The notes below the pieces were generated by a model. The model worked only from the letters and a program-made list of their open reading frames with translations, did not search any database and was not told the origin of the DNA. DNA of 64,000 nt from an uncultured bacterium. GTDB lineage: Bacteria > Zixibacteria > MSB-5A5 > CAIYYT01. The DNA lies in the NCBI GenBank assembly GCA_963726455.1, contig CAVSCK010000004.1:1760001-1824000 (forward strand). The letters run 5' to 3'. Made by a program: the position numbers and the translations under genes. Positions 1 to 64,000 of this stretch are shown here, piece by piece; position 1 is the stretch's first letter; every line of letters begins with the position of its first letter.

Positions 1-534
1 AATGACACCACTTATAGGGGCGCGGATGACAGCGTACTGCAAATTCCGCTGAGCCCTGTCTAGCGCGACTTTCGCCGATTTCAGATTGGCTTCCTGAACC
101 TTAACGTTTACCACGGTCGGCAAATAGTCGGCGTCCGAGATCAAACTGGAGTCGAACAGCCGCTTGGCCCGATTGTATTCTATCTGCGCTTGTTCCAACT
201 GTGCCTCAACGCGCTGCTGACTTGCTTGCGCATCCATTACGGAAGATCTCAGCAGTGTAGTATCCAGAACAGCTAGGATTTGCCCTTCTCTCACCCGATC
301 GTTGAAATCTACATAAATTGAATCGATGATTCCCGAGACCTGCGTTCCAACTTGTATGGAGGTAACGGGCGCCAATGTACCTGTTGCCGAAACGGTGCTC
401 TGGATATCGCCAAGCGTCACCGTCGCGAAATCGTAACGAGGATCTGAGGCGTCAAGACTCCTAAAGAAGATCAGGTATGCCGCCACGACAACGACTACTA
501 CCGCACCAACATATATCAGGATTCGCTTTCGCAT
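1..534 (-). CDS. Efflux RND/MacA-type periplasmic adaptor (membrane fusion protein), 5' part; runs off window edge
   Basis: Manual translation from ATG 534: MRKRILIYVGAVVVVVVAAYLIFF...GDIQSTVSATGTLAPVTSIQVGTQVSGII...VREGQILAVLD...VIRAPISGVI. N-terminal TM, barrel-sandwich hybrid motifs and coiled hairpin. Confidence 0.9.
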   Translation of the reverse strand, partial: MRKRILIYVGAVVVVVVAAYLIFFRSLDASDPRYDFATVTLGDIQSTVSATGTLAPVTSIQVGTQVSGIIDSIYVDFNDRVREGQILAVLDTTLLRSSVMDAQASQQRVEAQLEQAQIEYNRAKRLFDSSLISDADYLPTVVNVKVQEANLKSAKVALDRAQRNLQYAVIRAPISGVI

Positions 535-654
535 TTGTCTTTCTCCACGCGCATGTTATTCCTCGGTTGAGTACCCTTTGTACAGGTCGATATTCCGTCC
601 ATACTTCACTATGTTTTCTGACAGTGTTTCCACGCTTTAACTTGTGCCCTGAAT

Positions 655-672
655 TCGACTCCAAGGAGTCGA
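655..672. promoter_or_regulatory. Inverted repeat TCGACTCC-AA-GGAGTCGA, possible operator in the divergent intergenic region
   Basis: Perfect 8-bp arms with a 2-nt centre, about 120 bp upstream of the RND adaptor start. Confidence 0.3.
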
Positions 673-824
673 TTTGTAACAGCACTAACAGTTTAGCATC
701 TATCGGCGGCCAAAAGCAATGGGTATTTGTCCGGAATGGCGCGGTTTAGAGGCCGGTGAGGAGGTCGTCGAGTAAACATCTAAAGTCCAGATGATTACGA
801 TGGTATCCGCCCTACTGCTCCCCT

Positions 825-872
825 GACCACGAGGATTCTCTTGGAAAACGCTTATTAAATGTTGTGCACTAC
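825..872 (+). repeat. 48-bp imperfect direct repeat, copy 1
   Basis: gaccacgaggattctcttggaaaacgcttattaaatgttgtgcactac; 38/48 identical, ungapped, to 1573-1620. Confidence 0.8.
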
Positions 873-956
873 TTCGTAACAGAATATTTGAGACTTCGTT
901 TACCTACTTTGAACGAGGCATACAGATAGTGATCCAGATGCTGGAGGAACTCAGTC

Positions 957-1550
957 ATGCGAAGAGTTATTGTGCTTGAACATATCTCCCTTGATGGTGT
1001 CATACAAGCCCCAGGCGGGCCTGACGAGGACACTAGCGGCGGCTTCGCGTATGGCGGGTGGATAAGTTCATATTCCGACCCTATTCTTGCAGCAGTCATA
1101 AGAAAGGCGATGAACATGCCGTTTGACCTGTTGTTAGGGCGCAAAACCTTTGATATTTGGGCGCCATACTGGCCGCAACATTCGGACGCCTGGCCGGGCG
1201 TTAACACGGCGACCAAGTATGTCGCCTCGAATACCATGACTTCTCATGAATGGCAGCCGTCCGTATTTTTGAACGGAGATATTGCAGAAAAAGTGGCCAA
1301 AATCAAGCAACAGCAAGGGCCGGATTTGCACGTTTGGGGAAGTGGTAATCTCATTCAGACGCTTATCAAGCATGATTTGGTCGATGCGTTCTGGCTGATG
1401 ATATATCCGATAACGTTGGGCGGCGGAAAACGGTTGTTTGCCGACGGCACGATGCCGGCCGCGTTTACGGTGACGGAAAGCAAAGTCGGCTCGAGTGGCG
1501 TTATCTTCGTGAATTACGAGCGTGCAGGCGCAATCACAATTTGCACTTGA
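957..1550 (+). CDS. Dihydrofolate reductase / RibD C-terminal domain family protein
   Basis: [46 protein letters not shown]; SD GGAGG. Confidence 0.9.
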
Positions 1551-1572
1551 TGTAAGACAATGGGAGTCAACC

Positions 1573-1620
1573 GACCACGAGGACTCTTTTGGAAAGCGCC
1601 GGCTAAATGGGGAGCACTAC
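1573..1620 (+). repeat. 48-bp imperfect direct repeat, copy 2
   Basis: gaccacgaggactcttttggaaagcgccggctaaatggggagcactac; matches 825-872. Confidence 0.8.
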
Positions 1621-1747
1621 ACTGCTTGCTAAAAATATCTTCAGCAAAGCAGTAATGATCCGTCGTAAGGAATAAGAAGGCCGTTATATTTCAGACGAAA
1701 AGCGGCCCAATGTCTGTGGCAACGGATCGTCGTAAGGCAAAAAGGAC

Positions 1748-1775
1748 TTGACAGATTCGGATTAACGACTATATT
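1748..1775 (+). promoter_or_regulatory. Sigma70-type promoter of the aromatic operon
   Basis: TTGACA(1748-1753)-16 nt-TATATT(1770-1775), 8 nt upstream of the leader ATG. Confidence 0.7.
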
Positions 1776-1783
1776 GGATCAAC

Positions 1784-1888
1784 ATGACGAACTCGACCTA
1801 CATATTGGTAACCCTCTGCTCCGCTATCGCCAGTCTCTATTATTGGTGGTATTCTTTTGATATGGACGGTGGGTTAGTGCCGGTGTAG
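1784..1888 (+). CDS. trpL: Attenuator leader peptide, 34 aa, MTNSTYILVTLCSAIASLYYWWYSFDMDGGLVPV
   Basis: Below the ORF-track cutoff. Tyr-Tyr-Trp-Trp-Tyr-Ser-Phe codons at 1838-1858; lies between promoter and terminator directly upstream of trpE. Confidence 0.85.
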   Translation: MTNSTYILVTLCSAIASLYYWWYSFDMDGGLVPV

Positions 1889-1948
1889 CCGAGTCACGCA
1901 TAGGCAAAATTGAACCCACTGTCCAGCAGGACAGTGGGTTTTTTGTTT
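1864..1948 (+). terminator. Attenuator: intrinsic terminator (stem 1913-1940 plus U tract) and competing antiterminator strand (1864-1875)
   Basis: AACCCACTGTCC-agca-GGACAGTGGGTT-TTTTGTTT is a perfect 12-bp stem. GGACGGTGGGTT inside the leader ORF can pair with the same left arm (one G-U). Confidence 0.9.
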
Positions 1949-1960
1949 TAGGAGCAAGAA

Positions 1961-3430
1961 TTGAACATCTTCGAAGTACTTAGTCAGACAGACGGACCCA
2001 GGCACGTTCTGGACATCGAGGAGATCGATCTGCCCGGTGACCTGGAAACACCGGTGTCCGCCTTCCTCAAATTGCGGAATCATGGTGCCCGGTTCCTGCT
2101 TGAATCCGCAGAGGATCCCAAGTCCATTGGTCGCTATACTTTTATTGGCATCGATCCGCTGTTGCGGCTGGAAATCGGACAGGAATCGACTGCTGTGTCG
2201 AGTGGGACGACGAAACTGAACATCCCGCATTCTGAGAAATACACGCCATTTGACGGATTGAAGCGACTGCTCGATCGGTTCGAAATCAAATCTGCGGGAG
2301 CCGAAATTCCACTTCTGGGAGGAATCGTCGGTTTCACATCCTTCGAAATCGTCGGCTTCTTTGAGCCGCGTCTGAAACCGCTGCTTCCGCCTTCCGACTG
2401 GCCCATGGCTCTTTACTACTTCGTCGATACGCTTCTGGTGTTCGATCATTTTACCCGTCGCATGCGCCTGATGAGACTTCGATCGCAGGGGCAAGACCTG
2501 ACTGCCGACAGTCCGCGTGTAAGTCTGCGACAGATTGCGGAGGCACTGGCGGCTGAGAGCATCGGCTCAAATCACAGCAGCACAATTCCGGGAAACGGCT
2601 ACCGCTCGAATTTCTCGGCGGATGGCTTCGAAGAAATGGTTCGGCAGACCAAGGATCACATCGTCAAAGGAGATGTTTTCCAGGCAGTTGTCTCTCAATG
2701 TGAGACGCGAAAATCTAACGCCGAGGGATTTCATCTCTACCGCGCCCTGCGTATGCTGAACCCCTCACCATATATGTACTATCTGAATTTCGGAGACATC
2801 GAGTTGATCGGTTCCTCACCGGAGGCACTGGTCAAGCTGCAAGATCGTCGCGCCCTGATACGTCCTATCGCGGGAACAAGGCGCCGCGGCAGATCGCCCG
2901 AGGACGATCGCCGTATGGCGGAGGAGTTGCTGGCAAGCGAGAAGGAACGCGCCGAACATGTGATGCTGATCGACCTGGCACGCAACGATCTCGGCAGAGT
3001 ATGCCGCTTCGGTTCGGTCGCAGTACCGTCGAAATTTGAACTCGAATATTATTCCCATGTTATGCACATGACCTCGGAAGTCACCGGTGTGCTCCGCGAT
3101 GACGTCAACTACTTTGATCTATTTCGCGCCGCCTTTCCGGCAGGGACTGTTTCCGGTGCGCCCAAGTTGCGCGCAATGGAGATCATCGCTGAGTTGGAGG
3201 GACTCGCGCGGGGTCCGTACGCGGGCGCCGTGGGCTACTTCTCACTCTCCGGCGACCTCGACATGTGCATCACTATCAGAACGATCGTCAAGCGCGGTGA
3301 ATCACTTTTCATTCAGGCAGGCGCCGGCATTGTCTCCGACTCAATCCCGTCTGAGGAATACCTCGAAACGCGCAACAAGATCGCCGCCTTGAAAGAGGCG
3401 GTGAAGACTACGGAGGAGGGACGGCTGTGA
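1961..3430 (+). CDS. trpE: Anthranilate synthase component I
   Basis: FLLES, NPSPYMY, GSSPE, PIAGTRRRG, KERAEHVMLIDLARND, GTVSGAPK; TTG start after GGAG. Confidence 0.95.
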   Translation: MNIFEVLSQTDGPRHVLDIEEIDLPGDLETPVSAFLKLRNHGARFLLESAEDPKSIGRYTFIGIDPLLRLEIGQESTAVSSGTTKLNIPHSEKYTPFDGLKRLLDRFEIKSAGAEIPLLGGIVGFTSFEIVGFFEPRLKPLLPPSDWPMALYYFVDTLLVFDHFTRRMRLMRLRSQGQDLTADSPRVSLRQIAEALAAESIGSNHSSTIPGNGYRSNFSADGFEEMVRQTKDHIVKGDVFQAVVSQCETRKSNAEGFHLYRALRMLNPSPYMYYLNFGDIELIGSSPEALVKLQDRRALIRPIAGTRRRGRSPEDDRRMAEELLASEKERAEHVMLIDLARNDLGRVCRFGSVAVPSKFELEYYSHVMHMTSEVTGVLRDDVNYFDLFRAAFPAGTVSGAPKLRAMEIIAELEGLARGPYAGAVGYFSLSGDLDMCITIRTIVKRGESLFIQAGAGIVSDSIPSEEYLETRNKIAALKEAVKTTEEGRL

Positions 3431-3996
3431 TTCTGTTCATCGACAACTACGATTCGTTCATTTACAATTTGGTGCAGGCCATCGGCACGCGCACCAACAG
3501 TCTGCACGTGTACCGTCCTGACCAGATTACTATCGACGACATTGAACGCCTGCACCCGGACAAGATCATTATTTCACCGGGTCCGGGCCATCCGCGCGAG
3601 GCGGTATTGTCCACAGAAGTCATCAGACGATTTCACAGATATATACCGATACTCGGTGTATGTCTTGGCCACCAGTGCATTGCCGAGGCATTCGGAGCAT
3701 TGGTGCGTCCGGCCGATCGTCTGTTGCACGGAAAGACGTCCGACATCTATCATTTCGGCAAAGGCATAATGACCGGCCTGCCCAAACCATTCAAGGCCGC
3801 GCGCTACCACTCGCTGGTTGCCAGCGAAGAGACTCTGCCTCCCGAACTCAAAGTCGCCGCTTATACCTCGGAAGGCGAGGTCATGGGACTTATGCACGTA
3901 TCGTCCCCTCTTTTCGGAGTGCAATTTCACCCGGAGTCAATTCTAACGCCCGACGGGATGAAGATTCTCGACAATTTCCTGGAGGTGCAAGTATGA
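3427..3996 (+). CDS. trpG: Anthranilate synthase component II (glutamine amidotransferase)
   Basis: IDNYDSF, SPGPGHP, GVCLGHQ, RYHSL, QFHPES. Confidence 0.95.
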   Translation: MILFIDNYDSFIYNLVQAIGTRTNSLHVYRPDQITIDDIERLHPDKIIISPGPGHPREAVLSTEVIRRFHRYIPILGVCLGHQCIAEAFGALVRPADRLLHGKTSDIYHFGKGIMTGLPKPFKAARYHSLVASEETLPPELKVAAYTSEGEVMGLMHVSSPLFGVQFHPESILTPDGMKILDNFLEVQV

Positions 3997-5009
3997 TCAA
4001 GGATTGTCTGCAAAAGCTGATCGCTGCTGAATCGCTGTCGACCGATGAGACAATACAGTGCGTCGAGGAGATTGTCGATGGCACGGCATCCGACGCTCAG
4101 ATCGCGGCATTCCTAACAGCTCTGCGCCAAAAAGGTGAGACCGGCACCGAACTCGCGGGATTGGTAACCGCATTCAAGAGGCATGCGGTCAAAGTTCCCC
4201 ATCATCAGAATCAAGTATTTGATTGTTGTGGAACCGGTGGTGACGGATCGCAATCCTTCAACATCTCGACAGCGGCAGCGATAGTGATTGCTGCCGCGGA
4301 CGTGCCCACCGCGAAGCACGGTAATAGAGCCGTGAGTTCGGCTTGTGGCTCGGCGGATCTACTGGAAGCGGCGGGCGCCAGGATCGGCGTTCCGCCTGAA
4401 CATTCCGCCGCGATGCTTGACGAGATAGGTTTCTGTTTCTTGTTTGCTCCCCTCTATCATCCGGCAACAAAACGCGTGGCTATCGTCAGGCGCGAACTCG
4501 GATTTCGCACTGTCTTCAATCTACTGGGGCCGTTGTTGAATCCTGCGCAGACAACTCATCAGATGATCGGCACGTCGTCTGCCGCAAACGGCCGTCTAAT
4601 TGCATCGGCAAACATGCACCTGACGGGCCTCAAGATGGTGGCGTTCCATAATTCTCACGGATTGGATGAATTGCTGCCCTCAGGAATCAATTACAGTTTC
4701 TGGGTGCAAGACGGAGTCCTGCAAGAAGCGAATGTTGAGTTGCCCGCTTTTATCGCGAACGGTCTGATGCCCGAGTCAATTCGTGGAGGAGACAGCGATA
4801 CTAATGTGCGATTACTCCGGCAGGTACTGAACGCAGAGGAGTCGGCAATTACGAAAGTAACTTTGCTCAACTCTGCATTCGGTCTGTTGTGTGCGGACAG
4901 GGTCAAGTCCATCACTGACGGATATCGATTGGCTGAGGAAACACTTCGCTCCGGCACGGCAAAGAAGCTGTTTGAGCGATACATAGAATATTCGAACGCG
5001 AGCGTGTAA
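3993..5009 (+). CDS. trpD: Anthranilate phosphoribosyltransferase
   Basis: DCCGTGGDG, NISTAAA, KHGNRAVSS, GSADLLE; start ATG 3993 overlaps the trpG stop. Confidence 0.95.
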   Translation: MIKDCLQKLIAAESLSTDETIQCVEEIVDGTASDAQIAAFLTALRQKGETGTELAGLVTAFKRHAVKVPHHQNQVFDCCGTGGDGSQSFNISTAAAIVIAAADVPTAKHGNRAVSSACGSADLLEAAGARIGVPPEHSAAMLDEIGFCFLFAPLYHPATKRVAIVRRELGFRTVFNLLGPLLNPAQTTHQMIGTSSAANGRLIASANMHLTGLKMVAFHNSHGLDELLPSGINYSFWVQDGVLQEANVELPAFIANGLMPESIRGGDSDTNVRLLRQVLNAEESAITKVTLLNSAFGLLCADRVKSITDGYRLAEETLRSGTAKKLFERYIEYSNASV

Positions 5010-5779
5010 TGCTGGATCAGATCGTCAAAAGCGTAAAGCGAAGTATTGAGGATCGTAACCGGACTGAGTGGGAACGACAGGTCAATGAGCGTCTGGATCG
5101 TTGCGGCGATTCATTTCGGCTCTCAAGCTCATTAAGGCCAGGTGGCTTCGGATTCATTTTCGAAATCAAGCGAAAGTCGCCGAGTTCCAATGGTATTGCC
5201 ATCGAGTGCGACGTTTCCGAGATAGCGAGAACCTATGAAACGCTGGGAGCCAGTGCCATCAGTGTCCTTACCGAGTACAATTACTTTGGCGGCAGTCTGG
5301 CCGATCTCGCTGCAGTCAGAAAGGCCGTGTCATTGCCGTTGTTGCGAAAGGAATTTATCGTCGACAAATTGCAGGTCGGTGAGGCAAAGATTCATGGCGC
5401 CGGCGCGGTACTATTGATAACGGCCATCTTGGACGATATCAAACTGCGAGAGTTCATCGGCTACGCCGAATCCATCGGGCTGGATTCGCTGGTGGAAGTG
5501 CACGACGGTGATGAACTCGCGCGAGCCGTAGGCGCCGGTGCAAGGATCATAGGGGTCAATAACCGCAATCTGCAAACCATGGCTATCAATCTCGAAACCT
5601 CTGAGAGACTCCTCCCCGCTATTCCTAAAGGCGTTCTGCGAGTGGCCGAGAGCGGTATAACTAATCGCCACGATGTGACACGCATGCGTGAAGCCGGGGC
5701 CGACGCGGTGCTCGTTGGTACCTCAGTTATACGATCTGCGGACATGACCGCCAAGATCAAGGAGTTGACGACGGTATGA
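5009..5779 (+). CDS. trpC: Indole-3-glycerol phosphate synthase
   Basis: EIKRKSPS, ISVLTE, LVEVH, GVNNRNL, VAESGI. Confidence 0.95.
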   Translation: MLDQIVKSVKRSIEDRNRTEWERQVNERLDRCGDSFRLSSSLRPGGFGFIFEIKRKSPSSNGIAIECDVSEIARTYETLGASAISVLTEYNYFGGSLADLAAVRKAVSLPLLRKEFIVDKLQVGEAKIHGAGAVLLITAILDDIKLREFIGYAESIGLDSLVEVHDGDELARAVGAGARIIGVNNRNLQTMAINLETSERLLPAIPKGVLRVAESGITNRHDVTRMREAGADAVLVGTSVIRSADMTAKIKELTTV

Positions 5780-6372
5780 CGAAAGTGAAGATTTGCGGAA
5801 TTACCCGCGTGCCTGACGCCGTGACGGCCATTGAAGAAGGCGCGGATATGATCGGATTCATCCTTTCGGAATCACCGCGGCGTACTGGCTTCGATCAGCT
5901 TCCCGGCCTCCTATCAGCCGCTGCTGGACGAGTGAATACCGTCGGCGTATTCGCCAAGCCTCAGGATTTGATTCATTTCAGCGAATCCACTCAGAACTGC
6001 TTTGATTATTACCAGGTGTATTTCCCCTACCGCGCATTGACAGTTCGGCAGCCGAAGATCGGCTGGATTCGCGCCTCGTTTATTGACTCACAGGCCAGCG
6101 CCGTGGAGGCAAACTCTTCTGACCTGGTGCTGTACGATTTCAAGAACGTGGGACTCGACGTGCAATCCAGATTGTTTGCCGGTCGCTCCGGCGCACTCAG
6201 TATCAACGGATTCTTGGCCGGCGGCCTGACAGTCGACAATGTTGCGGATATGGTGAGGCGCTATTCACCTTACGGGGTTGATGTGGCACGAGGCACCGAA
6301 TCACAACCGGGTATTAAAGACGCGTTCTTGATCCGTCGGTTTATTGATGAGGCGAGACATGCCAACGGTTAA
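5776..6372 (+). CDS. trpF: Phosphoribosylanthranilate isomerase
   Basis: VKICGIT, SPR, FLAGGL, GVDV..GTE..PGIKD. Confidence 0.9.
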
Positions 6373-7540
6373 AAAGCGCGGTTACTACGGTAACTACGGA
6401 GGGCAATTCGTTCCGGAGACTCTTGTTGGGGCGTTACAGGAGCTTGAGCAATGTTTCGCCGCTGCACGCCGCGATAAGATATTCCGCAAAGAGTTCGAGG
6501 CACTCCTGCGGGACTTCGGTGGGAGACCAACGCCACTTTACTTTGCACAGAACCTCACTTCGCGTTGGAAAGGCGGTCGAATCTACCTTAAACGGGAGGA
6601 CCTGAACCACACCGGCGCACATAAGATCAACAACACGATCGGTCAGTTGCTCCTGGCGAAACGTCTTGGCAAAAGCCGCATCGTGGCTGAAACCGGAGCC
6701 GGTCAGCACGGCACGGCCACCGCAGCGACCTGCGCCATGATGGGGCTGCAATGTGTGATCTATATGGGAAGCCACGACGTTGCCCGCCAATATCCCAACG
6801 TCCAACGCATGCGCTACCTCGGCGCAGAAATCCGTGAAGTCAATGCGGGCACCAAGACTCTGAAAGAAGCAACTTCGGAAGCGATTCGCGATTGGGTGAC
6901 GAACGTGAGGTCGACGCACTACGTCATCGGTTCTACCGTCGGACCCCATCCTTATCCGATGATCGTGCGGGAGTTTCAGTCAGTGATTGGCAAAGAAACA
7001 AAGAGTCAATGTCGGAAGTCATTGAAGAAGCTACCTGATATTGTCGTGGCCTGCGTAGGCGGCGGCTCTAACTCGATGGGGATCTTCTCAGCGTTCCTGC
7101 GTGATTCCAAAGTACGGTTGATAGGCGTTGAATCTGCCGGCAAGAGCTTGGTGCCGGGGTTACATGCCGCGACGCTTGCCAAGGGTTCCCCCGGTGTACT
7201 TCATGGTGCGCATACATATATACTTCAGGACGCTGAGGGCCAGATCGAATTGACCTCCACCATTTCAGCGGGACTGGATTACCCCGGAGTGGGTCCCGAA
7301 CACTCTTTCCTGAAAGATAACGGACGGGTTCAGTACGTCACCGTGACCGACAAAGAGGCGGTGAACGCTTTTCGCGAATTGTGCCTCCACGAAGGGATTA
7401 TCCCGGCGTTGGAATCGAGTTTCGCATTGGCCTACGCGAAGAAACTTGCTCGCGAAGTCGGAAAGACCAAAACCATTGTCGTCAACCTGTCGGGAAGAGG
7501 CGACAAAGACATGCAGAGCGTGGCGGAATATGAAGAATAA
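6359..7540 (+). CDS. trpB: Tryptophan synthase beta chain
   Basis: [58 protein letters not shown]. Confidence 0.97.
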
Positions 7541-8333
7541 TCTGGAACAGAAGTTGTCGCAGCTAAAGCAGTCCGGACGCAAGGCGCTGATCCCCTTTGT
7601 CACGAGCGGCTTTCCCGACCAAACACGGTTTGGGCAATTGGCAGCCGCCTTGCTTGAAACCGAGCCGGACGTTCTCGAAATCGGACTCCCCCACTCTGAT
7701 CCTCTTGCCGATGGGCCGGTTATTCAACACTCCTCGCACGTCGCAATTGCAAATGGATTCAAACTCGAACGGGCATTTGATCAGATTACCGAGATGACTA
7801 CAACGCACAGCGTCCCAATAGTCATTATGTGCTATTCCAACCTGATCCTGAGAATGGGCGCCAAGAAGTTCGTCAAACGAGCAAGCGCTGCTGGAGTGAG
7901 CGGCTTGATTGTCCCCGATATGATTATAGAAGAAAGTGCAGAGCTGCGTTCACTGTGTGCGGAGCGTGAAATCGCATTCATCAATTTGATAGCGCCAACC
8001 ACGACCCGTGAAAGAATTCAAAAGATTGTCCCGCTCAGCAGCGGCTTCGTCTATCTGGTCAGCGTCACGGGCACCACGGGCATGCGCGATCATTTCGATG
8101 CACATATTGACCGGACGATTCGTGTAATTCGAAAAACAAGCCATCTGCCGATCTGTATCGGTTTCGGAATATCATCGCCCGAGTTGGCGGCAAGAGCGGC
8201 AGCCCAGGCCGACGGTGTGATTATCGGCAGCAAGTTGCTGCAACTGGCAACGGAGTGTAACGGCGACAGTCGATTTGAGAAAGTACGATCATTCCTGACG
8301 GAGGTCAAAATGAGATTAGGAGAGCTTTCATGA
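7530..8333 (+). CDS. trpA: Tryptophan synthase alpha chain
   Basis: [32 protein letters not shown]. Confidence 0.95.
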
Positions 8334-8698
8334 TTCGAGGCGTTCGAGGCGCGATTTGCGCGGCGGCTAACTCACGTGAGGCAATCTTTGATGCCACCAA
8401 GACATTGCTGCTTCACATGTTTGCAAAAAACGATATCGAGCCGGAGAACATAGCTTCGATCTTTATGACGGCGACACCTGATCTGAATGCCGATTATCCC
8501 GCCTACACTGCGCGCGAAATGGGACTGACTCAGATTCCACTCATGTGTGCGACGGAAATCAGTGTGCCCGGAGCGTTGCAGAGAGTGATTCGGATATTGA
8601 TACATGTGGAAACGAATAAGAAACAGAACGAGATCAAACATCTATACATGGGAGATGCCGCTAGACTTCGACCCGACCTGGCGAGAGAGAACGAATGA
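8330..8698 (+). CDS. aroH: Chorismate mutase, AroH class
   Basis: [33 protein letters not shown]. Confidence 0.93.
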
Positions 8699-9711
8699 TG
8701 ATCATAGTAATGAAAAAGAATGCCACCGTTCGCGAGATGGCCTCAGTCATAAAGTATATCGAGGAACTGGGACTGAAGCCGCATATCTCCGAAGGTGAAG
8801 AAAAGACCATTGTCGGGGCAGTGGGCAATGACAGGACTATCGACAAAGAAAAATTGCTGGCTCTCGACGGCGTCGAGGCCGTCATGCCGATCCTCAAGCC
8901 CTACAAGCTGGCATCGAGGGAGTTCAAGCCGGAGCGCACGATCGTCAGTCTCAACGGCACCAAGATCGGTGGTGATAACGTCGTGGTGATGGCGGGCCCG
9001 TGCGCGGTGGAAAGCTATGAACAGGTTCTGGAGGCAGCCATAGCTGCCAAACAGGCGGGCGCCAAAATCCTGCGTGGCGGCGCATTCAAACCGCGAACTT
9101 CTCCCTATGCATTTCAAGGGCTCGGCCGCCAGGGTTTGGAAATTCTCGCGCGCGTCCGCGAGGAAGTCGGAATTCCCATTGTGACCGAATGCCTGTCGCA
9201 AGACGACGTCAATTTGCTTTCTGATTACGCCGACATCATTCAGATTGGTGCGCGCAACATGCAGAATTTTTCCATGCTGGAAAAGGTCGGCAAACAGTCG
9301 CGACCGGTTCTACTCAAACGCGGGATGATGTCGACGATCGAGGAGTTACTGATGTCGGCCGAGTACATACTCTCCAACGGCAACTATAATGTTATCCTGT
9401 GTGAGCGCGGCATCCGCACGTTCGAACCGTTGACGCGCAATACCTGCGACATCGCCGCCGTACCGGTATTGAAATCACTAACGCATCTCCCGGTCATTCT
9501 TGATCCATCTCACGCCACAGGTGAACGTCACTTGATATCTCCCGTATCGCTGGCGGCCGTTGCGGCAGGAGCTGACGGATTGATTATCGAAATCCATCCG
9601 CATCCGGACAAAGCGTTATGCGACGGGCATCAGTCGCTCAATCTGACGCAGTTCGCCCAATTGATGCAGACACTCAAACCGGTGGCACAGGCCGTCGGCA
9701 GAGACGTATGA
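8695..9711 (+). CDS. aroF: DAHP synthase type I-beta with N-terminal ACT-like regulatory domain
   Basis: [43 protein letters not shown]. Confidence 0.95.
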
Positions 9712-10541
9712 CGAACGGCTCAAAGTTGCGTGTCGGCATTCTCGGCCTGGGACAAATCGGCGGATCGATAGCGCTTGGCTTGAAGAAGCAGCAATCGTAT
9801 TTAGTCGCCGGTTACGACATAAATCATTCCCTCATGCAAGCGGCGCAGGGCAGGCAGGCAGTTGATTTGGTCTGCTCGTCAGCCGCGGAGTTGATTGAAC
9901 AGAGTCAGATTCCGATCATTGCTTTGCCGATCGCCGGCATAATTGAAACTCTGCGTGAATATCGCAAACCGTTACTCTCAAAACTGGCGGTTAGCGACAC
10001 AGGATCGCTCAAGAGTGCGATTATGGCGGAAGCGGCGAATCTTGGAATCAACAACTTCATCGGTGGACACCCCCTCGCCGGAACCGAACTGCGCGGAGCC
10101 GAATCCTGGAACGCGGCATTGTTCGAAGGCGCCAATTACTTCATCACGCGAAACAACGACACAAGGCCCGAGAGTCTAAGTCATATCATCTCGCTGATCG
10201 AAGCTCTGGGCGGCGTGAAAAGGGAAATCGCAGCAGACGTTCATGACATGATATTCGCCACCACCAGCAACCTGCCACATGTACTCGCTTATGTGCTCAG
10301 ACACTTGTATTCGGAGAGGAAATCTCAGCACTCAGTTGCAGAACTATTCGCCTGCCCCAGCTTCAACGGCATTACGCGCGTCGCGAAATCCGACCCCGAG
10401 ATGGTGTTTCAGATGCTCTGGCACAACCGGGATAATCTCAGGCGCGCGCTGGCGGAATTGAACTTTAGATTGACAGACATCCAAAATGCCATAGATAACA
10501 CAGATGAAGTTCAGTTTCGTCGACTGTTCAATATCGGCTGA
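9708..10541 (+). CDS. tyrA: Prephenate/arogenate dehydrogenase
   Basis: [27 protein letters not shown]...TSNLPH. Confidence 0.9.
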
Positions 10542-10562
10542 GCTTTCTGGAGTCTAACAACA

Positions 10563-11822
10563 GTGCCAATAAGAGGAACACTTGCTCTTCCCGGCGATAA
10601 ATCGCTGTCACATCGAGCGATCATGTTTGCCGCTCTGGTAAGAGGAACATCGAAGGTGACGAACCTTAGCAGAGGCGCGGATGTTTGCACAACCAGAGAG
10701 GTGTTCTCGAAACTCGGAACAGTTTTTCACACTGAAGGTGAAGCGCTCTTAATAGATGGCGGCGGCATCGAATCATTCTTCACAGACAACTCCCGACTTT
10801 ACTGCGGCAACTCGGGTACTACACTGAGACTGCTGCTCGGGATATTGGCAGGAAGCAGGGTCTCGTGTGAACTTTACGGCGATGAATCACTCAATCGGCG
10901 TCCCGTGAAGCGAGTGATCGACCCGCTCACGCTGATGGGCGGCGATCTGCATTCGGTTGACGGAAGTGATCGACCGCCGGTGCGCGTAAGGGGAGCGTCG
11001 CTGCACGGAATTGATTATGAGTCGCCGGTGGCGTCGGCGCAGGTGAAGTCCGCAGTCCTGTTGGCTGCAATCAACGCGTCAGGCGTCACGCATTACCGCG
11101 AACCGGCCAAATCGCGCGATCACACCGAACGATTCCTTGAATGGCAAGGTTACCCCATTGCGGTAGCTGGAACCGAGATCACGATGGCGCCCGGGGGAAT
11201 TTTGACGCCATTTGAATATAAAGTGCCGGGCGACATTTCCACGGCGGCATTCTACATCGTGGCCGCCTTACTCACTGCGGGCAGCGAGCTATTGCTGCAG
11301 AACGTCCTGCTCAATCCAACCCGCACCGGCGCACTGGAAATTCTGGAAAAGATGGGCGCCGAAGTCAAGTACGAGAATTGTCAGGTGCGAAGCGGTGAAC
11401 CGGTTGGTGACGTGCTGGTGAATCACTCGCCCTTGATCGGACGGGACGCTACCGGAATTGATACGGCACGTTTCGTTGATGAAGTCCCCATACTTGCAGT
11501 GGCAGCAATGTTTGCGCAGGGCACGACCGTCTTCCACAATATTGGCGAATTGCGCGTCAAAGAATCTGATCGCGCGCAAGGTATAGTTGACGTGCTGGCA
11601 TGTTATGGCTGCAAGTCCGAGATTCAAGGAGACAAATTGGTCATCGAAGGAGGAGTAGACGCCAGGCAGAAAGCTCCATCGCACCAGAATGATCACAGAT
11701 TGGCAATGATGATCGAAATCATCGAGCTGGTTCGCAGGGGGCAGGTGTCCGGCGAATACCGCAACACGATCGCAATTTCAGCTCCGGAGTTTTACGATAA
11801 TCTTAAGAGAATAATTCATTAG
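10563..11822 (+). CDS. aroA: 3-phosphoshikimate 1-carboxyvinyltransferase (EPSP synthase)
   Basis: PGDKSLSHRA, GNSGTT, SAQVKSA, RDHTE, ELRVKESDR, DHRLAM. Confidence 0.95.
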   Translation: MPIRGTLALPGDKSLSHRAIMFAALVRGTSKVTNLSRGADVCTTREVFSKLGTVFHTEGEALLIDGGGIESFFTDNSRLYCGNSGTTLRLLLGILAGSRVSCELYGDESLNRRPVKRVIDPLTLMGGDLHSVDGSDRPPVRVRGASLHGIDYESPVASAQVKSAVLLAAINASGVTHYREPAKSRDHTERFLEWQGYPIAVAGTEITMAPGGILTPFEYKVPGDISTAAFYIVAALLTAGSELLLQNVLLNPTRTGALEILEKMGAEVKYENCQVRSGEPVGDVLVNHSPLIGRDATGIDTARFVDEVPILAVAAMFAQGTTVFHNIGELRVKESDRAQGIVDVLACYGCKSEIQGDKLVIEGGVDARQKAPSHQNDHRLAMMIEIIELVRRGQVSGEYRNTIAISAPEFYDNLKRIIH

Positions 11823-11863
11823 GTCATGAGGACTTCTGACTAGAGTCAACGAAGGAAGACGCC

Positions 11864-12760
11864 ATGCAATACTTGTATATCAATGGGAAATATCGGTCTA
11901 CCGCCCTTGACAACATTTCGACGATGGTGCAGGCGTTCAACTACGGAACGGCCGCGTTTGAAGGCATGAAGGCATTCTACAATCCTGCAACCCGGAAATC
12001 TTATGTATTCAGGCCAGATCAGCATTTTCAGCGGCTCACCAAGAGCGCGGAGATGATTGACATCGAATTGAAACTGACATTGGATCAGTTTGTGGGTGCG
12101 ATTGCGACATTGATCCGAAAGAACAAGATTGCGGATGACACTTACATCAGGCCCATCGTCTATCGTGATTTCAAGGGAGTGGGCCTGTCCAAACCATCTG
12201 GCTACGGCGTCTCCATCTTTACGCAGCCGTCTCCGCACTCATCCGGCAACCGCCTGCGCGCTTGTTTTGTATCACAGCGGCGACCGGTGGACGGCACATT
12301 CTCCGTAAAATTGACCGGAAATTATCTGCTATCATATTTTGCCTATCGCGAAGCCAACCGAAAAGGATATGACGTGGGCATTCTGCAATCCTCTGACGGA
12401 TACCTCTCGGAAGCCACGGTTATGAATCTGTTCCTTGTTCGTAAAGGGCAGCTCTTAACTCCATCTACGGATTGCGGCGCGTTATCGGGCATTACTCGCC
12501 TAAGCGTAATGCAAGTTGCGAAGGGACATCTTGGTCTGCGAGTGTCCGAAGGCAAGTACCGCAAGGAAAGTTTGCTCGATGCCGATGAGGCGTTTCTAAC
12601 CGGCACCGGTTCGGGGGTCAATTTCATTGCACAGATCGAAAAGAAGAAGCTCGGCGGGTCGGGAAAGAATGGTGTTTCAGCCCAAGTCGCCGCGACGTAC
12701 GAGGACTTGGTGCGCGGCCGGCTCAGCGAATATTCCGACTGGCTGGTGCCCCTCAAATAG
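11864..12760 (+). CDS. ilvE: Class IV PLP aminotransferase (IlvE-like), probably the aromatic aminotransferase of this operon
   Basis: YGTAAFEGMKA, YIRP, K.TGNY, LSGITR, EAFLTGT. Confidence 0.8.
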   Translation: MQYLYINGKYRSTALDNISTMVQAFNYGTAAFEGMKAFYNPATRKSYVFRPDQHFQRLTKSAEMIDIELKLTLDQFVGAIATLIRKNKIADDTYIRPIVYRDFKGVGLSKPSGYGVSIFTQPSPHSSGNRLRACFVSQRRPVDGTFSVKLTGNYLLSYFAYREANRKGYDVGILQSSDGYLSEATVMNLFLVRKGQLLTPSTDCGALSGITRLSVMQVAKGHLGLRVSEGKYRKESLLDADEAFLTGTGSGVNFIAQIEKKKLGGSGKNGVSAQVAATYEDLVRGRLSEYSDWLVPLK

Positions 12761-12930
12761 CGCCCGTCGCGGGCAATTGCATCTCCCAGATTCCTTCAGA
12801 TTCCCGCCACAGAACTCCAAATTCTGTTGCGATTCTTCGTATTCTAACTGGAAATGGTGGGCACAAATGGTGAGAAAGTCCTTTGCTGAATCTAGGAAAT
12901 CGTAGCAATTAATCTTAAGAGGATCGGGGC

Positions 12931-15342
12931 GTGGATAGTTATCGCGGTGATCGTTTAGCATTCGGACAACCGGGAATTGAGCCACGTTGGACGCGTGGAA
13001 ACAAGGATGGGGTCGGCACCGCCTATTCGGCGGCCAGCCGGATCTGGTTTACCTTGTGGAATGGAATCTTGACGGAGGTTTACTATCCGACAGTCGATCG
13101 GCCGCAGTTGCGCGATATGCAGTATCTCATCAGTGATGGCGAGAGCTTCTTTCACGACGAAAATCGCCATCTGGTCACGGAAATGGAACCGCTGTCTCCA
13201 CTGGCTCTGGGATATCGAATTATCAACACCGACAAACGCGGCCGTTATTCCATCACGAAAGAAGTGATCGCCGATCCTCACCTTTCCTGCATTCTGCAGA
13301 GGACCCATCTGTCAGGAGATGAAGACTTCCTGTCGCGACTTCACCTCTATGTACTATGTGCCCCACATTTGAATGTCGGCGGAGCAAACAATAACGCCTA
13401 CGTGATTGAAGTCTCTGGAAGAGAAATTCTCATCGCCGAAAAGCAAGGCACCTGGATGGCATTAATGGCGTCCATTCCGTTTTGCCGGCTGTCTGTCGGC
13501 TACGTCGGCCGCAGTGACGGTTGGACTGATATTGCCCGCAACTATCACTTGGATTGGGAATTTGACCAGGCCACCAACGGTAACGTAGCACTGACCGGCG
13601 AGATTCCGCTGGATGGCCAACGGGAATTCACGCTGGGTCTGGCATTGGGCGAAAGTCTGCACAGCGCCGTGACTACACTGTTCCAGTCCTTGGGAGTTCC
13701 GTTCGAGACTCAGATGACGCGTTACGTTGAGCAGTGGAGCCGTCCCTGGCGCAATATCCAGCCACTGGAAAAAGTGTCCGGTGACGAAGGCCGCTTGTAT
13801 CGCAAGAGCTACACTCTTCTTATGTCCCACGAAGACAAGACGTATCCCGGAGCTTTGATTGCATCTATGTCGATACCCTGGGGGGAGGCCAAGGGCGATG
13901 AAGACATGGGCGGCTATCACCTTGTCTGGACGAGGGATATTGTCAACAGCGCTACCGGCTTACTCGCTGCCGGAAATAAGGAGACACCTCTGCGAGTCCT
14001 GATTTATCTCGCAGCCAGCCAGCAGGAGGATGGCGGTTACCCCCAAAATTTCTGGATCGACGGACAGCCATACTGGAGCGGCGTCCAACTTGATGAGGTT
14101 TCCTTTCCGATCTTGTTAGCGTGGCGATTGCGCAGAGAAAACGCCCTTCAGGACTTCGATCCTCTGACCATGGTTCTACGTGCAGCCGGGTATATCATAA
14201 AACATGGCCCGGCTACTCAGCAGGAACGCTGGGAAGAAGCGAGCGGCTATTCGCCGTCTACACTGGCAGCCAATATTGCCGCCTTGATCGCGGCAGCTCA
14301 TTTCGCCGAGGAACGCAAGGAATTGTCCACTGCTCTGTATCTCAAAGAATATGCCGACTTCCTGGAGCAGCGTCTCGAAAAGTGGACGGTAACGACCGAA
14401 GGCGTGCTGCATCCCGCCATTAGCAGGCACTACATCAGAATCAAACCGGTTGACGTAGACGATCCCTTTCCGGATGAAGATCCGAATCATGGGATGCTGA
14501 CTATTCCCAACCTCAAGCCCGGCGCCGACAATCATTTCTCTGCCAAGGATATCGTTGATGCCGGCTTCCTGGAATTTGTCCGCTACGGAATCCGCAGACC
14601 GGATGATCCACTAATAGTAGATTCGCTGAAAGTGGTCGATTCGGTTCTGAAAGTTGAGACACCGGCGGGACCGTGCTGGCATCGGTACAATCACGACGGC
14701 TTTGGTCAATGTGAAGATGGGGGGCCTTATCATGGCTGGGGAAAGGGTCGCGCCTGGCCATTACTAACAGGTGAGCGCGGACATTATGAACTGGCAGCGG
14801 GCGGAGATGTAAACCTGTACTTGCGCACTATCAATCGCCTCGCGTCACCGGCGGGACTTCTTCCCGAACAGGTTTGGGATGAACCGGATCGCCCAAAGAT
14901 CCACATGTATTTTGGCAAACCAACCGGTGCTGCCATGCCGCTCATGTGGGCGCACGCCGAGTACATCAAACTATTGCGATCGGCATTTGACGGGGTGGTC
15001 TTCGACTACATTCCGGAGGTCGGCGATCGCTACCGCACTCGCTCGGGCTGCAAGTCGATCGAAATCTGGAAGCATAATCGGCAGGTGACACAGGTTGTTA
15101 CGGGATCAACCTTGCGCATTCAGGCCACGGGCGCATTCCGTCTTCACTGGACAGCAGACGAATGGCAGACTGTCCAGAACACTGATTCAACCTCCGTTGC
15201 TCTCGGCATCGACTACGTGGATGTACCGATCCGCCCCGATCAGCGCGCGCCTATCCGATTCACGTTCCTGTGGTTAACGGACATTCGCTGGGAAGGGCGT
15301 GACTACAGAGTCAACGTCACACTAAAGCCCCACGGGGACTAA
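12931..15342 (+). CDS. Glucoamylase/glucodextranase, glycoside hydrolase family 15
   Basis: AFGQPGIEPRW, GGYHLVWTRD, QLDE, QERWEE, GRAWPLLTGERGHY, LPEQVWD, PLMWAHAEY; no signal peptide. Confidence 0.92.
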   Translation: MDSYRGDRLAFGQPGIEPRWTRGNKDGVGTAYSAASRIWFTLWNGILTEVYYPTVDRPQLRDMQYLISDGESFFHDENRHLVTEMEPLSPLALGYRIINTDKRGRYSITKEVIADPHLSCILQRTHLSGDEDFLSRLHLYVLCAPHLNVGGANNNAYVIEVSGREILIAEKQGTWMALMASIPFCRLSVGYVGRSDGWTDIARNYHLDWEFDQATNGNVALTGEIPLDGQREFTLGLALGESLHSAVTTLFQSLGVPFETQMTRYVEQWSRPWRNIQPLEKVSGDEGRLYRKSYTLLMSHEDKTYPGALIASMSIPWGEAKGDEDMGGYHLVWTRDIVNSATGLLAAGNKETPLRVLIYLAASQQEDGGYPQNFWIDGQPYWSGVQLDEVSFPILLAWRLRRENALQDFDPLTMVLRAAGYIIKHGPATQQERWEEASGYSPSTLAANIAALIAAAHFAEERKELSTALYLKEYADFLEQRLEKWTVTTEGVLHPAISRHYIRIKPVDVDDPFPDEDPNHGMLTIPNLKPGADNHFSAKDIVDAGFLEFVRYGIRRPDDPLIVDSLKVVDSVLKVETPAGPCWHRYNHDGFGQCEDGGPYHGWGKGRAWPLLTGERGHYELAAGGDVNLYLRTINRLASPAGLLPEQVWDEPDRPKIHMYFGKPTGAAMPLMWAHAEYIKLLRSAFDGVVFDYIPEVGDRYRTRSGCKSIEIWKHNRQVTQVVTGSTLRIQATGAFRLHWTADEWQTVQNTDSTSVALGIDYVDVPIRPDQRAPIRFTFLWLTDIRWEGRDYRVNVTLKPHGD

Positions 15343-15456
15343 AAGTTTTGCAGATTCCAAGAGTCCTTCGTAATGTTAACTTGTGCAGCGCTTTCTATAA
15401 ATGTAAAATTGAAGTCTGCTAAAGTCGGACGAGACAGAAGACGGAACTTACTTTGA

Positions 15457-17115
<1,659 letters not shown>

Positions 17116-17172
17116 CGTGCGTTTAAGATACACAGTCCTCACTCACGTACATTATGCTGAAAGGGAAATCAA

Positions 17173-19272
17173 ATGAACGTATCCGAAGATCCAGTCCCTG
17201 CTGCTACTGATACAGCTAAGCCAGCCGCTTCACCGTCGAATTCGAGAATCCCGAAACATCCCAGCCAGTCCGACCTTGACGAATTATGCATAAATACTAT
17301 CCGTTGCCTGTCGATGGACGCCGTCCAAAAAGCGAAGTCCGGACATCCCGGCATGCCGATGGGGATGGCGCCCGCGGCTTACGTTCTGTGGACCAAGCAC
17401 CTGAGATTCAATCCGCAACATCCCAAATGGGTCAATCGTGATCGCTTTGTCCTGTCGGCCGGACACGGATGCATGCTGCTGTATTCGTTGTTGCACTTGA
17501 CCGGATACGATCTGTCGCTCGACGAAATCAAGAATTTCCGTCAGTGGGGCAGCAAGACACCGGGACATCCGGAATACGGACACACTCCGGGAGTCGAGGT
17601 CACAACCGGGCCGTTAGGGCAAGGCATATCAAATTCTGTCGGCATGGCCATCGCCGAAAAGTATCTCGCCTCTTATTTCGATCGCGATCAATTCCCAATT
17701 ATAGATTACCGTATCTATGTGATTGCCGGGGACGGTGACTTGGAAGAGGGCGTGGCCTCAGAAGCTTGTTCGCTTGCGGGACACCTCGGCCTCAACAATC
17801 TCGTCGTGATCTATGATGACAACCACATCACGATCGATGGCAACACTTCCCTCTCTTTTGGAGAAGACGTTGCCAGGAGGTTTGAGGCCTACGGCTGGTT
17901 TGTGCAAACTGTCGGGGGCGACGGCAACGATATTGCGGCAATTGACAAAGCAATAGTCGCCGCGAAAAATGAAAAGAATCGTCCTTCTCTCATCAAGTTG
18001 CGCACTCACATTGCCTATGGCAGCCCCAACAAGCAGGACACCAAAGATGCTCACGGCTCGCCGCTGGGAGACGAGGAGATCGCGCTAACGAAGAAACGAT
18101 ACGGTTGGGATCCTGAGAAGAAATTCTATGTACCCGAAGAAGCGCTCAAGGCGTTCAAAGTTGCCGTTGACAGAGGCGCCCTACTGGAAAAATCATGGAA
18201 AGAGCTTTTCGAGAAATTTGCAGCAACTTATGCCGATCTTTCACGCGAATTCCGAAATGCAGCCGCGCGGAAACTTCCCGACAATTGGCAGCAGGTCTGG
18301 ACGGAATCTGCTCCGAAATTCGACCCTGCTACATCAATTGCGACTCGTGAAGCCCAGGGCAAAATTCTGGACGCGATCATGCCCAAGCTGCCGCTCGTTG
18401 TTGGCGGATCGGGAGATCTGACACCGTCCAACAATACATTCTTCAAAGGTGCAATAATTTTCGACGCCGGCAATCGCGCCGGACGATACATCCACTACGG
18501 AGTGCGAGAGCATGGAATGGGCGCCATCCTCAACGGTATAGCCGTGAGTGATATGCTGATTCCGTACGGTGGTACCTTCTTCTGTTTCTCCGACTACATG
18601 CGCCCGTCGATTCGGTTGGCAGCGTTATCGAGATATCCGACGATCTTTATCTATACTCATGACAGCATCGGCCTTGGCGAGGACGGACCCACGCATCAAG
18701 CAGTTGAGCATCTGGCGGCACTGCGCGCAATACCGGGATTAGTCATACTTCGCCCCGCAGATGCCAATGAAACGGCATTCGCCTGGAAATATGCCCTTGA
18801 ACATCGAAACGGTCCGACTGTTATGGCCCTGACCAGGCAGAAACTTCCGGTTCTCGATCAGACACGTTATTCTTCCGCAGCCAACGTGGAAAGAGGTGGG
18901 TACGTACTCACTCAGACTGCAAATCCTCAAGTGCTGCTGATCGCCACCGGATCTGAAGTACATCTGGCACTACGCGCATTCGAAAAGCTCACTGCGGAAG
19001 GAGTTCGTGCCTCAGTTGTAAGCATACCTTCGTGGGAATTGTTCGAAATGCAGTCGCAGGAATATCGTGATAGCGTTCTACCCCCTTCTGTCACTGCAAG
19101 AGTGGCGATTGAGGCGGGCGTGAAACTTGGCTGGGAGCGCTACCTGGGTCCTAAAGGCGAGTTTGTGGGCATGAAATCCTTCGGCGCTTCTGCACCTGCT
19201 GACGTTGCGTTTCGGGAATTTGGCTTTACGGTCGAAAACGTGCTCGCGGCAGTCAAAAGGACCATGGGATGA
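17173..19272 (+). CDS. tkt: Transketolase
   Basis: [50 protein letters not shown]. Confidence 0.97.
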
Positions 19273-19718
19273 AGGTGGCGATTGCCTGCGACCATGCCGG
19301 CTTCGCGTTGAAGCAGGAATTGGCGGTGGCTCTGCAACAGGACGGGCATGAGGTGCATGACTTGGGCGCTTATGACACACGACCCTCAGATTACCCCGAT
19401 TACGCCCGCGCCATCGGCAAGGCGGTAGTGTCCGGCCAGGCAGAACGCGGTATTCTAGTGTGCGGCAGCGGCATTGGTGCATCGGTTGCCGCCAATAAGA
19501 TCAAGGGCATCCGCGCCGGTTTGGCACATGATACATATTCGGCGCACCAAGGCGTTGAACACGACAATGCCAACGTATTATGTCTTGGTTCGCGCGTCAT
19601 CGGTACGGCCCTCGCCCTCGAAATTGCGCGGGCATTCCTAAAAGCAACTTTTTCGAACGAGGAGCGGCACATTCGACGTCTCCAGAAGGTTCTAGATATA
19701 GAGAAACAGCAGAGCTGA
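19269..19718 (+). CDS. rpiB: Ribose-5-phosphate isomerase B
   Basis: [33 protein letters not shown]. Confidence 0.95.
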
Positions 19719-19730
19719 GGAGAATCGATA

Positions 19731-20864
19731 ATGAATGCAATACAACAGCTTGACAAATTTGGCCAGAGCATCTGGTTTGACAACATCAGCCGGAAGTTGA
19801 TCAGCAGTGGCAAGTTAAAGGAAATGGTTGGCGAGGGCCTGCAGGGCGTCACCTCAAATCCGACGATTTTTGACAAAGCTATTGCCGGCACCAGCGACTA
19901 CGACGACCAGATTCGCGAATTGACGGATGCGCATCCTGATATGGCTACCGCGGATATCCTGAGGGAACTCATGATATCCGATATAAAGACGGCCGCAGAT
20001 GTGTTGCGTCCCGTATATGATCACACAAATGGGCGCGATGGGTACATCAGTATCGAGGTCAATCCGCACAGCGCACATGATACACGGGCAACGGAAGAGG
20101 AAGTGCGCTATTTCTGGAATCGCATCACCCGACCCAATCTCATGGTCAAGATCCCGGCGACCAAAGAAGGTCTGCCCGCGATCGAACAGATGACTTCTGA
20201 AGGAATCAACATCAATGTGACCCTCATATTTTCGCAGGAACGTTATTGCGAAGTCGTGGACGCTTATTTGCGCGGAATTGAAGCCCGGCTAACAAATGGA
20301 AACCGAGTCAATCAAGTTACTTCGGTTGCCAGTGTTTTCGTTAGCCGTGTTGACACGCTCGTGGATAGTCTGCTGGAAAAGAAGATCCAGGAGGCAACCG
20401 ATTCGAAAACGGGAGACGAACTGCGGAAGCTGCTCGGAACTGCCGCGGTTGCAAACGCGAAATTGATCTATCAATCATTCAAGGAGATATTCGGTACACC
20501 CCGGTTTGTATCGCTGCAAAAGAGAGGGGCAAGAATTCAGCGTCCTCTGTGGGGCAGCACCGGGACCAAGAACCCGGCTTATAGTGAATTGAAATACGTC
20601 GAGAATCTTGTCGGTGCGCAGACTGTCAACACGGTCCCGCCACAAACATACGCCGCGATGCTCGACCACCTCACTCCTACGTTGACGATCGAGAGCGATC
20701 TCGACACTGCAAAGGCGTTGCTGCAAGAACTTTCAAAGCACGGCATCGACTTGGGATGGGTGATGCAGAAACTGGAGGATGACGGTGTCGCAGCTTTCGA
20801 GAAATCATTCGACGATCTGTTGGGAAGTCTTGCCGGTAAGCAAGTGACATTGCTTCACGCTTGA
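19731..20864 (+). CDS. tal: Transaldolase (mycobacterial/plant type)
   Basis: GQSIWFDN, GVTSNPTIF, KIPAT, NVTLIFS, SVASVFVSRVD, QRPLWGSTG. Confidence 0.95.
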   Translation: MNAIQQLDKFGQSIWFDNISRKLISSGKLKEMVGEGLQGVTSNPTIFDKAIAGTSDYDDQIRELTDAHPDMATADILRELMISDIKTAADVLRPVYDHTNGRDGYISIEVNPHSAHDTRATEEEVRYFWNRITRPNLMVKIPATKEGLPAIEQMTSEGININVTLIFSQERYCEVVDAYLRGIEARLTNGNRVNQVTSVASVFVSRVDTLVDSLLEKKIQEATDSKTGDELRKLLGTAAVANAKLIYQSFKEIFGTPRFVSLQKRGARIQRPLWGSTGTKNPAYSELKYVENLVGAQTVNTVPPQTYAAMLDHLTPTLTIESDLDTAKALLQELSKHGIDLGWVMQKLEDDGVAAFEKSFDDLLGSLAGKQVTLLHA

Positions 20865-20903
20865 CGACCGATAACCTTTCGTGTTGAACTTATAGAGGGG
20901 ACT

Positions 20904-21515
20904 TTGGCTAAGATCACAACCATGTTTTGGGATATCGGTGGTGTGATTCTGACCAACGGCTGGGAGTTGGAATCCCGACGGGCAGCGGCGTCGCGTTTTG
21001 GCCTGAACTGGGAGGAATTTGAGGACCGGCACGGGCTGGTGGTCGACGACTTCGAAACGGGTCGAATCACACTGGCCGAATACCTGGACCGCACGATCTT
21101 CTACCGGCAACGGGAATTCACCGCGGAAGAAGTCAAGTTGTTCATGTTCGAACAATCACAGGCAAATGTCGAGACACTTTCGATTCTGGCGAAACTGTCA
21201 AACAGTGGCGATTACTTTCTGGCGGCACTAAATAATGAAGCACTCGAACTAAACCTGTATCGAATTGAGAATTTCGGACTTCGCAACTACTTTGCCGACT
21301 TCTTTAGTTCATGCTTTCTTGGCGTCAGAAAACCGAATCGCGCCATATATGATATTGCCTTGCAGGTCACGCAACGTCGTCCCGAGGAATGTCTTTACAT
21401 CGACGACCGGCTGCTCAATCTCGAATGCGTCAAGCATCTGGGCATGGCAACGATTCATTATCAAAACCCGCAACAGTTAGCGGCGGAAATGCACGAGTAT
21501 GTTGCGTTTGAATAG
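20904..21515 (+). CDS. HAD-superfamily phosphatase (YihX-like)
   Basis: WDIGGV motif I, RKP, YIDD motif IV; TTG start. Confidence 0.85.
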   Translation: MAKITTMFWDIGGVILTNGWELESRRAAASRFGLNWEEFEDRHGLVVDDFETGRITLAEYLDRTIFYRQREFTAEEVKLFMFEQSQANVETLSILAKLSNSGDYFLAALNNEALELNLYRIENFGLRNYFADFFSSCFLGVRKPNRAIYDIALQVTQRRPEECLYIDDRLLNLECVKHLGMATIHYQNPQQLAAEMHEYVAFE

Positions 21516-21540
21516 AAGATTCAAAGGAGGAAGCTGAATT

Positions 21541-22449
21541 ATGGAGCTTGGGATGATCGGTTTGGGCCGAATGGGTGCCAACATGGTGTTGCGATTATTG
21601 AGTGGTAAACACAAGGTGGTGGCATACAATCGCAGTCCTGACGCGGTGCAGCGGGTTGTCGACAAGGGAGCAACTAGCGCCAAGTCGTTACAGGATCTGG
21701 TCGGACAATTGGCTTCCCCGCGAATCTTGTGGCTGATGATACCGTCCGGCGCGCCAGTTGATGACGCGTTGGCGCAATTGGTAACAATGGTCTCGCGCGG
21801 TGACATAATCATTGATGGCGGAAATTCCTATTACCGAGATTCATTGCGTCGGGCAAAGATGCTCAAAGAAAAGGGAATCGACTACGTGGACGTGGGCACC
21901 AGCGGCGGCATCTGGGGACTGACCGAGGGGTACAGCATGATGGTCGGTGGCGACGCACAAATCGTCGACCGCCTGCGGCCGATCTTCGAAACACTTGCTC
22001 CGGCGCCCGACAAGGGCTGGGGACGCGTCGGGCCGGTCGGCTCAGGCCATTTCGTCAAGATGGTACACAACGGAATCGAGTACGGCATGATGCAGGCCTA
22101 TGCCGAAGGTTTTGCGCTGATGAAACAGAAAAAGGAATTCGCTCTTGACCTCCACCAGGTGTCCGAAATCTGGCGCAGCGGCAGCGTAGTGCGGTCGTGG
22201 TTGTTGGACCTGACGGCAGAGGCATTGCAGGAAAATCCCGATCTGAAAGATATCGCTCCGTTTGTGGCCGATTCCGGCGAAGGTCGCTGGACTGTCTCGG
22301 AGGCGATTGATCTCGATGTGCCGGCGCCGATTATTACGCTATCGTTACTGGAACGCCTACGCTCCCGTGTCGATGATTCGTTTGGAGACAAACTGCTTGC
22401 GGCCATGAGGCAGAAATTCGGCGGCCACGCCGTCAAGCGGAAGGAGTAG
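21541..22449 (+). CDS. gnd: 6-phosphogluconate dehydrogenase, short (YqeC-type) form
   Basis: GLGRMG, IDGGNS, GTSGG, GHFVKMVHNGIEYG, DSGEGRWT, FGGH. Confidence 0.95.
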   Translation: MELGMIGLGRMGANMVLRLLSGKHKVVAYNRSPDAVQRVVDKGATSAKSLQDLVGQLASPRILWLMIPSGAPVDDALAQLVTMVSRGDIIIDGGNSYYRDSLRRAKMLKEKGIDYVDVGTSGGIWGLTEGYSMMVGGDAQIVDRLRPIFETLAPAPDKGWGRVGPVGSGHFVKMVHNGIEYGMMQAYAEGFALMKQKKEFALDLHQVSEIWRSGSVVRSWLLDLTAEALQENPDLKDIAPFVADSGEGRWTVSEAIDLDVPAPIITLSLLERLRSRVDDSFGDKLLAAMRQKFGGHAVKRKE

Positions 22450-22451
22450 CC

Positions 22452-23910
22452 GTGCCTACAGGTCAAGTTGAACCTCATCTGTTCGTAATCTTCGGAGCCA
22501 CCGGCGACTTAATGAAGCGCAAGCTGCTCCCGGCGATTTACCAATTAACTGCCGAAGGATTTCTCCGTGACAATTGCTACATCCTGGGAGTGTCGACTCA
22601 GTCGGGACTGACGGATGATGGCTTTCGCAAGTGGGCAAACCAGGCCTTGATCGACGCCGGAATAAAGACTGAGGATCTCGAAAAATGGTGTACCAATTGC
22701 CTCTATTACCAGCCCGTCGCCGACGAATTCGACGTCCTCGCGCGTCGCATCTCCGAAATCGAGGCGCAGAATGATCTTCCCGGCAACCGGATCTTCTACT
22801 TGGCTTTGCCGCCGGCAGTATTTCCCTCGACAATCACCGCACTGGGCCAATGTAAACTCAACCACTCCTCGGGTTGGACGAAACTCATCATCGAAAAGCC
22901 GTTTGGCCGTGATCTCACCTCGGCTCAGAAGCTGAATGCCCTGGTTCACCAGTATTTCGACGAGAGCCAGATCTACCGAATTGATCACTACCTCGGAAAG
23001 GAAACGGTGCAGAATCTCCTGGCCTTTCGATTTGCGAATTCGATTTTCGAATCGCTTTGGAATCGCGATCGCGTGGAGAGCGTCAAGATTACAGTCGCTG
23101 AAGAGCTAGGTGTTGAACACCGGGGTGCCTACTATGAACAAGCCGGCGCACTGCGTGACATGGTACAAAATCATCTCACACAGTTGCTCACACTTGACCG
23201 CAATGGAAGTGCCGAGTTCGTTCAATGCCGATTCGATCCGTTACGAGAAGGTCAAAGTTCTGCGCTCGATAAGGCCGATTCGAATCTCCGACGTTGTCTT
23301 CGGGCAGTACGCGCAGGGTCACATCGACGGTCAATTGGTGCCCGGATACTTGGAGGAGCCGCGCGTCTCCGCGACTTCTACGACAGAGACTTACCTGGCA
23401 ATGCGCGTGGAAATCGACAACTGGCGTTGGCAAGGCGTTCCCTTCTACCTGCGAACCGGCAAGAGATTACCACGCCGGTTGACGCAGATTGAGGTCACAT
23501 TCCGTCACCCGCCTGTTTCAATCTTTCATCCGGTCGAAACCGGAGATCCACATCCAAACGTCCTGAAAGTGATTCTTCAGCCGGACGAAGGTTTCGAGTT
23601 GTCGTTCCAGGTTAAAGCTCCCGGGCAGGGGATCAATTTGGAGACACAGCGGATGCATTTTCGTTACGCAGAAGTGTTCGGCCCGCTTCCTGAGGCATAT
23701 CGAACGCTGCTGCGAGATATCGTCATCGGTGACCAAACTTTGTTTGTCCATGCCGACGAAGTCGAGACATCTTGGCAACTCTATACGCCATTGCTCGAAT
23801 CACAGCATTCGGTCTATCCGTACGAGGCAGGAACCTGGGGGCCCGAGGAAGCCGACAGACTCTTGGAGGAGATTCACGGAACGTGGAAAAACGCAAACTC
23901 CGGGAAGTGA
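22452..23910 (+). pseudogene. zwf: Glucose-6-phosphate dehydrogenase with one +1 frameshift near 23194 (possibly a sequencing error)
   Basis: GATGDL, EKPFG, RIDHYLGKE, RDMVQNHL in one frame; continues TAMEVP...DNWRWQGVPFYLRTGK in another. Span 1459 nt = 3n+1. Confidence 0.85.
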
Positions 23911-24620
23911 TAGTCTGTTCGGATTCCGACGATCTGAAAAGACGTGCCGCAGCAGAAATTGCCGAGCAAATTGGCAAAGCGCTTGATTCGAATAGACCGT
24001 TCTCAATTGCGCTGTCCGGTGGACATACTCCTCGGACATTGTATCGCCTCCTCGCTAAAGACTATCACGACCGAATTCGCTGGAATATTGTTCATCTCTT
24101 CTGGAGCGATGAACGCTTCGTGCAATACAGCAGTCCACTTAGCAACTTTGGAATGGCACGCGATGAGTTGATTGCACGCATTCCCATCCCCCCCGAAAAT
24201 GTACACCCAATGCCAACTGATTTTGAATCCCCGGAACTGGCCGCGACAAAGTATCAAGAGTTGTTGGAGAAATGGTTTTCCGCAGAATGGCCGAAGTTCG
24301 ACTTGGTGCTTCTCGGTGTCGGCACTGATGGCCATTCGGCATCGCTATTCCCGGGTTCGCCGGTTCTAAGCGAAACTCAGCGATGGGTTGCGCATGTAAA
24401 AGCTACCTCCGAGCCGCCTATGCGCCTCACCCTGACACTTCCGGCGATTAATGCCGCGCGACAAATCATTCTCTTGGCAGCTGGCAGGGAAAAGGCGGAA
24501 ATCGTCAAAGCGGTACTTGCAGATCAGGATCGCGGCGGCAAGCTCTACCCGGCAAGCATGGTCGGCGGACAAGCTGCTCTCATATGGTTGCTTGACCGCG
24601 ATGCAGCCGCCCTGCTCTAG
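23883..24620 (+). CDS. pgl: 6-phosphogluconolactonase
   Basis: ALSGGHTP, FWSDER, SNFG, LLGVGTDGHSASLFP, RLTLT; GTG 23883 chosen as start. Confidence 0.92.
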   Translation: MEKRKLREVIVCSDSDDLKRRAAAEIAEQIGKALDSNRPFSIALSGGHTPRTLYRLLAKDYHDRIRWNIVHLFWSDERFVQYSSPLSNFGMARDELIARIPIPPENVHPMPTDFESPELAATKYQELLEKWFSAEWPKFDLVLLGVGTDGHSASLFPGSPVLSETQRWVAHVKATSEPPMRLTLTLPAINAARQIILLAAGREKAEIVKAVLADQDRGGKLYPASMVGGQAALIWLLDRDAAALL

Positions 24621-24827
24621 TCGGTAAGCACACCCTCACTTTATTCTCCTACCAAATATCTGGGCCCACGGCACAATCGCCGACAGGTTCTGTCTATTCC
24701 TGCAACTACGCATCGGCAATGACGGATTTCCGGTTCTTCTTTGTGTATTTGAGCACTCTGCTTATTCCAATTCGCCAATAAAGAGCTTGCGTGTCCATTA
24801 GGTTTGGTATAGCTTTTGATCGTCTCG

Positions 24828-24856
24828 TTGACAGAATCCTGGATGGAACGTAGTCT
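24828..24856 (+). promoter_or_regulatory. Sigma70-type promoter for the M16 pair
   Basis: TTGACA-17-TAGTCT. Confidence 0.5.
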
Positions 24857-24939
24857 GATCTCTCGACGGGAACTAACGAAGACAAATGATTCACAGCGGA
24901 CTCAATTAACTCTCACCCAAAAGACAAGGAATAGCGCAG

Positions 24940-26466
24940 ATGTCAAGATGTCGATTTCCTATGGCAATTGCCATCGTCACGCTTCTGGTGTCATTAGCGC
25001 AAGCGCAGACGCCCGACGTGCGCCTGGACGTCAAGAAGCACACGCTGGCCAACGGTATGAGGATACTGGTTCTCGAGAATCACTCGGCGCCGGTCTTTTC
25101 CACGATCATTCGCTTCAACACCGGATCGGTTGATGAGCATCCCGGCATTACCGGTTCATCACACCTGCTCGAACACATGTTGTTCAAGGGAACAAAGATT
25201 GTCGGCACGAGCAATTACGAGGCCGAGGTTCCCATCATGGCCAAGATTGATACCCTGGCACATCGGCTTTATGCAGAGCAAGCGAAGATTCAGAGTCCGC
25301 TCAACCCTCAGGACTCCACAAAAATCAAGCAGTTGCGGCAACAAATGGCTGACCTGCAATCCGAGGAAAAGAAGTACGTAATTAAGGACGAGCTCTGGAG
25401 CACCTATCTGCAGAGCGGCGGCTCCGGTTTGAATGCCTCCACTAGTAATGACGGCACTCAATACTATGTCTCACTGCCTAAGAATCGGCTCGAATTGTGG
25501 GCGTTTCTGGAAAGTGACAGAATGGCGAATCTCGTGCTCAGAGAGTTCTACTCGGAACGTGATGTCGTCATGGAAGAGCGCCGATTGAGTGTCGAGAACC
25601 AGGTGAGAGGCCGGCTCGGCGAAGCATCATCTTCCGCTTTTTACAGCGCCTCGCCTTATTCCTGGCCGGTCGTCGGTTGGATGAGCGACCTGCAGACGTT
25701 GCAGCGCGAGGACGTCGAGGACTATTTCCGATCCCATTACTCGCCTTCAAACGCTGTGGTTGTAGTAGTCGGCGACGTAACTGCGGATGCAGTGTTTGCG
25801 ATTTGCGAGAAATACTTCAGCAAGATTCCGGCGCAGCCGTTGCCCCGTCCGGTGGTCACCCGTGACGCCCCGCAGGCAGGCGAAAAGAGAGTTGAAGTCG
25901 AATACGACGCGAATCCCGTCGGTGACATTTCCTGGCACGTGCCACAAATTGGGCATCCTGACCTCGCCGCTCTTGATGTTGCGGCGAATATACTGTCGAC
26001 CGGGCGCACTAGCCGCTTTTACAAGAACATTCGCGAGAAGAAGCTCGGGACAGCCAATGCCGGCGTTGATTACGGCCGCTATCCCAGCGCGTTCTCCTGT
26101 TCGATCACACCATACGGCGACCACACGATTCAGGAAATGGAAGCCGCGGTCTATGCTGAGATCGACAGACTCAAGACTGAGAAAGTGAGCGATTGGGAAC
26201 TGCAGAAGGTTCGCAATCAGGTGGACGCCCAGTTGCTTCGCTCCCTGGAAAATAATCGCGGACTGGCATCGCGAATTGCATCCAGCGAAGCCATGACTGG
26301 TGACTGGCATGACTTCATCAGTCGCGCTGATGCAGTAAAGAAAGTGACGGCTGACGACGTTATGCGAGTGGTCAACAAGTATCTGGTCAAAAGCAATCGC
26401 GTCGTGACCTACGTTGTGAGGCCGACCGCGGATCAACCGGCTGCCTCCGGCCCCAAGACGAATTAG
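24940..26466 (+). CDS. M16B zinc peptidase, catalytic subunit, secreted
   Basis: Signal peptide (..LAQA), TLANG, HLLEH (HxxEH), NAST, downstream ERDVVMEE. Confidence 0.9.
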   Translation: MSRCRFPMAIAIVTLLVSLAQAQTPDVRLDVKKHTLANGMRILVLENHSAPVFSTIIRFNTGSVDEHPGITGSSHLLEHMLFKGTKIVGTSNYEAEVPIMAKIDTLAHRLYAEQAKIQSPLNPQDSTKIKQLRQQMADLQSEEKKYVIKDELWSTYLQSGGSGLNASTSNDGTQYYVSLPKNRLELWAFLESDRMANLVLREFYSERDVVMEERRLSVENQVRGRLGEASSSAFYSASPYSWPVVGWMSDLQTLQREDVEDYFRSHYSPSNAVVVVVGDVTADAVFAICEKYFSKIPAQPLPRPVVTRDAPQAGEKRVEVEYDANPVGDISWHVPQIGHPDLAALDVAANILSTGRTSRFYKNIREKKLGTANAGVDYGRYPSAFSCSITPYGDHTIQEMEAAVYAEIDRLKTEKVSDWELQKVRNQVDAQLLRSLENNRGLASRIASSEAMTGDWHDFISRADAVKKVTADDVMRVVNKYLVKSNRVVTYVVRPTADQPAASGPKTN

Positions 26467-26482
26467 ACTGGAGTGTAATAAC

Positions 26483-27940
26483 ATGAAGAAATTATTGTCA
26501 CTTACGATAGCCCTATTACTACTCACGATGGCTTCGCTGGGAGCACAGACTTCGCCGGCAAAGTCCGCCGGTTCGAAGACCATCGACAATCTCATGCAGG
26601 GCAAAATCGATATCACTATTCCCAAGGTTGGCTCCGGAGTCGAGCGCATCGTGCTTGGCAACGGACTTACACTCTATTTCTATCAGGACAACAAACTTCC
26701 GCTCATCAACGCCTCAGCCATGATTCGTTGCGGAAGTATTTATGATTCGCCGGACAAGAACGGTTTGTCCGGATTGGTCGGCAATGTCATGCGATCGGGC
26801 GGGACCAAAACGGTCAGCGGTGACTCGCTGAATACGCTGCTCGAATACGTCGGCGGATCACTGGAACTCAACATCGGCTCCGAATCCGGCTCGGCGAATC
26901 TCAGCGTTCTATCTAAGGACATGGATCTGGGATTGCAGCTTCTTGCCGACATGTTGCGCAATCCGGCGTTTCCGCAGGACAAACTCGACCTGGCCAAGAC
27001 TGACGTCAAGAATCAGATCAGGCGTCGCAACGATGACCCCAATCGTCTGGTCAACATGTATTTCGCGAATACCGTATACGGCGATCACCCGTTCGGCCGA
27101 ATTCTGGATTGGTCAACCGTGAAAAGCATTACTGTGCAGGACCTCGCCGACTATCATCAGCGTTTCTTTACTCCCAACGGAATTATTTTGGGAATCTCCG
27201 GTGACTTCGACAAGACCGACCTGCTGGCGAAGGTGCAGAAATACTTCGGTGACTGGAAGAAGTCATCGCAGACCGTTCCGGATGCGCCGGCCGTCACGAT
27301 GAGTTACAAGCCGGGTGTCTACCAAGTCAAGAAAGACATCAACCAGGCCTATCTCGCTATCGGCGAACTGGGCATCAAGCGCGACAATCCTGACCGATAT
27401 GCGGTTGAGATTCTCAACTACATCCTCGGCGGCGGCTCGTTCACTTCCCGTTTGACCAGCCGTGTGCGGTCGGATGAGGGCCTTGCCTATCATGTTGGTT
27501 CCAGTTTCGACGTTGGTTCGCGTGATTACGGAACCTTCGAGGCCGACTGCCAGACGAAGAGCTCCACGGCATACAAGGCCACCAAGATTATTACCGAGGA
27601 AATCGAAAGCATCCGAAATGACGGTGTCACTGAACAGGAACTCAAGGAAGCACAGAGCGCCATCGTCAACCGTATGGTTTTCAACTTCGACACCGCTTCC
27701 AAGATCGTTCGCAGTCTGATGGGGCTGGAATATGACGGCTATCCGGCTGACTACTATGCAAAGTACTCGGACAACTGCCTCAAAGTGACGCAAGCCGATA
27801 TTAAGCAAGTTGCTCAGAAATATCTCAAACCCGATCAACTCACTTATATCGTGGTTGGCAAACCGGAGACGTTTGAGAAGCCGCTCACCGAATTCGGAAC
27901 GATTACAAATATCGAACCTAAGAAGCCGGTGACGGACTAG
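26483..27940 (+). CDS. M16B peptidase, non-catalytic partner subunit, secreted
   Basis: Signal peptide; lacks HxxEH; has LGGGSFTSRL..RVRSDEGLAY (R/Y motif). Confidence 0.88.
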   Translation: MKKLLSLTIALLLLTMASLGAQTSPAKSAGSKTIDNLMQGKIDITIPKVGSGVERIVLGNGLTLYFYQDNKLPLINASAMIRCGSIYDSPDKNGLSGLVGNVMRSGGTKTVSGDSLNTLLEYVGGSLELNIGSESGSANLSVLSKDMDLGLQLLADMLRNPAFPQDKLDLAKTDVKNQIRRRNDDPNRLVNMYFANTVYGDHPFGRILDWSTVKSITVQDLADYHQRFFTPNGIILGISGDFDKTDLLAKVQKYFGDWKKSSQTVPDAPAVTMSYKPGVYQVKKDINQAYLAIGELGIKRDNPDRYAVEILNYILGGGSFTSRLTSRVRSDEGLAYHVGSSFDVGSRDYGTFEADCQTKSSTAYKATKIITEEIESIRNDGVTEQELKEAQSAIVNRMVFNFDTASKIVRSLMGLEYDGYPADYYAKYSDNCLKVTQADIKQVAQKYLKPDQLTYIVVGKPETFEKPLTEFGTITNIEPKKPVTD

Positions 27941-27949
27941 TATAATCAA

Positions 27950-27985
27950 AGTCCGGTGGGCCAAATGGCCTGCCGGACTGCTTTT
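27950..27985. terminator. Probable (bidirectional) terminator between convergent genes
   Basis: AGTCCGGTGGGCCA-aa-TGGCCTGCCGGACT followed by GCTTTT; A-run on the left. Confidence 0.6.
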
Positions 27986-28046
27986 CAATACTGACTTTCA
28001 CAGTTTCCGCGCTCAGGCAAAGCGATCGATTTCCCTTATCACATTG

Positions 28047-30341
28047 TTAGTTAACGCGAATTCCGCCGCGCGCATTCTCTCGTGAATACAAGTACGATTT
28101 CAAACCTGCATACACCAAAGGCAGAATGCCTATGGTGATGAAGACCACATCACCCGGCAGTCTCAGCCACTCGATCGTCTTCACGAATTCCTGATCCAGA
28201 AACTCAGGGCTTCGGGCATGCCAGTATCCATTCTTCAGCACATCCAGGAGTTGAACGACCCCACCCGGAAACAGATTGGTTATCACCATAAGCGCCAATC
28301 CGGCATTAAGTCCCCAGAAAGATAAACGAACATATTTCTGGATCGTTGCCCATTGCGCGTCTGTCACGACCTGACGAAACGAAAATACCATCAAGGCAAC
28401 GGCCAGCATTCCGAATACACCCATCATGGCCGCGTGACCGTGATTCGGCGTCAGCATCGTCCCTACTTCAAAGTAGCTCACAATCGGCAGGTTGATCAGG
28501 AAACCGAAGATACCTGCGCCCACGAAGTTCCAGAAGCCGACCGCCATCAGAAAATAGAAAGTCCATTTGTGCGGAACGGATATGACCTGATTGCAGATAT
28601 CACATCGTCCCCGGGTGAGTTTGATGAAATCCCAGGCGTCGAGAGTTAGCAGCGTCAGCGGCACGGTTTCCATTGCCGAGAACATTGCCGCCAACGCAAG
28701 GGTGACCTCGGATTGTCCGGTCCAATACCAGTGATGGCCTGTGCCGACGATTCCACTGCCGAGGTATAGTATCGCGTCCAGATAAACGACTCGAGTTGCT
28801 GTGGTGTGTGTCACGAGTCCTAGTTTGAAGAAGATTACGGCTACCATCGCGGTCACGAAAAGCTCGAAGAAGCCTTCGACCCACAGATGGATGATCCAGA
28901 AACGCCAGGTGTCGACGACCGTGAAATTGGTCGTGCTACTGAAGAACATCGCGGGCAAGTAGAAGATCGGAATGGCGATGGCTGAATACAGAAACAGAGA
29001 GGATATCTCAGAGGTTTCGATGGCAGACCTCGCCGGTTTCAGCGCCCGAAATAGCAGAATCAGCCATAGCACTAGTCCGGCAGCCAAAAGGATTTGCCAT
29101 GCTCTTCCCAGGTCAAGATACTCCCAACCCTGGTGACCAAACCAAAACCACACATTGCCCAGGAGCTGATTAATTCCCAGAATCTCTCCGAGCAGGCTCC
29201 CAGCCACAACGATCACCAAGGCTCCAAAGAGCAGGTGTACTCCCCGCGATTGTCCTCGGGGTTCGGTTCCACCGACTGCGGGCGCCAGCAAAAGCCCTCC
29301 GCCGACGTAAGCCGTAGCGATCCAAAATATCGCCAATTGCAGGTGCCAGGTTCGCAGGATGTTGCTGGGAAATAGACTGGATATGTCGATACCGTAGAAG
29401 CTGCCCGGGTCGGCGCGGTAATGTGCGGTTGCGCCTCCGACTACTGCTTGTGCTAGAAACAGCACGGCTGCAATCAGGAAATACTTAATCGTGGCTCGTT
29501 GACTTGCTGTGGTCACTAGCGGCACCATCTGCGGATGAACGTGAGTGTTGTGGCCTTTCCAGCCAAGGTAGTCGAACTTCCCTACTATGAACAGCACAAG
29601 GCCTGTGGCCCCGAGGAGAGTAATCAGACTTAGTGTGCTCCAAAGATAAGAACCGGTCGTTGGCCGATTCCCCGATTCTGGAGCATAAGGAAAATTGTTA
29701 GTATAGGAGGAATTGAATCCGGGTCGATCGGCAACGGATGCCCAGGCAGCCCACGCGAAGAACGCCGTCAACTGTTTCAAATCGACTGAATCACGAATTG
29801 TCTTTGTCGTCAATCCCCGGTTATTCTGTGGCGTTGAGAAATATCCCGCCCAGTACCCGACCTGCTCGGAGAAAGCCGCCACTTCTGACGGAGTAAGTAC
29901 TAGTATACGACCGGCTGGATCGTAGCGATTTTGCTTCAACAGGCGCTCCGTCTCCCCCTGCGCACTCGATAGCTCCTCATCGATTAGCTCCGACGGGCTC
30001 TTGTTATAGCGCGTCAGGGCGACGTCTGATAACATTCGGATCGTGAGCGCATGGAGATATTGCGCTGAGAAGTCGGGACCCAAATAGGCGCCGTGCCCCC
30101 AAATCGTACCATTCTCCATCAAACCGTATTTCAGGAAGACGCTCTGTCCCGCGGTTACGTCATCTCCGGTCCAGATCAGCTTGCCTTCTGTCGAAATCGC
30201 TTTTTCGGGAATTGGTGGGGCGTTTTCGTAGCTCCGTACCGACACCCAGATTAGAATCGCCAGGCCAATCACGATTGTTACAATCGTGGCCTGTTTCCAC
30301 AATGGGGAAATGCGGTCGTTTACCTTAGCGACTGACTCCAT
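28047..30341 (-). CDS. norB: Quinol-dependent nitric oxide reductase (qNor)
   Basis: WGHGAYLGPDF, RTWHLQ, HLWVEGFFE, GTGHHWYW, NHGHAA, WLRLPGD; many TM segments. Confidence 0.93.
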   Translation of the reverse strand: MESVAKVNDRISPLWKQATIVTIVIGLAILIWVSVRSYENAPPIPEKAISTEGKLIWTGDDVTAGQSVFLKYGLMENGTIWGHGAYLGPDFSAQYLHALTIRMLSDVALTRYNKSPSELIDEELSSAQGETERLLKQNRYDPAGRILVLTPSEVAAFSEQVGYWAGYFSTPQNNRGLTTKTIRDSVDLKQLTAFFAWAAWASVADRPGFNSSYTNNFPYAPESGNRPTTGSYLWSTLSLITLLGATGLVLFIVGKFDYLGWKGHNTHVHPQMVPLVTTASQRATIKYFLIAAVLFLAQAVVGGATAHYRADPGSFYGIDISSLFPSNILRTWHLQLAIFWIATAYVGGGLLLAPAVGGTEPRGQSRGVHLLFGALVIVVAGSLLGEILGINQLLGNVWFWFGHQGWEYLDLGRAWQILLAAGLVLWLILLFRALKPARSAIETSEISSLFLYSAIAIPIFYLPAMFFSSTTNFTVVDTWRFWIIHLWVEGFFELFVTAMVAVIFFKLGLVTHTTATRVVYLDAILYLGSGIVGTGHHWYWTGQSEVTLALAAMFSAMETVPLTLLTLDAWDFIKLTRGRCDICNQVISVPHKWTFYFLMAVGFWNFVGAGIFGFLINLPIVSYFEVGTMLTPNHGHAAMMGVFGMLAVALMVFSFRQVVTDAQWATIQKYVRLSFWGLNAGLALMVITNLFPGGVVQLLDVLKNGYWHARSPEFLDQEFVKTIEWLRLPGDVVFITIGILPLVYAGLKSYLYSRENARGGIRVN

Positions 30342-30486
30342 AACTATCCTCCCGATATCGAATGACTCTGCTTAAGAAAACACTCTTTCGCGGTTCTGGA
30401 CAATCAGTATTCATGCGACTGAATCTGCTTGGAAATTTCCGGTGCTTTTCTCTTTGGTGCACAAACTTTGGCCTCAGCGGCCGTGA

Positions 30487-31665
30487 TCAGGTTCCAATCC
30501 GCCCTTTGAGGTTTGCAGCAGTGAACGGACCTGGCTCCGCTATTAACTTACGCGCCTGTTCAACCTGTCCCCAGACGTTCCAAAGCAGCACTCCCCTGAC
30601 TCTGCCGCTACTCAAGTAGTAGACCACGCCCTTCTGGAATTCTTCCTGCCAATCCTCGACCATCTCCAGCCGCGAATCGAGTTCACCTATTGCTTCGTAA
30701 CCCAAATCAAACAGGTCTGAATAGAAAAATGGCAAGTATTTGTACGCCCGTTGAGCGCCCGCCATGTTTGCGCCCGCCGCCCTGCCGCTGACATTCGCAT
30801 TGTCTTCATGCTCGACTCGAATTCTCCTATTGAGATGGGGACTGAAGAAATTCGCCACGTCACCGGCAGCGTAAATTCCCTGATGACTGGTCTGCAAAAA
30901 CTCATCGACGAGAATGCCGTTTTCCACCTTGACACCGATTGACTCTGCCAATGACGTCTCCGGCTCGATTCCGATTCCAGCCACGACACAATCGAATGTC
31001 CGTACACTTCCGCCGGACATCGTAATTACGAATTGCGAATTTCGCCGAATGAGTTTGGCGACTTTCTCGCCTGCGATAATCTCTGCTCCCTTTGACTCAA
31101 AGTAGCCCGACAGAAATGCGGATAATCTCTTTGGATATACATGATCTCCCAGAGTCGCGCTGGGGAAGATCAAAGTTACCAACCTGCCGTTCATAGCCAA
31201 CGCAGCCGCGATTTCCGAGCCAATGAATCCACCCCCGATGACGGCAACATGTTGCTCACCATTGCTCAGGTCACGCAATCTTTGATAGTCGTCCAGCGTG
31301 CGAAAATAGATTACGCCATCATCTGCAGACGACAGGCGCCGTACTTTGCCGCCAGTGGCGAGGAGCAATTTCGAATACGTGTATGCAACTCCCCGGTTAT
31401 CGGTCACTCGCCTGTTTGCCACATCGATGCCAATCGCAGTCGTCGACAAATGCAATTCGGCATGATCGGACGCAAACGGGCGCCAGACCTTTTCAATTGG
31501 GTCCCCTTTCCATAGTCCTTTTGATAGCGGTGGACGGTTATACGGCGGGTGGCTGTCGCTGCTGATGATTCCGATTGTCCCCTGTTGGTCGACTTCACGG
31601 ATGCCCTGGACTGCTGCATCGGCCGTCATCCCGCCACCAATAATCAGGTACTGGTAGTCAGGCAT
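30487..31665 (-). CDS. NAD(P)/FAD-dependent oxidoreductase (ferredoxin reductase/AIF/MDHAR-like)
   Basis: IIGGG, PYNRPPLSK, LLATG, GGGFIGSE, AAGDVA, RVEH. Confidence 0.88.
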   Translation of the reverse strand: MPDYQYLIIGGGMTADAAVQGIREVDQQGTIGIISSDSHPPYNRPPLSKGLWKGDPIEKVWRPFASDHAELHLSTTAIGIDVANRRVTDNRGVAYTYSKLLLATGGKVRRLSSADDGVIYFRTLDDYQRLRDLSNGEQHVAVIGGGFIGSEIAAALAMNGRLVTLIFPSATLGDHVYPKRLSAFLSGYFESKGAEIIAGEKVAKLIRRNSQFVITMSGGSVRTFDCVVAGIGIEPETSLAESIGVKVENGILVDEFLQTSHQGIYAAGDVANFFSPHLNRRIRVEHEDNANVSGRAAGANMAGAQRAYKYLPFFYSDLFDLGYEAIGELDSRLEMVEDWQEEFQKGVVYYLSSGRVRGVLLWNVWGQVEQARKLIAEPGPFTAANLKGRIGT

Positions 31666-31743
31666 ATGCTCCTCCTTATGAATATGTTACGTGGTCTCTA
31701 CCCTGCATCTTAGTGATTATCGCCTGGCAAATGCAGGAGATGT

Positions 31744-31772
31744 TTGCACGGTATGGCAGAACAGCGTATCTT
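31744..31772 (+). promoter_or_regulatory. Sigma70-type promoter of selD
   Basis: TTGCAC-17-TATCTT, 11 nt before ATG 31784. Confidence 0.5.
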
Positions 31773-31783
31773 GGTCAGTCGTT

Positions 31784-32839
31784 ATGAAGAACAGTAAAGA
31801 TGAGATATCGGTCAAGCTAACGGCACAGGTTTCCTGCGCCGGCTGAGCATCGAAATTGGGGCCAAAGTTTTTGGCCGAAGTACTAAAATCGTTACCGCCG
31901 AACTCGAACTCGAACTTGTTGGTCGGATTTGAGACATCTGATGACGCAGGCGTGTACAGAATTAACGATCGGCAAGCATTGGTGCAGACGGTGGACTTCT
32001 TTCCGCCGATCGTCGATGATCCATATTATTTCGGCCAGATCGCGGCGGCAAACGCCTTGTCCGATATCTACGCCATGGGAGGCAAACCGCTGACGGCATT
32101 GAATATTGTTGCTTTCCCATCAAGCTCAATGCCGGGGGAAATTCTGGCCCGCATACTTAGAGGTGGCGCCGACAAGATCAAGGAGGCCGGTGTTGTCATC
32201 GTCGGCGGCCATTCGATCAAGGATAAAGAGTTGAAGTACGGCGTGGCAGCCACCGGAATTATCGATATCGACAAGATCGTGAGAAACGTCGGCGCGCAGG
32301 CCGGCGACCGCTTGTATCTAACTAAACCATTGGGGACGGGCATAATCACTACTGCCCTAAAACATGATGCCGCAGATCCGGCTGATGTCAGCGCGGCTAC
32401 AGAATCAATGACACGCCTGAACGACAAAGCGTCCGAGCTCATGGTTAAATACTGTGCGCATGCGGCAACGGACATTACCGGTTACGGGATACTCGGCCAC
32501 GCGTACGAGATGGCAAGCGGCTCCCGGGTTACATTCAGTTTGACGTTCGATAAATTGCCCCTGCTTCCCAACGTGCTCCAATACGCAGAGGCGGGGCATC
32601 TTACAGGAGGCGCTTCAGCAAATCGCGAGTATCTGGAAGACAAGACAATGATTTCCAAAGAGCTGTCTGGTCCGCAAGTTGATCTTCTGTTCGATGCTCA
32701 AACCTCGGGTGGCCTGCTGATCGCGTTGCCGAAGGCAAGTGGTGACCTGCTGATGCAGGAGGCCATGTCTCTTGGCTTGTCAGTCTGGGAAATCGGCTAT
32801 GTCGCTCCACAGGGAGCGTTCGCGATTGAAGTCGTTTAG
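31784..32839 (+). CDS. selD: Selenide, water dikinase; selenoprotein with Sec at codon 21 (TGA 31844-31846)
   Basis: MKNSKDEISVKLTAQVSCAG-U-ASKLGP is in frame with DDAGVY, QTVDFF, ANALSDIYAMGG, GGHS, TDITGYG, DAQTSGGLL. The TGA aligns with the catalytic Cys/Sec of G(C/U)xxK. Confidence 0.93.
31847..31876 (+). promoter_or_regulatory. Candidate bacterial SECIS element
   Basis: GGCCAAA-GTT-TTTGGCC hairpin at 31860-31876; apical G is 21 nt downstream of the UGA. Confidence 0.6.
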
Positions 32840-32860
32840 GAGATTAACCCTCGGCTCTTG

Positions 32861-34348
32861 TCACTCGCCAAATACCAGGGCTTGAAACTTGTGAATCACG
32901 GCATCCGGGTTCTTGTATGCGTCGCTCGGCAACCCCGCCTTCTCACATGTTTGCTCCAGAAACTGCGTGCGATTCCAGCCATAGTCCGTCGCCACCTGAG
33001 GCAGCAACAGGCCCCGATTGTTTCCGAGAGAAATCATGAGGCCATCGCGACCGACTTGGATGTCATCCAGCGACTCTACCTGCACCAGCGGCGTCAGAAC
33101 CGAAATCTCAAGCTTTAGTTTCGGCACTTCAGAAGCGACGACCGGTACGAAACGAGGGTCCGAGACAGCCGCTTTAACTGCACAATCGGAGACCGTCTTG
33201 TAAAGCGGCTCGACTGCTATCGTGTAGCCGATGCAGCCGCGTAGTTGCCCATTCTCGTTCAGAGTGACAAACGCAGCGCCCGGTGCCTTGAGTCTTTCCG
33301 ACACGTCGAAGTCAGGCACTGTTCCTTTGGCCAAGTAGCTCTCAATCGACCTGCGGGCAATTTCCAGGAGCATCTTCTTGTCGCCCGCCGACAGCGCGGT
33401 CGATTGCTCCTCAGGTGTCTTTTCAATCTGTCCCTGTTTCTCGGGATCAGTCTTCTTCGTAGGAGACGACGACTTGTAGATCGCGGCTGCAACATATCCG
33501 ACCACTGTGGATTTGTCTCCGGTGATGTCACCGGAATCGCCATACCGCAATATCTTCACTTTGTCGGCGCCCATCGCCTTGGCGGCTTTCAGCACGGCAA
33601 GAACGGGGCCACCGCCACACATTTCCACCTGCCCCGTGCTCAGATATTGCTGAAGCTTCGCTATTTTGAATTTGTCCAGGCAGTCCATGCCCAGCGAATC
33701 CATTTTGTAGCCCTCTTTCGCCGGGCGATAATGTTGCCAATCCGAAGATGCGATCATAACTGAATGATTATCCAGCTTCAGGGATGCCAGAGCTTTCGCG
33801 GTGAGATCAATTTCCATTGCGCTCTGCGTTCCCATAACCAGCGGCACAATACGGAAATCCTTCAGTACCGTCTGCAAGAACGGAACCTGCACCTCCAGCG
33901 AATGCTCGCGCTCATGCGGTTGAGATGCAACTGCGAATAGTTCGTTGAATGCGAGAACCTTGTTGCAGAGAGAGTCGTCGCACGCAACGTTTCCCAATGG
34001 CGTTTTCCATATGATGCCCGGTCCATAGACCGATACGCCCTGGTATCGAACGTAATGCGATGGTCCACAGAGAATGACCTTCTTAATGCCGGAATCTTGC
34101 AGGAGCTTGTATGAATATGCGGCCACCGGACCTGAGTACGGATAGCCCGCGTGCGGAACGACCAGCGCGATAAGCCGTCCTTCGATGGCCGGCTCGCTGA
34201 CCTTGCCTAGAAACGACTCGACCGCTCCTCTCAATTCCGCGCTATCTGCCGGATAGAATTGGCCTGCCACCGCCGGCTGCCTTATTGTGGCGCTTTGTGA
34301 AACGGCAACGGCGAATATCAACGTGCAGAGTATCACGAATCTTTTCAT
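32861..34348 (-). CDS. amrB: AmmeMemoRadiSam protein B (Memo) - protein A (AMMECR1) fusion with Sec-type signal peptide
   Basis: MKRFVILCTLIFAVAVSQSA; RQPAVAGQFYP, PHAGY, GPSH, EHSLEVQ, SSD..HY; then AFVTL..LRGCIG, DPRF, EISVLTP, GLLLPQVA. SD GGAGGAG. Confidence 0.92.
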   Translation of the reverse strand: MKRFVILCTLIFAVAVSQSATIRQPAVAGQFYPADSAELRGAVESFLGKVSEPAIEGRLIALVVPHAGYPYSGPVAAYSYKLLQDSGIKKVILCGPSHYVRYQGVSVYGPGIIWKTPLGNVACDDSLCNKVLAFNELFAVASQPHEREHSLEVQVPFLQTVLKDFRIVPLVMGTQSAMEIDLTAKALASLKLDNHSVMIASSDWQHYRPAKEGYKMDSLGMDCLDKFKIAKLQQYLSTGQVEMCGGGPVLAVLKAAKAMGADKVKILRYGDSGDITGDKSTVVGYVAAAIYKSSSPTKKTDPEKQGQIEKTPEEQSTALSAGDKKMLLEIARRSIESYLAKGTVPDFDVSERLKAPGAAFVTLNENGQLRGCIGYTIAVEPLYKTVSDCAVKAAVSDPRFVPVVASEVPKLKLEISVLTPLVQVESLDDIQVGRDGLMISLGNNRGLLLPQVATDYGWNRTQFLEQTCEKAGLPSDAYKNPDAVIHKFQALVFGE

Positions 34349-34432
34349 TGGACTCCTCCGGACTGATTCAGGCCCAAAGTGGTGCGGGCAAAAACCGTAC
34401 CCCTTCCGCCAGTAAGGGTGTATATTCAGTAT

Positions 34433-35353
34433 ATGAGCCGGGTCGTTGTGGTCAAGTACATTGGCGACCAGCGAAATCGCCCTCTTTCTCAATCGGATTA
34501 CGAAATTCTTCTCAATTCCGCCTTCCTGACGCTTTCTGGTAACGGCGATTTGCAGGCCGCCATTCGAAAGTATCTGCCCGACGGTGTAGTTGGTATGAAG
34601 CCGAACTGCCTGGCGCACAAATGGAATGCGACGCCGGTGCCTCTTATCGACGCTCTCTCGAATCTGTTGACATCGACCGGTTTGCGCGACAAAGACATTG
34701 TCGTCTGGGAGCGCAGCAACCGTGAATTATCTGCCTCCGACTACAAACTAAATGCGACCTCGACCGGTCGGCGCTGCTTCGGCACTGATGCCACCATTGC
34801 TGGCTATAGCAGCGATTTCTATTCGTTTGGCGAGGTCAACTCGTTGGTTACGCGCATCTTGACTGAAATCGTCGACGTCAACATCAATCTGCCCGTATTG
34901 AAAGACCACTCCGTCGCGGGTTTGTCGGGCGGCATGAAGAATATGTACGGCGCTATCAACAACCCTAACAAGTACCACGCCGACAACTGCAATCCGTTCT
35001 GTGCCCATGTCAATCTCTTGGAGCCGATTCGTACGAAGAACCGGCTGACCATTATTGATGCCGTGCGCGTCCAGTACAATGGCGGACCCGGCTTTGTGGA
35101 AGACTATATCGCCTACTTCGGCGGAATCGTCGTAAGCGACGACCCGGTTGCCGCCGATCGAGTGGGTCTCGAAATAATCGAGCATTTTCGTGCGGTTAAC
35201 GGCTTGCCGACTCTCGATAGGGTCGAGCGTCCCGTGAAATACCTGGCGACGGCGGAGAAACTCGGCCTGGGGACTGCTGATATGAAGAAGATTGATTTGC
35301 AGGTTCTGTCTGTCGACAAAAGCGGTCGACATAACTCGGAGACACTATTCTAA
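34433..35353 (+). CDS. DUF362 domain protein (putative Fe-S)
   Basis: SRVVVV, MKPN, VWERS, INLPVLKDH, GGMKNMYG, H..NCNP, DPVAAD, LGLG. Confidence 0.85.
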   Translation: MSRVVVVKYIGDQRNRPLSQSDYEILLNSAFLTLSGNGDLQAAIRKYLPDGVVGMKPNCLAHKWNATPVPLIDALSNLLTSTGLRDKDIVVWERSNRELSASDYKLNATSTGRRCFGTDATIAGYSSDFYSFGEVNSLVTRILTEIVDVNINLPVLKDHSVAGLSGGMKNMYGAINNPNKYHADNCNPFCAHVNLLEPIRTKNRLTIIDAVRVQYNGGPGFVEDYIAYFGGIVVSDDPVAADRVGLEIIEHFRAVNGLPTLDRVERPVKYLATAEKLGLGTADMKKIDLQVLSVDKSGRHNSETLF

Positions 35354-36492
35354 TGAGACGGCGCGCTTTCCTTCAATGTGTCGGTTGCGGCGCCGCTGCT
35401 GTTGCAGCGACACAGACAGGTTTATTCCCACCGGTTTTCAATACACTGCAAAATGCTTATGTTTTGGGCGAGCCGAGCGATCTTTCCTCCCAGGAAGCGC
35501 GTTTCTACAAGAAGCTGCCGGGCGGCGGAATCGAATGCGGAATTTGTCCCCGGCATTGTCGCGTCACCGATCTCGAACGCGGATATTGCGGCTCACGTGA
35601 AAACCGAGGCGACATCTATCACACGTTAGTCTATGGCAAACCGTGCTCGCTGAACGTCGATCCGATTGAAAAGAAACCGTTCTTCCACTTCTATCCAGGC
35701 ACTACGGCGTTATCGCTGGCGACCGCCGGCTGCAACGTCAACTGCAAATTCTGCCAGAATTGGGAGATCTCTCAATCGCGCCCCGAGCAGACCCAGAACA
35801 TTGATCTTCCGCCTGCGTCGGCAGTCGAAATGGCTGTTCAACGCAAAATCCCCAACATCGCCTACACCTATTCTGAACCGACAATCTTCTACGAATACAT
35901 GTCGGATATTGCCGCACTTGGACACAAGAACGGCGTCAGATCAGTGATGGTTTCGGGCGGCTATATCGAAGAGGAACCGCTTCTCCAGTTGCTCCCGCAC
36001 CTGGATGCAATCAAGGTTGACCTCAAAGGAATTCGCGAGGAATACTACAAGACGGTCGTCAACGGCGAACTCAAGCCGGTACTTGATCGGCTGATGCAGA
36101 TCAGAAAGTCCGGCGTCTGGCTAGAAATTGTGACACTGATAGTACCGACGCTTAATGATACTGAGGCCGAATTTCGCGACCTGAGTCGCTGGATTGCGAC
36201 GAATCTCGGCGTCGATGTGCCGCTTCACTTCTCGCAGTTCTATCCTCAGTACCTCTTGAGGAACCTGCCGCCGACACCGCCAAAGACTCTGGAGACTGCG
36301 CTGGATATCGCGAAGGCCGAGGGACTGCAATATGTCTACCTTGGCAATCTTCCCGGTCATCCCGCCGAATCAACTTATTGTCCGAAGTGCGGCGCAACCT
36401 TGATCGAGCGCAAGGGTTTCCGCATTTTGCAGTCCAACCTGACCGGCAATCAATGTTCAGCATGCCGGCAAATCATTCCCGGTCGTTTCTAA
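35353..36492 (+). CDS. amrS: AmmeMemoRadiSam radical SAM enzyme with twin-arginine leader
   Basis: MRRRAFLQ leader; CGICPRHC...GYC, DPIEKKP, GCNVNCKFCQNWEISQ (CxxxCxxC), YTYSEP, VDLK, YVYLGN, CPKC...CSAC. Confidence 0.93.
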   Translation: MRRRAFLQCVGCGAAAVAATQTGLFPPVFNTLQNAYVLGEPSDLSSQEARFYKKLPGGGIECGICPRHCRVTDLERGYCGSRENRGDIYHTLVYGKPCSLNVDPIEKKPFFHFYPGTTALSLATAGCNVNCKFCQNWEISQSRPEQTQNIDLPPASAVEMAVQRKIPNIAYTYSEPTIFYEYMSDIAALGHKNGVRSVMVSGGYIEEEPLLQLLPHLDAIKVDLKGIREEYYKTVVNGELKPVLDRLMQIRKSGVWLEIVTLIVPTLNDTEAEFRDLSRWIATNLGVDVPLHFSQFYPQYLLRNLPPTPPKTLETALDIAKAEGLQYVYLGNLPGHPAESTYCPKCGATLIERKGFRILQSNLTGNQCSACRQIIPGRF

Positions 36493-38634
36493 ATGACTCG
36501 CCAGGGGCTTCTACTCGGTTTCTTCTCGACTGCTGCACAAGTGTTATTGTTGCGCGAGCTCGAATCGTCGCTCAACGGCAGTGAACTATTCATCGGCACG
36601 GCTTTGTTTGGCTGGCTGATAGCCGTCGCGGCAGGCGCTTATCTGGGCGGTAAGACAAAAAGAACTGTCACACCAACTATACTGTTCGGCGCCGGAGCTC
36701 TGCTATTGCCTCTGCTGATCATCGTTGCGCGATTATCTCCTCTCTATGTGACACACGTAACCGGAGAAACAATCCCTTTCAGTACAGCGGCTCTGATTTC
36801 GATTCTTGCGACGGTCCCCGCGGGCATCCTGTCGGGCTGGCTGTTCACAACCATAGTGCGCGGACAATCGCCGGAGTCAAACACGATCACAAAGCTCTAT
36901 TGTATCGAAGGAGTCGGCGCCGGAATCGCTGGCGTGCTGATCACGCTGCTGGCGGGAACGTGGTTCTCGACGCTAGCAATAGCGATCATCGTCGCAGTAA
37001 TTACCGTGGCTGCTTTGCTATTTGCGCCGTCGGCAAAAAGAGCAGTGCGATTCTTTGTCGTGATTGGCGCGATACTGATGATCGTTCTCGCCGTCACGAG
37101 TATTCCCATTCTCGACCGCGCTATTGACGGCATCAAGTATTCGTCGTATCGAGTACAACAGACTTTCGATACGCCATACAGTCACGAAGCCATTCTCACG
37201 CGCGACAACAGCACTGTCCTGTTAACCGACAATACGGTTGAGGCGACCAGCCCGGACCTGTTGACGGATGAGAATCTCTTGCTGCCGCCGTTCGCTTATA
37301 GTCCGGGCGCCACGAAAGTTCTCGTCTTCGGACGTACCGAATTCGGCATCGAGCAACTTGCCAGCAGACTCGGCAACGTATCGATCACTTCCGTCGATCC
37401 GCGCCAAATGCGTGGAACAAAAGCGACGAACACTTCTCAGATAGTCCGAGTCACTGACGACCCTTTGGCATTTGTATCGCGGACCGGCAAGCACCAGTCA
37501 TATGACATTATCATTCTGCCGGCGGGCGATCTTGGTAGTTATAGAAACAGTCGCCTGATATCGAAGCACTTTCTCGGCGCTGCCAGGCGTCTGATTGCGC
37601 CCAAGGGAATCATTTTCATCCCGACCCGTTACGACTCCGACCGCTATATCAGCGCTCGCGAGCAAACAATCCTGTCGACGATCTACGCCACTCTAAGGGA
37701 GACATTCCCGAACGTGCAATCCTGGCCGGGAAACATGACTTTGTTCTTCGCGTCTTATGAATTGCCGCTTGATCTGCCGTACGATTCCCTGATTTCGAAT
37801 CTGTCGCGACTTTCGTACATTCCCCAATTCATTGGTGAGAATTATCTCAAGGACAGACTTGATAGTCTCAAGGTAGATCGGTTAGTCTTATCCTTCGGCA
37901 GTTCTTCGCATGCCAACAGTCTCAACGTTCCGCTATTGACTCTTCAGGAGACGCTCTATCGATCAGAACTGAGCAAGTTGGATGCGAAGATATCCGCAGC
38001 TTTATTGGATAGTTCCTGGTGGCTGGCAATACTGCCCATCTTGATTGTGACTCTGTTCTTCGTTACCGTGATTGGTCGCAAGGGACACGCATCTTACGGT
38101 CTGTTCCTCTATTTCTGCGCCGGCGTAGTTTCACTCACATTGGAGATGATTGCGTTCTACGTGTACCAGTCAACTGCGGGTTCTTTGTATTCCGAATTGG
38201 CGATCCTTATCGGAATCTTTATGTTCGGACTATCTGCGGGAACCTACCTGACTCTCAAATCCGAATTTGAACGTGTCGACTTGAGTGCGATCATAATGCT
38301 TCTGACGGCGACTACCGTGTATACTCTCGCCTACAAGACCGTTCCGTCATCGATGCTTCTAATATTCCACATTCTCTTCCTGCTCACAATAGCCCTCGGA
38401 ACCGGGAGTCTGTTCGCTGCGGCAACACGACGATATTACGGTAGACGCCCGGGGCCCAACCAAGGCGCCGGTTACGCGCTCGAACTCACAGGATCATCTC
38501 TCGGCGCTGTCCTGACAACAACCGTCCTTCTGCCCGCGATCGGGCTGCACTGGCTTCTTGTAGGCGTGATTCTGCTGCTAGCTATCGCAGCGGTTGGCTC
38601 GATCTTGACGGCGAGAGGCTCCCAGGCGAATTAG
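36493..38634 (+). CDS. Polytopic membrane protein with central spermidine-synthase/SAM-methyltransferase-like domain (degenerate)
   Basis: QVLLLRE...GSE N-terminal TM block; central DTPY..KVLVFG..YDIII; C-terminal TM block with LEMI..YQ..GSLY. Confidence 0.7.
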   Translation: MTRQGLLLGFFSTAAQVLLLRELESSLNGSELFIGTALFGWLIAVAAGAYLGGKTKRTVTPTILFGAGALLLPLLIIVARLSPLYVTHVTGETIPFSTAALISILATVPAGILSGWLFTTIVRGQSPESNTITKLYCIEGVGAGIAGVLITLLAGTWFSTLAIAIIVAVITVAALLFAPSAKRAVRFFVVIGAILMIVLAVTSIPILDRAIDGIKYSSYRVQQTFDTPYSHEAILTRDNSTVLLTDNTVEATSPDLLTDENLLLPPFAYSPGATKVLVFGRTEFGIEQLASRLGNVSITSVDPRQMRGTKATNTSQIVRVTDDPLAFVSRTGKHQSYDIIILPAGDLGSYRNSRLISKHFLGAARRLIAPKGIIFIPTRYDSDRYISAREQTILSTIYATLRETFPNVQSWPGNMTLFFASYELPLDLPYDSLISNLSRLSYIPQFIGENYLKDRLDSLKVDRLVLSFGSSSHANSLNVPLLTLQETLYRSELSKLDAKISAALLDSSWWLAILPILIVTLFFVTVIGRKGHASYGLFLYFCAGVVSLTLEMIAFYVYQSTAGSLYSELAILIGIFMFGLSAGTYLTLKSEFERVDLSAIIMLLTATTVYTLAYKTVPSSMLLIFHILFLLTIALGTGSLFAAATRRYYGRRPGPNQGAGYALELTGSSLGAVLTTTVLLPAIGLHWLLVGVILLLAIAAVGSILTARGSQAN

Positions 38635-38671
38635 CCTACGTACATCAAGACTTTTGAGAGTAAATCCGTCG

Positions 38672-40360
38672 TCACGAGATTCGGTTAGGTGGGGGAGTTA
38701 ACTTGCGATTCCGTAGCAGCAGTTGATTCCGATTCGACCGCGACTCGCCGACCGAGGTGATGTAGATCGCCGCATCGCCGGTAACCGGGCACGCATACTC
38801 GCAGGCGCCACAACCGGTACAGAGTTCGGGATCGACCGACGGGCGCTTGACTTTCACTTCTTCCTTGCGACGATTGAATGCCGTTTCTTCCGCGAAGTAA
38901 ATCGCTTTCGGCGAAGTTGGGCACCACTCTTCACACACAATGCAGGGCGTAGCCATCGCCCAGGGCAGGCAACGGCCGCGATCAATGAACGCCGTGCCGA
39001 TGCGGTTTGGCGGCACAGTCTCGCTGCCGACCTTGCGGGTAAGTGTCAATTCGGAAATCGCTCCCGTCGGACATACTTGTCCGCAGAGAGTGCAGGTCGG
39101 TTCACAATAGCCAATCCTGGCAATTAATATCGGTGACCACAGTCCTTCAGCCCCGGCTTGCAGCAGAGTCGGATGAAGTGCATTGTTCGGGCAAACCCGC
39201 ATGCATTGACCGCATCGTATACAGCGGGAAATGAACTGGTTCTCCGGAAGCGAACCCGGCGGGCGGATCAAGCGAGGATTGGAATTCACTTCGAAGGCAT
39301 CGCCCGATCGCAGCAGCGGCACAAGTGCAACTCCGCTGGCAAGGGATGCCAGCACCATGCGGCGCGAGGCGTCAACCTTCTGCGTGCTCGCCGGACTGGC
39401 AGCCGTGGCAACTCGCTCTGGGTAGAACTTGAAACTGAGAGATGACGCAGGGCATTCCGCCTGACAGTTGAGACAGAGATGGCACTCCGGCTGCCGCCAG
39501 ACTGATCCCACATCAGGCCCGTCTGCTCCCTGACAATGCAGCAGGCACAGGTTGCAGTGATTGCAGGTTGCTTCGTCTTTCGTAAGTCCGAAGATTGTCC
39601 AGCGTGAAAAGACGCCGAGTAATGCCCCGAGCGGACAAATGCCTCGACACCAGAAACGTGTGATCAGGCGATTCAAGACAAGTACTGCCAGGAAGAAGAC
39701 AGCGATGAGAATGATTCCGTGAAAGTGCGCCTGGCGATACGGCAGCAGGACGGCGGCAAAAGCATCATAGACCGATTGAGCCCCTGACGCGATCGCCGGC
39801 GAACCCAGACCTTTCACTGCACCGAGTATGCCTAGCGCCGCGGTGTGCAGGGTCGGTAATATCGCTGTCCCGAGAGAGCGTGCCAGTAATGCCAGAGGAT
39901 CCAGTAACCCTATTTGCAGACTGCCGAACAAAGCCGCGGCCAGGAACAGGAACAGTAGATAGTATTTGATACGCTGATACTTGCCGTAACGGTTTCTCTT
40001 AAGTCGACGCGCATTGTCGCCGGTACCTTTGACTGCACGCACTTCCGATACCCAGTGATTAAGTGATCCCAGTGGACATACCCAGCCGCAGAAGAAACGC
40101 CCTAGCACAATTGTGGGAATCAGAATGACCAACGACCAGAGCAGCCCCTTATATAGTGTACCGGCGGCAAGCAGTGTGGACAACGCGGCCAACGGATCAA
40201 ATTGAAGCGCAATAGAAACCGGATACGGGAGTTGAATCTCGGTGGCGTTGGCGGGCAAAAAATGAACTTCGAAAGTTGTCTTGAGTATGAGCCAGAAGAA
40301 GACTAGAAAGAATACAACCTGCGAGATACGGCGCAAATTGCGAACTGCCTTAATGGTCAT
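38672..40360 (-). CDS. Membrane polyferredoxin (NapH/MauN-like fused to NapG/MauM-like)
   Basis: FFCGWVCPLG and FWCRGICPLG; about six 4Fe-4S-type motifs; internal SRRMVL helix; RPPG. ATG 40360 overlaps the upstream stop (ATGA). Confidence 0.88.
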   Translation of the reverse strand: MTIKAVRNLRRISQVVFFLVFFWLILKTTFEVHFLPANATEIQLPYPVSIALQFDPLAALSTLLAAGTLYKGLLWSLVILIPTIVLGRFFCGWVCPLGSLNHWVSEVRAVKGTGDNARRLKRNRYGKYQRIKYYLLFLFLAAALFGSLQIGLLDPLALLARSLGTAILPTLHTAALGILGAVKGLGSPAIASGAQSVYDAFAAVLLPYRQAHFHGIILIAVFFLAVLVLNRLITRFWCRGICPLGALLGVFSRWTIFGLTKDEATCNHCNLCLLHCQGADGPDVGSVWRQPECHLCLNCQAECPASSLSFKFYPERVATAASPASTQKVDASRRMVLASLASGVALVPLLRSGDAFEVNSNPRLIRPPGSLPENQFISRCIRCGQCMRVCPNNALHPTLLQAGAEGLWSPILIARIGYCEPTCTLCGQVCPTGAISELTLTRKVGSETVPPNRIGTAFIDRGRCLPWAMATPCIVCEEWCPTSPKAIYFAEETAFNRRKEEVKVKRPSVDPELCTGCGACEYACPVTGDAAIYITSVGESRSNRNQLLLRNRKLTPPPNRIS

Positions 40361-41312
40361 CCGGTAATCTCTTTGAAGCCCGCGGCACGATAGTCGACCT
40401 TTCCCAATCCCAGCTTCTCTGCGAGAACTATATGGGAAACGTCCTCCCCTTTCAAACCGAGAAATTCGAAGCCCGCGAATCGGCTGCAACTTGATCGGTG
40501 GCGCAGATCACTGAATCTTCAATCGCCACGTCGTCGAGTGATCCGCCGGTCGGGCCGCCGCGCAGCAATACCCGGGTGCAATCAACGACTGTCAACGTCG
40601 GTTTGCCGAGTCCCGCCACGTCGACAATTGCCTGGTCAATCTTTTGATGGAATTGGCTTCGCCGGCCGCCCAGAATGCCGTAGAAATTCTTCATGGCGCC
40701 GGTATAGCCGGTCAGCGAATGATGCTTGGCAATCGGCATGTTTATCAGCCGATCGGTCTGCACGAAGTACTTCAGCACCGGCCAGACGTCGACGGCCTGC
40801 CCACCCACTACGGTGCGAAGATAGTCCTCTTCGAGCGGCAGGATGACTTTGGCGCCCGCCTTTTCCGCTTCCGCGCGAATTCCTGAGCGCAGGAAACAAC
40901 GGCGCGGCTCGTTGCACGATACATCCGTGACAATCACCTGCGCTGCACCGGCCGCCAGGCACAGGCGAACCATCTCTCCTACCAATATCGGATTGGTATC
41001 TGCGGCCTGTTCCGGCGTGCGATCCCAGCCGATGTTCGGCTTGATCGTCACCTTGTCCCCCTTGCGAATGAATCTCTTGATTCCGCCGATACCATCCAAT
41101 GAGGAGTGCAGCGCCGCAATCGGGTCTGAATTTTTCGTCAGTATTACCTGCGGCAACTGCTTGTCAGCGGGAACTGTGAAGTCGGACGTTTTTAAAATGA
41201 TAGGTTCGCTGCCGGTGACCTGTCGATTATGAAACAGCATTCCGACGGCAGTCGTAGAAGCGGCAAACGCCAGTGTCTTTCCGGTGGTTTTGAGAAATTC
41301 GCGTCGTTCCAT
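40357..41312 (-). pseudogene. DUF362 protein with twin-arginine leader; single -1 frameshift near 40468 (possibly a sequencing error)
   Basis: MERREFLK, IKPNIGW, INMPIAKHH, MKNFYG, DQVAAD; tail EFLGLKGEDV...LGLGKVDY...ITG* is in another frame. Span 956 nt = 3n-1. Confidence 0.82.
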
Positions 41313-41444
41313 GGTGTGGTATCCTCTCGTATAAATAAAGCTGACAGGGAACGAATTTGCAAGTTCTTAAGGAAGACCGGTACGATTTTACACATAAGTA
41401 TTGGCCAAAGCGCAAGAGGCGACTAGTTTGGCCGGGAGATCGAA

Positions 41445-42356
41445 ATGAATGACCGCGTGACATATCGAACAATCTTGTACCTCGTCAATTTCAGTCTTTC
41501 TTTGATGACGGCCCTGGCATTTCTCCTTACGGAAAACGTGCTGGCTCTCACCATGCCTGACGACAATTTCGCAAGTGGCTGGACAAAACCGGTAAAGCCG
41601 CTGACCTATACGCGGGAAAGTCTCTCGGACTATGTAAATGGTGATGCTGAATTATTCAACGAGCTTGGATTCCGGCAACTGGAAGTTCAGCAATACAAGA
41701 ATGGGAGCTCAGAAATTGATCTGGAATTATACGAACTGAACGATCCCAACGGCGCAATGGGAATCTACTTGCTCAAGTGCGGCAAGGAAACGCCTTCCTC
41801 CGAGATTACTTCCCGGAATTCAGTCAATCGTTCGCAACTGGTCGCCGTCAAGGCAAACTTCTTTATCCAAGTCCTGAACTATACCGACAACGATAACGTC
41901 CAGCCGACCATGATCAAACTTGCGCAACAAGCCTTGTCATTGGTGGCAAACAAATCTGATTCAACCGTTCTGGGCCTGCTACCGAGGCAGCAACTTCAAG
42001 CGGGTTCGGAACACGTCTTTTGCGGCCCTTTATCGTTGCAGGCGGCGTTTCGGTTAGGCAAAGGCGATTTCCTGCAGTTGCAGAACAAGACTTTCGGGGC
42101 GTCTGCCAAATATTCGGAGGGACAAAGTGGAAGCTATTCTTACTGTGTCGTCACGTACTCCGATCCCACCGCTGCTTCCGCGGCGTTCGCACACTTGCAG
42201 AAATCTCTTGATCCGGGAATTCAATTATCCGACAAGACGGCCGGTAATTTCACTTTCAAGGACCGCCTGGCAAAATTCGGGACTGCTATACTAAAAGACA
42301 GCACGATTGAGCTAAAGCTGAATCTTGCGCACAAGCCGGTAAGTTCTTCGAAGTAG
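41445..42356 (+). CDS. Exported protein, DUF6599-like
   Basis: Hydrophobic N-terminus; L.DYVNGDAELF.ELGF, ELYEL....AMGIY pattern. Confidence 0.55.
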   Translation: MNDRVTYRTILYLVNFSLSLMTALAFLLTENVLALTMPDDNFASGWTKPVKPLTYTRESLSDYVNGDAELFNELGFRQLEVQQYKNGSSEIDLELYELNDPNGAMGIYLLKCGKETPSSEITSRNSVNRSQLVAVKANFFIQVLNYTDNDNVQPTMIKLAQQALSLVANKSDSTVLGLLPRQQLQAGSEHVFCGPLSLQAAFRLGKGDFLQLQNKTFGASAKYSEGQSGSYSYCVVTYSDPTAASAAFAHLQKSLDPGIQLSDKTAGNFTFKDRLAKFGTAILKDSTIELKLNLAHKPVSSSK

Positions 42357-42396
42357 TTGTCTCTGAGCTTCTCTCCAAATCAGGCACCTGCCGCTC

Positions 42397-42855
42397 TTAG
42401 AGAAACTTTATGTCTATACGTTTGGCCTTGGGCAGCATGTTCTTGACATGACCTGCCTGCAGCAGCCCGCATCCCAACGGGAAATTCAAGTGCTTGACCA
42501 ATACATAACCATCGGTCGTTTCGCCGATTTCCTCCGGCGTTGCATCGAGATCGAGCCCCTTGATATATCGCGCCGCCTGCTCACGTCCAAGTTGCAGCGC
42601 ATTACGTTTGATGTTGCCGCCAAACGCCTGCAAGAGATTGGTGGAGGGTTTGACTGTATTGCCAATTCGTGCGATCAATAGGCCGGCCGCATCGGGGTTC
42701 AGCACCGAATCAATCTCCTTCGGACCGAGAATGATGCGTCCATTGGCACTGGCGTAGAACTCGAAATCATCGAACAACGTCGCTGGCAGATCAAACCGCC
42801 GCTCAAGATATTCCAACGTCATGACCTTATATTCTTCAGGGCACCGTTCGATCAC
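42397..42855 (-). CDS. RsmF C-terminal/NIP7-like PUA-type RNA-binding protein
   Basis: YLERRF, KPSTN, YIKGLDL, GYVLV...LGCG...KNMLPK; overlaps the methyltransferase stop. Confidence 0.75.
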   Translation of the reverse strand: MIERCPEEYKVMTLEYLERRFDLPATLFDDFEFYASANGRIILGPKEIDSVLNPDAAGLLIARIGNTVKPSTNLLQAFGGNIKRNALQLGREQAARYIKGLDLDATPEEIGETTDGYVLVKHLNFPLGCGLLQAGHVKNMLPKAKRIDIKFL

Positions 42856-43766
42856 TTTCTGATCCTCGCCAAATAGAAGCCACCGGTGTCATTGTGATGT
42901 GGCAGCACCCTTGCCGTCTTGCGCACTTCGTCATCAAATTTGTAGTCTTGCCAGGACGTGATTCCCGGCATTAGGGCAAAATTCGGAATCTCGACCTGCT
43001 CCATTTTGGCAGGGCGTTCAGTCAACAGATAATTGACGACCGCTTCATTCTCTTCCGGAGCGATCGTGCAGGTGGAATAGACCAAGGTACCCCCTTCGGC
43101 CAGCAGGTCGAAGGCCATGAGGATAAGCTGCTTCTGACGGTAAGCGCTGGGGCCGATACGCTTGGGCGACCAGGCCTGCATCTGTCGCGGATTCTTCCGA
43201 AAAATCCCTTCCGACGTGCAAGGGGCATCCAGCAAAACGACATCAAATTGGGACTGCGGAAACGATCGCATATCGTAGTTTGTCACGACGGCATTGAGTG
43301 CGCCACTTCTCTCCAGGTTGAATTTCAATGGCCGAATACGTTCGTATTCCACGTCGTTGGCAACTATCGTGCCGCGATTGCACATTAGCGCTGCGAGCTG
43401 AGTGGTCTTTGAGCCCGGAGCCGCGCATGCATCCAAGACGCTCTTCGCCAATCGCAACTCCTCTCTGACAAGAAGCGGGGGCAACATGGAGGTCAACTCT
43501 TGTATGTAGATGGCGCCCAGGAAATGCTCGAGAGTCGAGCCGATGGCCGGGTTGTCGGAAACGAACGCATCCTCGTACCACGCTGTCTGTTCAATGCCGA
43601 TGCCGTAATCACGAAAGCGCGGAACGATCTGTTCTGCCGAACCTCTGAGGGTGTTTATGCGAAAGGCCTTCGGTAACGGCGTGACCATGCACTCAAAGAA
43701 TGCCTGGGCATCATCTACCAATGGTTCGTAACGTTCGGCAAATGCTCTGGGGACTTCAGGTTTCAT
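42852..43766 (-). CDS. RsmB/NOP2/RsmF family RNA m5C methyltransferase
   Basis: RINTL, YIQE, LDACAAPGSKTTQ, LLDAPCTSEG, YSTCT, EENE, TGGFY. Confidence 0.92.
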   Translation of the reverse strand: MKPEVPRAFAERYEPLVDDAQAFFECMVTPLPKAFRINTLRGSAEQIVPRFRDYGIGIEQTAWYEDAFVSDNPAIGSTLEHFLGAIYIQELTSMLPPLLVREELRLAKSVLDACAAPGSKTTQLAALMCNRGTIVANDVEYERIRPLKFNLERSGALNAVVTNYDMRSFPQSQFDVVLLDAPCTSEGIFRKNPRQMQAWSPKRIGPSAYRQKQLILMAFDLLAEGGTLVYSTCTIAPEENEAVVNYLLTERPAKMEQVEIPNFALMPGITSWQDYKFDDEVRKTARVLPHHNDTGGFYLARIRK

Positions 43767-43775
43767 CGCGCGCTG

Positions 43776-43804
43776 AGTATAGCCACCATGCCGACCGGTG
43801 TCAA
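43776..43804 (-). promoter_or_regulatory. Near-consensus sigma70 promoter for the m5C methyltransferase (near-leaderless)
   Basis: Minus strand TTGACA-17-TATACT, 9 nt before ATG 43766; no SD. Confidence 0.75.
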
Positions 43805-43868
43805 CCGGCAATGTCCTGCGGCACAAACTCTTTTGCAGGCAACGAGTCTTCATCCGGTCGCTGCCTAC

Positions 43869-43897
43869 TTGACAACCGCGCAATCATGCCATACAAT
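43869..43897 (+). promoter_or_regulatory. Near-consensus sigma70 promoter for trmB
   Basis: TTGACA-17-TACAAT. Confidence 0.7.
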
Positions 43898-43947
43898 GTC
43901 GCCTGCATTTGGGACAGGTGCAGTGGCACCATAACCAGTGAAAGAGC

Positions 43948-44589
43948 ATGGCGAAGAAGAAACTGAGACGATTTGCTGAATTGAACACGTTCCCGAACGT
44001 TTTTCAGTCCTTGGTCGATCTCAAAGGCAGGTGGCGTAGTGACTTCTTTCACAATGATTGTCCTATTATTCTCGAATTGGCCTGCGGCAAAGGGGAGTAC
44101 GCGGTCGAACTGGCCCAGCGTTTTCCGCAGAAGAATTTCGTCGGCATTGACATCAAGGGTGCCCGCCTCTGGACTGGCGCCAGGAAAGCCATAGACGCCA
44201 AGCTGACCAATATTGCTTTCCTGCGAATTCCGATAGAGACAGTGACCAATTGGTTTGCCACAGGTGAAGTCGATGAGATCTGGATCACGTTTCCCGACCC
44301 TTACCTGCGCAATAGCAAGGCACGCAAGCGACTCACTTCGCCACGCTTCTTGGCGCTTTATCGCCAGATTTTGTCTACAAATGCTTGCATTCACCTCAAA
44401 ACTGACGAGCCCAACTTGTTCGCCTACACACAGCAAGTCGTTGCCGCAGAAAATGGTACTCTTCAGGAAGTGATCGACGATATCTATCAGGGCGGAATTC
44501 ACGACGAGGTCCTGTCCATTCAGACTACTTATGAACGCATGCATCTTGAGGTCGGAAGAACAATTAAGTATCTGCGCTTCCGGCTGTAG
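43948..44589 (+). CDS. trmB: tRNA (guanine-N7)-methyltransferase
   Basis: LELACGKG, GIDIK, FPDP, KRLT, LKTD, TTYE. Confidence 0.93.
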   Translation: MAKKKLRRFAELNTFPNVFQSLVDLKGRWRSDFFHNDCPIILELACGKGEYAVELAQRFPQKNFVGIDIKGARLWTGARKAIDAKLTNIAFLRIPIETVTNWFATGEVDEIWITFPDPYLRNSKARKRLTSPRFLALYRQILSTNACIHLKTDEPNLFAYTQQVVAAENGTLQEVIDDIYQGGIHDEVLSIQTTYERMHLEVGRTIKYLRFRL

Positions 44590-44698
44590 TGTCGGCCAAG
44601 TATTTTCCTGCCAACTCGATAGCCAAAGTGCCCCATCCACCTGAAGGCCGTTGCCGGGTAGTCTTGTGAAAAATATAACAAAATCGCTCAAATATTAC

Positions 44699-44733
44699 TT
44701 GACAGGAAAGACTCTGTTAGTTAGCGTTAACTA
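44699..44733 (+). promoter_or_regulatory. Promoter with overlapping palindromic operator (probable TetR site)
   Basis: TTGACA-17-TAGCGT; dyad TAGTTAGCGTTAACTA (44718-44733, 14/16 self-complementary) covers the -10. Confidence 0.6.
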
Positions 44734-44756
44734 CGGAGCAGGAAGAGTGAAGATTT

Positions 44757-45380
44757 GTGAAACGAACGGCCGACTCAAGGAAACAGCAGATCATTGCAGA
44801 AGCAACGCGACTATTCAGCAAGCTGGGCTACGACAGTGTTACCACGAAAGAGCTGGCGCTCGCCTGTGGTGTCTCCGAACCGGCGCTTTACCGATACTTC
44901 CCGTCAAAGGAAGCCATATATGATGAAGTGCTCAATTCCCTGGAGTCGCGGCTGGAAGTCAGAGACCTGTTCGCCAGACTGGCTGGCGAGACCGATGTGG
45001 AGCGACTGCTGTCCGAACTGGCCGGCCAGATACTCGAATTCTTCAAGGCAAATCAGGACATCTACCGACTAATGTTATACTCTGCGTTGTGTGGCCATGC
45101 GAAGGCCAAGAAAGTCTATCGAGCCGTTCGGGGAACTTACGTGGATTTCCTGACCGAACAATTCAATCGGCTGCGCGCCGCCAACGTGATCGTGACTAAG
45201 AATAATGAAATCACTGCCCGCTGCTTTGTCGGAATGGTCTTCGAATGTGCCATGTCGGCAACGCTCTTTAGCGGCTTTCTCGGAAAACGTTATCAACCAT
45301 CGGAAGTAGTACAGAACAACATTTCTATATTCTCTCGAGGGCTGTATCGGGAAATGTGCCCCACCAATCTTCGAGGCTGA
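44757..45380 (+). CDS. TetR/AcrR family transcriptional regulator
   Basis: LFSKLGY..TTKELA..GVSEPALYRYFPSKE helix-turn-helix. Confidence 0.93.
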   Translation: MKRTADSRKQQIIAEATRLFSKLGYDSVTTKELALACGVSEPALYRYFPSKEAIYDEVLNSLESRLEVRDLFARLAGETDVERLLSELAGQILEFFKANQDIYRLMLYSALCGHAKAKKVYRAVRGTYVDFLTEQFNRLRAANVIVTKNNEITARCFVGMVFECAMSATLFSGFLGKRYQPSEVVQNNISIFSRGLYREMCPTNLRG

Positions 45381-45435
45381 TACCAATTCGATTTATGAGC
45401 AATTCCCTCTCCTATAATGTGACGGACTCGTACAA

Positions 45436-48024
45436 ATGAGACAAAGACAATTTTTGCCAGTAGTGTTTATTTTTGCTTTCTTCCTGGCGGCGACCGCATT
45501 TAGCCAGGAAACCAAAGACAATCAATTCTGCCTCGGATGTCATGCCGACCAGTCGGTCCAAGCCGAGGACGGTCGAGCGCTCTTTGTCGACACGACGGTG
45601 CTCCACTCCTCGGTGCATAAAAGCCCCACTTGCATCGATTGCCACGACCAGCCCGGCGCCAATTTTGACGAAGCGCCGCACTTCAAAACCTACAAGCCGG
45701 TCGATTGCCAAAGCTGTCACCAGCTCGAGGGGGCGGCCTGGATGGAGTACTTCTTCAAGATGTTGAAGAACAAGGGCACCAAGGAGATTCCCGATTGCAA
45801 GGAATGTCACGGCACGCACAATGCTCAAAAGGAACTGAGCATGAAACTAGTGTGCGACCGCTGCCATCAGGAAATTGCCAACAAGTACCGCCAGAGTTAT
45901 CACTTCCAGAAATATCAGGAAGACACGCGCAAATACCCGATCTGTACGACCTGCCATGACGCACACTTCAAGTCAAAGAAAGAGGTGATGTCGGACAAGG
46001 AATACAAGCAGGAAATCGTAGACATCTGTTCCAAATGCCACCAGAGAGACATTGAAACTTACATTCACTCGCGCCACTTCCACGAGATGGAAGCCGGTAA
46101 CCCAAAGGCGCCGGTCTGCACCAGTTGCCACGAGAACCATGATATTCGCAAACCGTCCGATCCGCTGTCGCGCGTGAACACCGGCAACATTTCGAACGTG
46201 TGCAACGGTTGTCATCCGGGGCACAAAGAGAGCTTGCATCGGGCAGCGGGTGTCGACCCGACTACCATTTCCTGTGCCACCTGCCACACCGGGCATCAGA
46301 CGGACATGGCTTCGATCAATAATTCCATCTTCAAGGAAGGTGGCATTGTCAATCGCTGCAACATCTGCCATGAGACCGAGCGCCACACCAAAGAAAATCT
46401 GGCACATGGCGAGATCATGCTCATTCAGCCGGCCGGAGGCGAGGCCAACTGCACCAAGTGCCACGTCTATCATTGGAACCTGCCGGGTCTGGACAATGAA
46501 GCTGTTAAACACCAGCGCACTGAGTGCATCAACTGCCATGCCCAGGAAAACCGTGAATACAAGCATTCAATCCACGGCCGAGCCCGGGCACAGGGAATCA
46601 TGGAAGCCCCGACCTGTACTACCTGCCACGGCGAAAAGGACATCAAGAGGGTGAAAGAGCAGTTCACTGCGGAAGGCATTATCAAGCTCTGCTCGTCTTG
46701 TCATGGCGACAAGGACAAGATGCTGAAATTCCAGATAAATCCATACGTGGTGGAGGGCTACAAGGAGACTTATCACGGCAAGTTGTTCGAGACAGGTACG
46801 ATGGAAGTCAAGTTTGCCGTCTGTACCAACTGCCACGGCGTTCACACCATTCAACCGCCGAACGATCCTGAATCCAGCGTCAATCGCGACCACATCGTTC
46901 AGACCTGTAAACAATGCCATCCGCGCGCCAACGATCGATTCGTGTCGTACCTCGTTCACCCCATCAAACCGAGCAAGTCTGAACTCGAGGAAGGTGACCG
47001 GCTGGCACAGGGCGATACTTCAATCGCGGCTCTCAAACGTGATTCACTTCATCGCGGTGAAACAAAGGAAGTCGCCGGTTCATGGCAAAGCTTCAATTCG
47101 ATTGTCACCACGCTGATGACCATCTTGCTGGTGGGCACGCTCGGCGTGTTCGGCTTCCACACAGTACTCTGGTTCCAGAAGGGAATCCGGCCGCGTGTTC
47201 GCCCGGAAGTTATCTATTACAGCCGCATCGACGGTTTCCACAGGTTCCTGCATATCCTGATCAATATCAGTTTCCTGACCCTGGCCTTTACAGGATTACC
47301 GCAGTCCTATGCGCATACGGAGCTGGCAAAATGGCTATTCAAGAATGTCATCTCACTTCACACAGCGCAATTGCTGCACTATATCGCGGCGATCATCACC
47401 GGCTTCTATTTTGTTGCGCATATTGTATTCCTTGGATTCAAGATCAAGAAGATCGGTTTCAAAGCGCTGATGACCGGCCCGAACACCATGGTGATGCGCA
47501 TGAAGGACATTCACGATCTCATTGCTCACGTGAAGTGGTTCTTCGGCAAAGGACCGGCGCCCCAGTTCGACCGTTGGACGTATTGGGAAAAGTTCGACTA
47601 TTTCGCAGTTTTCTGGGGAGTCTTCGTGATCGGACTCTCCGGCCTGTTGCGCTGGAAGGAAGAGCTTTTCGGGAATTTCCTCGGCGGTGGAATCATCAGT
47701 CTTGCTGACACTATCCACAGGGAAGAAGCTCTGTTGGCCACTGCCTTCATCTTTATCGTGCACTTTTTCAACACGCACTTGCGTGCCAGCAAATTCCCGA
47801 TGGATGTCTCCGTTTACACCGGCAGAATTGATGAGCACGAATTTAAGGAAGAACGTCCGCTCGAATACAAGCGCCTTGCCATCGAGGGTGGACTTGAACA
47901 ACGTAAGAGAAGACCCCTGGGCCTCGTCCCGTCGATCATTGCTTACATCTGGGGCACCGCGGCATTACTCACGGGTTTCTTCCTGCTCTTCTTGATTATA
48001 CTCGGCCACTTTACAGCAAGGTAG
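45436..48024 (+). CDS. Multiheme cytochrome c (17 CxxCH) fused to a cytochrome b membrane domain, CbcL-like
   Basis: Signal peptide; 17 CxxCH counted; C-terminal HRFLH, TGLP, H, EKFDYFAVFWG, HREEA, HFFN. Confidence 0.88.
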   Translation: MRQRQFLPVVFIFAFFLAATAFSQETKDNQFCLGCHADQSVQAEDGRALFVDTTVLHSSVHKSPTCIDCHDQPGANFDEAPHFKTYKPVDCQSCHQLEGAAWMEYFFKMLKNKGTKEIPDCKECHGTHNAQKELSMKLVCDRCHQEIANKYRQSYHFQKYQEDTRKYPICTTCHDAHFKSKKEVMSDKEYKQEIVDICSKCHQRDIETYIHSRHFHEMEAGNPKAPVCTSCHENHDIRKPSDPLSRVNTGNISNVCNGCHPGHKESLHRAAGVDPTTISCATCHTGHQTDMASINNSIFKEGGIVNRCNICHETERHTKENLAHGEIMLIQPAGGEANCTKCHVYHWNLPGLDNEAVKHQRTECINCHAQENREYKHSIHGRARAQGIMEAPTCTTCHGEKDIKRVKEQFTAEGIIKLCSSCHGDKDKMLKFQINPYVVEGYKETYHGKLFETGTMEVKFAVCTNCHGVHTIQPPNDPESSVNRDHIVQTCKQCHPRANDRFVSYLVHPIKPSKSELEEGDRLAQGDTSIAALKRDSLHRGETKEVAGSWQSFNSIVTTLMTILLVGTLGVFGFHTVLWFQKGIRPRVRPEVIYYSRIDGFHRFLHILINISFLTLAFTGLPQSYAHTELAKWLFKNVISLHTAQLLHYIAAIITGFYFVAHIVFLGFKIKKIGFKALMTGPNTMVMRMKDIHDLIAHVKWFFGKGPAPQFDRWTYWEKFDYFAVFWGVFVIGLSGLLRWKEELFGNFLGGGIISLADTIHREEALLATAFIFIVHFFNTHLRASKFPMDVSVYTGRIDEHEFKEERPLEYKRLAIEGGLEQRKRRPLGLVPSIIAYIWGTAALLTGFFLLFLIILGHFTAR

Positions 48025-48101
48025 CGTCGCGTGACTTTGGGGCAAGAACAGGTATTTGATGTGCAGACAGCTCAATATGATGATATAGCGGAGTCGAAAT
48101 C

Positions 48102-50093
48102 ATGTTAAAGATTATTCCAGATCGAATCAGGGGTGCCATGCTGATCGGCGTCTGCGCTCTCGCGGTGCTGTATGTCGGCTTGGTACCGCAACTCAAGGCA
48201 GCACCGACTAACGAGACCTGTTTGGAGTGTCACAGCGACAAAACTCTGACAGGCAAAGATTCACTTGGCGCCGACATCAATATGTCCGTCGATCCCGATA
48301 CGTTTAAAGTTTCTTCACACGGGGCCATGGCGTGTATCGACTGTCATGCGGATCTTGCTTCGGCAACCGATTTCCCTCACGCGGACAAACTCAAACTGGT
48401 CGATTGCGGTGCGTGTCACAGCGATGTTCAGGAGATCTTTGTCAGTTCAGCCCATGGAAAAGCGCTCGACAACCCCAACGCGCCTACGTGCGCATCCTGT
48501 CACGGTAAGCATGACATCCTGCCGCATTCAAACCCGGCTGCCATGACTTCGGCGAAGAACCTCCCCTACACGTGCGCATCCTGCCACCACAAGATTGTTC
48601 TAAAGGAAGATCCGGATATTCGCATTACCGATTCCTTCGACCGCTATATGAAGGGTATTCATGCCGAGGGAATTTCCAAGGGCATCGGTTCCGCCGCCTC
48701 CTGCAACGATTGCCACGGCACTCATGACCTTTATAAAGCATCGGATCCTCGTTCGCTGGCGAACAAAATGAATATTCCGCACACTTGTGCAAAGTGTCAT
48801 AACGACATCTACATTCAATACGAACGTGGTATTCACGGCAAGGCGTTGACCGCTGGAATCCTCGATGCACCTAATTGCACCGACTGCCACGGCGAACACG
48901 AAATCCTCAAGATTGATGACCCGGGTGCGCCGGTCAATTCATCCAACCTTGCTGAATATGTCTGCGGCAAGTGCCACAACGACCCGCAGGTCGTGGAAAA
49001 ATATGGCTTGCCACAGGGACGGTTCACATCATACCAGGACTCTTATCATGGTCTGGCGGTACGTGGAGGGTCCCTCAAGGCCGCCAACTGCGTCTCCTGC
49101 CACCGTGCACACGAAATACTTCCCAGCATCAATGCCGCTTCATCCATCAATAAGGACAACATCGTATTTACATGTCAGAAGTGCCACCCCAAGGCCAATC
49201 TGAAATTTGCGACCAGCTATACGCATAAGACGGCATCGATCCAGTTCAATCAACTCGATTGGTGGGTACGCTCAATCTATATATTCGCGATTGTCGTTAT
49301 CATCGGTGGTATGCTGGTACACAATGGAATCATCGTAAGCAGATTCATCGTGGACAAGCATCGGCACAATAAGGAACTGCCAACGATAACGCGCTTCACG
49401 AGCAATATGGTTTTTCAACATCTGGTGTTGACCGTCGCCTTCGTTACACTCGTGATTACAGGTTTTGCTCTAAAATTCCCGAATGCATGGTGGGTGTCCA
49501 TCCTCAACGTCTTCGGCCTGCATGAAGATGCTCGTTCAGTGGTGCACCGTATCGCTGCAGTCTTCCTGCTGTACATAACTTTCCACCACACCATCTTCAT
49601 TCTCCTTACGCGCCGGGGGAAAGAGGAATTGCGCGGCTTGATGCCGACCTGGCAGGACTTCAAAGACCTCATTTTGAATGTCAAATATCATCTGGGATTA
49701 ACCAGGGAACACCCGCATTACGATCAGTACGACTACACGGAAAAGGCCGAGTACTGGGCGCTCGTCTGGGGTACTCTGGCAATGGCGCTCACCGGCTTCG
49801 TGCTTTGGTTCCCCACCTTCTTTACGGGGTTCATGCCGGCGTGGATCGTCAAAATCGCCGAGACGATTCACTATTATGAAGCGTGGTTGGCCACTCTGGC
49901 GATCGCCGTGTTCCATTTCTTCTTCGTGATTTTCCATCCGGAGCAGTACCCCATGTCCTTCGCCTGGTTGACCGGCAAAATCACTGAGGAATCGTGCCGT
50001 ATCCATCATCCGCGGTGGTATGAAAGAATGACAGGCAAACGAATGACGGCCGACAGCGGAACTGAACCGGAAAAAGAGCAAATGGCGAAATAG
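48102..50093 (+). CDS. Multiheme cytochrome c (11 CxxCH) fused to a cytochrome b membrane domain, CbcL-like
   Basis: 11 CxxCH counted; QHL, TGFALKFP, HRIAA, EKAEYWALVWG, HYYEAWLA, HFF. Confidence 0.88.
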   Translation: MLKIIPDRIRGAMLIGVCALAVLYVGLVPQLKAAPTNETCLECHSDKTLTGKDSLGADINMSVDPDTFKVSSHGAMACIDCHADLASATDFPHADKLKLVDCGACHSDVQEIFVSSAHGKALDNPNAPTCASCHGKHDILPHSNPAAMTSAKNLPYTCASCHHKIVLKEDPDIRITDSFDRYMKGIHAEGISKGIGSAASCNDCHGTHDLYKASDPRSLANKMNIPHTCAKCHNDIYIQYERGIHGKALTAGILDAPNCTDCHGEHEILKIDDPGAPVNSSNLAEYVCGKCHNDPQVVEKYGLPQGRFTSYQDSYHGLAVRGGSLKAANCVSCHRAHEILPSINAASSINKDNIVFTCQKCHPKANLKFATSYTHKTASIQFNQLDWWVRSIYIFAIVVIIGGMLVHNGIIVSRFIVDKHRHNKELPTITRFTSNMVFQHLVLTVAFVTLVITGFALKFPNAWWVSILNVFGLHEDARSVVHRIAAVFLLYITFHHTIFILLTRRGKEELRGLMPTWQDFKDLILNVKYHLGLTREHPHYDQYDYTEKAEYWALVWGTLAMALTGFVLWFPTFFTGFMPAWIVKIAETIHYYEAWLATLAIAVFHFFFVIFHPEQYPMSFAWLTGKITEESCRIHHPRWYERMTGKRMTADSGTEPEKEQMAK

Positions 50094-50169
50094 GATTCAC
50101 ATATCAGGTTGGAGGTCTTTCGACCCGGGCAGGATAATACTCAAGTCTTGGGTTGTTGAGACGTGATTG

Positions 50170-50206
50170 GGCCGCGGTTTACGGGAATCCGCGGCCTTTC
50201 CGTTTT
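50170..50206 (+). terminator. Intrinsic terminator after the cytochrome operon
   Basis: GGCCGCGG...CCGCGGCC followed by TTTCCGTTTT. Confidence 0.6.
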
Positions 50207-50315
50207 CCCTTTGACTTTTAAATGGTAATGCCTTTTCTTGTTTTGTCCATTCGCTGTTCTGACTCGTGTCTCATGGCGAAATGGTAGCGGTGGCTCTCAT
50301 CGCGACATTTCCTAC

Positions 50316-50405
50316 GGAGAGGTGGCCGAGAGGCTGAAGGCAGCGGTTTGCTAAACCGCCATACGGCTTTAAACCGTATCCAGGGTTCGAATCCCTGCCT
50401 CTCCG
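50316..50405 (+). tRNA. tRNA-Ser (GCT), long variable arm, CCA not encoded
   Basis: GGAGAGG/CCTCTCC acceptor, GCGGT-TTGCTAA-ACCGC anticodon arm, variable stem, GGTTCGAATCC T arm. Confidence 0.96.
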
Positions 50406-50719
50406 CATAATTTCCAACTCCAGATTCGCCCCCTCAAATGTAGTGACTGCCAGTGACACCGCCCCTTTGAAATTCGTTAGCTTATGACGGCAGAATGATG
50501 AACTAAGACAGTTTCTAGATTGACGTGAGGATTTGTCTCGAATCCCACAGCAAAGAGAATGCCCCGCAAGTTCGACAATGTTTCGCCGTCAGGCGGAAGA
50601 TTGTCTCATCCCTTGCTCGCTTGGGGTTTGCAGATACAGTCAATTTACGGCAAGGAAATACTCGCGGGACACTCTCCTGCTATCGCTCAAGGAGAAGCCA
50701 GGTTCAGATATTGGAGACA

Positions 50720-51052
50720 TCAGTCGGCTTCACGTTCTTCATGTTCGCGGTGTTCACGGCCTTCATGGTCCCAATAACCACGAACCCAGACATAACCGCG
50801 ATCTCTTCTCTCCCAGCGGCCCGGCACCCAGTTACCATGAGGGTGTCGTTCCCAGTGGCCTTCGACCCAGATGTACTCGTCGGCTCTCCAGCCCCAATGC
50901 CCGTCAATCCAGACTGCGTCTGGTGATGGCGGCGCGGGTCTGACTTCAATTCTGAGCGGGGGCGGCCCCGATTCAACGTAGAGTTCGCCCGCACAGCTGA
51001 GAAGACTCGTCATGCCCACCATTGCTGCCAGAAGAAGTGCTTTGCCTTTCAT
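50720..51052 (-). CDS. Lipoprotein with YXWGXW (WxxGxW) repeats
   Basis: Lipobox LLSC; PPP, WIDGHW, YIWVEGHW, WVPGRW, YVWVRGYW; SD GGAGG. Confidence 0.85.
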   Translation of the reverse strand: MKGKALLLAAMVGMTSLLSCAGELYVESGPPPLRIEVRPAPPSPDAVWIDGHWGWRADEYIWVEGHWERHPHGNWVPGRWERRDRGYVWVRGYWDHEGREHREHEEREAD

Positions 51053-51148
51053 AGTTCCTCCTTCCTCATCTATTCCGCGAACTTGACGTCGGGTCATATT
51101 CGCATGTCCGACGAAAAGGTCAGATAACGGGATCACGTTTGTGGACGC

Positions 51149-51802
51149 TTACCTTGAAGCCACGGCGACTTCAAGTGATTGCTCCAAAGTAAAAGTGACC
51201 GTCGTACCCGACGAAATTACAATGTTCTGCCTTCCGGTGGCGGCAGCAGCACCCGTACCTGCGGCAGCACCTGCTAAGCCACCGATCACAGCACCTTTAC
51301 CCTTGCCAATCAAACCACCGACAACGGCGCCGGCAGCGGAACCGCCACCAATCATTTCGACTTCACGCTTGGTGTGGCTGGTGCCTCTGTGGAACACCTT
51401 ACTTGCCTTGACACTATATGCGCTGCCGTCAGCAAGTGTGATGTGGTCGATTGTGAAGGCGATTTCCGGCGGGGTCTTGAGAGTTCCGCCTTTCGTCAGG
51501 TCAGTAATGACCAGGTCAGCGGTCGCGCCTTCCGGAATGGCAACAATATTGTTCTCCTCTACGGATCTGGCAATCACACCGCTGAAGTGATCGCCAACGT
51601 GATTCTCATTAGTCTGCACCGAGGACGACAAGGTGACGTGAATCTCGGTCGACGCCGGCAGAGCGAGATATTGATTGTCTGAACTGGCAGACGTGTTGCC
51701 GCCGGATGCACCTTGCGCGGTCGAATGCATCCTGTTCGAGCACCCCCAGATCGTGAGCATGAGTCCTGCCACGATTAGCCGTATGACGGATGATTTCGCC
51801 AT
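51149..51802 (-). CDS. Lipoprotein with glycine-zipper motif
   Basis: IWGC lipobox; IPEGA; GGSAAGAVVGGLIG.GKGAVIGGLAGAAAGTG. Confidence 0.8.
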   Translation of the reverse strand: MAKSSVIRLIVAGLMLTIWGCSNRMHSTAQGASGGNTSASSDNQYLALPASTEIHVTLSSSVQTNENHVGDHFSGVIARSVEENNIVAIPEGATADLVITDLTKGGTLKTPPEIAFTIDHITLADGSAYSVKASKVFHRGTSHTKREVEMIGGGSAAGAVVGGLIGKGKGAVIGGLAGAAAGTGAAAATGRQNIVISSGTTVTFTLEQSLEVAVASR

Positions 51803-52154
51803 AGTACCTCCTATCCCCCGAATGAATACTAGAAGCAACCCAACAAGTAACGGGTTACCCCCGGTCTACGACTTCATTCGAGATCAACGAGGATTTGTAC
51901 GACTTGAACGGGCATTGAGTTGGAAAACAATACTATTTTTCTCGTAATTGCTTGCCCTGCTTCTGTTTGAGACAGCAGTATTATCGTGCGGGATTCCTAT
52001 TGGTAGAGCATGGAGTCGAATTACCTGACACACACCAGCCGCGAAACGAATGCGATCAGCTTTGGTCGAAGATACAGAAATAGACCAGGAGAGCAGTCAG
52101 CGTACGGCTGCCCGATCGGATGTGCTCAAGAGAAGAGTCAGCGAAGACTTATCG

Positions 52155-52265
52155 TCAGATTTGGCGCTTTTGTCTCTTGATTCTGGCGCTACGTCGGGCA
52201 AAGTAGGCGATACCCAGAAGGACGGCTACTCCAAACAGAATGAATGTCGTTGCATCAAGTTTCAT
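52155..52265 (-). CDS. 36-aa single-TM small protein MKLDATTFILFGVAVLLGIAYFARRSARIKRQKRQI
   Basis: Strong SD GGAGGTG before ATG; 23 bp downstream of tadC; TM helix plus basic tail. Confidence 0.7.
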   Translation of the reverse strand: MKLDATTFILFGVAVLLGIAYFARRSARIKRQKRQI

Positions 52266-52288
52266 ACTCGATCACCTCCGAATTGTGA

Positions 52289-53203
52289 TTAAGGGCTGAG
52301 ATTTTTCAGTGTCTTGAAAATGTTGATCATCGCCGGTCCAACCAGAATGATCAGCAATTCCGGAAAGATCAGCAGCACCAGCGGGAACACCAATTTGACC
52401 GATACTTTGTTGGCGCTTTCCTCAGCTCGCTGCCGCCGCTTAAATCGCATTGTGTCAGCAAGTGCGCGCAGTGAAGTGGCTACGCTGGTTCCCAGTCGAT
52501 CCGCCTGGATCAAAGTTACTGCCAGTGAACGTAGCTCATCGACCTCGGTGCGATTCGCCAGATTCCTGAAAGCATCGGCTTTGGGCCTGCCAATGAGAAT
52601 CTCATGGTTGACCACTTTCAATTCCTGAGCCAGCGGCGGACAACTGGTACTGATTTCTTCCGCCAGCTTATTGAGTGCCGCCGTGAATGACAAGCCCGCT
52701 TCAACGCATACAACCATCAGATCAAGCATATTGGGAACTGCGCGGCGAATTGCATCGCGTCGTGCCGCTACCTTCCGGCCCACCCAATACCGTGGAAGGA
52801 AGATTCCCAACAACGCCCCGGCAACCGCCGTCATTCCCATTTGCAGTGGCAATAGTTTCAAGTAAAGTCCAACGATCGCCCCCACCACCGTCAGAATTAA
52901 CGCGAGGATTGCTCTGATGAGGTAGTAATCATAAACGGCGTTTTGACCGAAATAACCGCCTCGGGACAACCACTCTCGCGTCGAGGGCATCCCTTGTTCG
53001 TCCCAGGACATGAATTCCATTCCTTTGCGCATCAGAGACGAACGCATATTATACTCACCCGGCTTGGCTACTCCCGCCTCGGTCGCAAGTTCCTCCAGCC
53101 GCGCTTTAACCGGATCACGGCGCGTCGACATCGCATAGATAGCAAGAAAGACCAGCAGGAAGCTGGATACGAAAACTGCGCCGATGATAACGTATAGTTG
53201 CAT
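52289..53203 (-). CDS. tadC: Tad pilus inner-membrane platform protein TadC
   Basis: PNMLDLMVVCVEAGL, QADRLGTS, AEE..K..VKLVFPLVLLIFP. Confidence 0.92.
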   Translation of the reverse strand: MQLYVIIGAVFVSSFLLVFLAIYAMSTRRDPVKARLEELATEAGVAKPGEYNMRSSLMRKGMEFMSWDEQGMPSTREWLSRGGYFGQNAVYDYYLIRAILALILTVVGAIVGLYLKLLPLQMGMTAVAGALLGIFLPRYWVGRKVAARRDAIRRAVPNMLDLMVVCVEAGLSFTAALNKLAEEISTSCPPLAQELKVVNHEILIGRPKADAFRNLANRTEVDELRSLAVTLIQADRLGTSVATSLRALADTMRFKRRQRAEESANKVSVKLVFPLVLLIFPELLIILVGPAMINIFKTLKNLSP

Positions 53204-53210
53204 GAATTCC

Positions 53211-54179
53211 TCAGATCTCGATATTGATGATCCGCCTGATGACCAGAATTCCGATAATCTGCATGACCACCGCTGTTGCCAGCAGGTATTCACCGGTTCT
53301 TTCCTTAATGAGGACCATGAAATAGTCCGGATTAAGGGTTAGAATGATCGCGACCATCACGAGCGGCATCAATACCAACACGAAACCCGAGAATCGCCCG
53401 TGTGCCGTCTTTGTCTTGATCTCGCGTTTCAGCCGGAATCGGTCACGTATCGTGGCTGACGTCTTTTCGAGAATTTCCGCCAGGTTACCACCGATGCGAC
53501 GATGTATCAGCAGCGCAACGACCAGTAGATCGAGATCGTTGCTCGGGTTGCGCTCACGCAGCCCAGCCAGGGCGTCGACCAGGGGAACGCCGAGATTCTG
53601 CTCTTCAAAGACAATGGCGAATTCCAGCCCCACCGGGTCAGGTATTTCCTGAGCCACCATCTTCATTGCCAACTCAAAAGTGAATCCTGCGCGCAGTGAG
53701 TTGACCACCATATCCAGTGCTTCAGGCAACAGTTCCTCAAATCGTTGGACGCGTTGATTGCGTTTATGTCTGAGGTATAGATATGGCAGCAATCCGGCGA
53801 CCGGCATAATCGTCAATGCCAGCAGATAACTATGAGTGGTATACTGCATAACTAGAAAAGCGAGACTGGCGAGGCACAACATCGACAAAATGATTGTCCC
53901 CGGGTTTGTCGCAAGTCCGGCCTGCTTGATGAGCTTCTTGAGATGTTCGCCGAACGCGAATTTGCGGAGCAGGCGATTCATCAGCGGTATTTCCGAGAGT
54001 TTTTCCTCGCGCATGAGCAGGGATACATTCTCGGATTCCTGCTCCTGGCCGGAGAGTCTTTCGACACGCTCCTTGGTCGATCGCATTTGCCAGCTTAGCC
54101 GTGCCCGTACGATGTAAAACACGACCAGCACGAAAACTAGCACAGCCGAAAAGACCACTATGGCAATCGCAATCAACAT
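53211..54179 (-). CDS. tadB: Tad pilus inner-membrane platform protein TadB
   Basis: LPEALD...LRAG, EQNLG, GGNLAEIL, TIRDR, TAHGR.S. Confidence 0.92.
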   Translation of the reverse strand: MLIAIAIVVFSAVLVFVLVVFYIVRARLSWQMRSTKERVERLSGQEQESENVSLLMREEKLSEIPLMNRLLRKFAFGEHLKKLIKQAGLATNPGTIILSMLCLASLAFLVMQYTTHSYLLALTIMPVAGLLPYLYLRHKRNQRVQRFEELLPEALDMVVNSLRAGFTFELAMKMVAQEIPDPVGLEFAIVFEEQNLGVPLVDALAGLRERNPSNDLDLLVVALLIHRRIGGNLAEILEKTSATIRDRFRLKREIKTKTAHGRFSGFVLVLMPLVMVAIILTLNPDYFMVLIKERTGEYLLATAVVMQIIGILVIRRIINIEI

Positions 54180-54192
54180 TCCCAAATGCTCC

Positions 54193-55503
54193 CTACGGAT
54201 TGAAGAGATCGCCCGGCAGCTTGACACCGGATTTCATAATTTGCTCAAGATAATTGGGCCTTATGCCAGTGGGACGGAAGCGACCGATCACGTGCCCGTT
54301 CTCTTCGACACCCTGTTTTTCGAATATGAATAGCTCCTGCATCGAAATCGTCCCTTGCTCCATGCCGACGATTTCCGATATGCTCGAAATTCGGCGCGAA
54401 CCGTCACTGTAACGATTGATCTGAATAATGATATTGATAGCGGATGAAACTAATTCGCGAATCGCCTTCTCCGGGATTTCGATACCCGTCAGCAGCATCA
54501 GGGTTTCCAGCCGCAGCAACACATCGCGAGGGCCGCTGGCATGGATCGTCGTCAGTGAGCCATCATGGCCGGTGTTCATCGCCTGCAACATGTCGTAAAT
54601 CTCAGGCCCGCGCACCTCGCCGATAATAATGCGGTTAGGGCGCATGCGCAGCGCATTACGGACAAGATCACGTTGGGTAATCTGTCCGCGGCCTTCAACG
54701 TTCGGCGGCCGTGTTTCGAGGCGTACCACGTGCGGCTGCTGCAGGCGCAACTCCGCGGAATCCTCAATCGTGACGATACGTTCGCCATCCGGAATATAGC
54801 AGGACATGATATTCAGCAGTGTTGTTTTGCCGGCGCCGGTGCCTCCCGAAATCAGCACGTTGAGCCGCGCGCGCACGCATCCCTGCAGAAATTGTACCAT
54901 GCTGAACGAAATCGATTCGTACTTGAGCAGGTCATCCATGCTTAGAACATCTTTGCGGAATTTGCGAATGGACAACATCGGCCCATCCAGTGCGACCGGC
55001 GGAATGATGGCATTGACGCGCGAACCATCGGTCAGGCGGGCGTCAACCATCGGCGACGATTCATCCACTCGTCTTCCGACCACCGAAAGGATGCGATCGA
55101 TAATCAGCAGAACATGACTATCATCTTTGAATTTCGTATCCGTTAATTCCAGCTGCCCGAAGCGCTCGACATATACTTGTCCGTGTCCGTTGACCAGCAC
55201 GTCGGTGACCTCTGGATCGTGCATATATTGCTCGATCGGCCCCAATCCCAAGGTCTCATCCATGATTTCCGAGATCAGGCGCTCTTTTGATTCGAGCGAG
55301 AGGTAGAGATTCTCTTCCTGAACCAGCGTCTCCGCCGCATCCTTGATCTGCTGTCGCAGCAGACTTCGATCCAGACTCGCCAAAGCCGAGAGATCGAGTC
55401 GGTCGATCATCTTCTTGTGCAGGCGGCTTTTCAGTTCCTGGAAACTGTCGCGGCGTTCCCGGGGCGCTTCTGCCTTTGGTCCAGTGGACAACCAGCGTCC
55501 CAT
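54193..55503 (-). CDS. cpaF: Tad pilus ATPase CpaF/TadA; native 5' end uncertain or truncated
   Basis: [24 protein letters not shown], Walker [38 protein letters not shown]. Confidence 0.9.
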
Positions 55504-55723
55504 CACCTCCAAACGGGAAATGAATACCAACGTCCGCGTAAAGGATGGCGAGACGCTTGTCATGGGTGGATTACTCCGAGAATCCAAGGTTCAGGATGTA
55601 CAGAAACTGCCCGGCTTGGGGAATATTCCTCTCATCGGCCGGCTGTTCCAGCATCGCACCACCCGCAATGAGAAGACGGATCTAACGGTCTTCATCACAC
55701 CCAAGGTGATCAAGCCGGAGTAA
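55476..55723 (+). pseudogene. Orphan 3' fragment (about 80 aa) of a GspD/PilQ-type secretin
   Basis: [26 protein letters not shown]...KLPGLGNIPLIGRLF...KTDLTVFITPKVI*; upstream sequence is the antisense of cpaF. Confidence 0.85.
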
Positions 55724-55814
55724 CTCAACCTCCGCCCTCGTTTTTGACTTGACAGCACGCCTGCGAACGTCATTCATTCGGTCTATTTCACTAACCATTG
55801 GAAGGAGTTAGGCC

Positions 55815-55925
55815 ATGGCGAAAGAAGTGAAAAAGGTTCCGTGCGCAGGTAAGAGCGCCGAAGGCAAACCGTGCAAGTGCATGGTGGTTCCGCCTGCCAA
55901 GTTCTGTAAGCGTCACCAGAAATAG
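55815..55925 (+). CDS. 36-aa CCCH zinc-finger miniprotein MAKEVKKVPCAGKSAEGKPCKCMVVPPAKFCKRHQK
   Basis: SD AAGGAG; C-x9-C-x10-C-x2-H with the CxGxxxxGxPC pattern; basic. Confidence 0.75.
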   Translation: MAKEVKKVPCAGKSAEGKPCKCMVVPPAKFCKRHQK

Positions 55926-55987
55926 AGTCGGAGCGAAACCGCAGGTCATATTAGGCGGCTGCCGGTGACGCGGATTCAATTCATATC

Positions 55988-56521
55988 ATGTCCGCCGACG
56001 CAAGACATCTTCTATTAACCGGACTGCCCGGCGTAGGGAAGACTACGCTCATCAGGAAGCTCGCCGCCGAACTATCGGCGCTTGATCCCGCAGGTTTCTA
56101 CACCGAAGAAATCCGAATTGGCAGCGTGCGTAAGGGCTTTCAGTTGGTGACTCTCGACGGCAACCGAAGCATTCTGTCGCACGTCGATTTCACCGGCAAC
56201 GCCAGAGTAGGAAAGTACGGCGTCGATGTTGCCGGCTTCGACGACTTGCTGGACAAACTCGATCTAATGAACTCTTCGGCACGAATCGTAGTTGTCGATG
56301 AAATCGGCAAAATGGAATCGCTGTCCGCCAAATTCCGGAAGTTAATTTCTCAAATCCTCGATTCGGATAAAACATTGCTCGCCACCATAGCTCTCAAAGG
56401 CGCCGGAATAATTGAAACCGTAAAGTGTCGGGAAGATGTCAAAGTCATACATATCACTCCGCAGAATCGCGACCTCCTCGTAACAGAATTAACGGACTGG
56501 ATTAGAAAGAGGACGACTTAA
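55988..56521 (+). CDS. NTPase_1 (THEP1/HCR-NTPase) family nucleoside triphosphatase
   Basis: TGLPGVGKTT, GFYTEEIR, VGKYGV, VVDEIGKME, NRD. Confidence 0.92.
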   Translation: MSADARHLLLTGLPGVGKTTLIRKLAAELSALDPAGFYTEEIRIGSVRKGFQLVTLDGNRSILSHVDFTGNARVGKYGVDVAGFDDLLDKLDLMNSSARIVVVDEIGKMESLSAKFRKLISQILDSDKTLLATIALKGAGIIETVKCREDVKVIHITPQNRDLLVTELTDWIRKRTT

Positions 56522-57507
56522 TGCGCTCCATGCTGCTCAGAAAGCAACGACAGAGACTGGAGTTGGCGGATGTACCTCGGCCGGTGCCTGCGGCAGGGCA
56601 ATTGCTGATTCAAGTTCATGTTTGTGGCTTATGCCGAACTGATCTGCATGTCGTCGACGGCGATTTGCCGGAACCGAACCTGCCGGTGATTCCCGGCCAT
56701 CAAATTGTTGGCGTTGTAACGGATGCCTCACAGGGCACAGGTAAATTCAAACCGGGCGACAGAGTCGGAGTCCCCTGGCTCGGTTGGAGTTGCGGCGAAT
56801 GCAACTATTGCCTCTCTGACCGCGAGAATTTGTGCGACAACGCTCGCTACACCGGATATCAGATCAACGGCGGGTTCGCAGAGTTTTGCGTTGCCGATGA
56901 GCGCTTCTGTTTTCGGATTCCCGCAGACTATCCCGACTTGCAGGCAGCGCCGCTGCTTTGCGCCGGTTTGATCGGCCATCGATCGCTGCGAATGACCGGC
57001 GACGCCCGCCGACTTGGATTCTATGGCTTTGGCGCTGCGGCACATATCCTCTTGCAGGTGGCCAATTATCAGAAGCGCGAGGTCTATTCTTTCAGTCGTC
57101 CCGGTGATACTGCCAATCAGAACCTCGCTAGAGAGTTGGGTGCACATTGGGTCGGTAGTTCAAGTCAGATGCCGCCGGTGCCTTTGGATGCAGCGATAGT
57201 TTTCGCTCCTGTCGGCGACCTGGTGCCGACGGCGCTACGAGCTCTGGCCAAGGGCGGAATCGTCGTTTGCGCCGGAATTCACATGAGTGACATACCGGCC
57301 TTCCCGTATTCCATCTTGTGGGGCGAGCGAAGTATCAAATCAGTGGCGAATCTCACTCGTGCGGACGGTGAGGAATTTCTAAGCTTGGCGCCGAAGGTTC
57401 CTGTCAAAACTGAAGTTCACGCCTATCCATTGGAGCGTACAAACGAAGCGTTGGATGATCTGCGTAACGGCCGCTTCACTGGTGCTGCCGTGATTACATT
57501 ATCTTAG
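56521..57507 (+). CDS. Zinc-dependent alcohol dehydrogenase family protein
   Basis: CRTDLH, PGHQIVG, CGECNYC...C, LCAGLIG, GFYGFGAAA, GIHMSDIP. Confidence 0.92.
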   Translation: MRSMLLRKQRQRLELADVPRPVPAAGQLLIQVHVCGLCRTDLHVVDGDLPEPNLPVIPGHQIVGVVTDASQGTGKFKPGDRVGVPWLGWSCGECNYCLSDRENLCDNARYTGYQINGGFAEFCVADERFCFRIPADYPDLQAAPLLCAGLIGHRSLRMTGDARRLGFYGFGAAAHILLQVANYQKREVYSFSRPGDTANQNLARELGAHWVGSSSQMPPVPLDAAIVFAPVGDLVPTALRALAKGGIVVCAGIHMSDIPAFPYSILWGERSIKSVANLTRADGEEFLSLAPKVPVKTEVHAYPLERTNEALDDLRNGRFTGAAVITLS

Positions 57508-58700
57508 GCGTCAGCGGCGTTATCGGTTGGTCGGACTTTGGATGCGTCGCCTGTTTCTTCCCGATCTTCCGCATCACGAGTCGATAGATTGCGATAGGAG
57601 TTTATCGATTCCGCGGCCTGAAGCAGTGACTTGGTCACCGAAGAACTCTGCCCCGTGTTTAGAGTATCGTATATCGCTTTCTCAGTTTCCAATAACAGAT
57701 CGTCCGTCGTTAATTGCTTCTGATCCAGTTGATATTCGAACTGCCGTTGCCTGATGAAGTCCATGGCGCTTAGATTCCTACCACTGGCGGAAAACCCGAA
57801 CACTCCCTCATTTTGCAGATATTTCACATTGTCTTCGGTGGATGGTGACCCGCCACTCAGCATGGGATCCGGCGCTCGCCGAAAGTTCAACGCCGACGAA
57901 AGTTGCTTTTGCATCGCGGTTGGATCAGCCGGCGCCGCCGCTGAAGATTGCCCGGCCGTCCCAGTTAACATTGCACTGCCGGGATTATCCTGTTTGGCTT
58001 TTGGCGCATCTTTGGAGACTTCGGCGTTGGGCCTGTCCGGAGGCGTTGCCGATGTTTCCCTTGCCATCCTGATCCGAGCGGGCACGGACGCGAACATGTT
58101 TTTGTCATCCCACGAATTGGAGCTTCTTATTTGGCTCCGGTCGCCTGGATCTCTGCTTTCGTGAGGTCCGTCCGTGCCTGATGCGTGTGCCGGTGTCTGG
58201 TCGATAGTACTCGCCGCGCGCATTGGGGTACCCGTCTTGTTGGTCGATATCGCATAGGGCGAGGACACCGGCCGGGAATATGTGGACTTAATGGCAGGGG
58301 CTTTCTCTTTTCCGGATGACTTGTCGATCTTTTCGGCAGGCATCGATGCTTTCAGCCCGCCTTTCGACTCTTCAGAAACATCAATATGAACTTCGCTAGT
58401 CGGCCTATTTGACGACGCAGTCATTGGGCTACCTGCAGGAATTTCAGATTGTTTGCGAACGTAAGTGTCGACAGCACTTACAGTGTTGTTTCCTGAGGCG
58501 GGAGATTTCTTGCTGTCACTACCAGCAGCAATAGACACGGCGTTCTTCGGCTGATCCTTCGGAGACAGTCTGGTCTTGTCACGATCTCCCCTGGCAGCGC
58601 GGGCGGATCGCTCGTCCTCCTGCTGCTGGTTCCTCTTGATAGCAGACGCTATCGAGTTATCCACACCCAGCGTAGTCGTGACATTAGTTCTTATTGACAT
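57504..58700 (-). CDS. Hypothetical protein, largely low-complexity (S/A/P/D/K-rich) with a helical C-terminus
   Basis: 398-aa ORF, SD AAGGA; starts MSIRTN. Confidence 0.6.
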   Translation of the reverse strand: MSIRTNVTTTLGVDNSIASAIKRNQQQEDERSARAARGDRDKTRLSPKDQPKNAVSIAAGSDSKKSPASGNNTVSAVDTYVRKQSEIPAGSPMTASSNRPTSEVHIDVSEESKGGLKASMPAEKIDKSSGKEKAPAIKSTYSRPVSSPYAISTNKTGTPMRAASTIDQTPAHASGTDGPHESRDPGDRSQIRSSNSWDDKNMFASVPARIRMARETSATPPDRPNAEVSKDAPKAKQDNPGSAMLTGTAGQSSAAAPADPTAMQKQLSSALNFRRAPDPMLSGGSPSTEDNVKYLQNEGVFGFSASGRNLSAMDFIRQRQFEYQLDQKQLTTDDLLLETEKAIYDTLNTGQSSSVTKSLLQAAESINSYRNLSTRDAEDREETGDASKVRPTDNAADA

Positions 58701-59080
58701 GATCAGCTTCCTTTGCTGTTTGAAACATGCTCGGCTATTAGTCCTCCGCCGACCTTATACTCCTCAAATCTCGTGCCGAACCGCTATGAACATCGATGCG
58801 GCTGTCCGACAAGGGATTCGCAACTCACACTGTTGTTAGCCCGCCGGATAGCTGACGTTTCATTCCTGCACAAGTGGGATTGTTCCTATACCATGCGTCG
58901 CCGGACTATTCTTTGCGCCATGATCCGGTGGCATATTGGTTTTCGGCAGACTGGTGTTGGCGACTTCCGATACTCTCTGTGTCAAATCTGATCCTCTGTT
59001 TCTTACCTGCACAGTCGCATACAAGCGTAAGGTCTTGGTTCCTAACTGCATCAGATGACAATTGGGGATTGTTTCAGCAT

Positions 59081-59096
59081 TGGCAGACATGTTGCA
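59081..59096 (+). promoter_or_regulatory. Sigma54 (-24/-12) promoter of the flagellin-like gene
   Basis: TGGCAGACATGTTGCA: GG-N10-GC. Confidence 0.65.
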
Positions 59097-59133
59097 CAAA
59101 GAATCAGCCGGCAGTATGAGCCAAGGAGGAAGC

Positions 59134-59901
59134 GTGAGTATTAGGATCAACGGGAGCGGCGCCGGATTGAATGCCGTACGAAATATTTCCCTCATCCAGA
59201 GAAGCATCTCGCGCACCGCACAACGCCCGGCAAGCGTTAGCGAGGTCAGCCAGACTGCGGAGGGAATCGCAGACGCCATGAGCAGCGAACAGATGCGTTC
59301 TCAGATCGGATCTCTAACCCAGCAGATAAAGAATCTCGAATTCAGTGTAAATAGGACCAGGGCGGCGGACTCCGCGATTTCAGAATTGCGCGAAAAACTG
59401 AACGAAATCAAAGGGGTTGCAGTGCAGGCAGCCGACGAGGCATCTGCTACTCCCGAATCCGGGAAGGTCTATCAAAAGCAGGTCAACGCTGCAATATCCA
59501 CCTATAATCAGCGTCTCGATACCGCTGAGTATGCCGGAGCCAAGCTTCTGGACGGATCACAGGGGTCCGTCTGTCGGCTGGCGCCATTGGCAGATCTGGA
59601 CGTCTCTACGCCGAATGAGGCCTCCCAGTCTCTCAACAAAGTAAGTCTCGCCAAGTATGACGTTGAGACCGCGCAGGACATGGTCGATGCCAGCTCCAGG
59701 AACGAATATCAGAAGACGGTACGCACGCTGGAAGTCGCCTCCCAGAATCTGGTCGCCGCCGATAACCAGATTCTCGACACCGATTCGGCCCGCGAGCAGG
59801 CACTTTATCTAAAGGAACTGTTGCAGCGGCAGAGCGGCATGGCTGCTGTTTCACAAGGAAATCTGGCCGGAGATGCAGTCTTCAAACTTCTGCACGCCTG
59901 A
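59134..59901 (+). CDS. Highly divergent minimal flagellin-like protein
   Basis: GTG after GGAGGA. SIRIN..LNAVRN, MRSQI, AVQAA, YAGAKLLDGS; C-terminal QNLVAADNQILDTDSARE...QSGMAAVSQGN...VFKLL. Confidence 0.75.
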   Translation: MSIRINGSGAGLNAVRNISLIQRSISRTAQRPASVSEVSQTAEGIADAMSSEQMRSQIGSLTQQIKNLEFSVNRTRAADSAISELREKLNEIKGVAVQAADEASATPESGKVYQKQVNAAISTYNQRLDTAEYAGAKLLDGSQGSVCRLAPLADLDVSTPNEASQSLNKVSLAKYDVETAQDMVDASSRNEYQKTVRTLEVASQNLVAADNQILDTDSAREQALYLKELLQRQSGMAAVSQGNLAGDAVFKLLHA

Positions 59902-59965
59902 CCGGCCTTTGAATTTGTACCTCCCCCGTAGGTGTTCCTACACACCTAATGCGCTTTCTGCCTGA

Positions 59966-59999
59966 GAGACCCGGAATCCCCTTCCGGGTCTCGATCTTT
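59966..59999 (+). terminator. Hairpin/terminator after the flagellin-like gene
   Basis: GAGACCCGGAA-tcccc-TTCCGGGTCTC, 11-bp stem; weak U tract. Confidence 0.6.
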
Positions 60000-60074
60000 C
60001 ATGCCCACAATAGCTTGTATCGCGAACTCGCCGACGGCTCAGTTTCGACCTTTAAGTTTATGAAAATAAAGGAA

Positions 60075-60101
60075 TTAAGGATTTTGCCGGAATACCGATA
60101 A
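60075..60101 (+). promoter_or_regulatory. Sigma28 (FliA)-like promoter
   Basis: TTAAGGAT-N11-ACCGATAA versus consensus TAAAGTTT-N11-GCCGATAA. Confidence 0.5.
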
Positions 60102-60132
60102 TACCAGTGAGGTATACCTACGTCTTGGTGAA

Positions 60133-61701
60133 ATGCGAAATCTAGCAGGGTCCATAAGATCGTTATTTCCGCGGCTCGAAAGCATTTACGTCGCTTCCCG
60201 GGCTATCGCCGCTGTGGCTGTCGTCGTGTGGATGTTCACCACTACCCAGAGCGAGAGCACCCATCGGGCGCTGTCCTTCGGCATGGTCATCTTCTCAGCT
60301 CATCTGCTTATCTTCTATTTCATCTGGCGGAAGCGTCCGAAATTTATCGGCGAAGTCTTCGCCTATTCGCTCATTTTTGATATCATCTTCGTCACCTATC
60401 TGATCAAATACACCGGCGGGGCCTACTCCAGTTTCTACTTGCTCTACTACGTTGCGATCATGTTCTCGGCATACTACTTCAGTCTCAACGCCTGTGTGGC
60501 TATCTCTTTTGCCTGCACGACGGCGTACATTGTCAGTAATCCTGAACTGCTGACCAGGGTAAGCTTGATTGAGCTGGGTTTGCGCGTCGGCTTTGCCTGG
60601 TTTTTCGCCTACGCAGTCGGCTATGTATCGCGCCATATGAAACAGTCCGAAGCAAAATTGCTCAAGCTCCTCGACAACTTGAACGAAAGCACGACGGAGC
60701 TCGAACGGTCGCAAACGCGTATGCAGACCATTTACGAAACGTCTCGCGTACTGGGCGAAACTCATGACGAAAAGGAAATCACGGACAAGGTACTGGATAT
60801 CGCCGACAAGATACTGGGCTTTGAGATGTGCTCAATACAGCTTCTTAGCAGCACCGGTGAATCGCTTCGAGAGCGTGCCCGACTTCAGGACGGTGAAAGA
60901 CACACCAGCAAGCTTCGGGAACGACTGCCCCTGGTGGGATTGATGGCCGATGTTATCACCTCCGGCTCGGCCAAACGATTAGTCGATCTCGAAGGCGCGA
61001 TCGGCTATGTTGCCACCCTGGAAAATGCCCGCAGTGCGCTCATCGCGCCCATGATGTCTCATGGAAAAGTACTGGGGCTCTTGCAGGCAGAGTCGGTCAA
61101 GCGAAATCGCTTTAGTGATATGGATCAAAAAGTGTTTGCGACGCTCACGGCTTCGGCCGCTATGGCGTACGAAAACAGCCGTTTGCATCGTGAACTCGAA
61201 AAAATGGTCGTCATCGACGAACTGACCGGCGTCTACAATTACCGCTATTTCAGCGACAAACTGGCAGATGAAAAGAAACGTGCCGCTCGTTATCGTCAGC
61301 CGCTGTCACTTCTGATGGTTGATATCGACTGGTTCAAGAAATGCAACGACACCTTTGGTCACGAGGCTGGCAACGTGCTGCTGAAAGGCGTAGTCGGCGT
61401 GATTAAAGTCAATATCCGTGACACCGATATCCTGGCTCGCTACGGTGGCGAGGAATTCATTGTCATCTTGCCGCAGACTCTACATGAAGACGCCGAGATT
61501 ATTGCCGAGCGAATCCGCTCCGAAGTCGAACGCTCCAGTTTCGGTGACGGCGCCAAATTCCCGATCCTGCGCGCAACTGTATCCATCGGCATCACCACAT
61601 TTCCCGATAACGGACACGACGAAGAAGAAATTGTGCAGTTGGTTGACCGTGCAATGTATATTGCCAAGGGGCAGGGGAAAAATGCGGTTGCTACTGTCTA
61701 A
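60133..61701 (+). CDS. Membrane-bound diguanylate cyclase (TM-GAF-GGDEF)
   Basis: About 5 TMs with TGG..S.FY; GAF region; DELTG, DIDWFK..ND.FGH, RDTD I-site, RYGGEEF. Confidence 0.93.
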   Translation: MRNLAGSIRSLFPRLESIYVASRAIAAVAVVVWMFTTTQSESTHRALSFGMVIFSAHLLIFYFIWRKRPKFIGEVFAYSLIFDIIFVTYLIKYTGGAYSSFYLLYYVAIMFSAYYFSLNACVAISFACTTAYIVSNPELLTRVSLIELGLRVGFAWFFAYAVGYVSRHMKQSEAKLLKLLDNLNESTTELERSQTRMQTIYETSRVLGETHDEKEITDKVLDIADKILGFEMCSIQLLSSTGESLRERARLQDGERHTSKLRERLPLVGLMADVITSGSAKRLVDLEGAIGYVATLENARSALIAPMMSHGKVLGLLQAESVKRNRFSDMDQKVFATLTASAAMAYENSRLHRELEKMVVIDELTGVYNYRYFSDKLADEKKRAARYRQPLSLLMVDIDWFKKCNDTFGHEAGNVLLKGVVGVIKVNIRDTDILARYGGEEFIVILPQTLHEDAEIIAERIRSEVERSSFGDGAKFPILRATVSIGITTFPDNGHDEEEIVQLVDRAMYIAKGQGKNAVATV

Positions 61702-62714
61702 TGGCTGACCTACGACATTGCGTCGGCTCGCTGCTTGTCTGCGGATTTGCTGGAACCGACCTTCCGTCTGATTTTCGGACACAGCTCAAAGACAATTGCC
61801 TCGGCGGAATCATCCTGTTCGCCCGCAATTACACTTCGCGCGCGGCGCTTGCCCAATTAACGCAGCAGATTCAGCAGCTTTCCCCAACTCCCGTTCTGAT
61901 CGCCGTCGATCAGGAAGGCGGCAGAGTCGTTCGCTTCTCCGGAGATTTTCCCGTCTATCCATCACCGCAATATTTCGGACGTCGCCACGATATCGACGGA
62001 CTGCTCTTTGCCGCAGGCGAGACGGCAAAACAGCTCAAACAAGCCGGCGTCAATCTTAATCTGGTTCCGGTCTGCGACTTGTCTCCCGACAATTCAGCGC
62101 ATGTCATCTATTCACGCAGTTATTCCGCCGATCCCGAGGAAGTCTCCGAGATAGTCCGCGGACAGACTCATTCAATGCACCGGGAAGGCGTCTTGTCATG
62201 CGCTAAGCATTTCCCCGGTCTGGCATCGGCATTTGGTGATCCTCATGTCACCGTCTCCCAGTCGAACCAGTCGCTAAATGATTTTCGAAGCAGAGACTAC
62301 ATCCCCTTTCGAGCAGCAATTTCCGAAGTTGTCGATACCGTGATGGTTACCCACCTGAGAGCGCCGAAGATAGATCCTGATAACATAGCAACCTTCAGTC
62401 GCATCTTCATCGAACAGGAATTGCGCGAACACCTGGGTTTTGCAGGTCTCGTGATCTCCGATGATCTGCTTATGGCTGGCTCACTGGAAGGCATTACAGC
62501 TTCGCAAGCAGGAATAAAAGCTGTCACAGCCGGCTGTGACCTCTTGATTTATGGTGACCTATCGGATAATATCACTGAGACGATCGACTTGATCACCAGG
62601 GCTGCTGAAACTGATTCGGCGCTCGGCGATAAGATAGTCGACAGCAGCACGCGAATTGCGCAACTTAAACAGGATAAGATGACCAAAGGAGCAGAACCCC
62701 CTGAGTCAACTTAG
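61701..62714 (+). CDS. nagZ: Beta-N-acetylhexosaminidase (GH3)
   Basis: GGIILFARN, DQEGGRV.R, KHFPG...DPH, ISDDL.M. Confidence 0.88.
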   Translation: MADLRHCVGSLLVCGFAGTDLPSDFRTQLKDNCLGGIILFARNYTSRAALAQLTQQIQQLSPTPVLIAVDQEGGRVVRFSGDFPVYPSPQYFGRRHDIDGLLFAAGETAKQLKQAGVNLNLVPVCDLSPDNSAHVIYSRSYSADPEEVSEIVRGQTHSMHREGVLSCAKHFPGLASAFGDPHVTVSQSNQSLNDFRSRDYIPFRAAISEVVDTVMVTHLRAPKIDPDNIATFSRIFIEQELREHLGFAGLVISDDLLMAGSLEGITASQAGIKAVTAGCDLLIYGDLSDNITETIDLITRAAETDSALGDKIVDSSTRIAQLKQDKMTKGAEPPEST

Positions 62715-62721
62715 TAATGTA

Positions 62722-63867
62722 ATGAACAAGACCGTGCGCCGGACCGTCGGCCTCATGTCCGGCACTTCGGCGGACGGACTCGATGTGGCAATCTGCGAGG
62801 TTGATATCGAACGTCACTCCCTGCGCAATCTGCACTCGCAAACATTTCCTTACTCTGACATTCTGCGAAGCCGATTGCTGGAAATCGCCCGGCTGGGCCA
62901 TGCTGATTTGCACGAGCTTATCCTGCTGTCGAATCATCTGGGTCAGTTCTACGCGCGCTGCATAGAAGAGGCCTGCATCACCGAAGGTATCCCTCTTACC
63001 TCGATTGACCTTGTCGGTTCGCACGGTCAAACAGTTGCCCATCTGTCGCAACCGGAAGAGCTATTCGGCAAATTGTATCGGGGCACTCTGCAAATCGGCG
63101 AAGCCGAAGTCCTGGCTAAAACACTGGGAACCGCAACAGTATCAGATTTTCGCCCGGCTGACGTGGCGGTCGCGGGCTCAGGAGCGCCGCTGGTGCCGAT
63201 CTATCATCAATCTCGTTTCGCCAAACCGAATTCGCTGCTTGTGATCGTGAACATCGGAGGGATTGCCAACATCACCGTTCTTGACGGAGATTCGCGAATC
63301 TACGGAACCGATACGGGTCCCGGAAACTGTCTCATTGATAGTTGCGTGCGTCTGTTCTTCGACAAGCCATACGACGACAAGGGACAGATCGCGTTGTCAG
63401 GAAAAGTCGACTGCGAATTGCTGTCAGCATTGTCCACAGATGAGCTTTTCGCCCGCGCTCTTCCGTTATCGTATGACCGCAAGGAGATGCTCGAGTTGGG
63501 AAACCGCCATCACTTATATGGCGCCGCCGGGAAACTCGGCAAAGAAAGTGTGATAGCCACAGTAACACATCTGACCGTAGCGACTATCGGCAAGGCAATT
63601 TCGACCATCGTCGATCGTTGCGCTCCGGACAAACTTCTGGTCTGTGGAGGTGGAGTGTACAACGAATACATCATGTCGGCTTTGCGAAAGACAGTCGGCA
63701 ACAATTCCGTTTCGTCAACTGCGGAATATGGCTCCAATCCCGAATTTGTCGAGGCGGAAGCTTTCGCCTACCTCGCCAATCTCGCACTCAACGGGGAAAC
63801 CGGCAATGTTCCCGCAGCAACCGGTGCATCACGTAAAGCAGTGTTAGGAAAAATCTCGCAACCATGA
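62722..63867 (+). CDS. anmK: Anhydro-N-acetylmuramic acid kinase
   Basis: GLMSGTSADG, GSHGQT, DFR..D...G.GAPLVP, NIGGIAN, DTGPGN, CGGG, EAEAFA. Confidence 0.94.
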   Translation: MNKTVRRTVGLMSGTSADGLDVAICEVDIERHSLRNLHSQTFPYSDILRSRLLEIARLGHADLHELILLSNHLGQFYARCIEEACITEGIPLTSIDLVGSHGQTVAHLSQPEELFGKLYRGTLQIGEAEVLAKTLGTATVSDFRPADVAVAGSGAPLVPIYHQSRFAKPNSLLVIVNIGGIANITVLDGDSRIYGTDTGPGNCLIDSCVRLFFDKPYDDKGQIALSGKVDCELLSALSTDELFARALPLSYDRKEMLELGNRHHLYGAAGKLGKESVIATVTHLTVATIGKAISTIVDRCAPDKLLVCGGGVYNEYIMSALRKTVGNNSVSSTAEYGSNPEFVEAEAFAYLANLALNGETGNVPAATGASRKAVLGKISQP

Positions 63868-64000
63868 AGCGCACTCTCGCACTCACAACCATCGCAGCCC
63901 TGCTCCTCGTGTGTGGCTGCGCTCACCTGGAATATGCGCTTCGACAACAGGGATTGGAAGGACTCAAGCGCCCCTGGATGCGCGTCCGCGTCATGCAGGG
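63864..64000 (+). CDS. Lipoprotein, 5' part only (runs off window)
   Basis: MKRTLALTTIAALLLVCGC lipobox; ATGA overlap with anmK. Confidence 0.7.
   Translation, partial: MKRTLALTTIAALLLVCGCAHLEYALRQQGLEGLKRPWMRVRVMQ

Follow-up and report, generated by a model that had tools for sequence, protein, structure and literature searches.

A putative envelope-facing variant of the AmmeMemoRadiSam system with its own electron supply

Introduction

Enzymes of the radical SAM type are considered cytoplasmic. The AmmeMemoRadiSam system (TIGR04335, TIGR04336 and TIGR04337), which includes one such enzyme, has no known function to our knowledge. A cluster in which the proteins of this system carry export signals raises the question of whether it could work outside the cytoplasm. 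We analyzed a window of 64,000 nt (contig CAVSCK010000004.1, 1,760,001 to 1,824,000 of the forward strand), to which all coordinates refer. The cluster is rather probably a conserved, envelope-facing variant of AmmeMemoRadiSam that has an electron supply of its own and possibly also a SAM supply. Comparison of sequences supports the targeting and the co-occurrence of the genes, and from there we infer the chemistry. This arrangement is without prior description in the literature that could be searched.

Gene content of the cluster

The seven genes grouped by the first-pass annotation are all present at 32861-42356, and their families are confirmed (Table 1). Three start codons were revised from the ORF listing by inspection of the translations, including that of the Memo-AMMECR1 fusion, now placed at the Met at 34348. 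AmrS scores 366.8 bits against TIGR04337 (cut-off 220), and Cys127, Cys131 and Cys134 (CX3CX2C) and two more cysteine groups are invariant among 42 sequences. The fusion scores 268.8 bits against TIGR04336 (cut-off 26) and 179.9 bits against TIGR04335 (cut-off 99), with full-length Pfam matches to both Memo and AMMECR1. The same genome encodes TatC and Omp85 and, at other sites, leaderless paralogues (Memo, AMMECR1 and AmrS-like), each encoded separately. The polyferredoxin, DUF362tat, DUF6599, MFS protein and DUF362a genes are single-copy.

Table 1. Genes of the cluster and targeting features within them
Feature	Position	Strand	Length	Basis or remark
Memo-AMMECR1 fusion (AmrB-AmrA)	32861-34348	-	495 aa	TIGR04336, TIGR04335
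Sec-type signal peptide of the fusion	34286-34348	-	about 21 residues	hydrophobic; MKRFVILCTLIFAVAVSQSA
DUF362a	34433-35353	+	306 aa	PF04015, 65.7 bits
AmrS radical SAM enzyme	35353-36492	+	379 aa	TIGR04337
Tat leader of AmrS	35353-35460	+	about 36 residues	MRRRAFLQCVGCGAAAVAA
14-TM MFS-fold membrane protein	36493-38634	+		fold by modelling
NapH-NapG fused polyferredoxin	38672-40360	-	562 aa	NapH and NapG models
Internal twin arginine and weakly hydrophobic TMD5 of the polyferredoxin	39293-39364	-		ahead of the NapG-like half; SRRMVLASLASGVALVPLLRSG
DUF362tat	40452-41312	-	286 aa	PF04015, 146.6 bits
Tat leader of DUF362tat	N-terminus of 40452-41312	-		strict Tat motif; MERREFLKTTGKTLAFAAS
DUF6599 protein	41445-42356	+	303 aa	PF20244, 69.7 bits

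Export signals

A Sec-type signal on the fusion, Tat leaders on AmrS and DUF362tat, and the lack of a leader on DUF362a had all been claimed, and each can be read in the sequence; the signals were judged from motif, hydropathy and conservation. The Arg residues at positions 3 and 4 of AmrS are invariant in the family alignment (A1). A twin arginine is found near the N-terminus in 118 of the 120 best AmrS homologues, together with a c-region resembling Q-N-A-x-A, and the two homologues lacking it have shorter called N-termini. The c-region in the window reads N-A-Y-V, against the family form N-A-x-A. The leader is retained across phyla at 54-83% protein identity.

The specificity of the motif should be noted. 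A strict pattern, RRxF[LIM][KRQ] followed by 13 uncharged residues, was searched for in all frames of at least 200 aa in the genome and occurs in only 4 of 3238, two of which are AmrS and DUF362tat. Relaxing the pattern costs this specificity (98 of 2787 frames). In DUF362tat, the twin arginine is at least 90% conserved (28 sequences). A signal comparable to that of the fusion precedes the conserved VRQPAVAG-FYP segment, judged by eye, in 47/47 homologous fusions with the N-terminus on the contig, and also in 5/5 fusions from genomes where the fusion does not adjoin AmrS. The DUF6599 protein, which had been described as exported, gives the PF20244 match in Table 1 and has a hydrophobic stretch at residues 9-36, an N-terminal signal or anchor; its Atlas neighbours are all DUF6599, and most homologues in related loci have signal or lipobox N-termini. 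The idea of an exported system depended on the leaders being real, and they are conserved across phyla in AmrS, the fusion, the DUF362a orthologues and DUF362tat. Judging from these alignments, the export signals of AmrS and its partners are conserved and not accidental.

The leaders could instead be vestigial, chaperone-binding or cytoplasmic membrane tethers that leave the enzymes at the inner face of the membrane, in keeping with the usual cytoplasmic place of radical SAM enzymes. The remnant Tat motif of NarG, a cytoplasmic tether, is a parallel, and 101 of 120 AmrS homologues share an unusual C-x-[GS]-C within the leader h-region, which might serve binding and not act as a simple signal. 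A vestigial Tat leader, however, explains neither the Sec signals on the fusions nor the signals and lipoboxes on the DUF6599 homologues. Retention of the AmrS leader over the identity range given above, with an A-x-A-like c-region, and the presence of leaderless paralogues in the same genome also argue against it, as does the logical choice of pathway, Tat for cofactor proteins and Sec for the others. We regard this explanation as very improbable. Tat signals are found on proteins that have, or probably have, cofactors, namely AmrS with its iron-sulfur clusters, the DUF362 proteins and the NapG-like part of the polyferredoxin, and Sec or lipoprotein signals appear on proteins with no evident cofactor, the fusion and DUF6599.

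Co-occurrence of the genes

Synteny was compared in 80 loci from several phyla, 38 of which have at least 8 kb on both sides, and specificity was assessed with 70 TIGR04337 matches drawn from 60 other genomes in the same phylum; one match with a masked N-terminus was excluded, leaving 20 leader-bearing and 49 leaderless AmrS proteins (Table 2). The accessory genes had been expected to accompany signal-bearing amr genes, and they do, most sharply the MFS gene. DUF362a lies directly upstream of AmrS in 77 of the 80 loci.

Table 2. Neighbours of AmrS; nearly all 80 loci are from metagenome-assembled genomes, kin genomes are not independent observations, and the fetched flanks hold polyferredoxin, DUF362tat and DUF6599 in about one third of loci
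Neighbour	All loci	Well-flanked loci	Leader-bearing AmrS	Leaderless AmrS
DUF362a	77/80	38/38	17/20	0/49
MFS protein	69/80	36/38	20/20	0/49
Memo-AMMECR1 fusion	49/80	25/38	13/20	1/49
Polyferredoxin	24/80	13/38		
DUF362tat	23/80	14/38		
DUF6599 protein	28/80	16/38		

The complete seven-gene set occurs in 12 of the 80 loci. In a tree of 131 rows, 26 of the 30 Tat-labelled rows fall within one 34-row part, and 7 label changes are needed, versus a mean of 27 under label shuffling.

Among 150 family representatives surveyed for architecture, AmrS stands behind one N-terminal TM segment and an FMN_bind domain, with no other TM segment, in P0167 and P0169, and behind signal-bearing β-propeller or CBM11 domains in P0122 and P0126. 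In P0132, P0141, P0148, P0149 and P0151, its fusion partners are DsbD_2 and NapH-like modules.

The lower counts for the polyferredoxin, DUF362tat and DUF6599 within the flanks, and the position of these accessory genes in their own transcription unit on the strand opposite AmrS, would also suit a separate envelope redox module, in which a DUF362-polyferredoxin oxidoreductase and an unrelated MFS transporter do not feed AmrS; NapH-like modules serve many oxidoreductases, as described in the main text of PMC8238504. The accessory genes are nevertheless beside none of the 49 leaderless AmrS genes and are all single-copy in the host genome, the MFS protein and DUF362a nearly always adjoin AmrS, and AmrS is elsewhere fused to the NapH-like, FMN_bind and DsbD_2 modules themselves. 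A separate module is thus improbable.

Electron supply

The NapH models match the N-terminal half of the polyferredoxin, which contains PF12801 (Fer4_5), and the NapG models match its C-terminal half, both below the equivalog cut-offs. The protein has the NapH-NapG architecture of five TMDs with a twin arginine before TMD5. An [RK]R pair with a hydrophobic stretch and then positive residues is found in 31 of 32 homologues, the exception being a truncated ORF. The sections of PMC5449189 on this class report Tat-dependent outward placement, demonstrated with reporter fusions to MBP and to AmiA and by changing RR to KK. The proposal that the system has its own membrane electron conduit is well supported by this architecture and, at the level of the class, by those fusions. 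In the main text of PMC8238504, the NapH-like, DsbD and FMN_bind types are classed as transmembrane electron-transfer modules that serve redox systems outside the cytosol, and NapGH is described in PMC5449189 as a quinol dehydrogenase.

The DUF362tat gene precedes the polyferredoxin gene and is read from the same strand. The conserved cysteines of DUF362tat are Cys118 (28/28), Cys133 (26/28) and Cys139 (25/28). In DUF362a, no conserved cysteine cluster was found in the alignment; the AF2 model (pLDDT 95.7) has LarA-family racemases as best Foldseek matches (7s91, E 4.9e-7, TMq 0.51), suggesting a LarA-like fold with no obvious electron-carrier features. The proposed passage of electrons through the DUF362 proteins is supported neither by DUF362a, which is LarA-like in the model and lacks such a cluster, nor by the three conserved cysteines of DUF362tat. 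Quinol lies at too high a potential to serve as reductant for a radical SAM cluster, so the electrons must come from a source other than that of the standard NapGH case.

The MFS membrane protein

The polytopic "SAM-fold membrane protein" of the first-pass annotation indeed has an aminopropyltransferase fold, and its identity is refined to an MFS transporter (Z 20-24 for the MFS matches of the membrane part). It gives no Pfam match, and its NCBIfam matches, to the polyamine aminopropyltransferase and the fused MFS/spermidine synthase models, are weak and below cut-off. In the AF2 model (pLDDT 92), 7+7 helices enclose an aminopropyltransferase-fold insert (residues about 216-500; 1uir, E 1.4e-9) between the two central helices. 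The numbers of Lys and Arg residues, 18.2 inside and 3.1 outside, with the same sense in 40/40 homologues, predict that this domain faces outward. The glycine-rich motif is degenerate (GRTEFG), and the position of the catalytic Asp is Asn in 24 and Asp in 7 of 40 homologues. These replacements suggest that the domain may bind without catalyzing, or may act in a manner unrelated to SAM.

Proposed pathway

We propose that the NapH-like half would take up electrons at its cytoplasmic clusters and pass them over the membrane, and that the four NapG-like clusters would hand them on to AmrS, which they would reduce. AmrS would cleave SAM outside the cytoplasm and attack a substrate that is either bound to the envelope or exogenous, and Memo-AMMECR1 would process this substrate next. 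DUF362a, leaderless in this genome, would be carried out bound to AmrS. Such co-export is plausible because its stop codon overlaps the AmrS start and an RRxFLK leader is present on 25 of 26 inspected orthologues (Acidobacteriota, Calditrichia and Eisenbacteria). The least certain step, put forward with low confidence, is a role of the MFS protein in the supply of SAM or the removal of SAM products.

Export could be real while the radical SAM step is cytoplasmic and precedes it. The target of AmrS would then be DUF362a, AmrS itself or another bound protein, modified where SAM and reductants are present, the finished complex would leave by Tat, and the outside chemistry would be only that of Memo-AMMECR1, DUF362 and the polyferredoxin. 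AmrS is kin to glycyl-radical activases, and its next-best scores after TIGR04337 are to PFL- and NrdG-type activases; DUF362a is translationally coupled to AmrS and adjoins it in nearly all loci; and no SAM is known to be available outside the cytoplasm. In Acidobacteriota and other phyla, however, AmrS and DUF362a each have their own Tat leader, so a maturase would not have to be exported together with its target. The partner of all 20 leader-bearing AmrS proteins is a transporter with a predicted outward-facing SAM-type fold, and the natural AmrS fusions to extracytosolic FMN_bind domains suit reduction outside. We consider the pre-export step unlikely, and infer that the radical SAM chemistry itself takes place outside the cytoplasm.

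Comparison with known systems

The window matches all three families of canonical AmmeMemoRadiSam above the curated cut-offs, its genes are clustered, and AmrS retains CX3CX2C and the remaining cysteines of the family. It differs in that the amr proteins carry export signals and four accessory genes are attached; in the leaderless family members of the same phylum, both are absent (0/49).

The polyferredoxin resembles Q1NSB0 of MLMS-1 (Tooke et al. 2017, PMC5449189) in its NapH-like N-terminal and NapG-like C-terminal halves and in a twin arginine directly before a weakly hydrophobic TMD5 (338-359 versus about residue 333 here) followed by positive residues, a likeness of architecture as described in that paper and not of aligned sequences. 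Its passages on Q1NSB0 name no partner enzyme or function, whereas exported DUF362 and AmmeMemoRadiSam genes adjoin here. Relatives of the window AmrS are fused to module types of the flavinylation-associated systems (Meheust et al. 2021, PMC8238504), from which the window system differs in having no FMN_bind domain; the words "radical", "Memo" and "DUF362" are absent from the main text of that paper.

Both DUF362 proteins belong to the same Pfam clan as the LarA 2-hydroxyacid racemases, which use the nickel-pincer nucleotide, and have an H-x9-K-x12/13-H pattern resembling His174/Lys184/His200 of LarA1, residues whose roles are described in PMC11770544. Unlike LarA, they are predicted to be exported, and the TM-scores of DUF362a are only about 0.5. 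The nickel-insertion gene LarC is present in 12/18 cluster-bearing genomes versus 36/61 overall. Leaderless DUF362a, directly upstream of and overlapping the Tat-leader AmrS, may be compared with Tat "hitchhiker" complexes, which are described in PMC10924467 as having a signal on one partner only, but its orthologues in other phyla bear their own leader. The MFS protein shares the MFS and aminopropyltransferase folds, judging from its model, with MFS transporters and the fused MFS/spermidine synthase NF037959 (score 19.3, below the cut-off of 40), and differs in that its domain lies between the central helices, is predicted to face outward and mostly lacks Asp at the catalytic position.

Gene organization and family assignment

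The seven genes of the cluster and the flanking genes mentioned in the text are listed in the table below. AmrS, the radical SAM enzyme, retains the CX3CX2C motif, with C127, C131, and C134 invariant in an alignment of 42 sequences. The locus belongs to the AmmeMemoRadiSam system, with all three families above their cut-offs and the Memo and AMMECR1 parts fused in a protein that is encoded two genes from AmrS on the opposite strand. The start of AmrS is overlapped by the stop of DUF362a, the DUF362 gene without a leader, and the first base of the membrane protein gene is the base right after the AmrS stop. DUF362tat, the DUF362 gene with a Tat leader, and the polyferredoxin gene are on the same strand. 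The tight spacing and shared strand point to co-transcription. There is one copy each of the membrane protein, the polyferredoxin, and DUF6599 in the genome, and leaderless Memo, AMMECR1, and AmrS-like genes are also present at other places in it. PDB sequence searches gave no match for AmrS or DUF362, and the Atlas search with DUF6599 returned DUF6599 clusters only.

Positions of the cluster genes and of flanking genes in the window. The start codons of three of the seven cluster genes were reassigned from reading of the translations.
Feature	Position	Strand	Assignment
Nitric oxide reductase	28047-30341	-	Quinol-type, NorB with cytochrome c-like domain; distant flank
selD-like gene	31784-32839	+	Beside the cluster
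Memo-AMMECR1 fusion	32861-34348	-	TIGR04336 268.8 bits (cut-off 26) and TIGR04335 179.9 bits (cut-off 99) in one protein
DUF362a	34433-35353	+	PF04015 match
AmrS	35353-36492	+	TIGR04337 366.8 bits (cut-off 220); PF04055 60.4 bits
Polytopic membrane protein	36493-38634	+	MFS fold with aminopropyltransferase-fold insert (model)
Polyferredoxin	38672-40360	-	First half fits NapH models, second half NapG models; both below equivalog cut-offs
DUF362tat	40452-41312	-	PF04015 match
DUF6599	41445-42356	+	PF20244 match
RsmF-type rRNA methyltransferase	42397-42855, 42852-43883	-	Two overlapping ORFs (catalytic and PUA parts)
Multihaem cytochrome	45436-48024	+	862 aa, membrane C-terminus; distant flank

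The selD-like gene is longer than its listed ORF and continues on the upstream side across a TGA in frame (31844-31846). Since this codon lies inside the motif SCAG-U-ASK, the gene looks like a selenocysteine-containing selenophosphate synthetase. Another selD-like copy is found on contig C3 of the same genome. The split arrangement of the RsmF-type methyltransferase recurs in the closest related locus (L005). The nitric oxide reductase and the multihaem cytochrome are not conserved beside the cluster in other phyla, judging from ORF clustering of 80 related loci.

Export signals

The best 120 homologues of AmrS (54-100% identity, almost all with 379 aa) include 118 with an RR close to the N-terminus and a c-region resembling Q-N-A-x-A; the two exceptions have shorter called N-termini in which the h-region is still present. 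R3 and R4 are invariant in the 42-sequence alignment, and the c-region of the window's own AmrS reads N-A-Y-V. The RR pair of DUF362tat is likewise conserved (28 sequences). A strict Tat consensus occurs at the start of only four of the 3238 frames of at least 200 aa in the whole genome, and two of these four, AmrS and DUF362tat, belong to the cluster; a loose regular expression (98/2787) was too unspecific for use. Judging from the features of the n-, h-, and c-regions, both proteins are predicted Tat substrates.

In all 47 homologous Memo-AMMECR1 fusions whose N-terminus falls on the contig, the conserved VRQPAVAG-FYP is preceded by a Sec-type signal that is hydrophobic and carries positive charge (judged by eye), and the N-termini of DUF6599 homologues are mostly signals or lipoboxes. 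Since TatC (212.9 bits) and Omp85-family proteins are encoded in the genome, the host has export machinery and an outer membrane. The predicted choice of pathway is logical, with proteins that carry clusters or likely cofactors directed to Tat and the others to Sec.

The position of DUF362a should be noted. It lacks a leader in the window, as well as in loci labelled Zixibacteria, Ignavibacteria, and Aminicenantes. Of 26 ORFs that were inspected at the same position in Acidobacteriota, Calditrichia, and Eisenbacteria, 25 bear a clear RRxFLK leader. The first-pass annotation had assigned Tat leaders to AmrS and DUF362tat, a Sec-type signal to the fusion, and no leader to the second DUF362 protein; conservation among the homologues bears out the two Tat leaders and the Sec-type signal.

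The h-region of the AmrS leader contains a C-x-[GS]-C motif (residues 9-12, window 35377-35388) that is conserved in 101 of the 120 homologues. It is unusual for a signal peptide to contain two cysteines, and the motif cannot be read as a lipobox.

Association of the accessory genes with leader-bearing AmrS

Gene neighborhoods were compared in 80 loci, 38 of which have at least 8 kb on both sides of AmrS. The MAGs from which the loci come are labelled Zixibacteria, Ignavibacteria, Acidobacteriota, Aminicenantes, Calditrichia, and Eisenbacteria; labels on MAGs with the cluster also include Acidobacteriaceae and Caldithrix. The control consisted of 60 other genomes from the phylum of the window, whose 70 TIGR04337 matches were all inspected with flanks of 7 kb and classified as leader-bearing (19 by pattern and one by eye) or leaderless, one match with a masked N-terminus being left uncounted.

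Loci in which each gene is found beside AmrS, in the multi-phylum sample and in the control from the window's phylum.
Gene	All loci (n = 80)	Long-flank loci (n = 38)	Leader-bearing AmrS (n = 20)	Leaderless AmrS (n = 49)
DUF362a	77	38	17	0
Membrane protein	69	36	20	0
Memo-AMMECR1 fusion	49	25	13	1
Polyferredoxin	24	13		0
DUF362tat	23	14		0
DUF6599	28	16		0

The membrane protein thus accompanies every leader-bearing AmrS of the control and none of the leaderless ones, in line with the expectation in the first-pass annotation that the accessory genes go together with signal-bearing AmrS. This contrast is given as a pattern with no statistic, since the related genomes are not independent. The complete seven-gene set occurs in 12 of the 80 loci. 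Where the fusion is not adjacent, an unlinked signal-bearing copy was found in all five Aminicenantes-type genomes, and all-against-all clustering of the ORFs from the 80 loci revealed no further widely conserved neighbor. Between DUF362tat and the polyferredoxin, some Acidobacteriota loci (L039, L043, and L068) have an additional, third gene of the DUF362 family, likewise with a Tat leader.

Membrane protein with an aminopropyltransferase-fold insert

The AlphaFold2 model of the membrane protein, built from a 40-sequence alignment (pLDDT 92, pTM 0.92), consists of 7 + 7 helices around a soluble insert. In this modelled structure, the helical part resembles VMAT2 (9kqa; Z 24.0, rmsd 3.7, 328 aligned), VAChT, SotB, OCTN2, and others (Z 20-23), with many further MFS chains at Z 16-23. 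No Pfam MFS match to the protein was obtained, and its N- and C-lobes have no BLASTP similarity to each other (E 0.8). The insert (residues about 216-500) is similar to the aminopropyltransferase 1uir (E 1.4e-9, TMt 0.64-0.70; Z 19.6, 268 aligned). With the N-terminus placed inside, the short loops contain on average 18.2 Lys and Arg residues inside versus 3.1 outside, and inside exceeds outside in all 40 homologues. Because of this excess, the insert, which connects the two central helices, is likely to face outward.

A glycine-rich nucleotide loop and a catalytic Asp after strand 4 are what we take to be the functional residues of aminopropyltransferases. The former reads GRTEFG in the window and GGG..G in 16 of the 40 homologues, and the position of the latter is occupied by Asn in 24, Asp in seven, and Pro in two of them. 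Putative binding residues that are kept are the acidic residue that closes strand 2 (37/40), D323 (36/40), and D338 (40/40). We read the insert as a putative module for binding an adenosyl compound and not as a working spermidine synthase.

DUF362 proteins

The model of DUF362a (pLDDT 95.7) is most like LarA-family racemases (7s91; Foldseek E 4.9e-7), but with a TMq of 0.51. This likeness fits the Pfam clan common to DUF362 and LarA (PMC11770544). A pattern H-x9-K-x12/13-H that recalls the cofactor His/Lys/His of LarA is invariant in both DUF362 proteins. The nickel-pincer nucleotide was rejected as an obligatory cofactor because LarC is not enriched in genomes with the DUF362a-AmrS cluster (12/18 versus 36/61 overall), and because the genome has a separate LarA-like gene. 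In this genome, LarB and LarC lie side by side (G000:C4:1410620-1412396), LarE is at C3:763807-764595, and the LarA-like gene, at C3:about 544650, is split over two frames.

The first-pass annotation had electrons pass through DUF362 to AmrS. This role is left unsupported, since the alignment of DUF362a contains no conserved cysteine cluster and DUF362tat has three conserved cysteines, though a relay by the latter is conceivable.

Polyferredoxin

The NapH-like half of the polyferredoxin has four helices and two CX3CP motifs, judging from hydropathy and charge. It is followed by a cytoplasmic two-cluster segment, then by SRRMVLASLASGVALVPLLRSG, and then by the NapG-like half with four cluster motifs. 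In 31 of 32 homologues, an internal [RK]R comes with a helix of weak hydrophobicity and with positive residues after it, the exception being a truncated ORF. Since the scores for NapG (PRK09476, 108.2 against a cut-off of 269) and NapH (PRK09477, 64.3 against 234) are both below the equivalog cut-offs, the protein is an architectural relative rather than a set of Nap subunits.

Tat leaders and fusions in the wider AmrS family

Diverse Tat leaders are found in many of the 150 nearest AmrS representatives at 50% identity. After fragments and multi-stretch matches were dropped, the tree contained 131 usable rows, and 26 of the 30 Tat-labelled rows fall in one part of 34 rows, within which a subclade of 27 has an SH-aLRT of 95. 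The Tat label changes seven times on this tree versus 27 times on average when shuffled. Natural fusions assigned by Pfam are DsbD_2 + AmrS, DsbD_2 + FMN_bind + NapH-like + AmrS, FMN_bind + NapH-like + AmrS, and FMN_bind + AmrS; in others, a signal and a beta-propeller or CBM11 precede AmrS.

In one representative (P0157), the radical SAM domain is interrupted by an intein that has a LAGLIDADG endonuclease domain. The window's genome has a second, leaderless AmrS-like gene outside the window (G000:C4:157873-158851; L002 1483-2857), broken into three reading frames and ending in a cupin-like extension. Its neighbor also looks frame-broken, and the two may be the result of an assembly indel error or pseudogenes.

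Possible catalysis outside the cytoplasm

Radical SAM enzymes are generally regarded as confined to the cytoplasm, since they depend on SAM and low-potential electrons and their clusters have to be protected. Comparison of sequences and models shows the targeting signals and that the accessory genes co-occur with them. It also gives the class to which the polyferredoxin belongs, the fold of the MFS insert, and the side that this insert probably faces. We tentatively propose, as something possible rather than probable, that a large, multi-phylum branch of AmrS performs radical SAM catalysis outside the cytoplasm and that the system brings what this takes: export of the enzyme, electrons, and SAM. 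Tat would export AmrS with the clusters already inserted, and DUF362a may ride out with it. Low-potential electrons would cross the membrane via the NapH-NapG polyferredoxin and reduce AmrS through the NapG-like half; in relatives, fused FMN_bind, NapH-like, or DsbD modules may carry them. The MFS protein may supply SAM or remove its products, and as a dedicated exporter it could hand SAM to AmrS from the outward-facing aminopropyltransferase-fold domain. Memo-AMMECR1 would then act on an envelope or exogenous substrate, the candidates being an envelope lipid, a polymer, and an exogenous compound.

This explanation has two main difficulties: SAM is not known to occur beyond the cytoplasm, and quinol, the textbook donor of NapGH, is too oxidising. 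Its strongest rival has AmrS acting ahead of export. The side of the membrane on which AmrS resides can be deduced in two representatives, P0167 and P0169, which have a single N-terminal helix and no other, so that AmrS is on the same side as FMN_bind. According to Meheust et al. 2021 (PMC8238504), FMN-binding domains of this kind are extracytosolic, and proteins of the NapH-like and DsbD types form classes of transmembrane electron transfer; radical SAM, Memo, and DUF362 are not mentioned in the main text of that paper.

If catalysis outside the cytoplasm is true, radical SAM chemistry would extend to the cell envelope of anaerobes, and export of SAM, which is not a known process, would be implied. 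The exported and cytoplasmic versions in one genome would offer a handle on what Memo, AMMECR1, and the radical SAM enzyme paired with them do, and DUF362 and DUF6599 would gain a context. Both families, Memo and AMMECR1, are also linked to disease in humans.

Comparison with known systems

The main comparative paper on Memo, by Burroughs and co-workers in J Biol Chem, is said to link Memo contexts to modification of nucleotide bases and isoprenoids. Neither an exported radical SAM enzyme nor the present cluster was found described in the literature searched, though Burroughs et al. 2019 may list part of the context. A "periplasmic radical SAM" was not found in the literature searched on radical SAM and twin-arginine, nor was anything on DUF6599 and exported, secreted, or extracytoplasmic radical SAM. 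Nothing relevant was found there on AmmeMemoRadiSam, on AMMECR1 with Memo and radical SAM, or on flavinylation linked to radical SAM, AMMECR1, or Memo.

Tooke et al. 2017 (PMC5449189) describe the MLMS-1 polyferredoxin as a fusion of NapH and NapG that has clusters on either side of the membrane. TMD5 of this protein lies at residues 338-359, and MBP or AmiA fused after TMD5 is translocated in a Tat- and RR-dependent manner. The electron conduit of its own that the first-pass annotation had ascribed to the cluster is the best-founded part of the interpretation, since the architecture is that of this Tat-tested protein. Such NapH-NapG polyferredoxins, so far known only as a curiosity of Sec/Tat insertion, would gain a partner system. 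The window polyferredoxin is like the MLMS-1 protein in having a four-TMD NapH-like half, a four-cluster NapG-like half, RR before TMD5, and positive residues after it.
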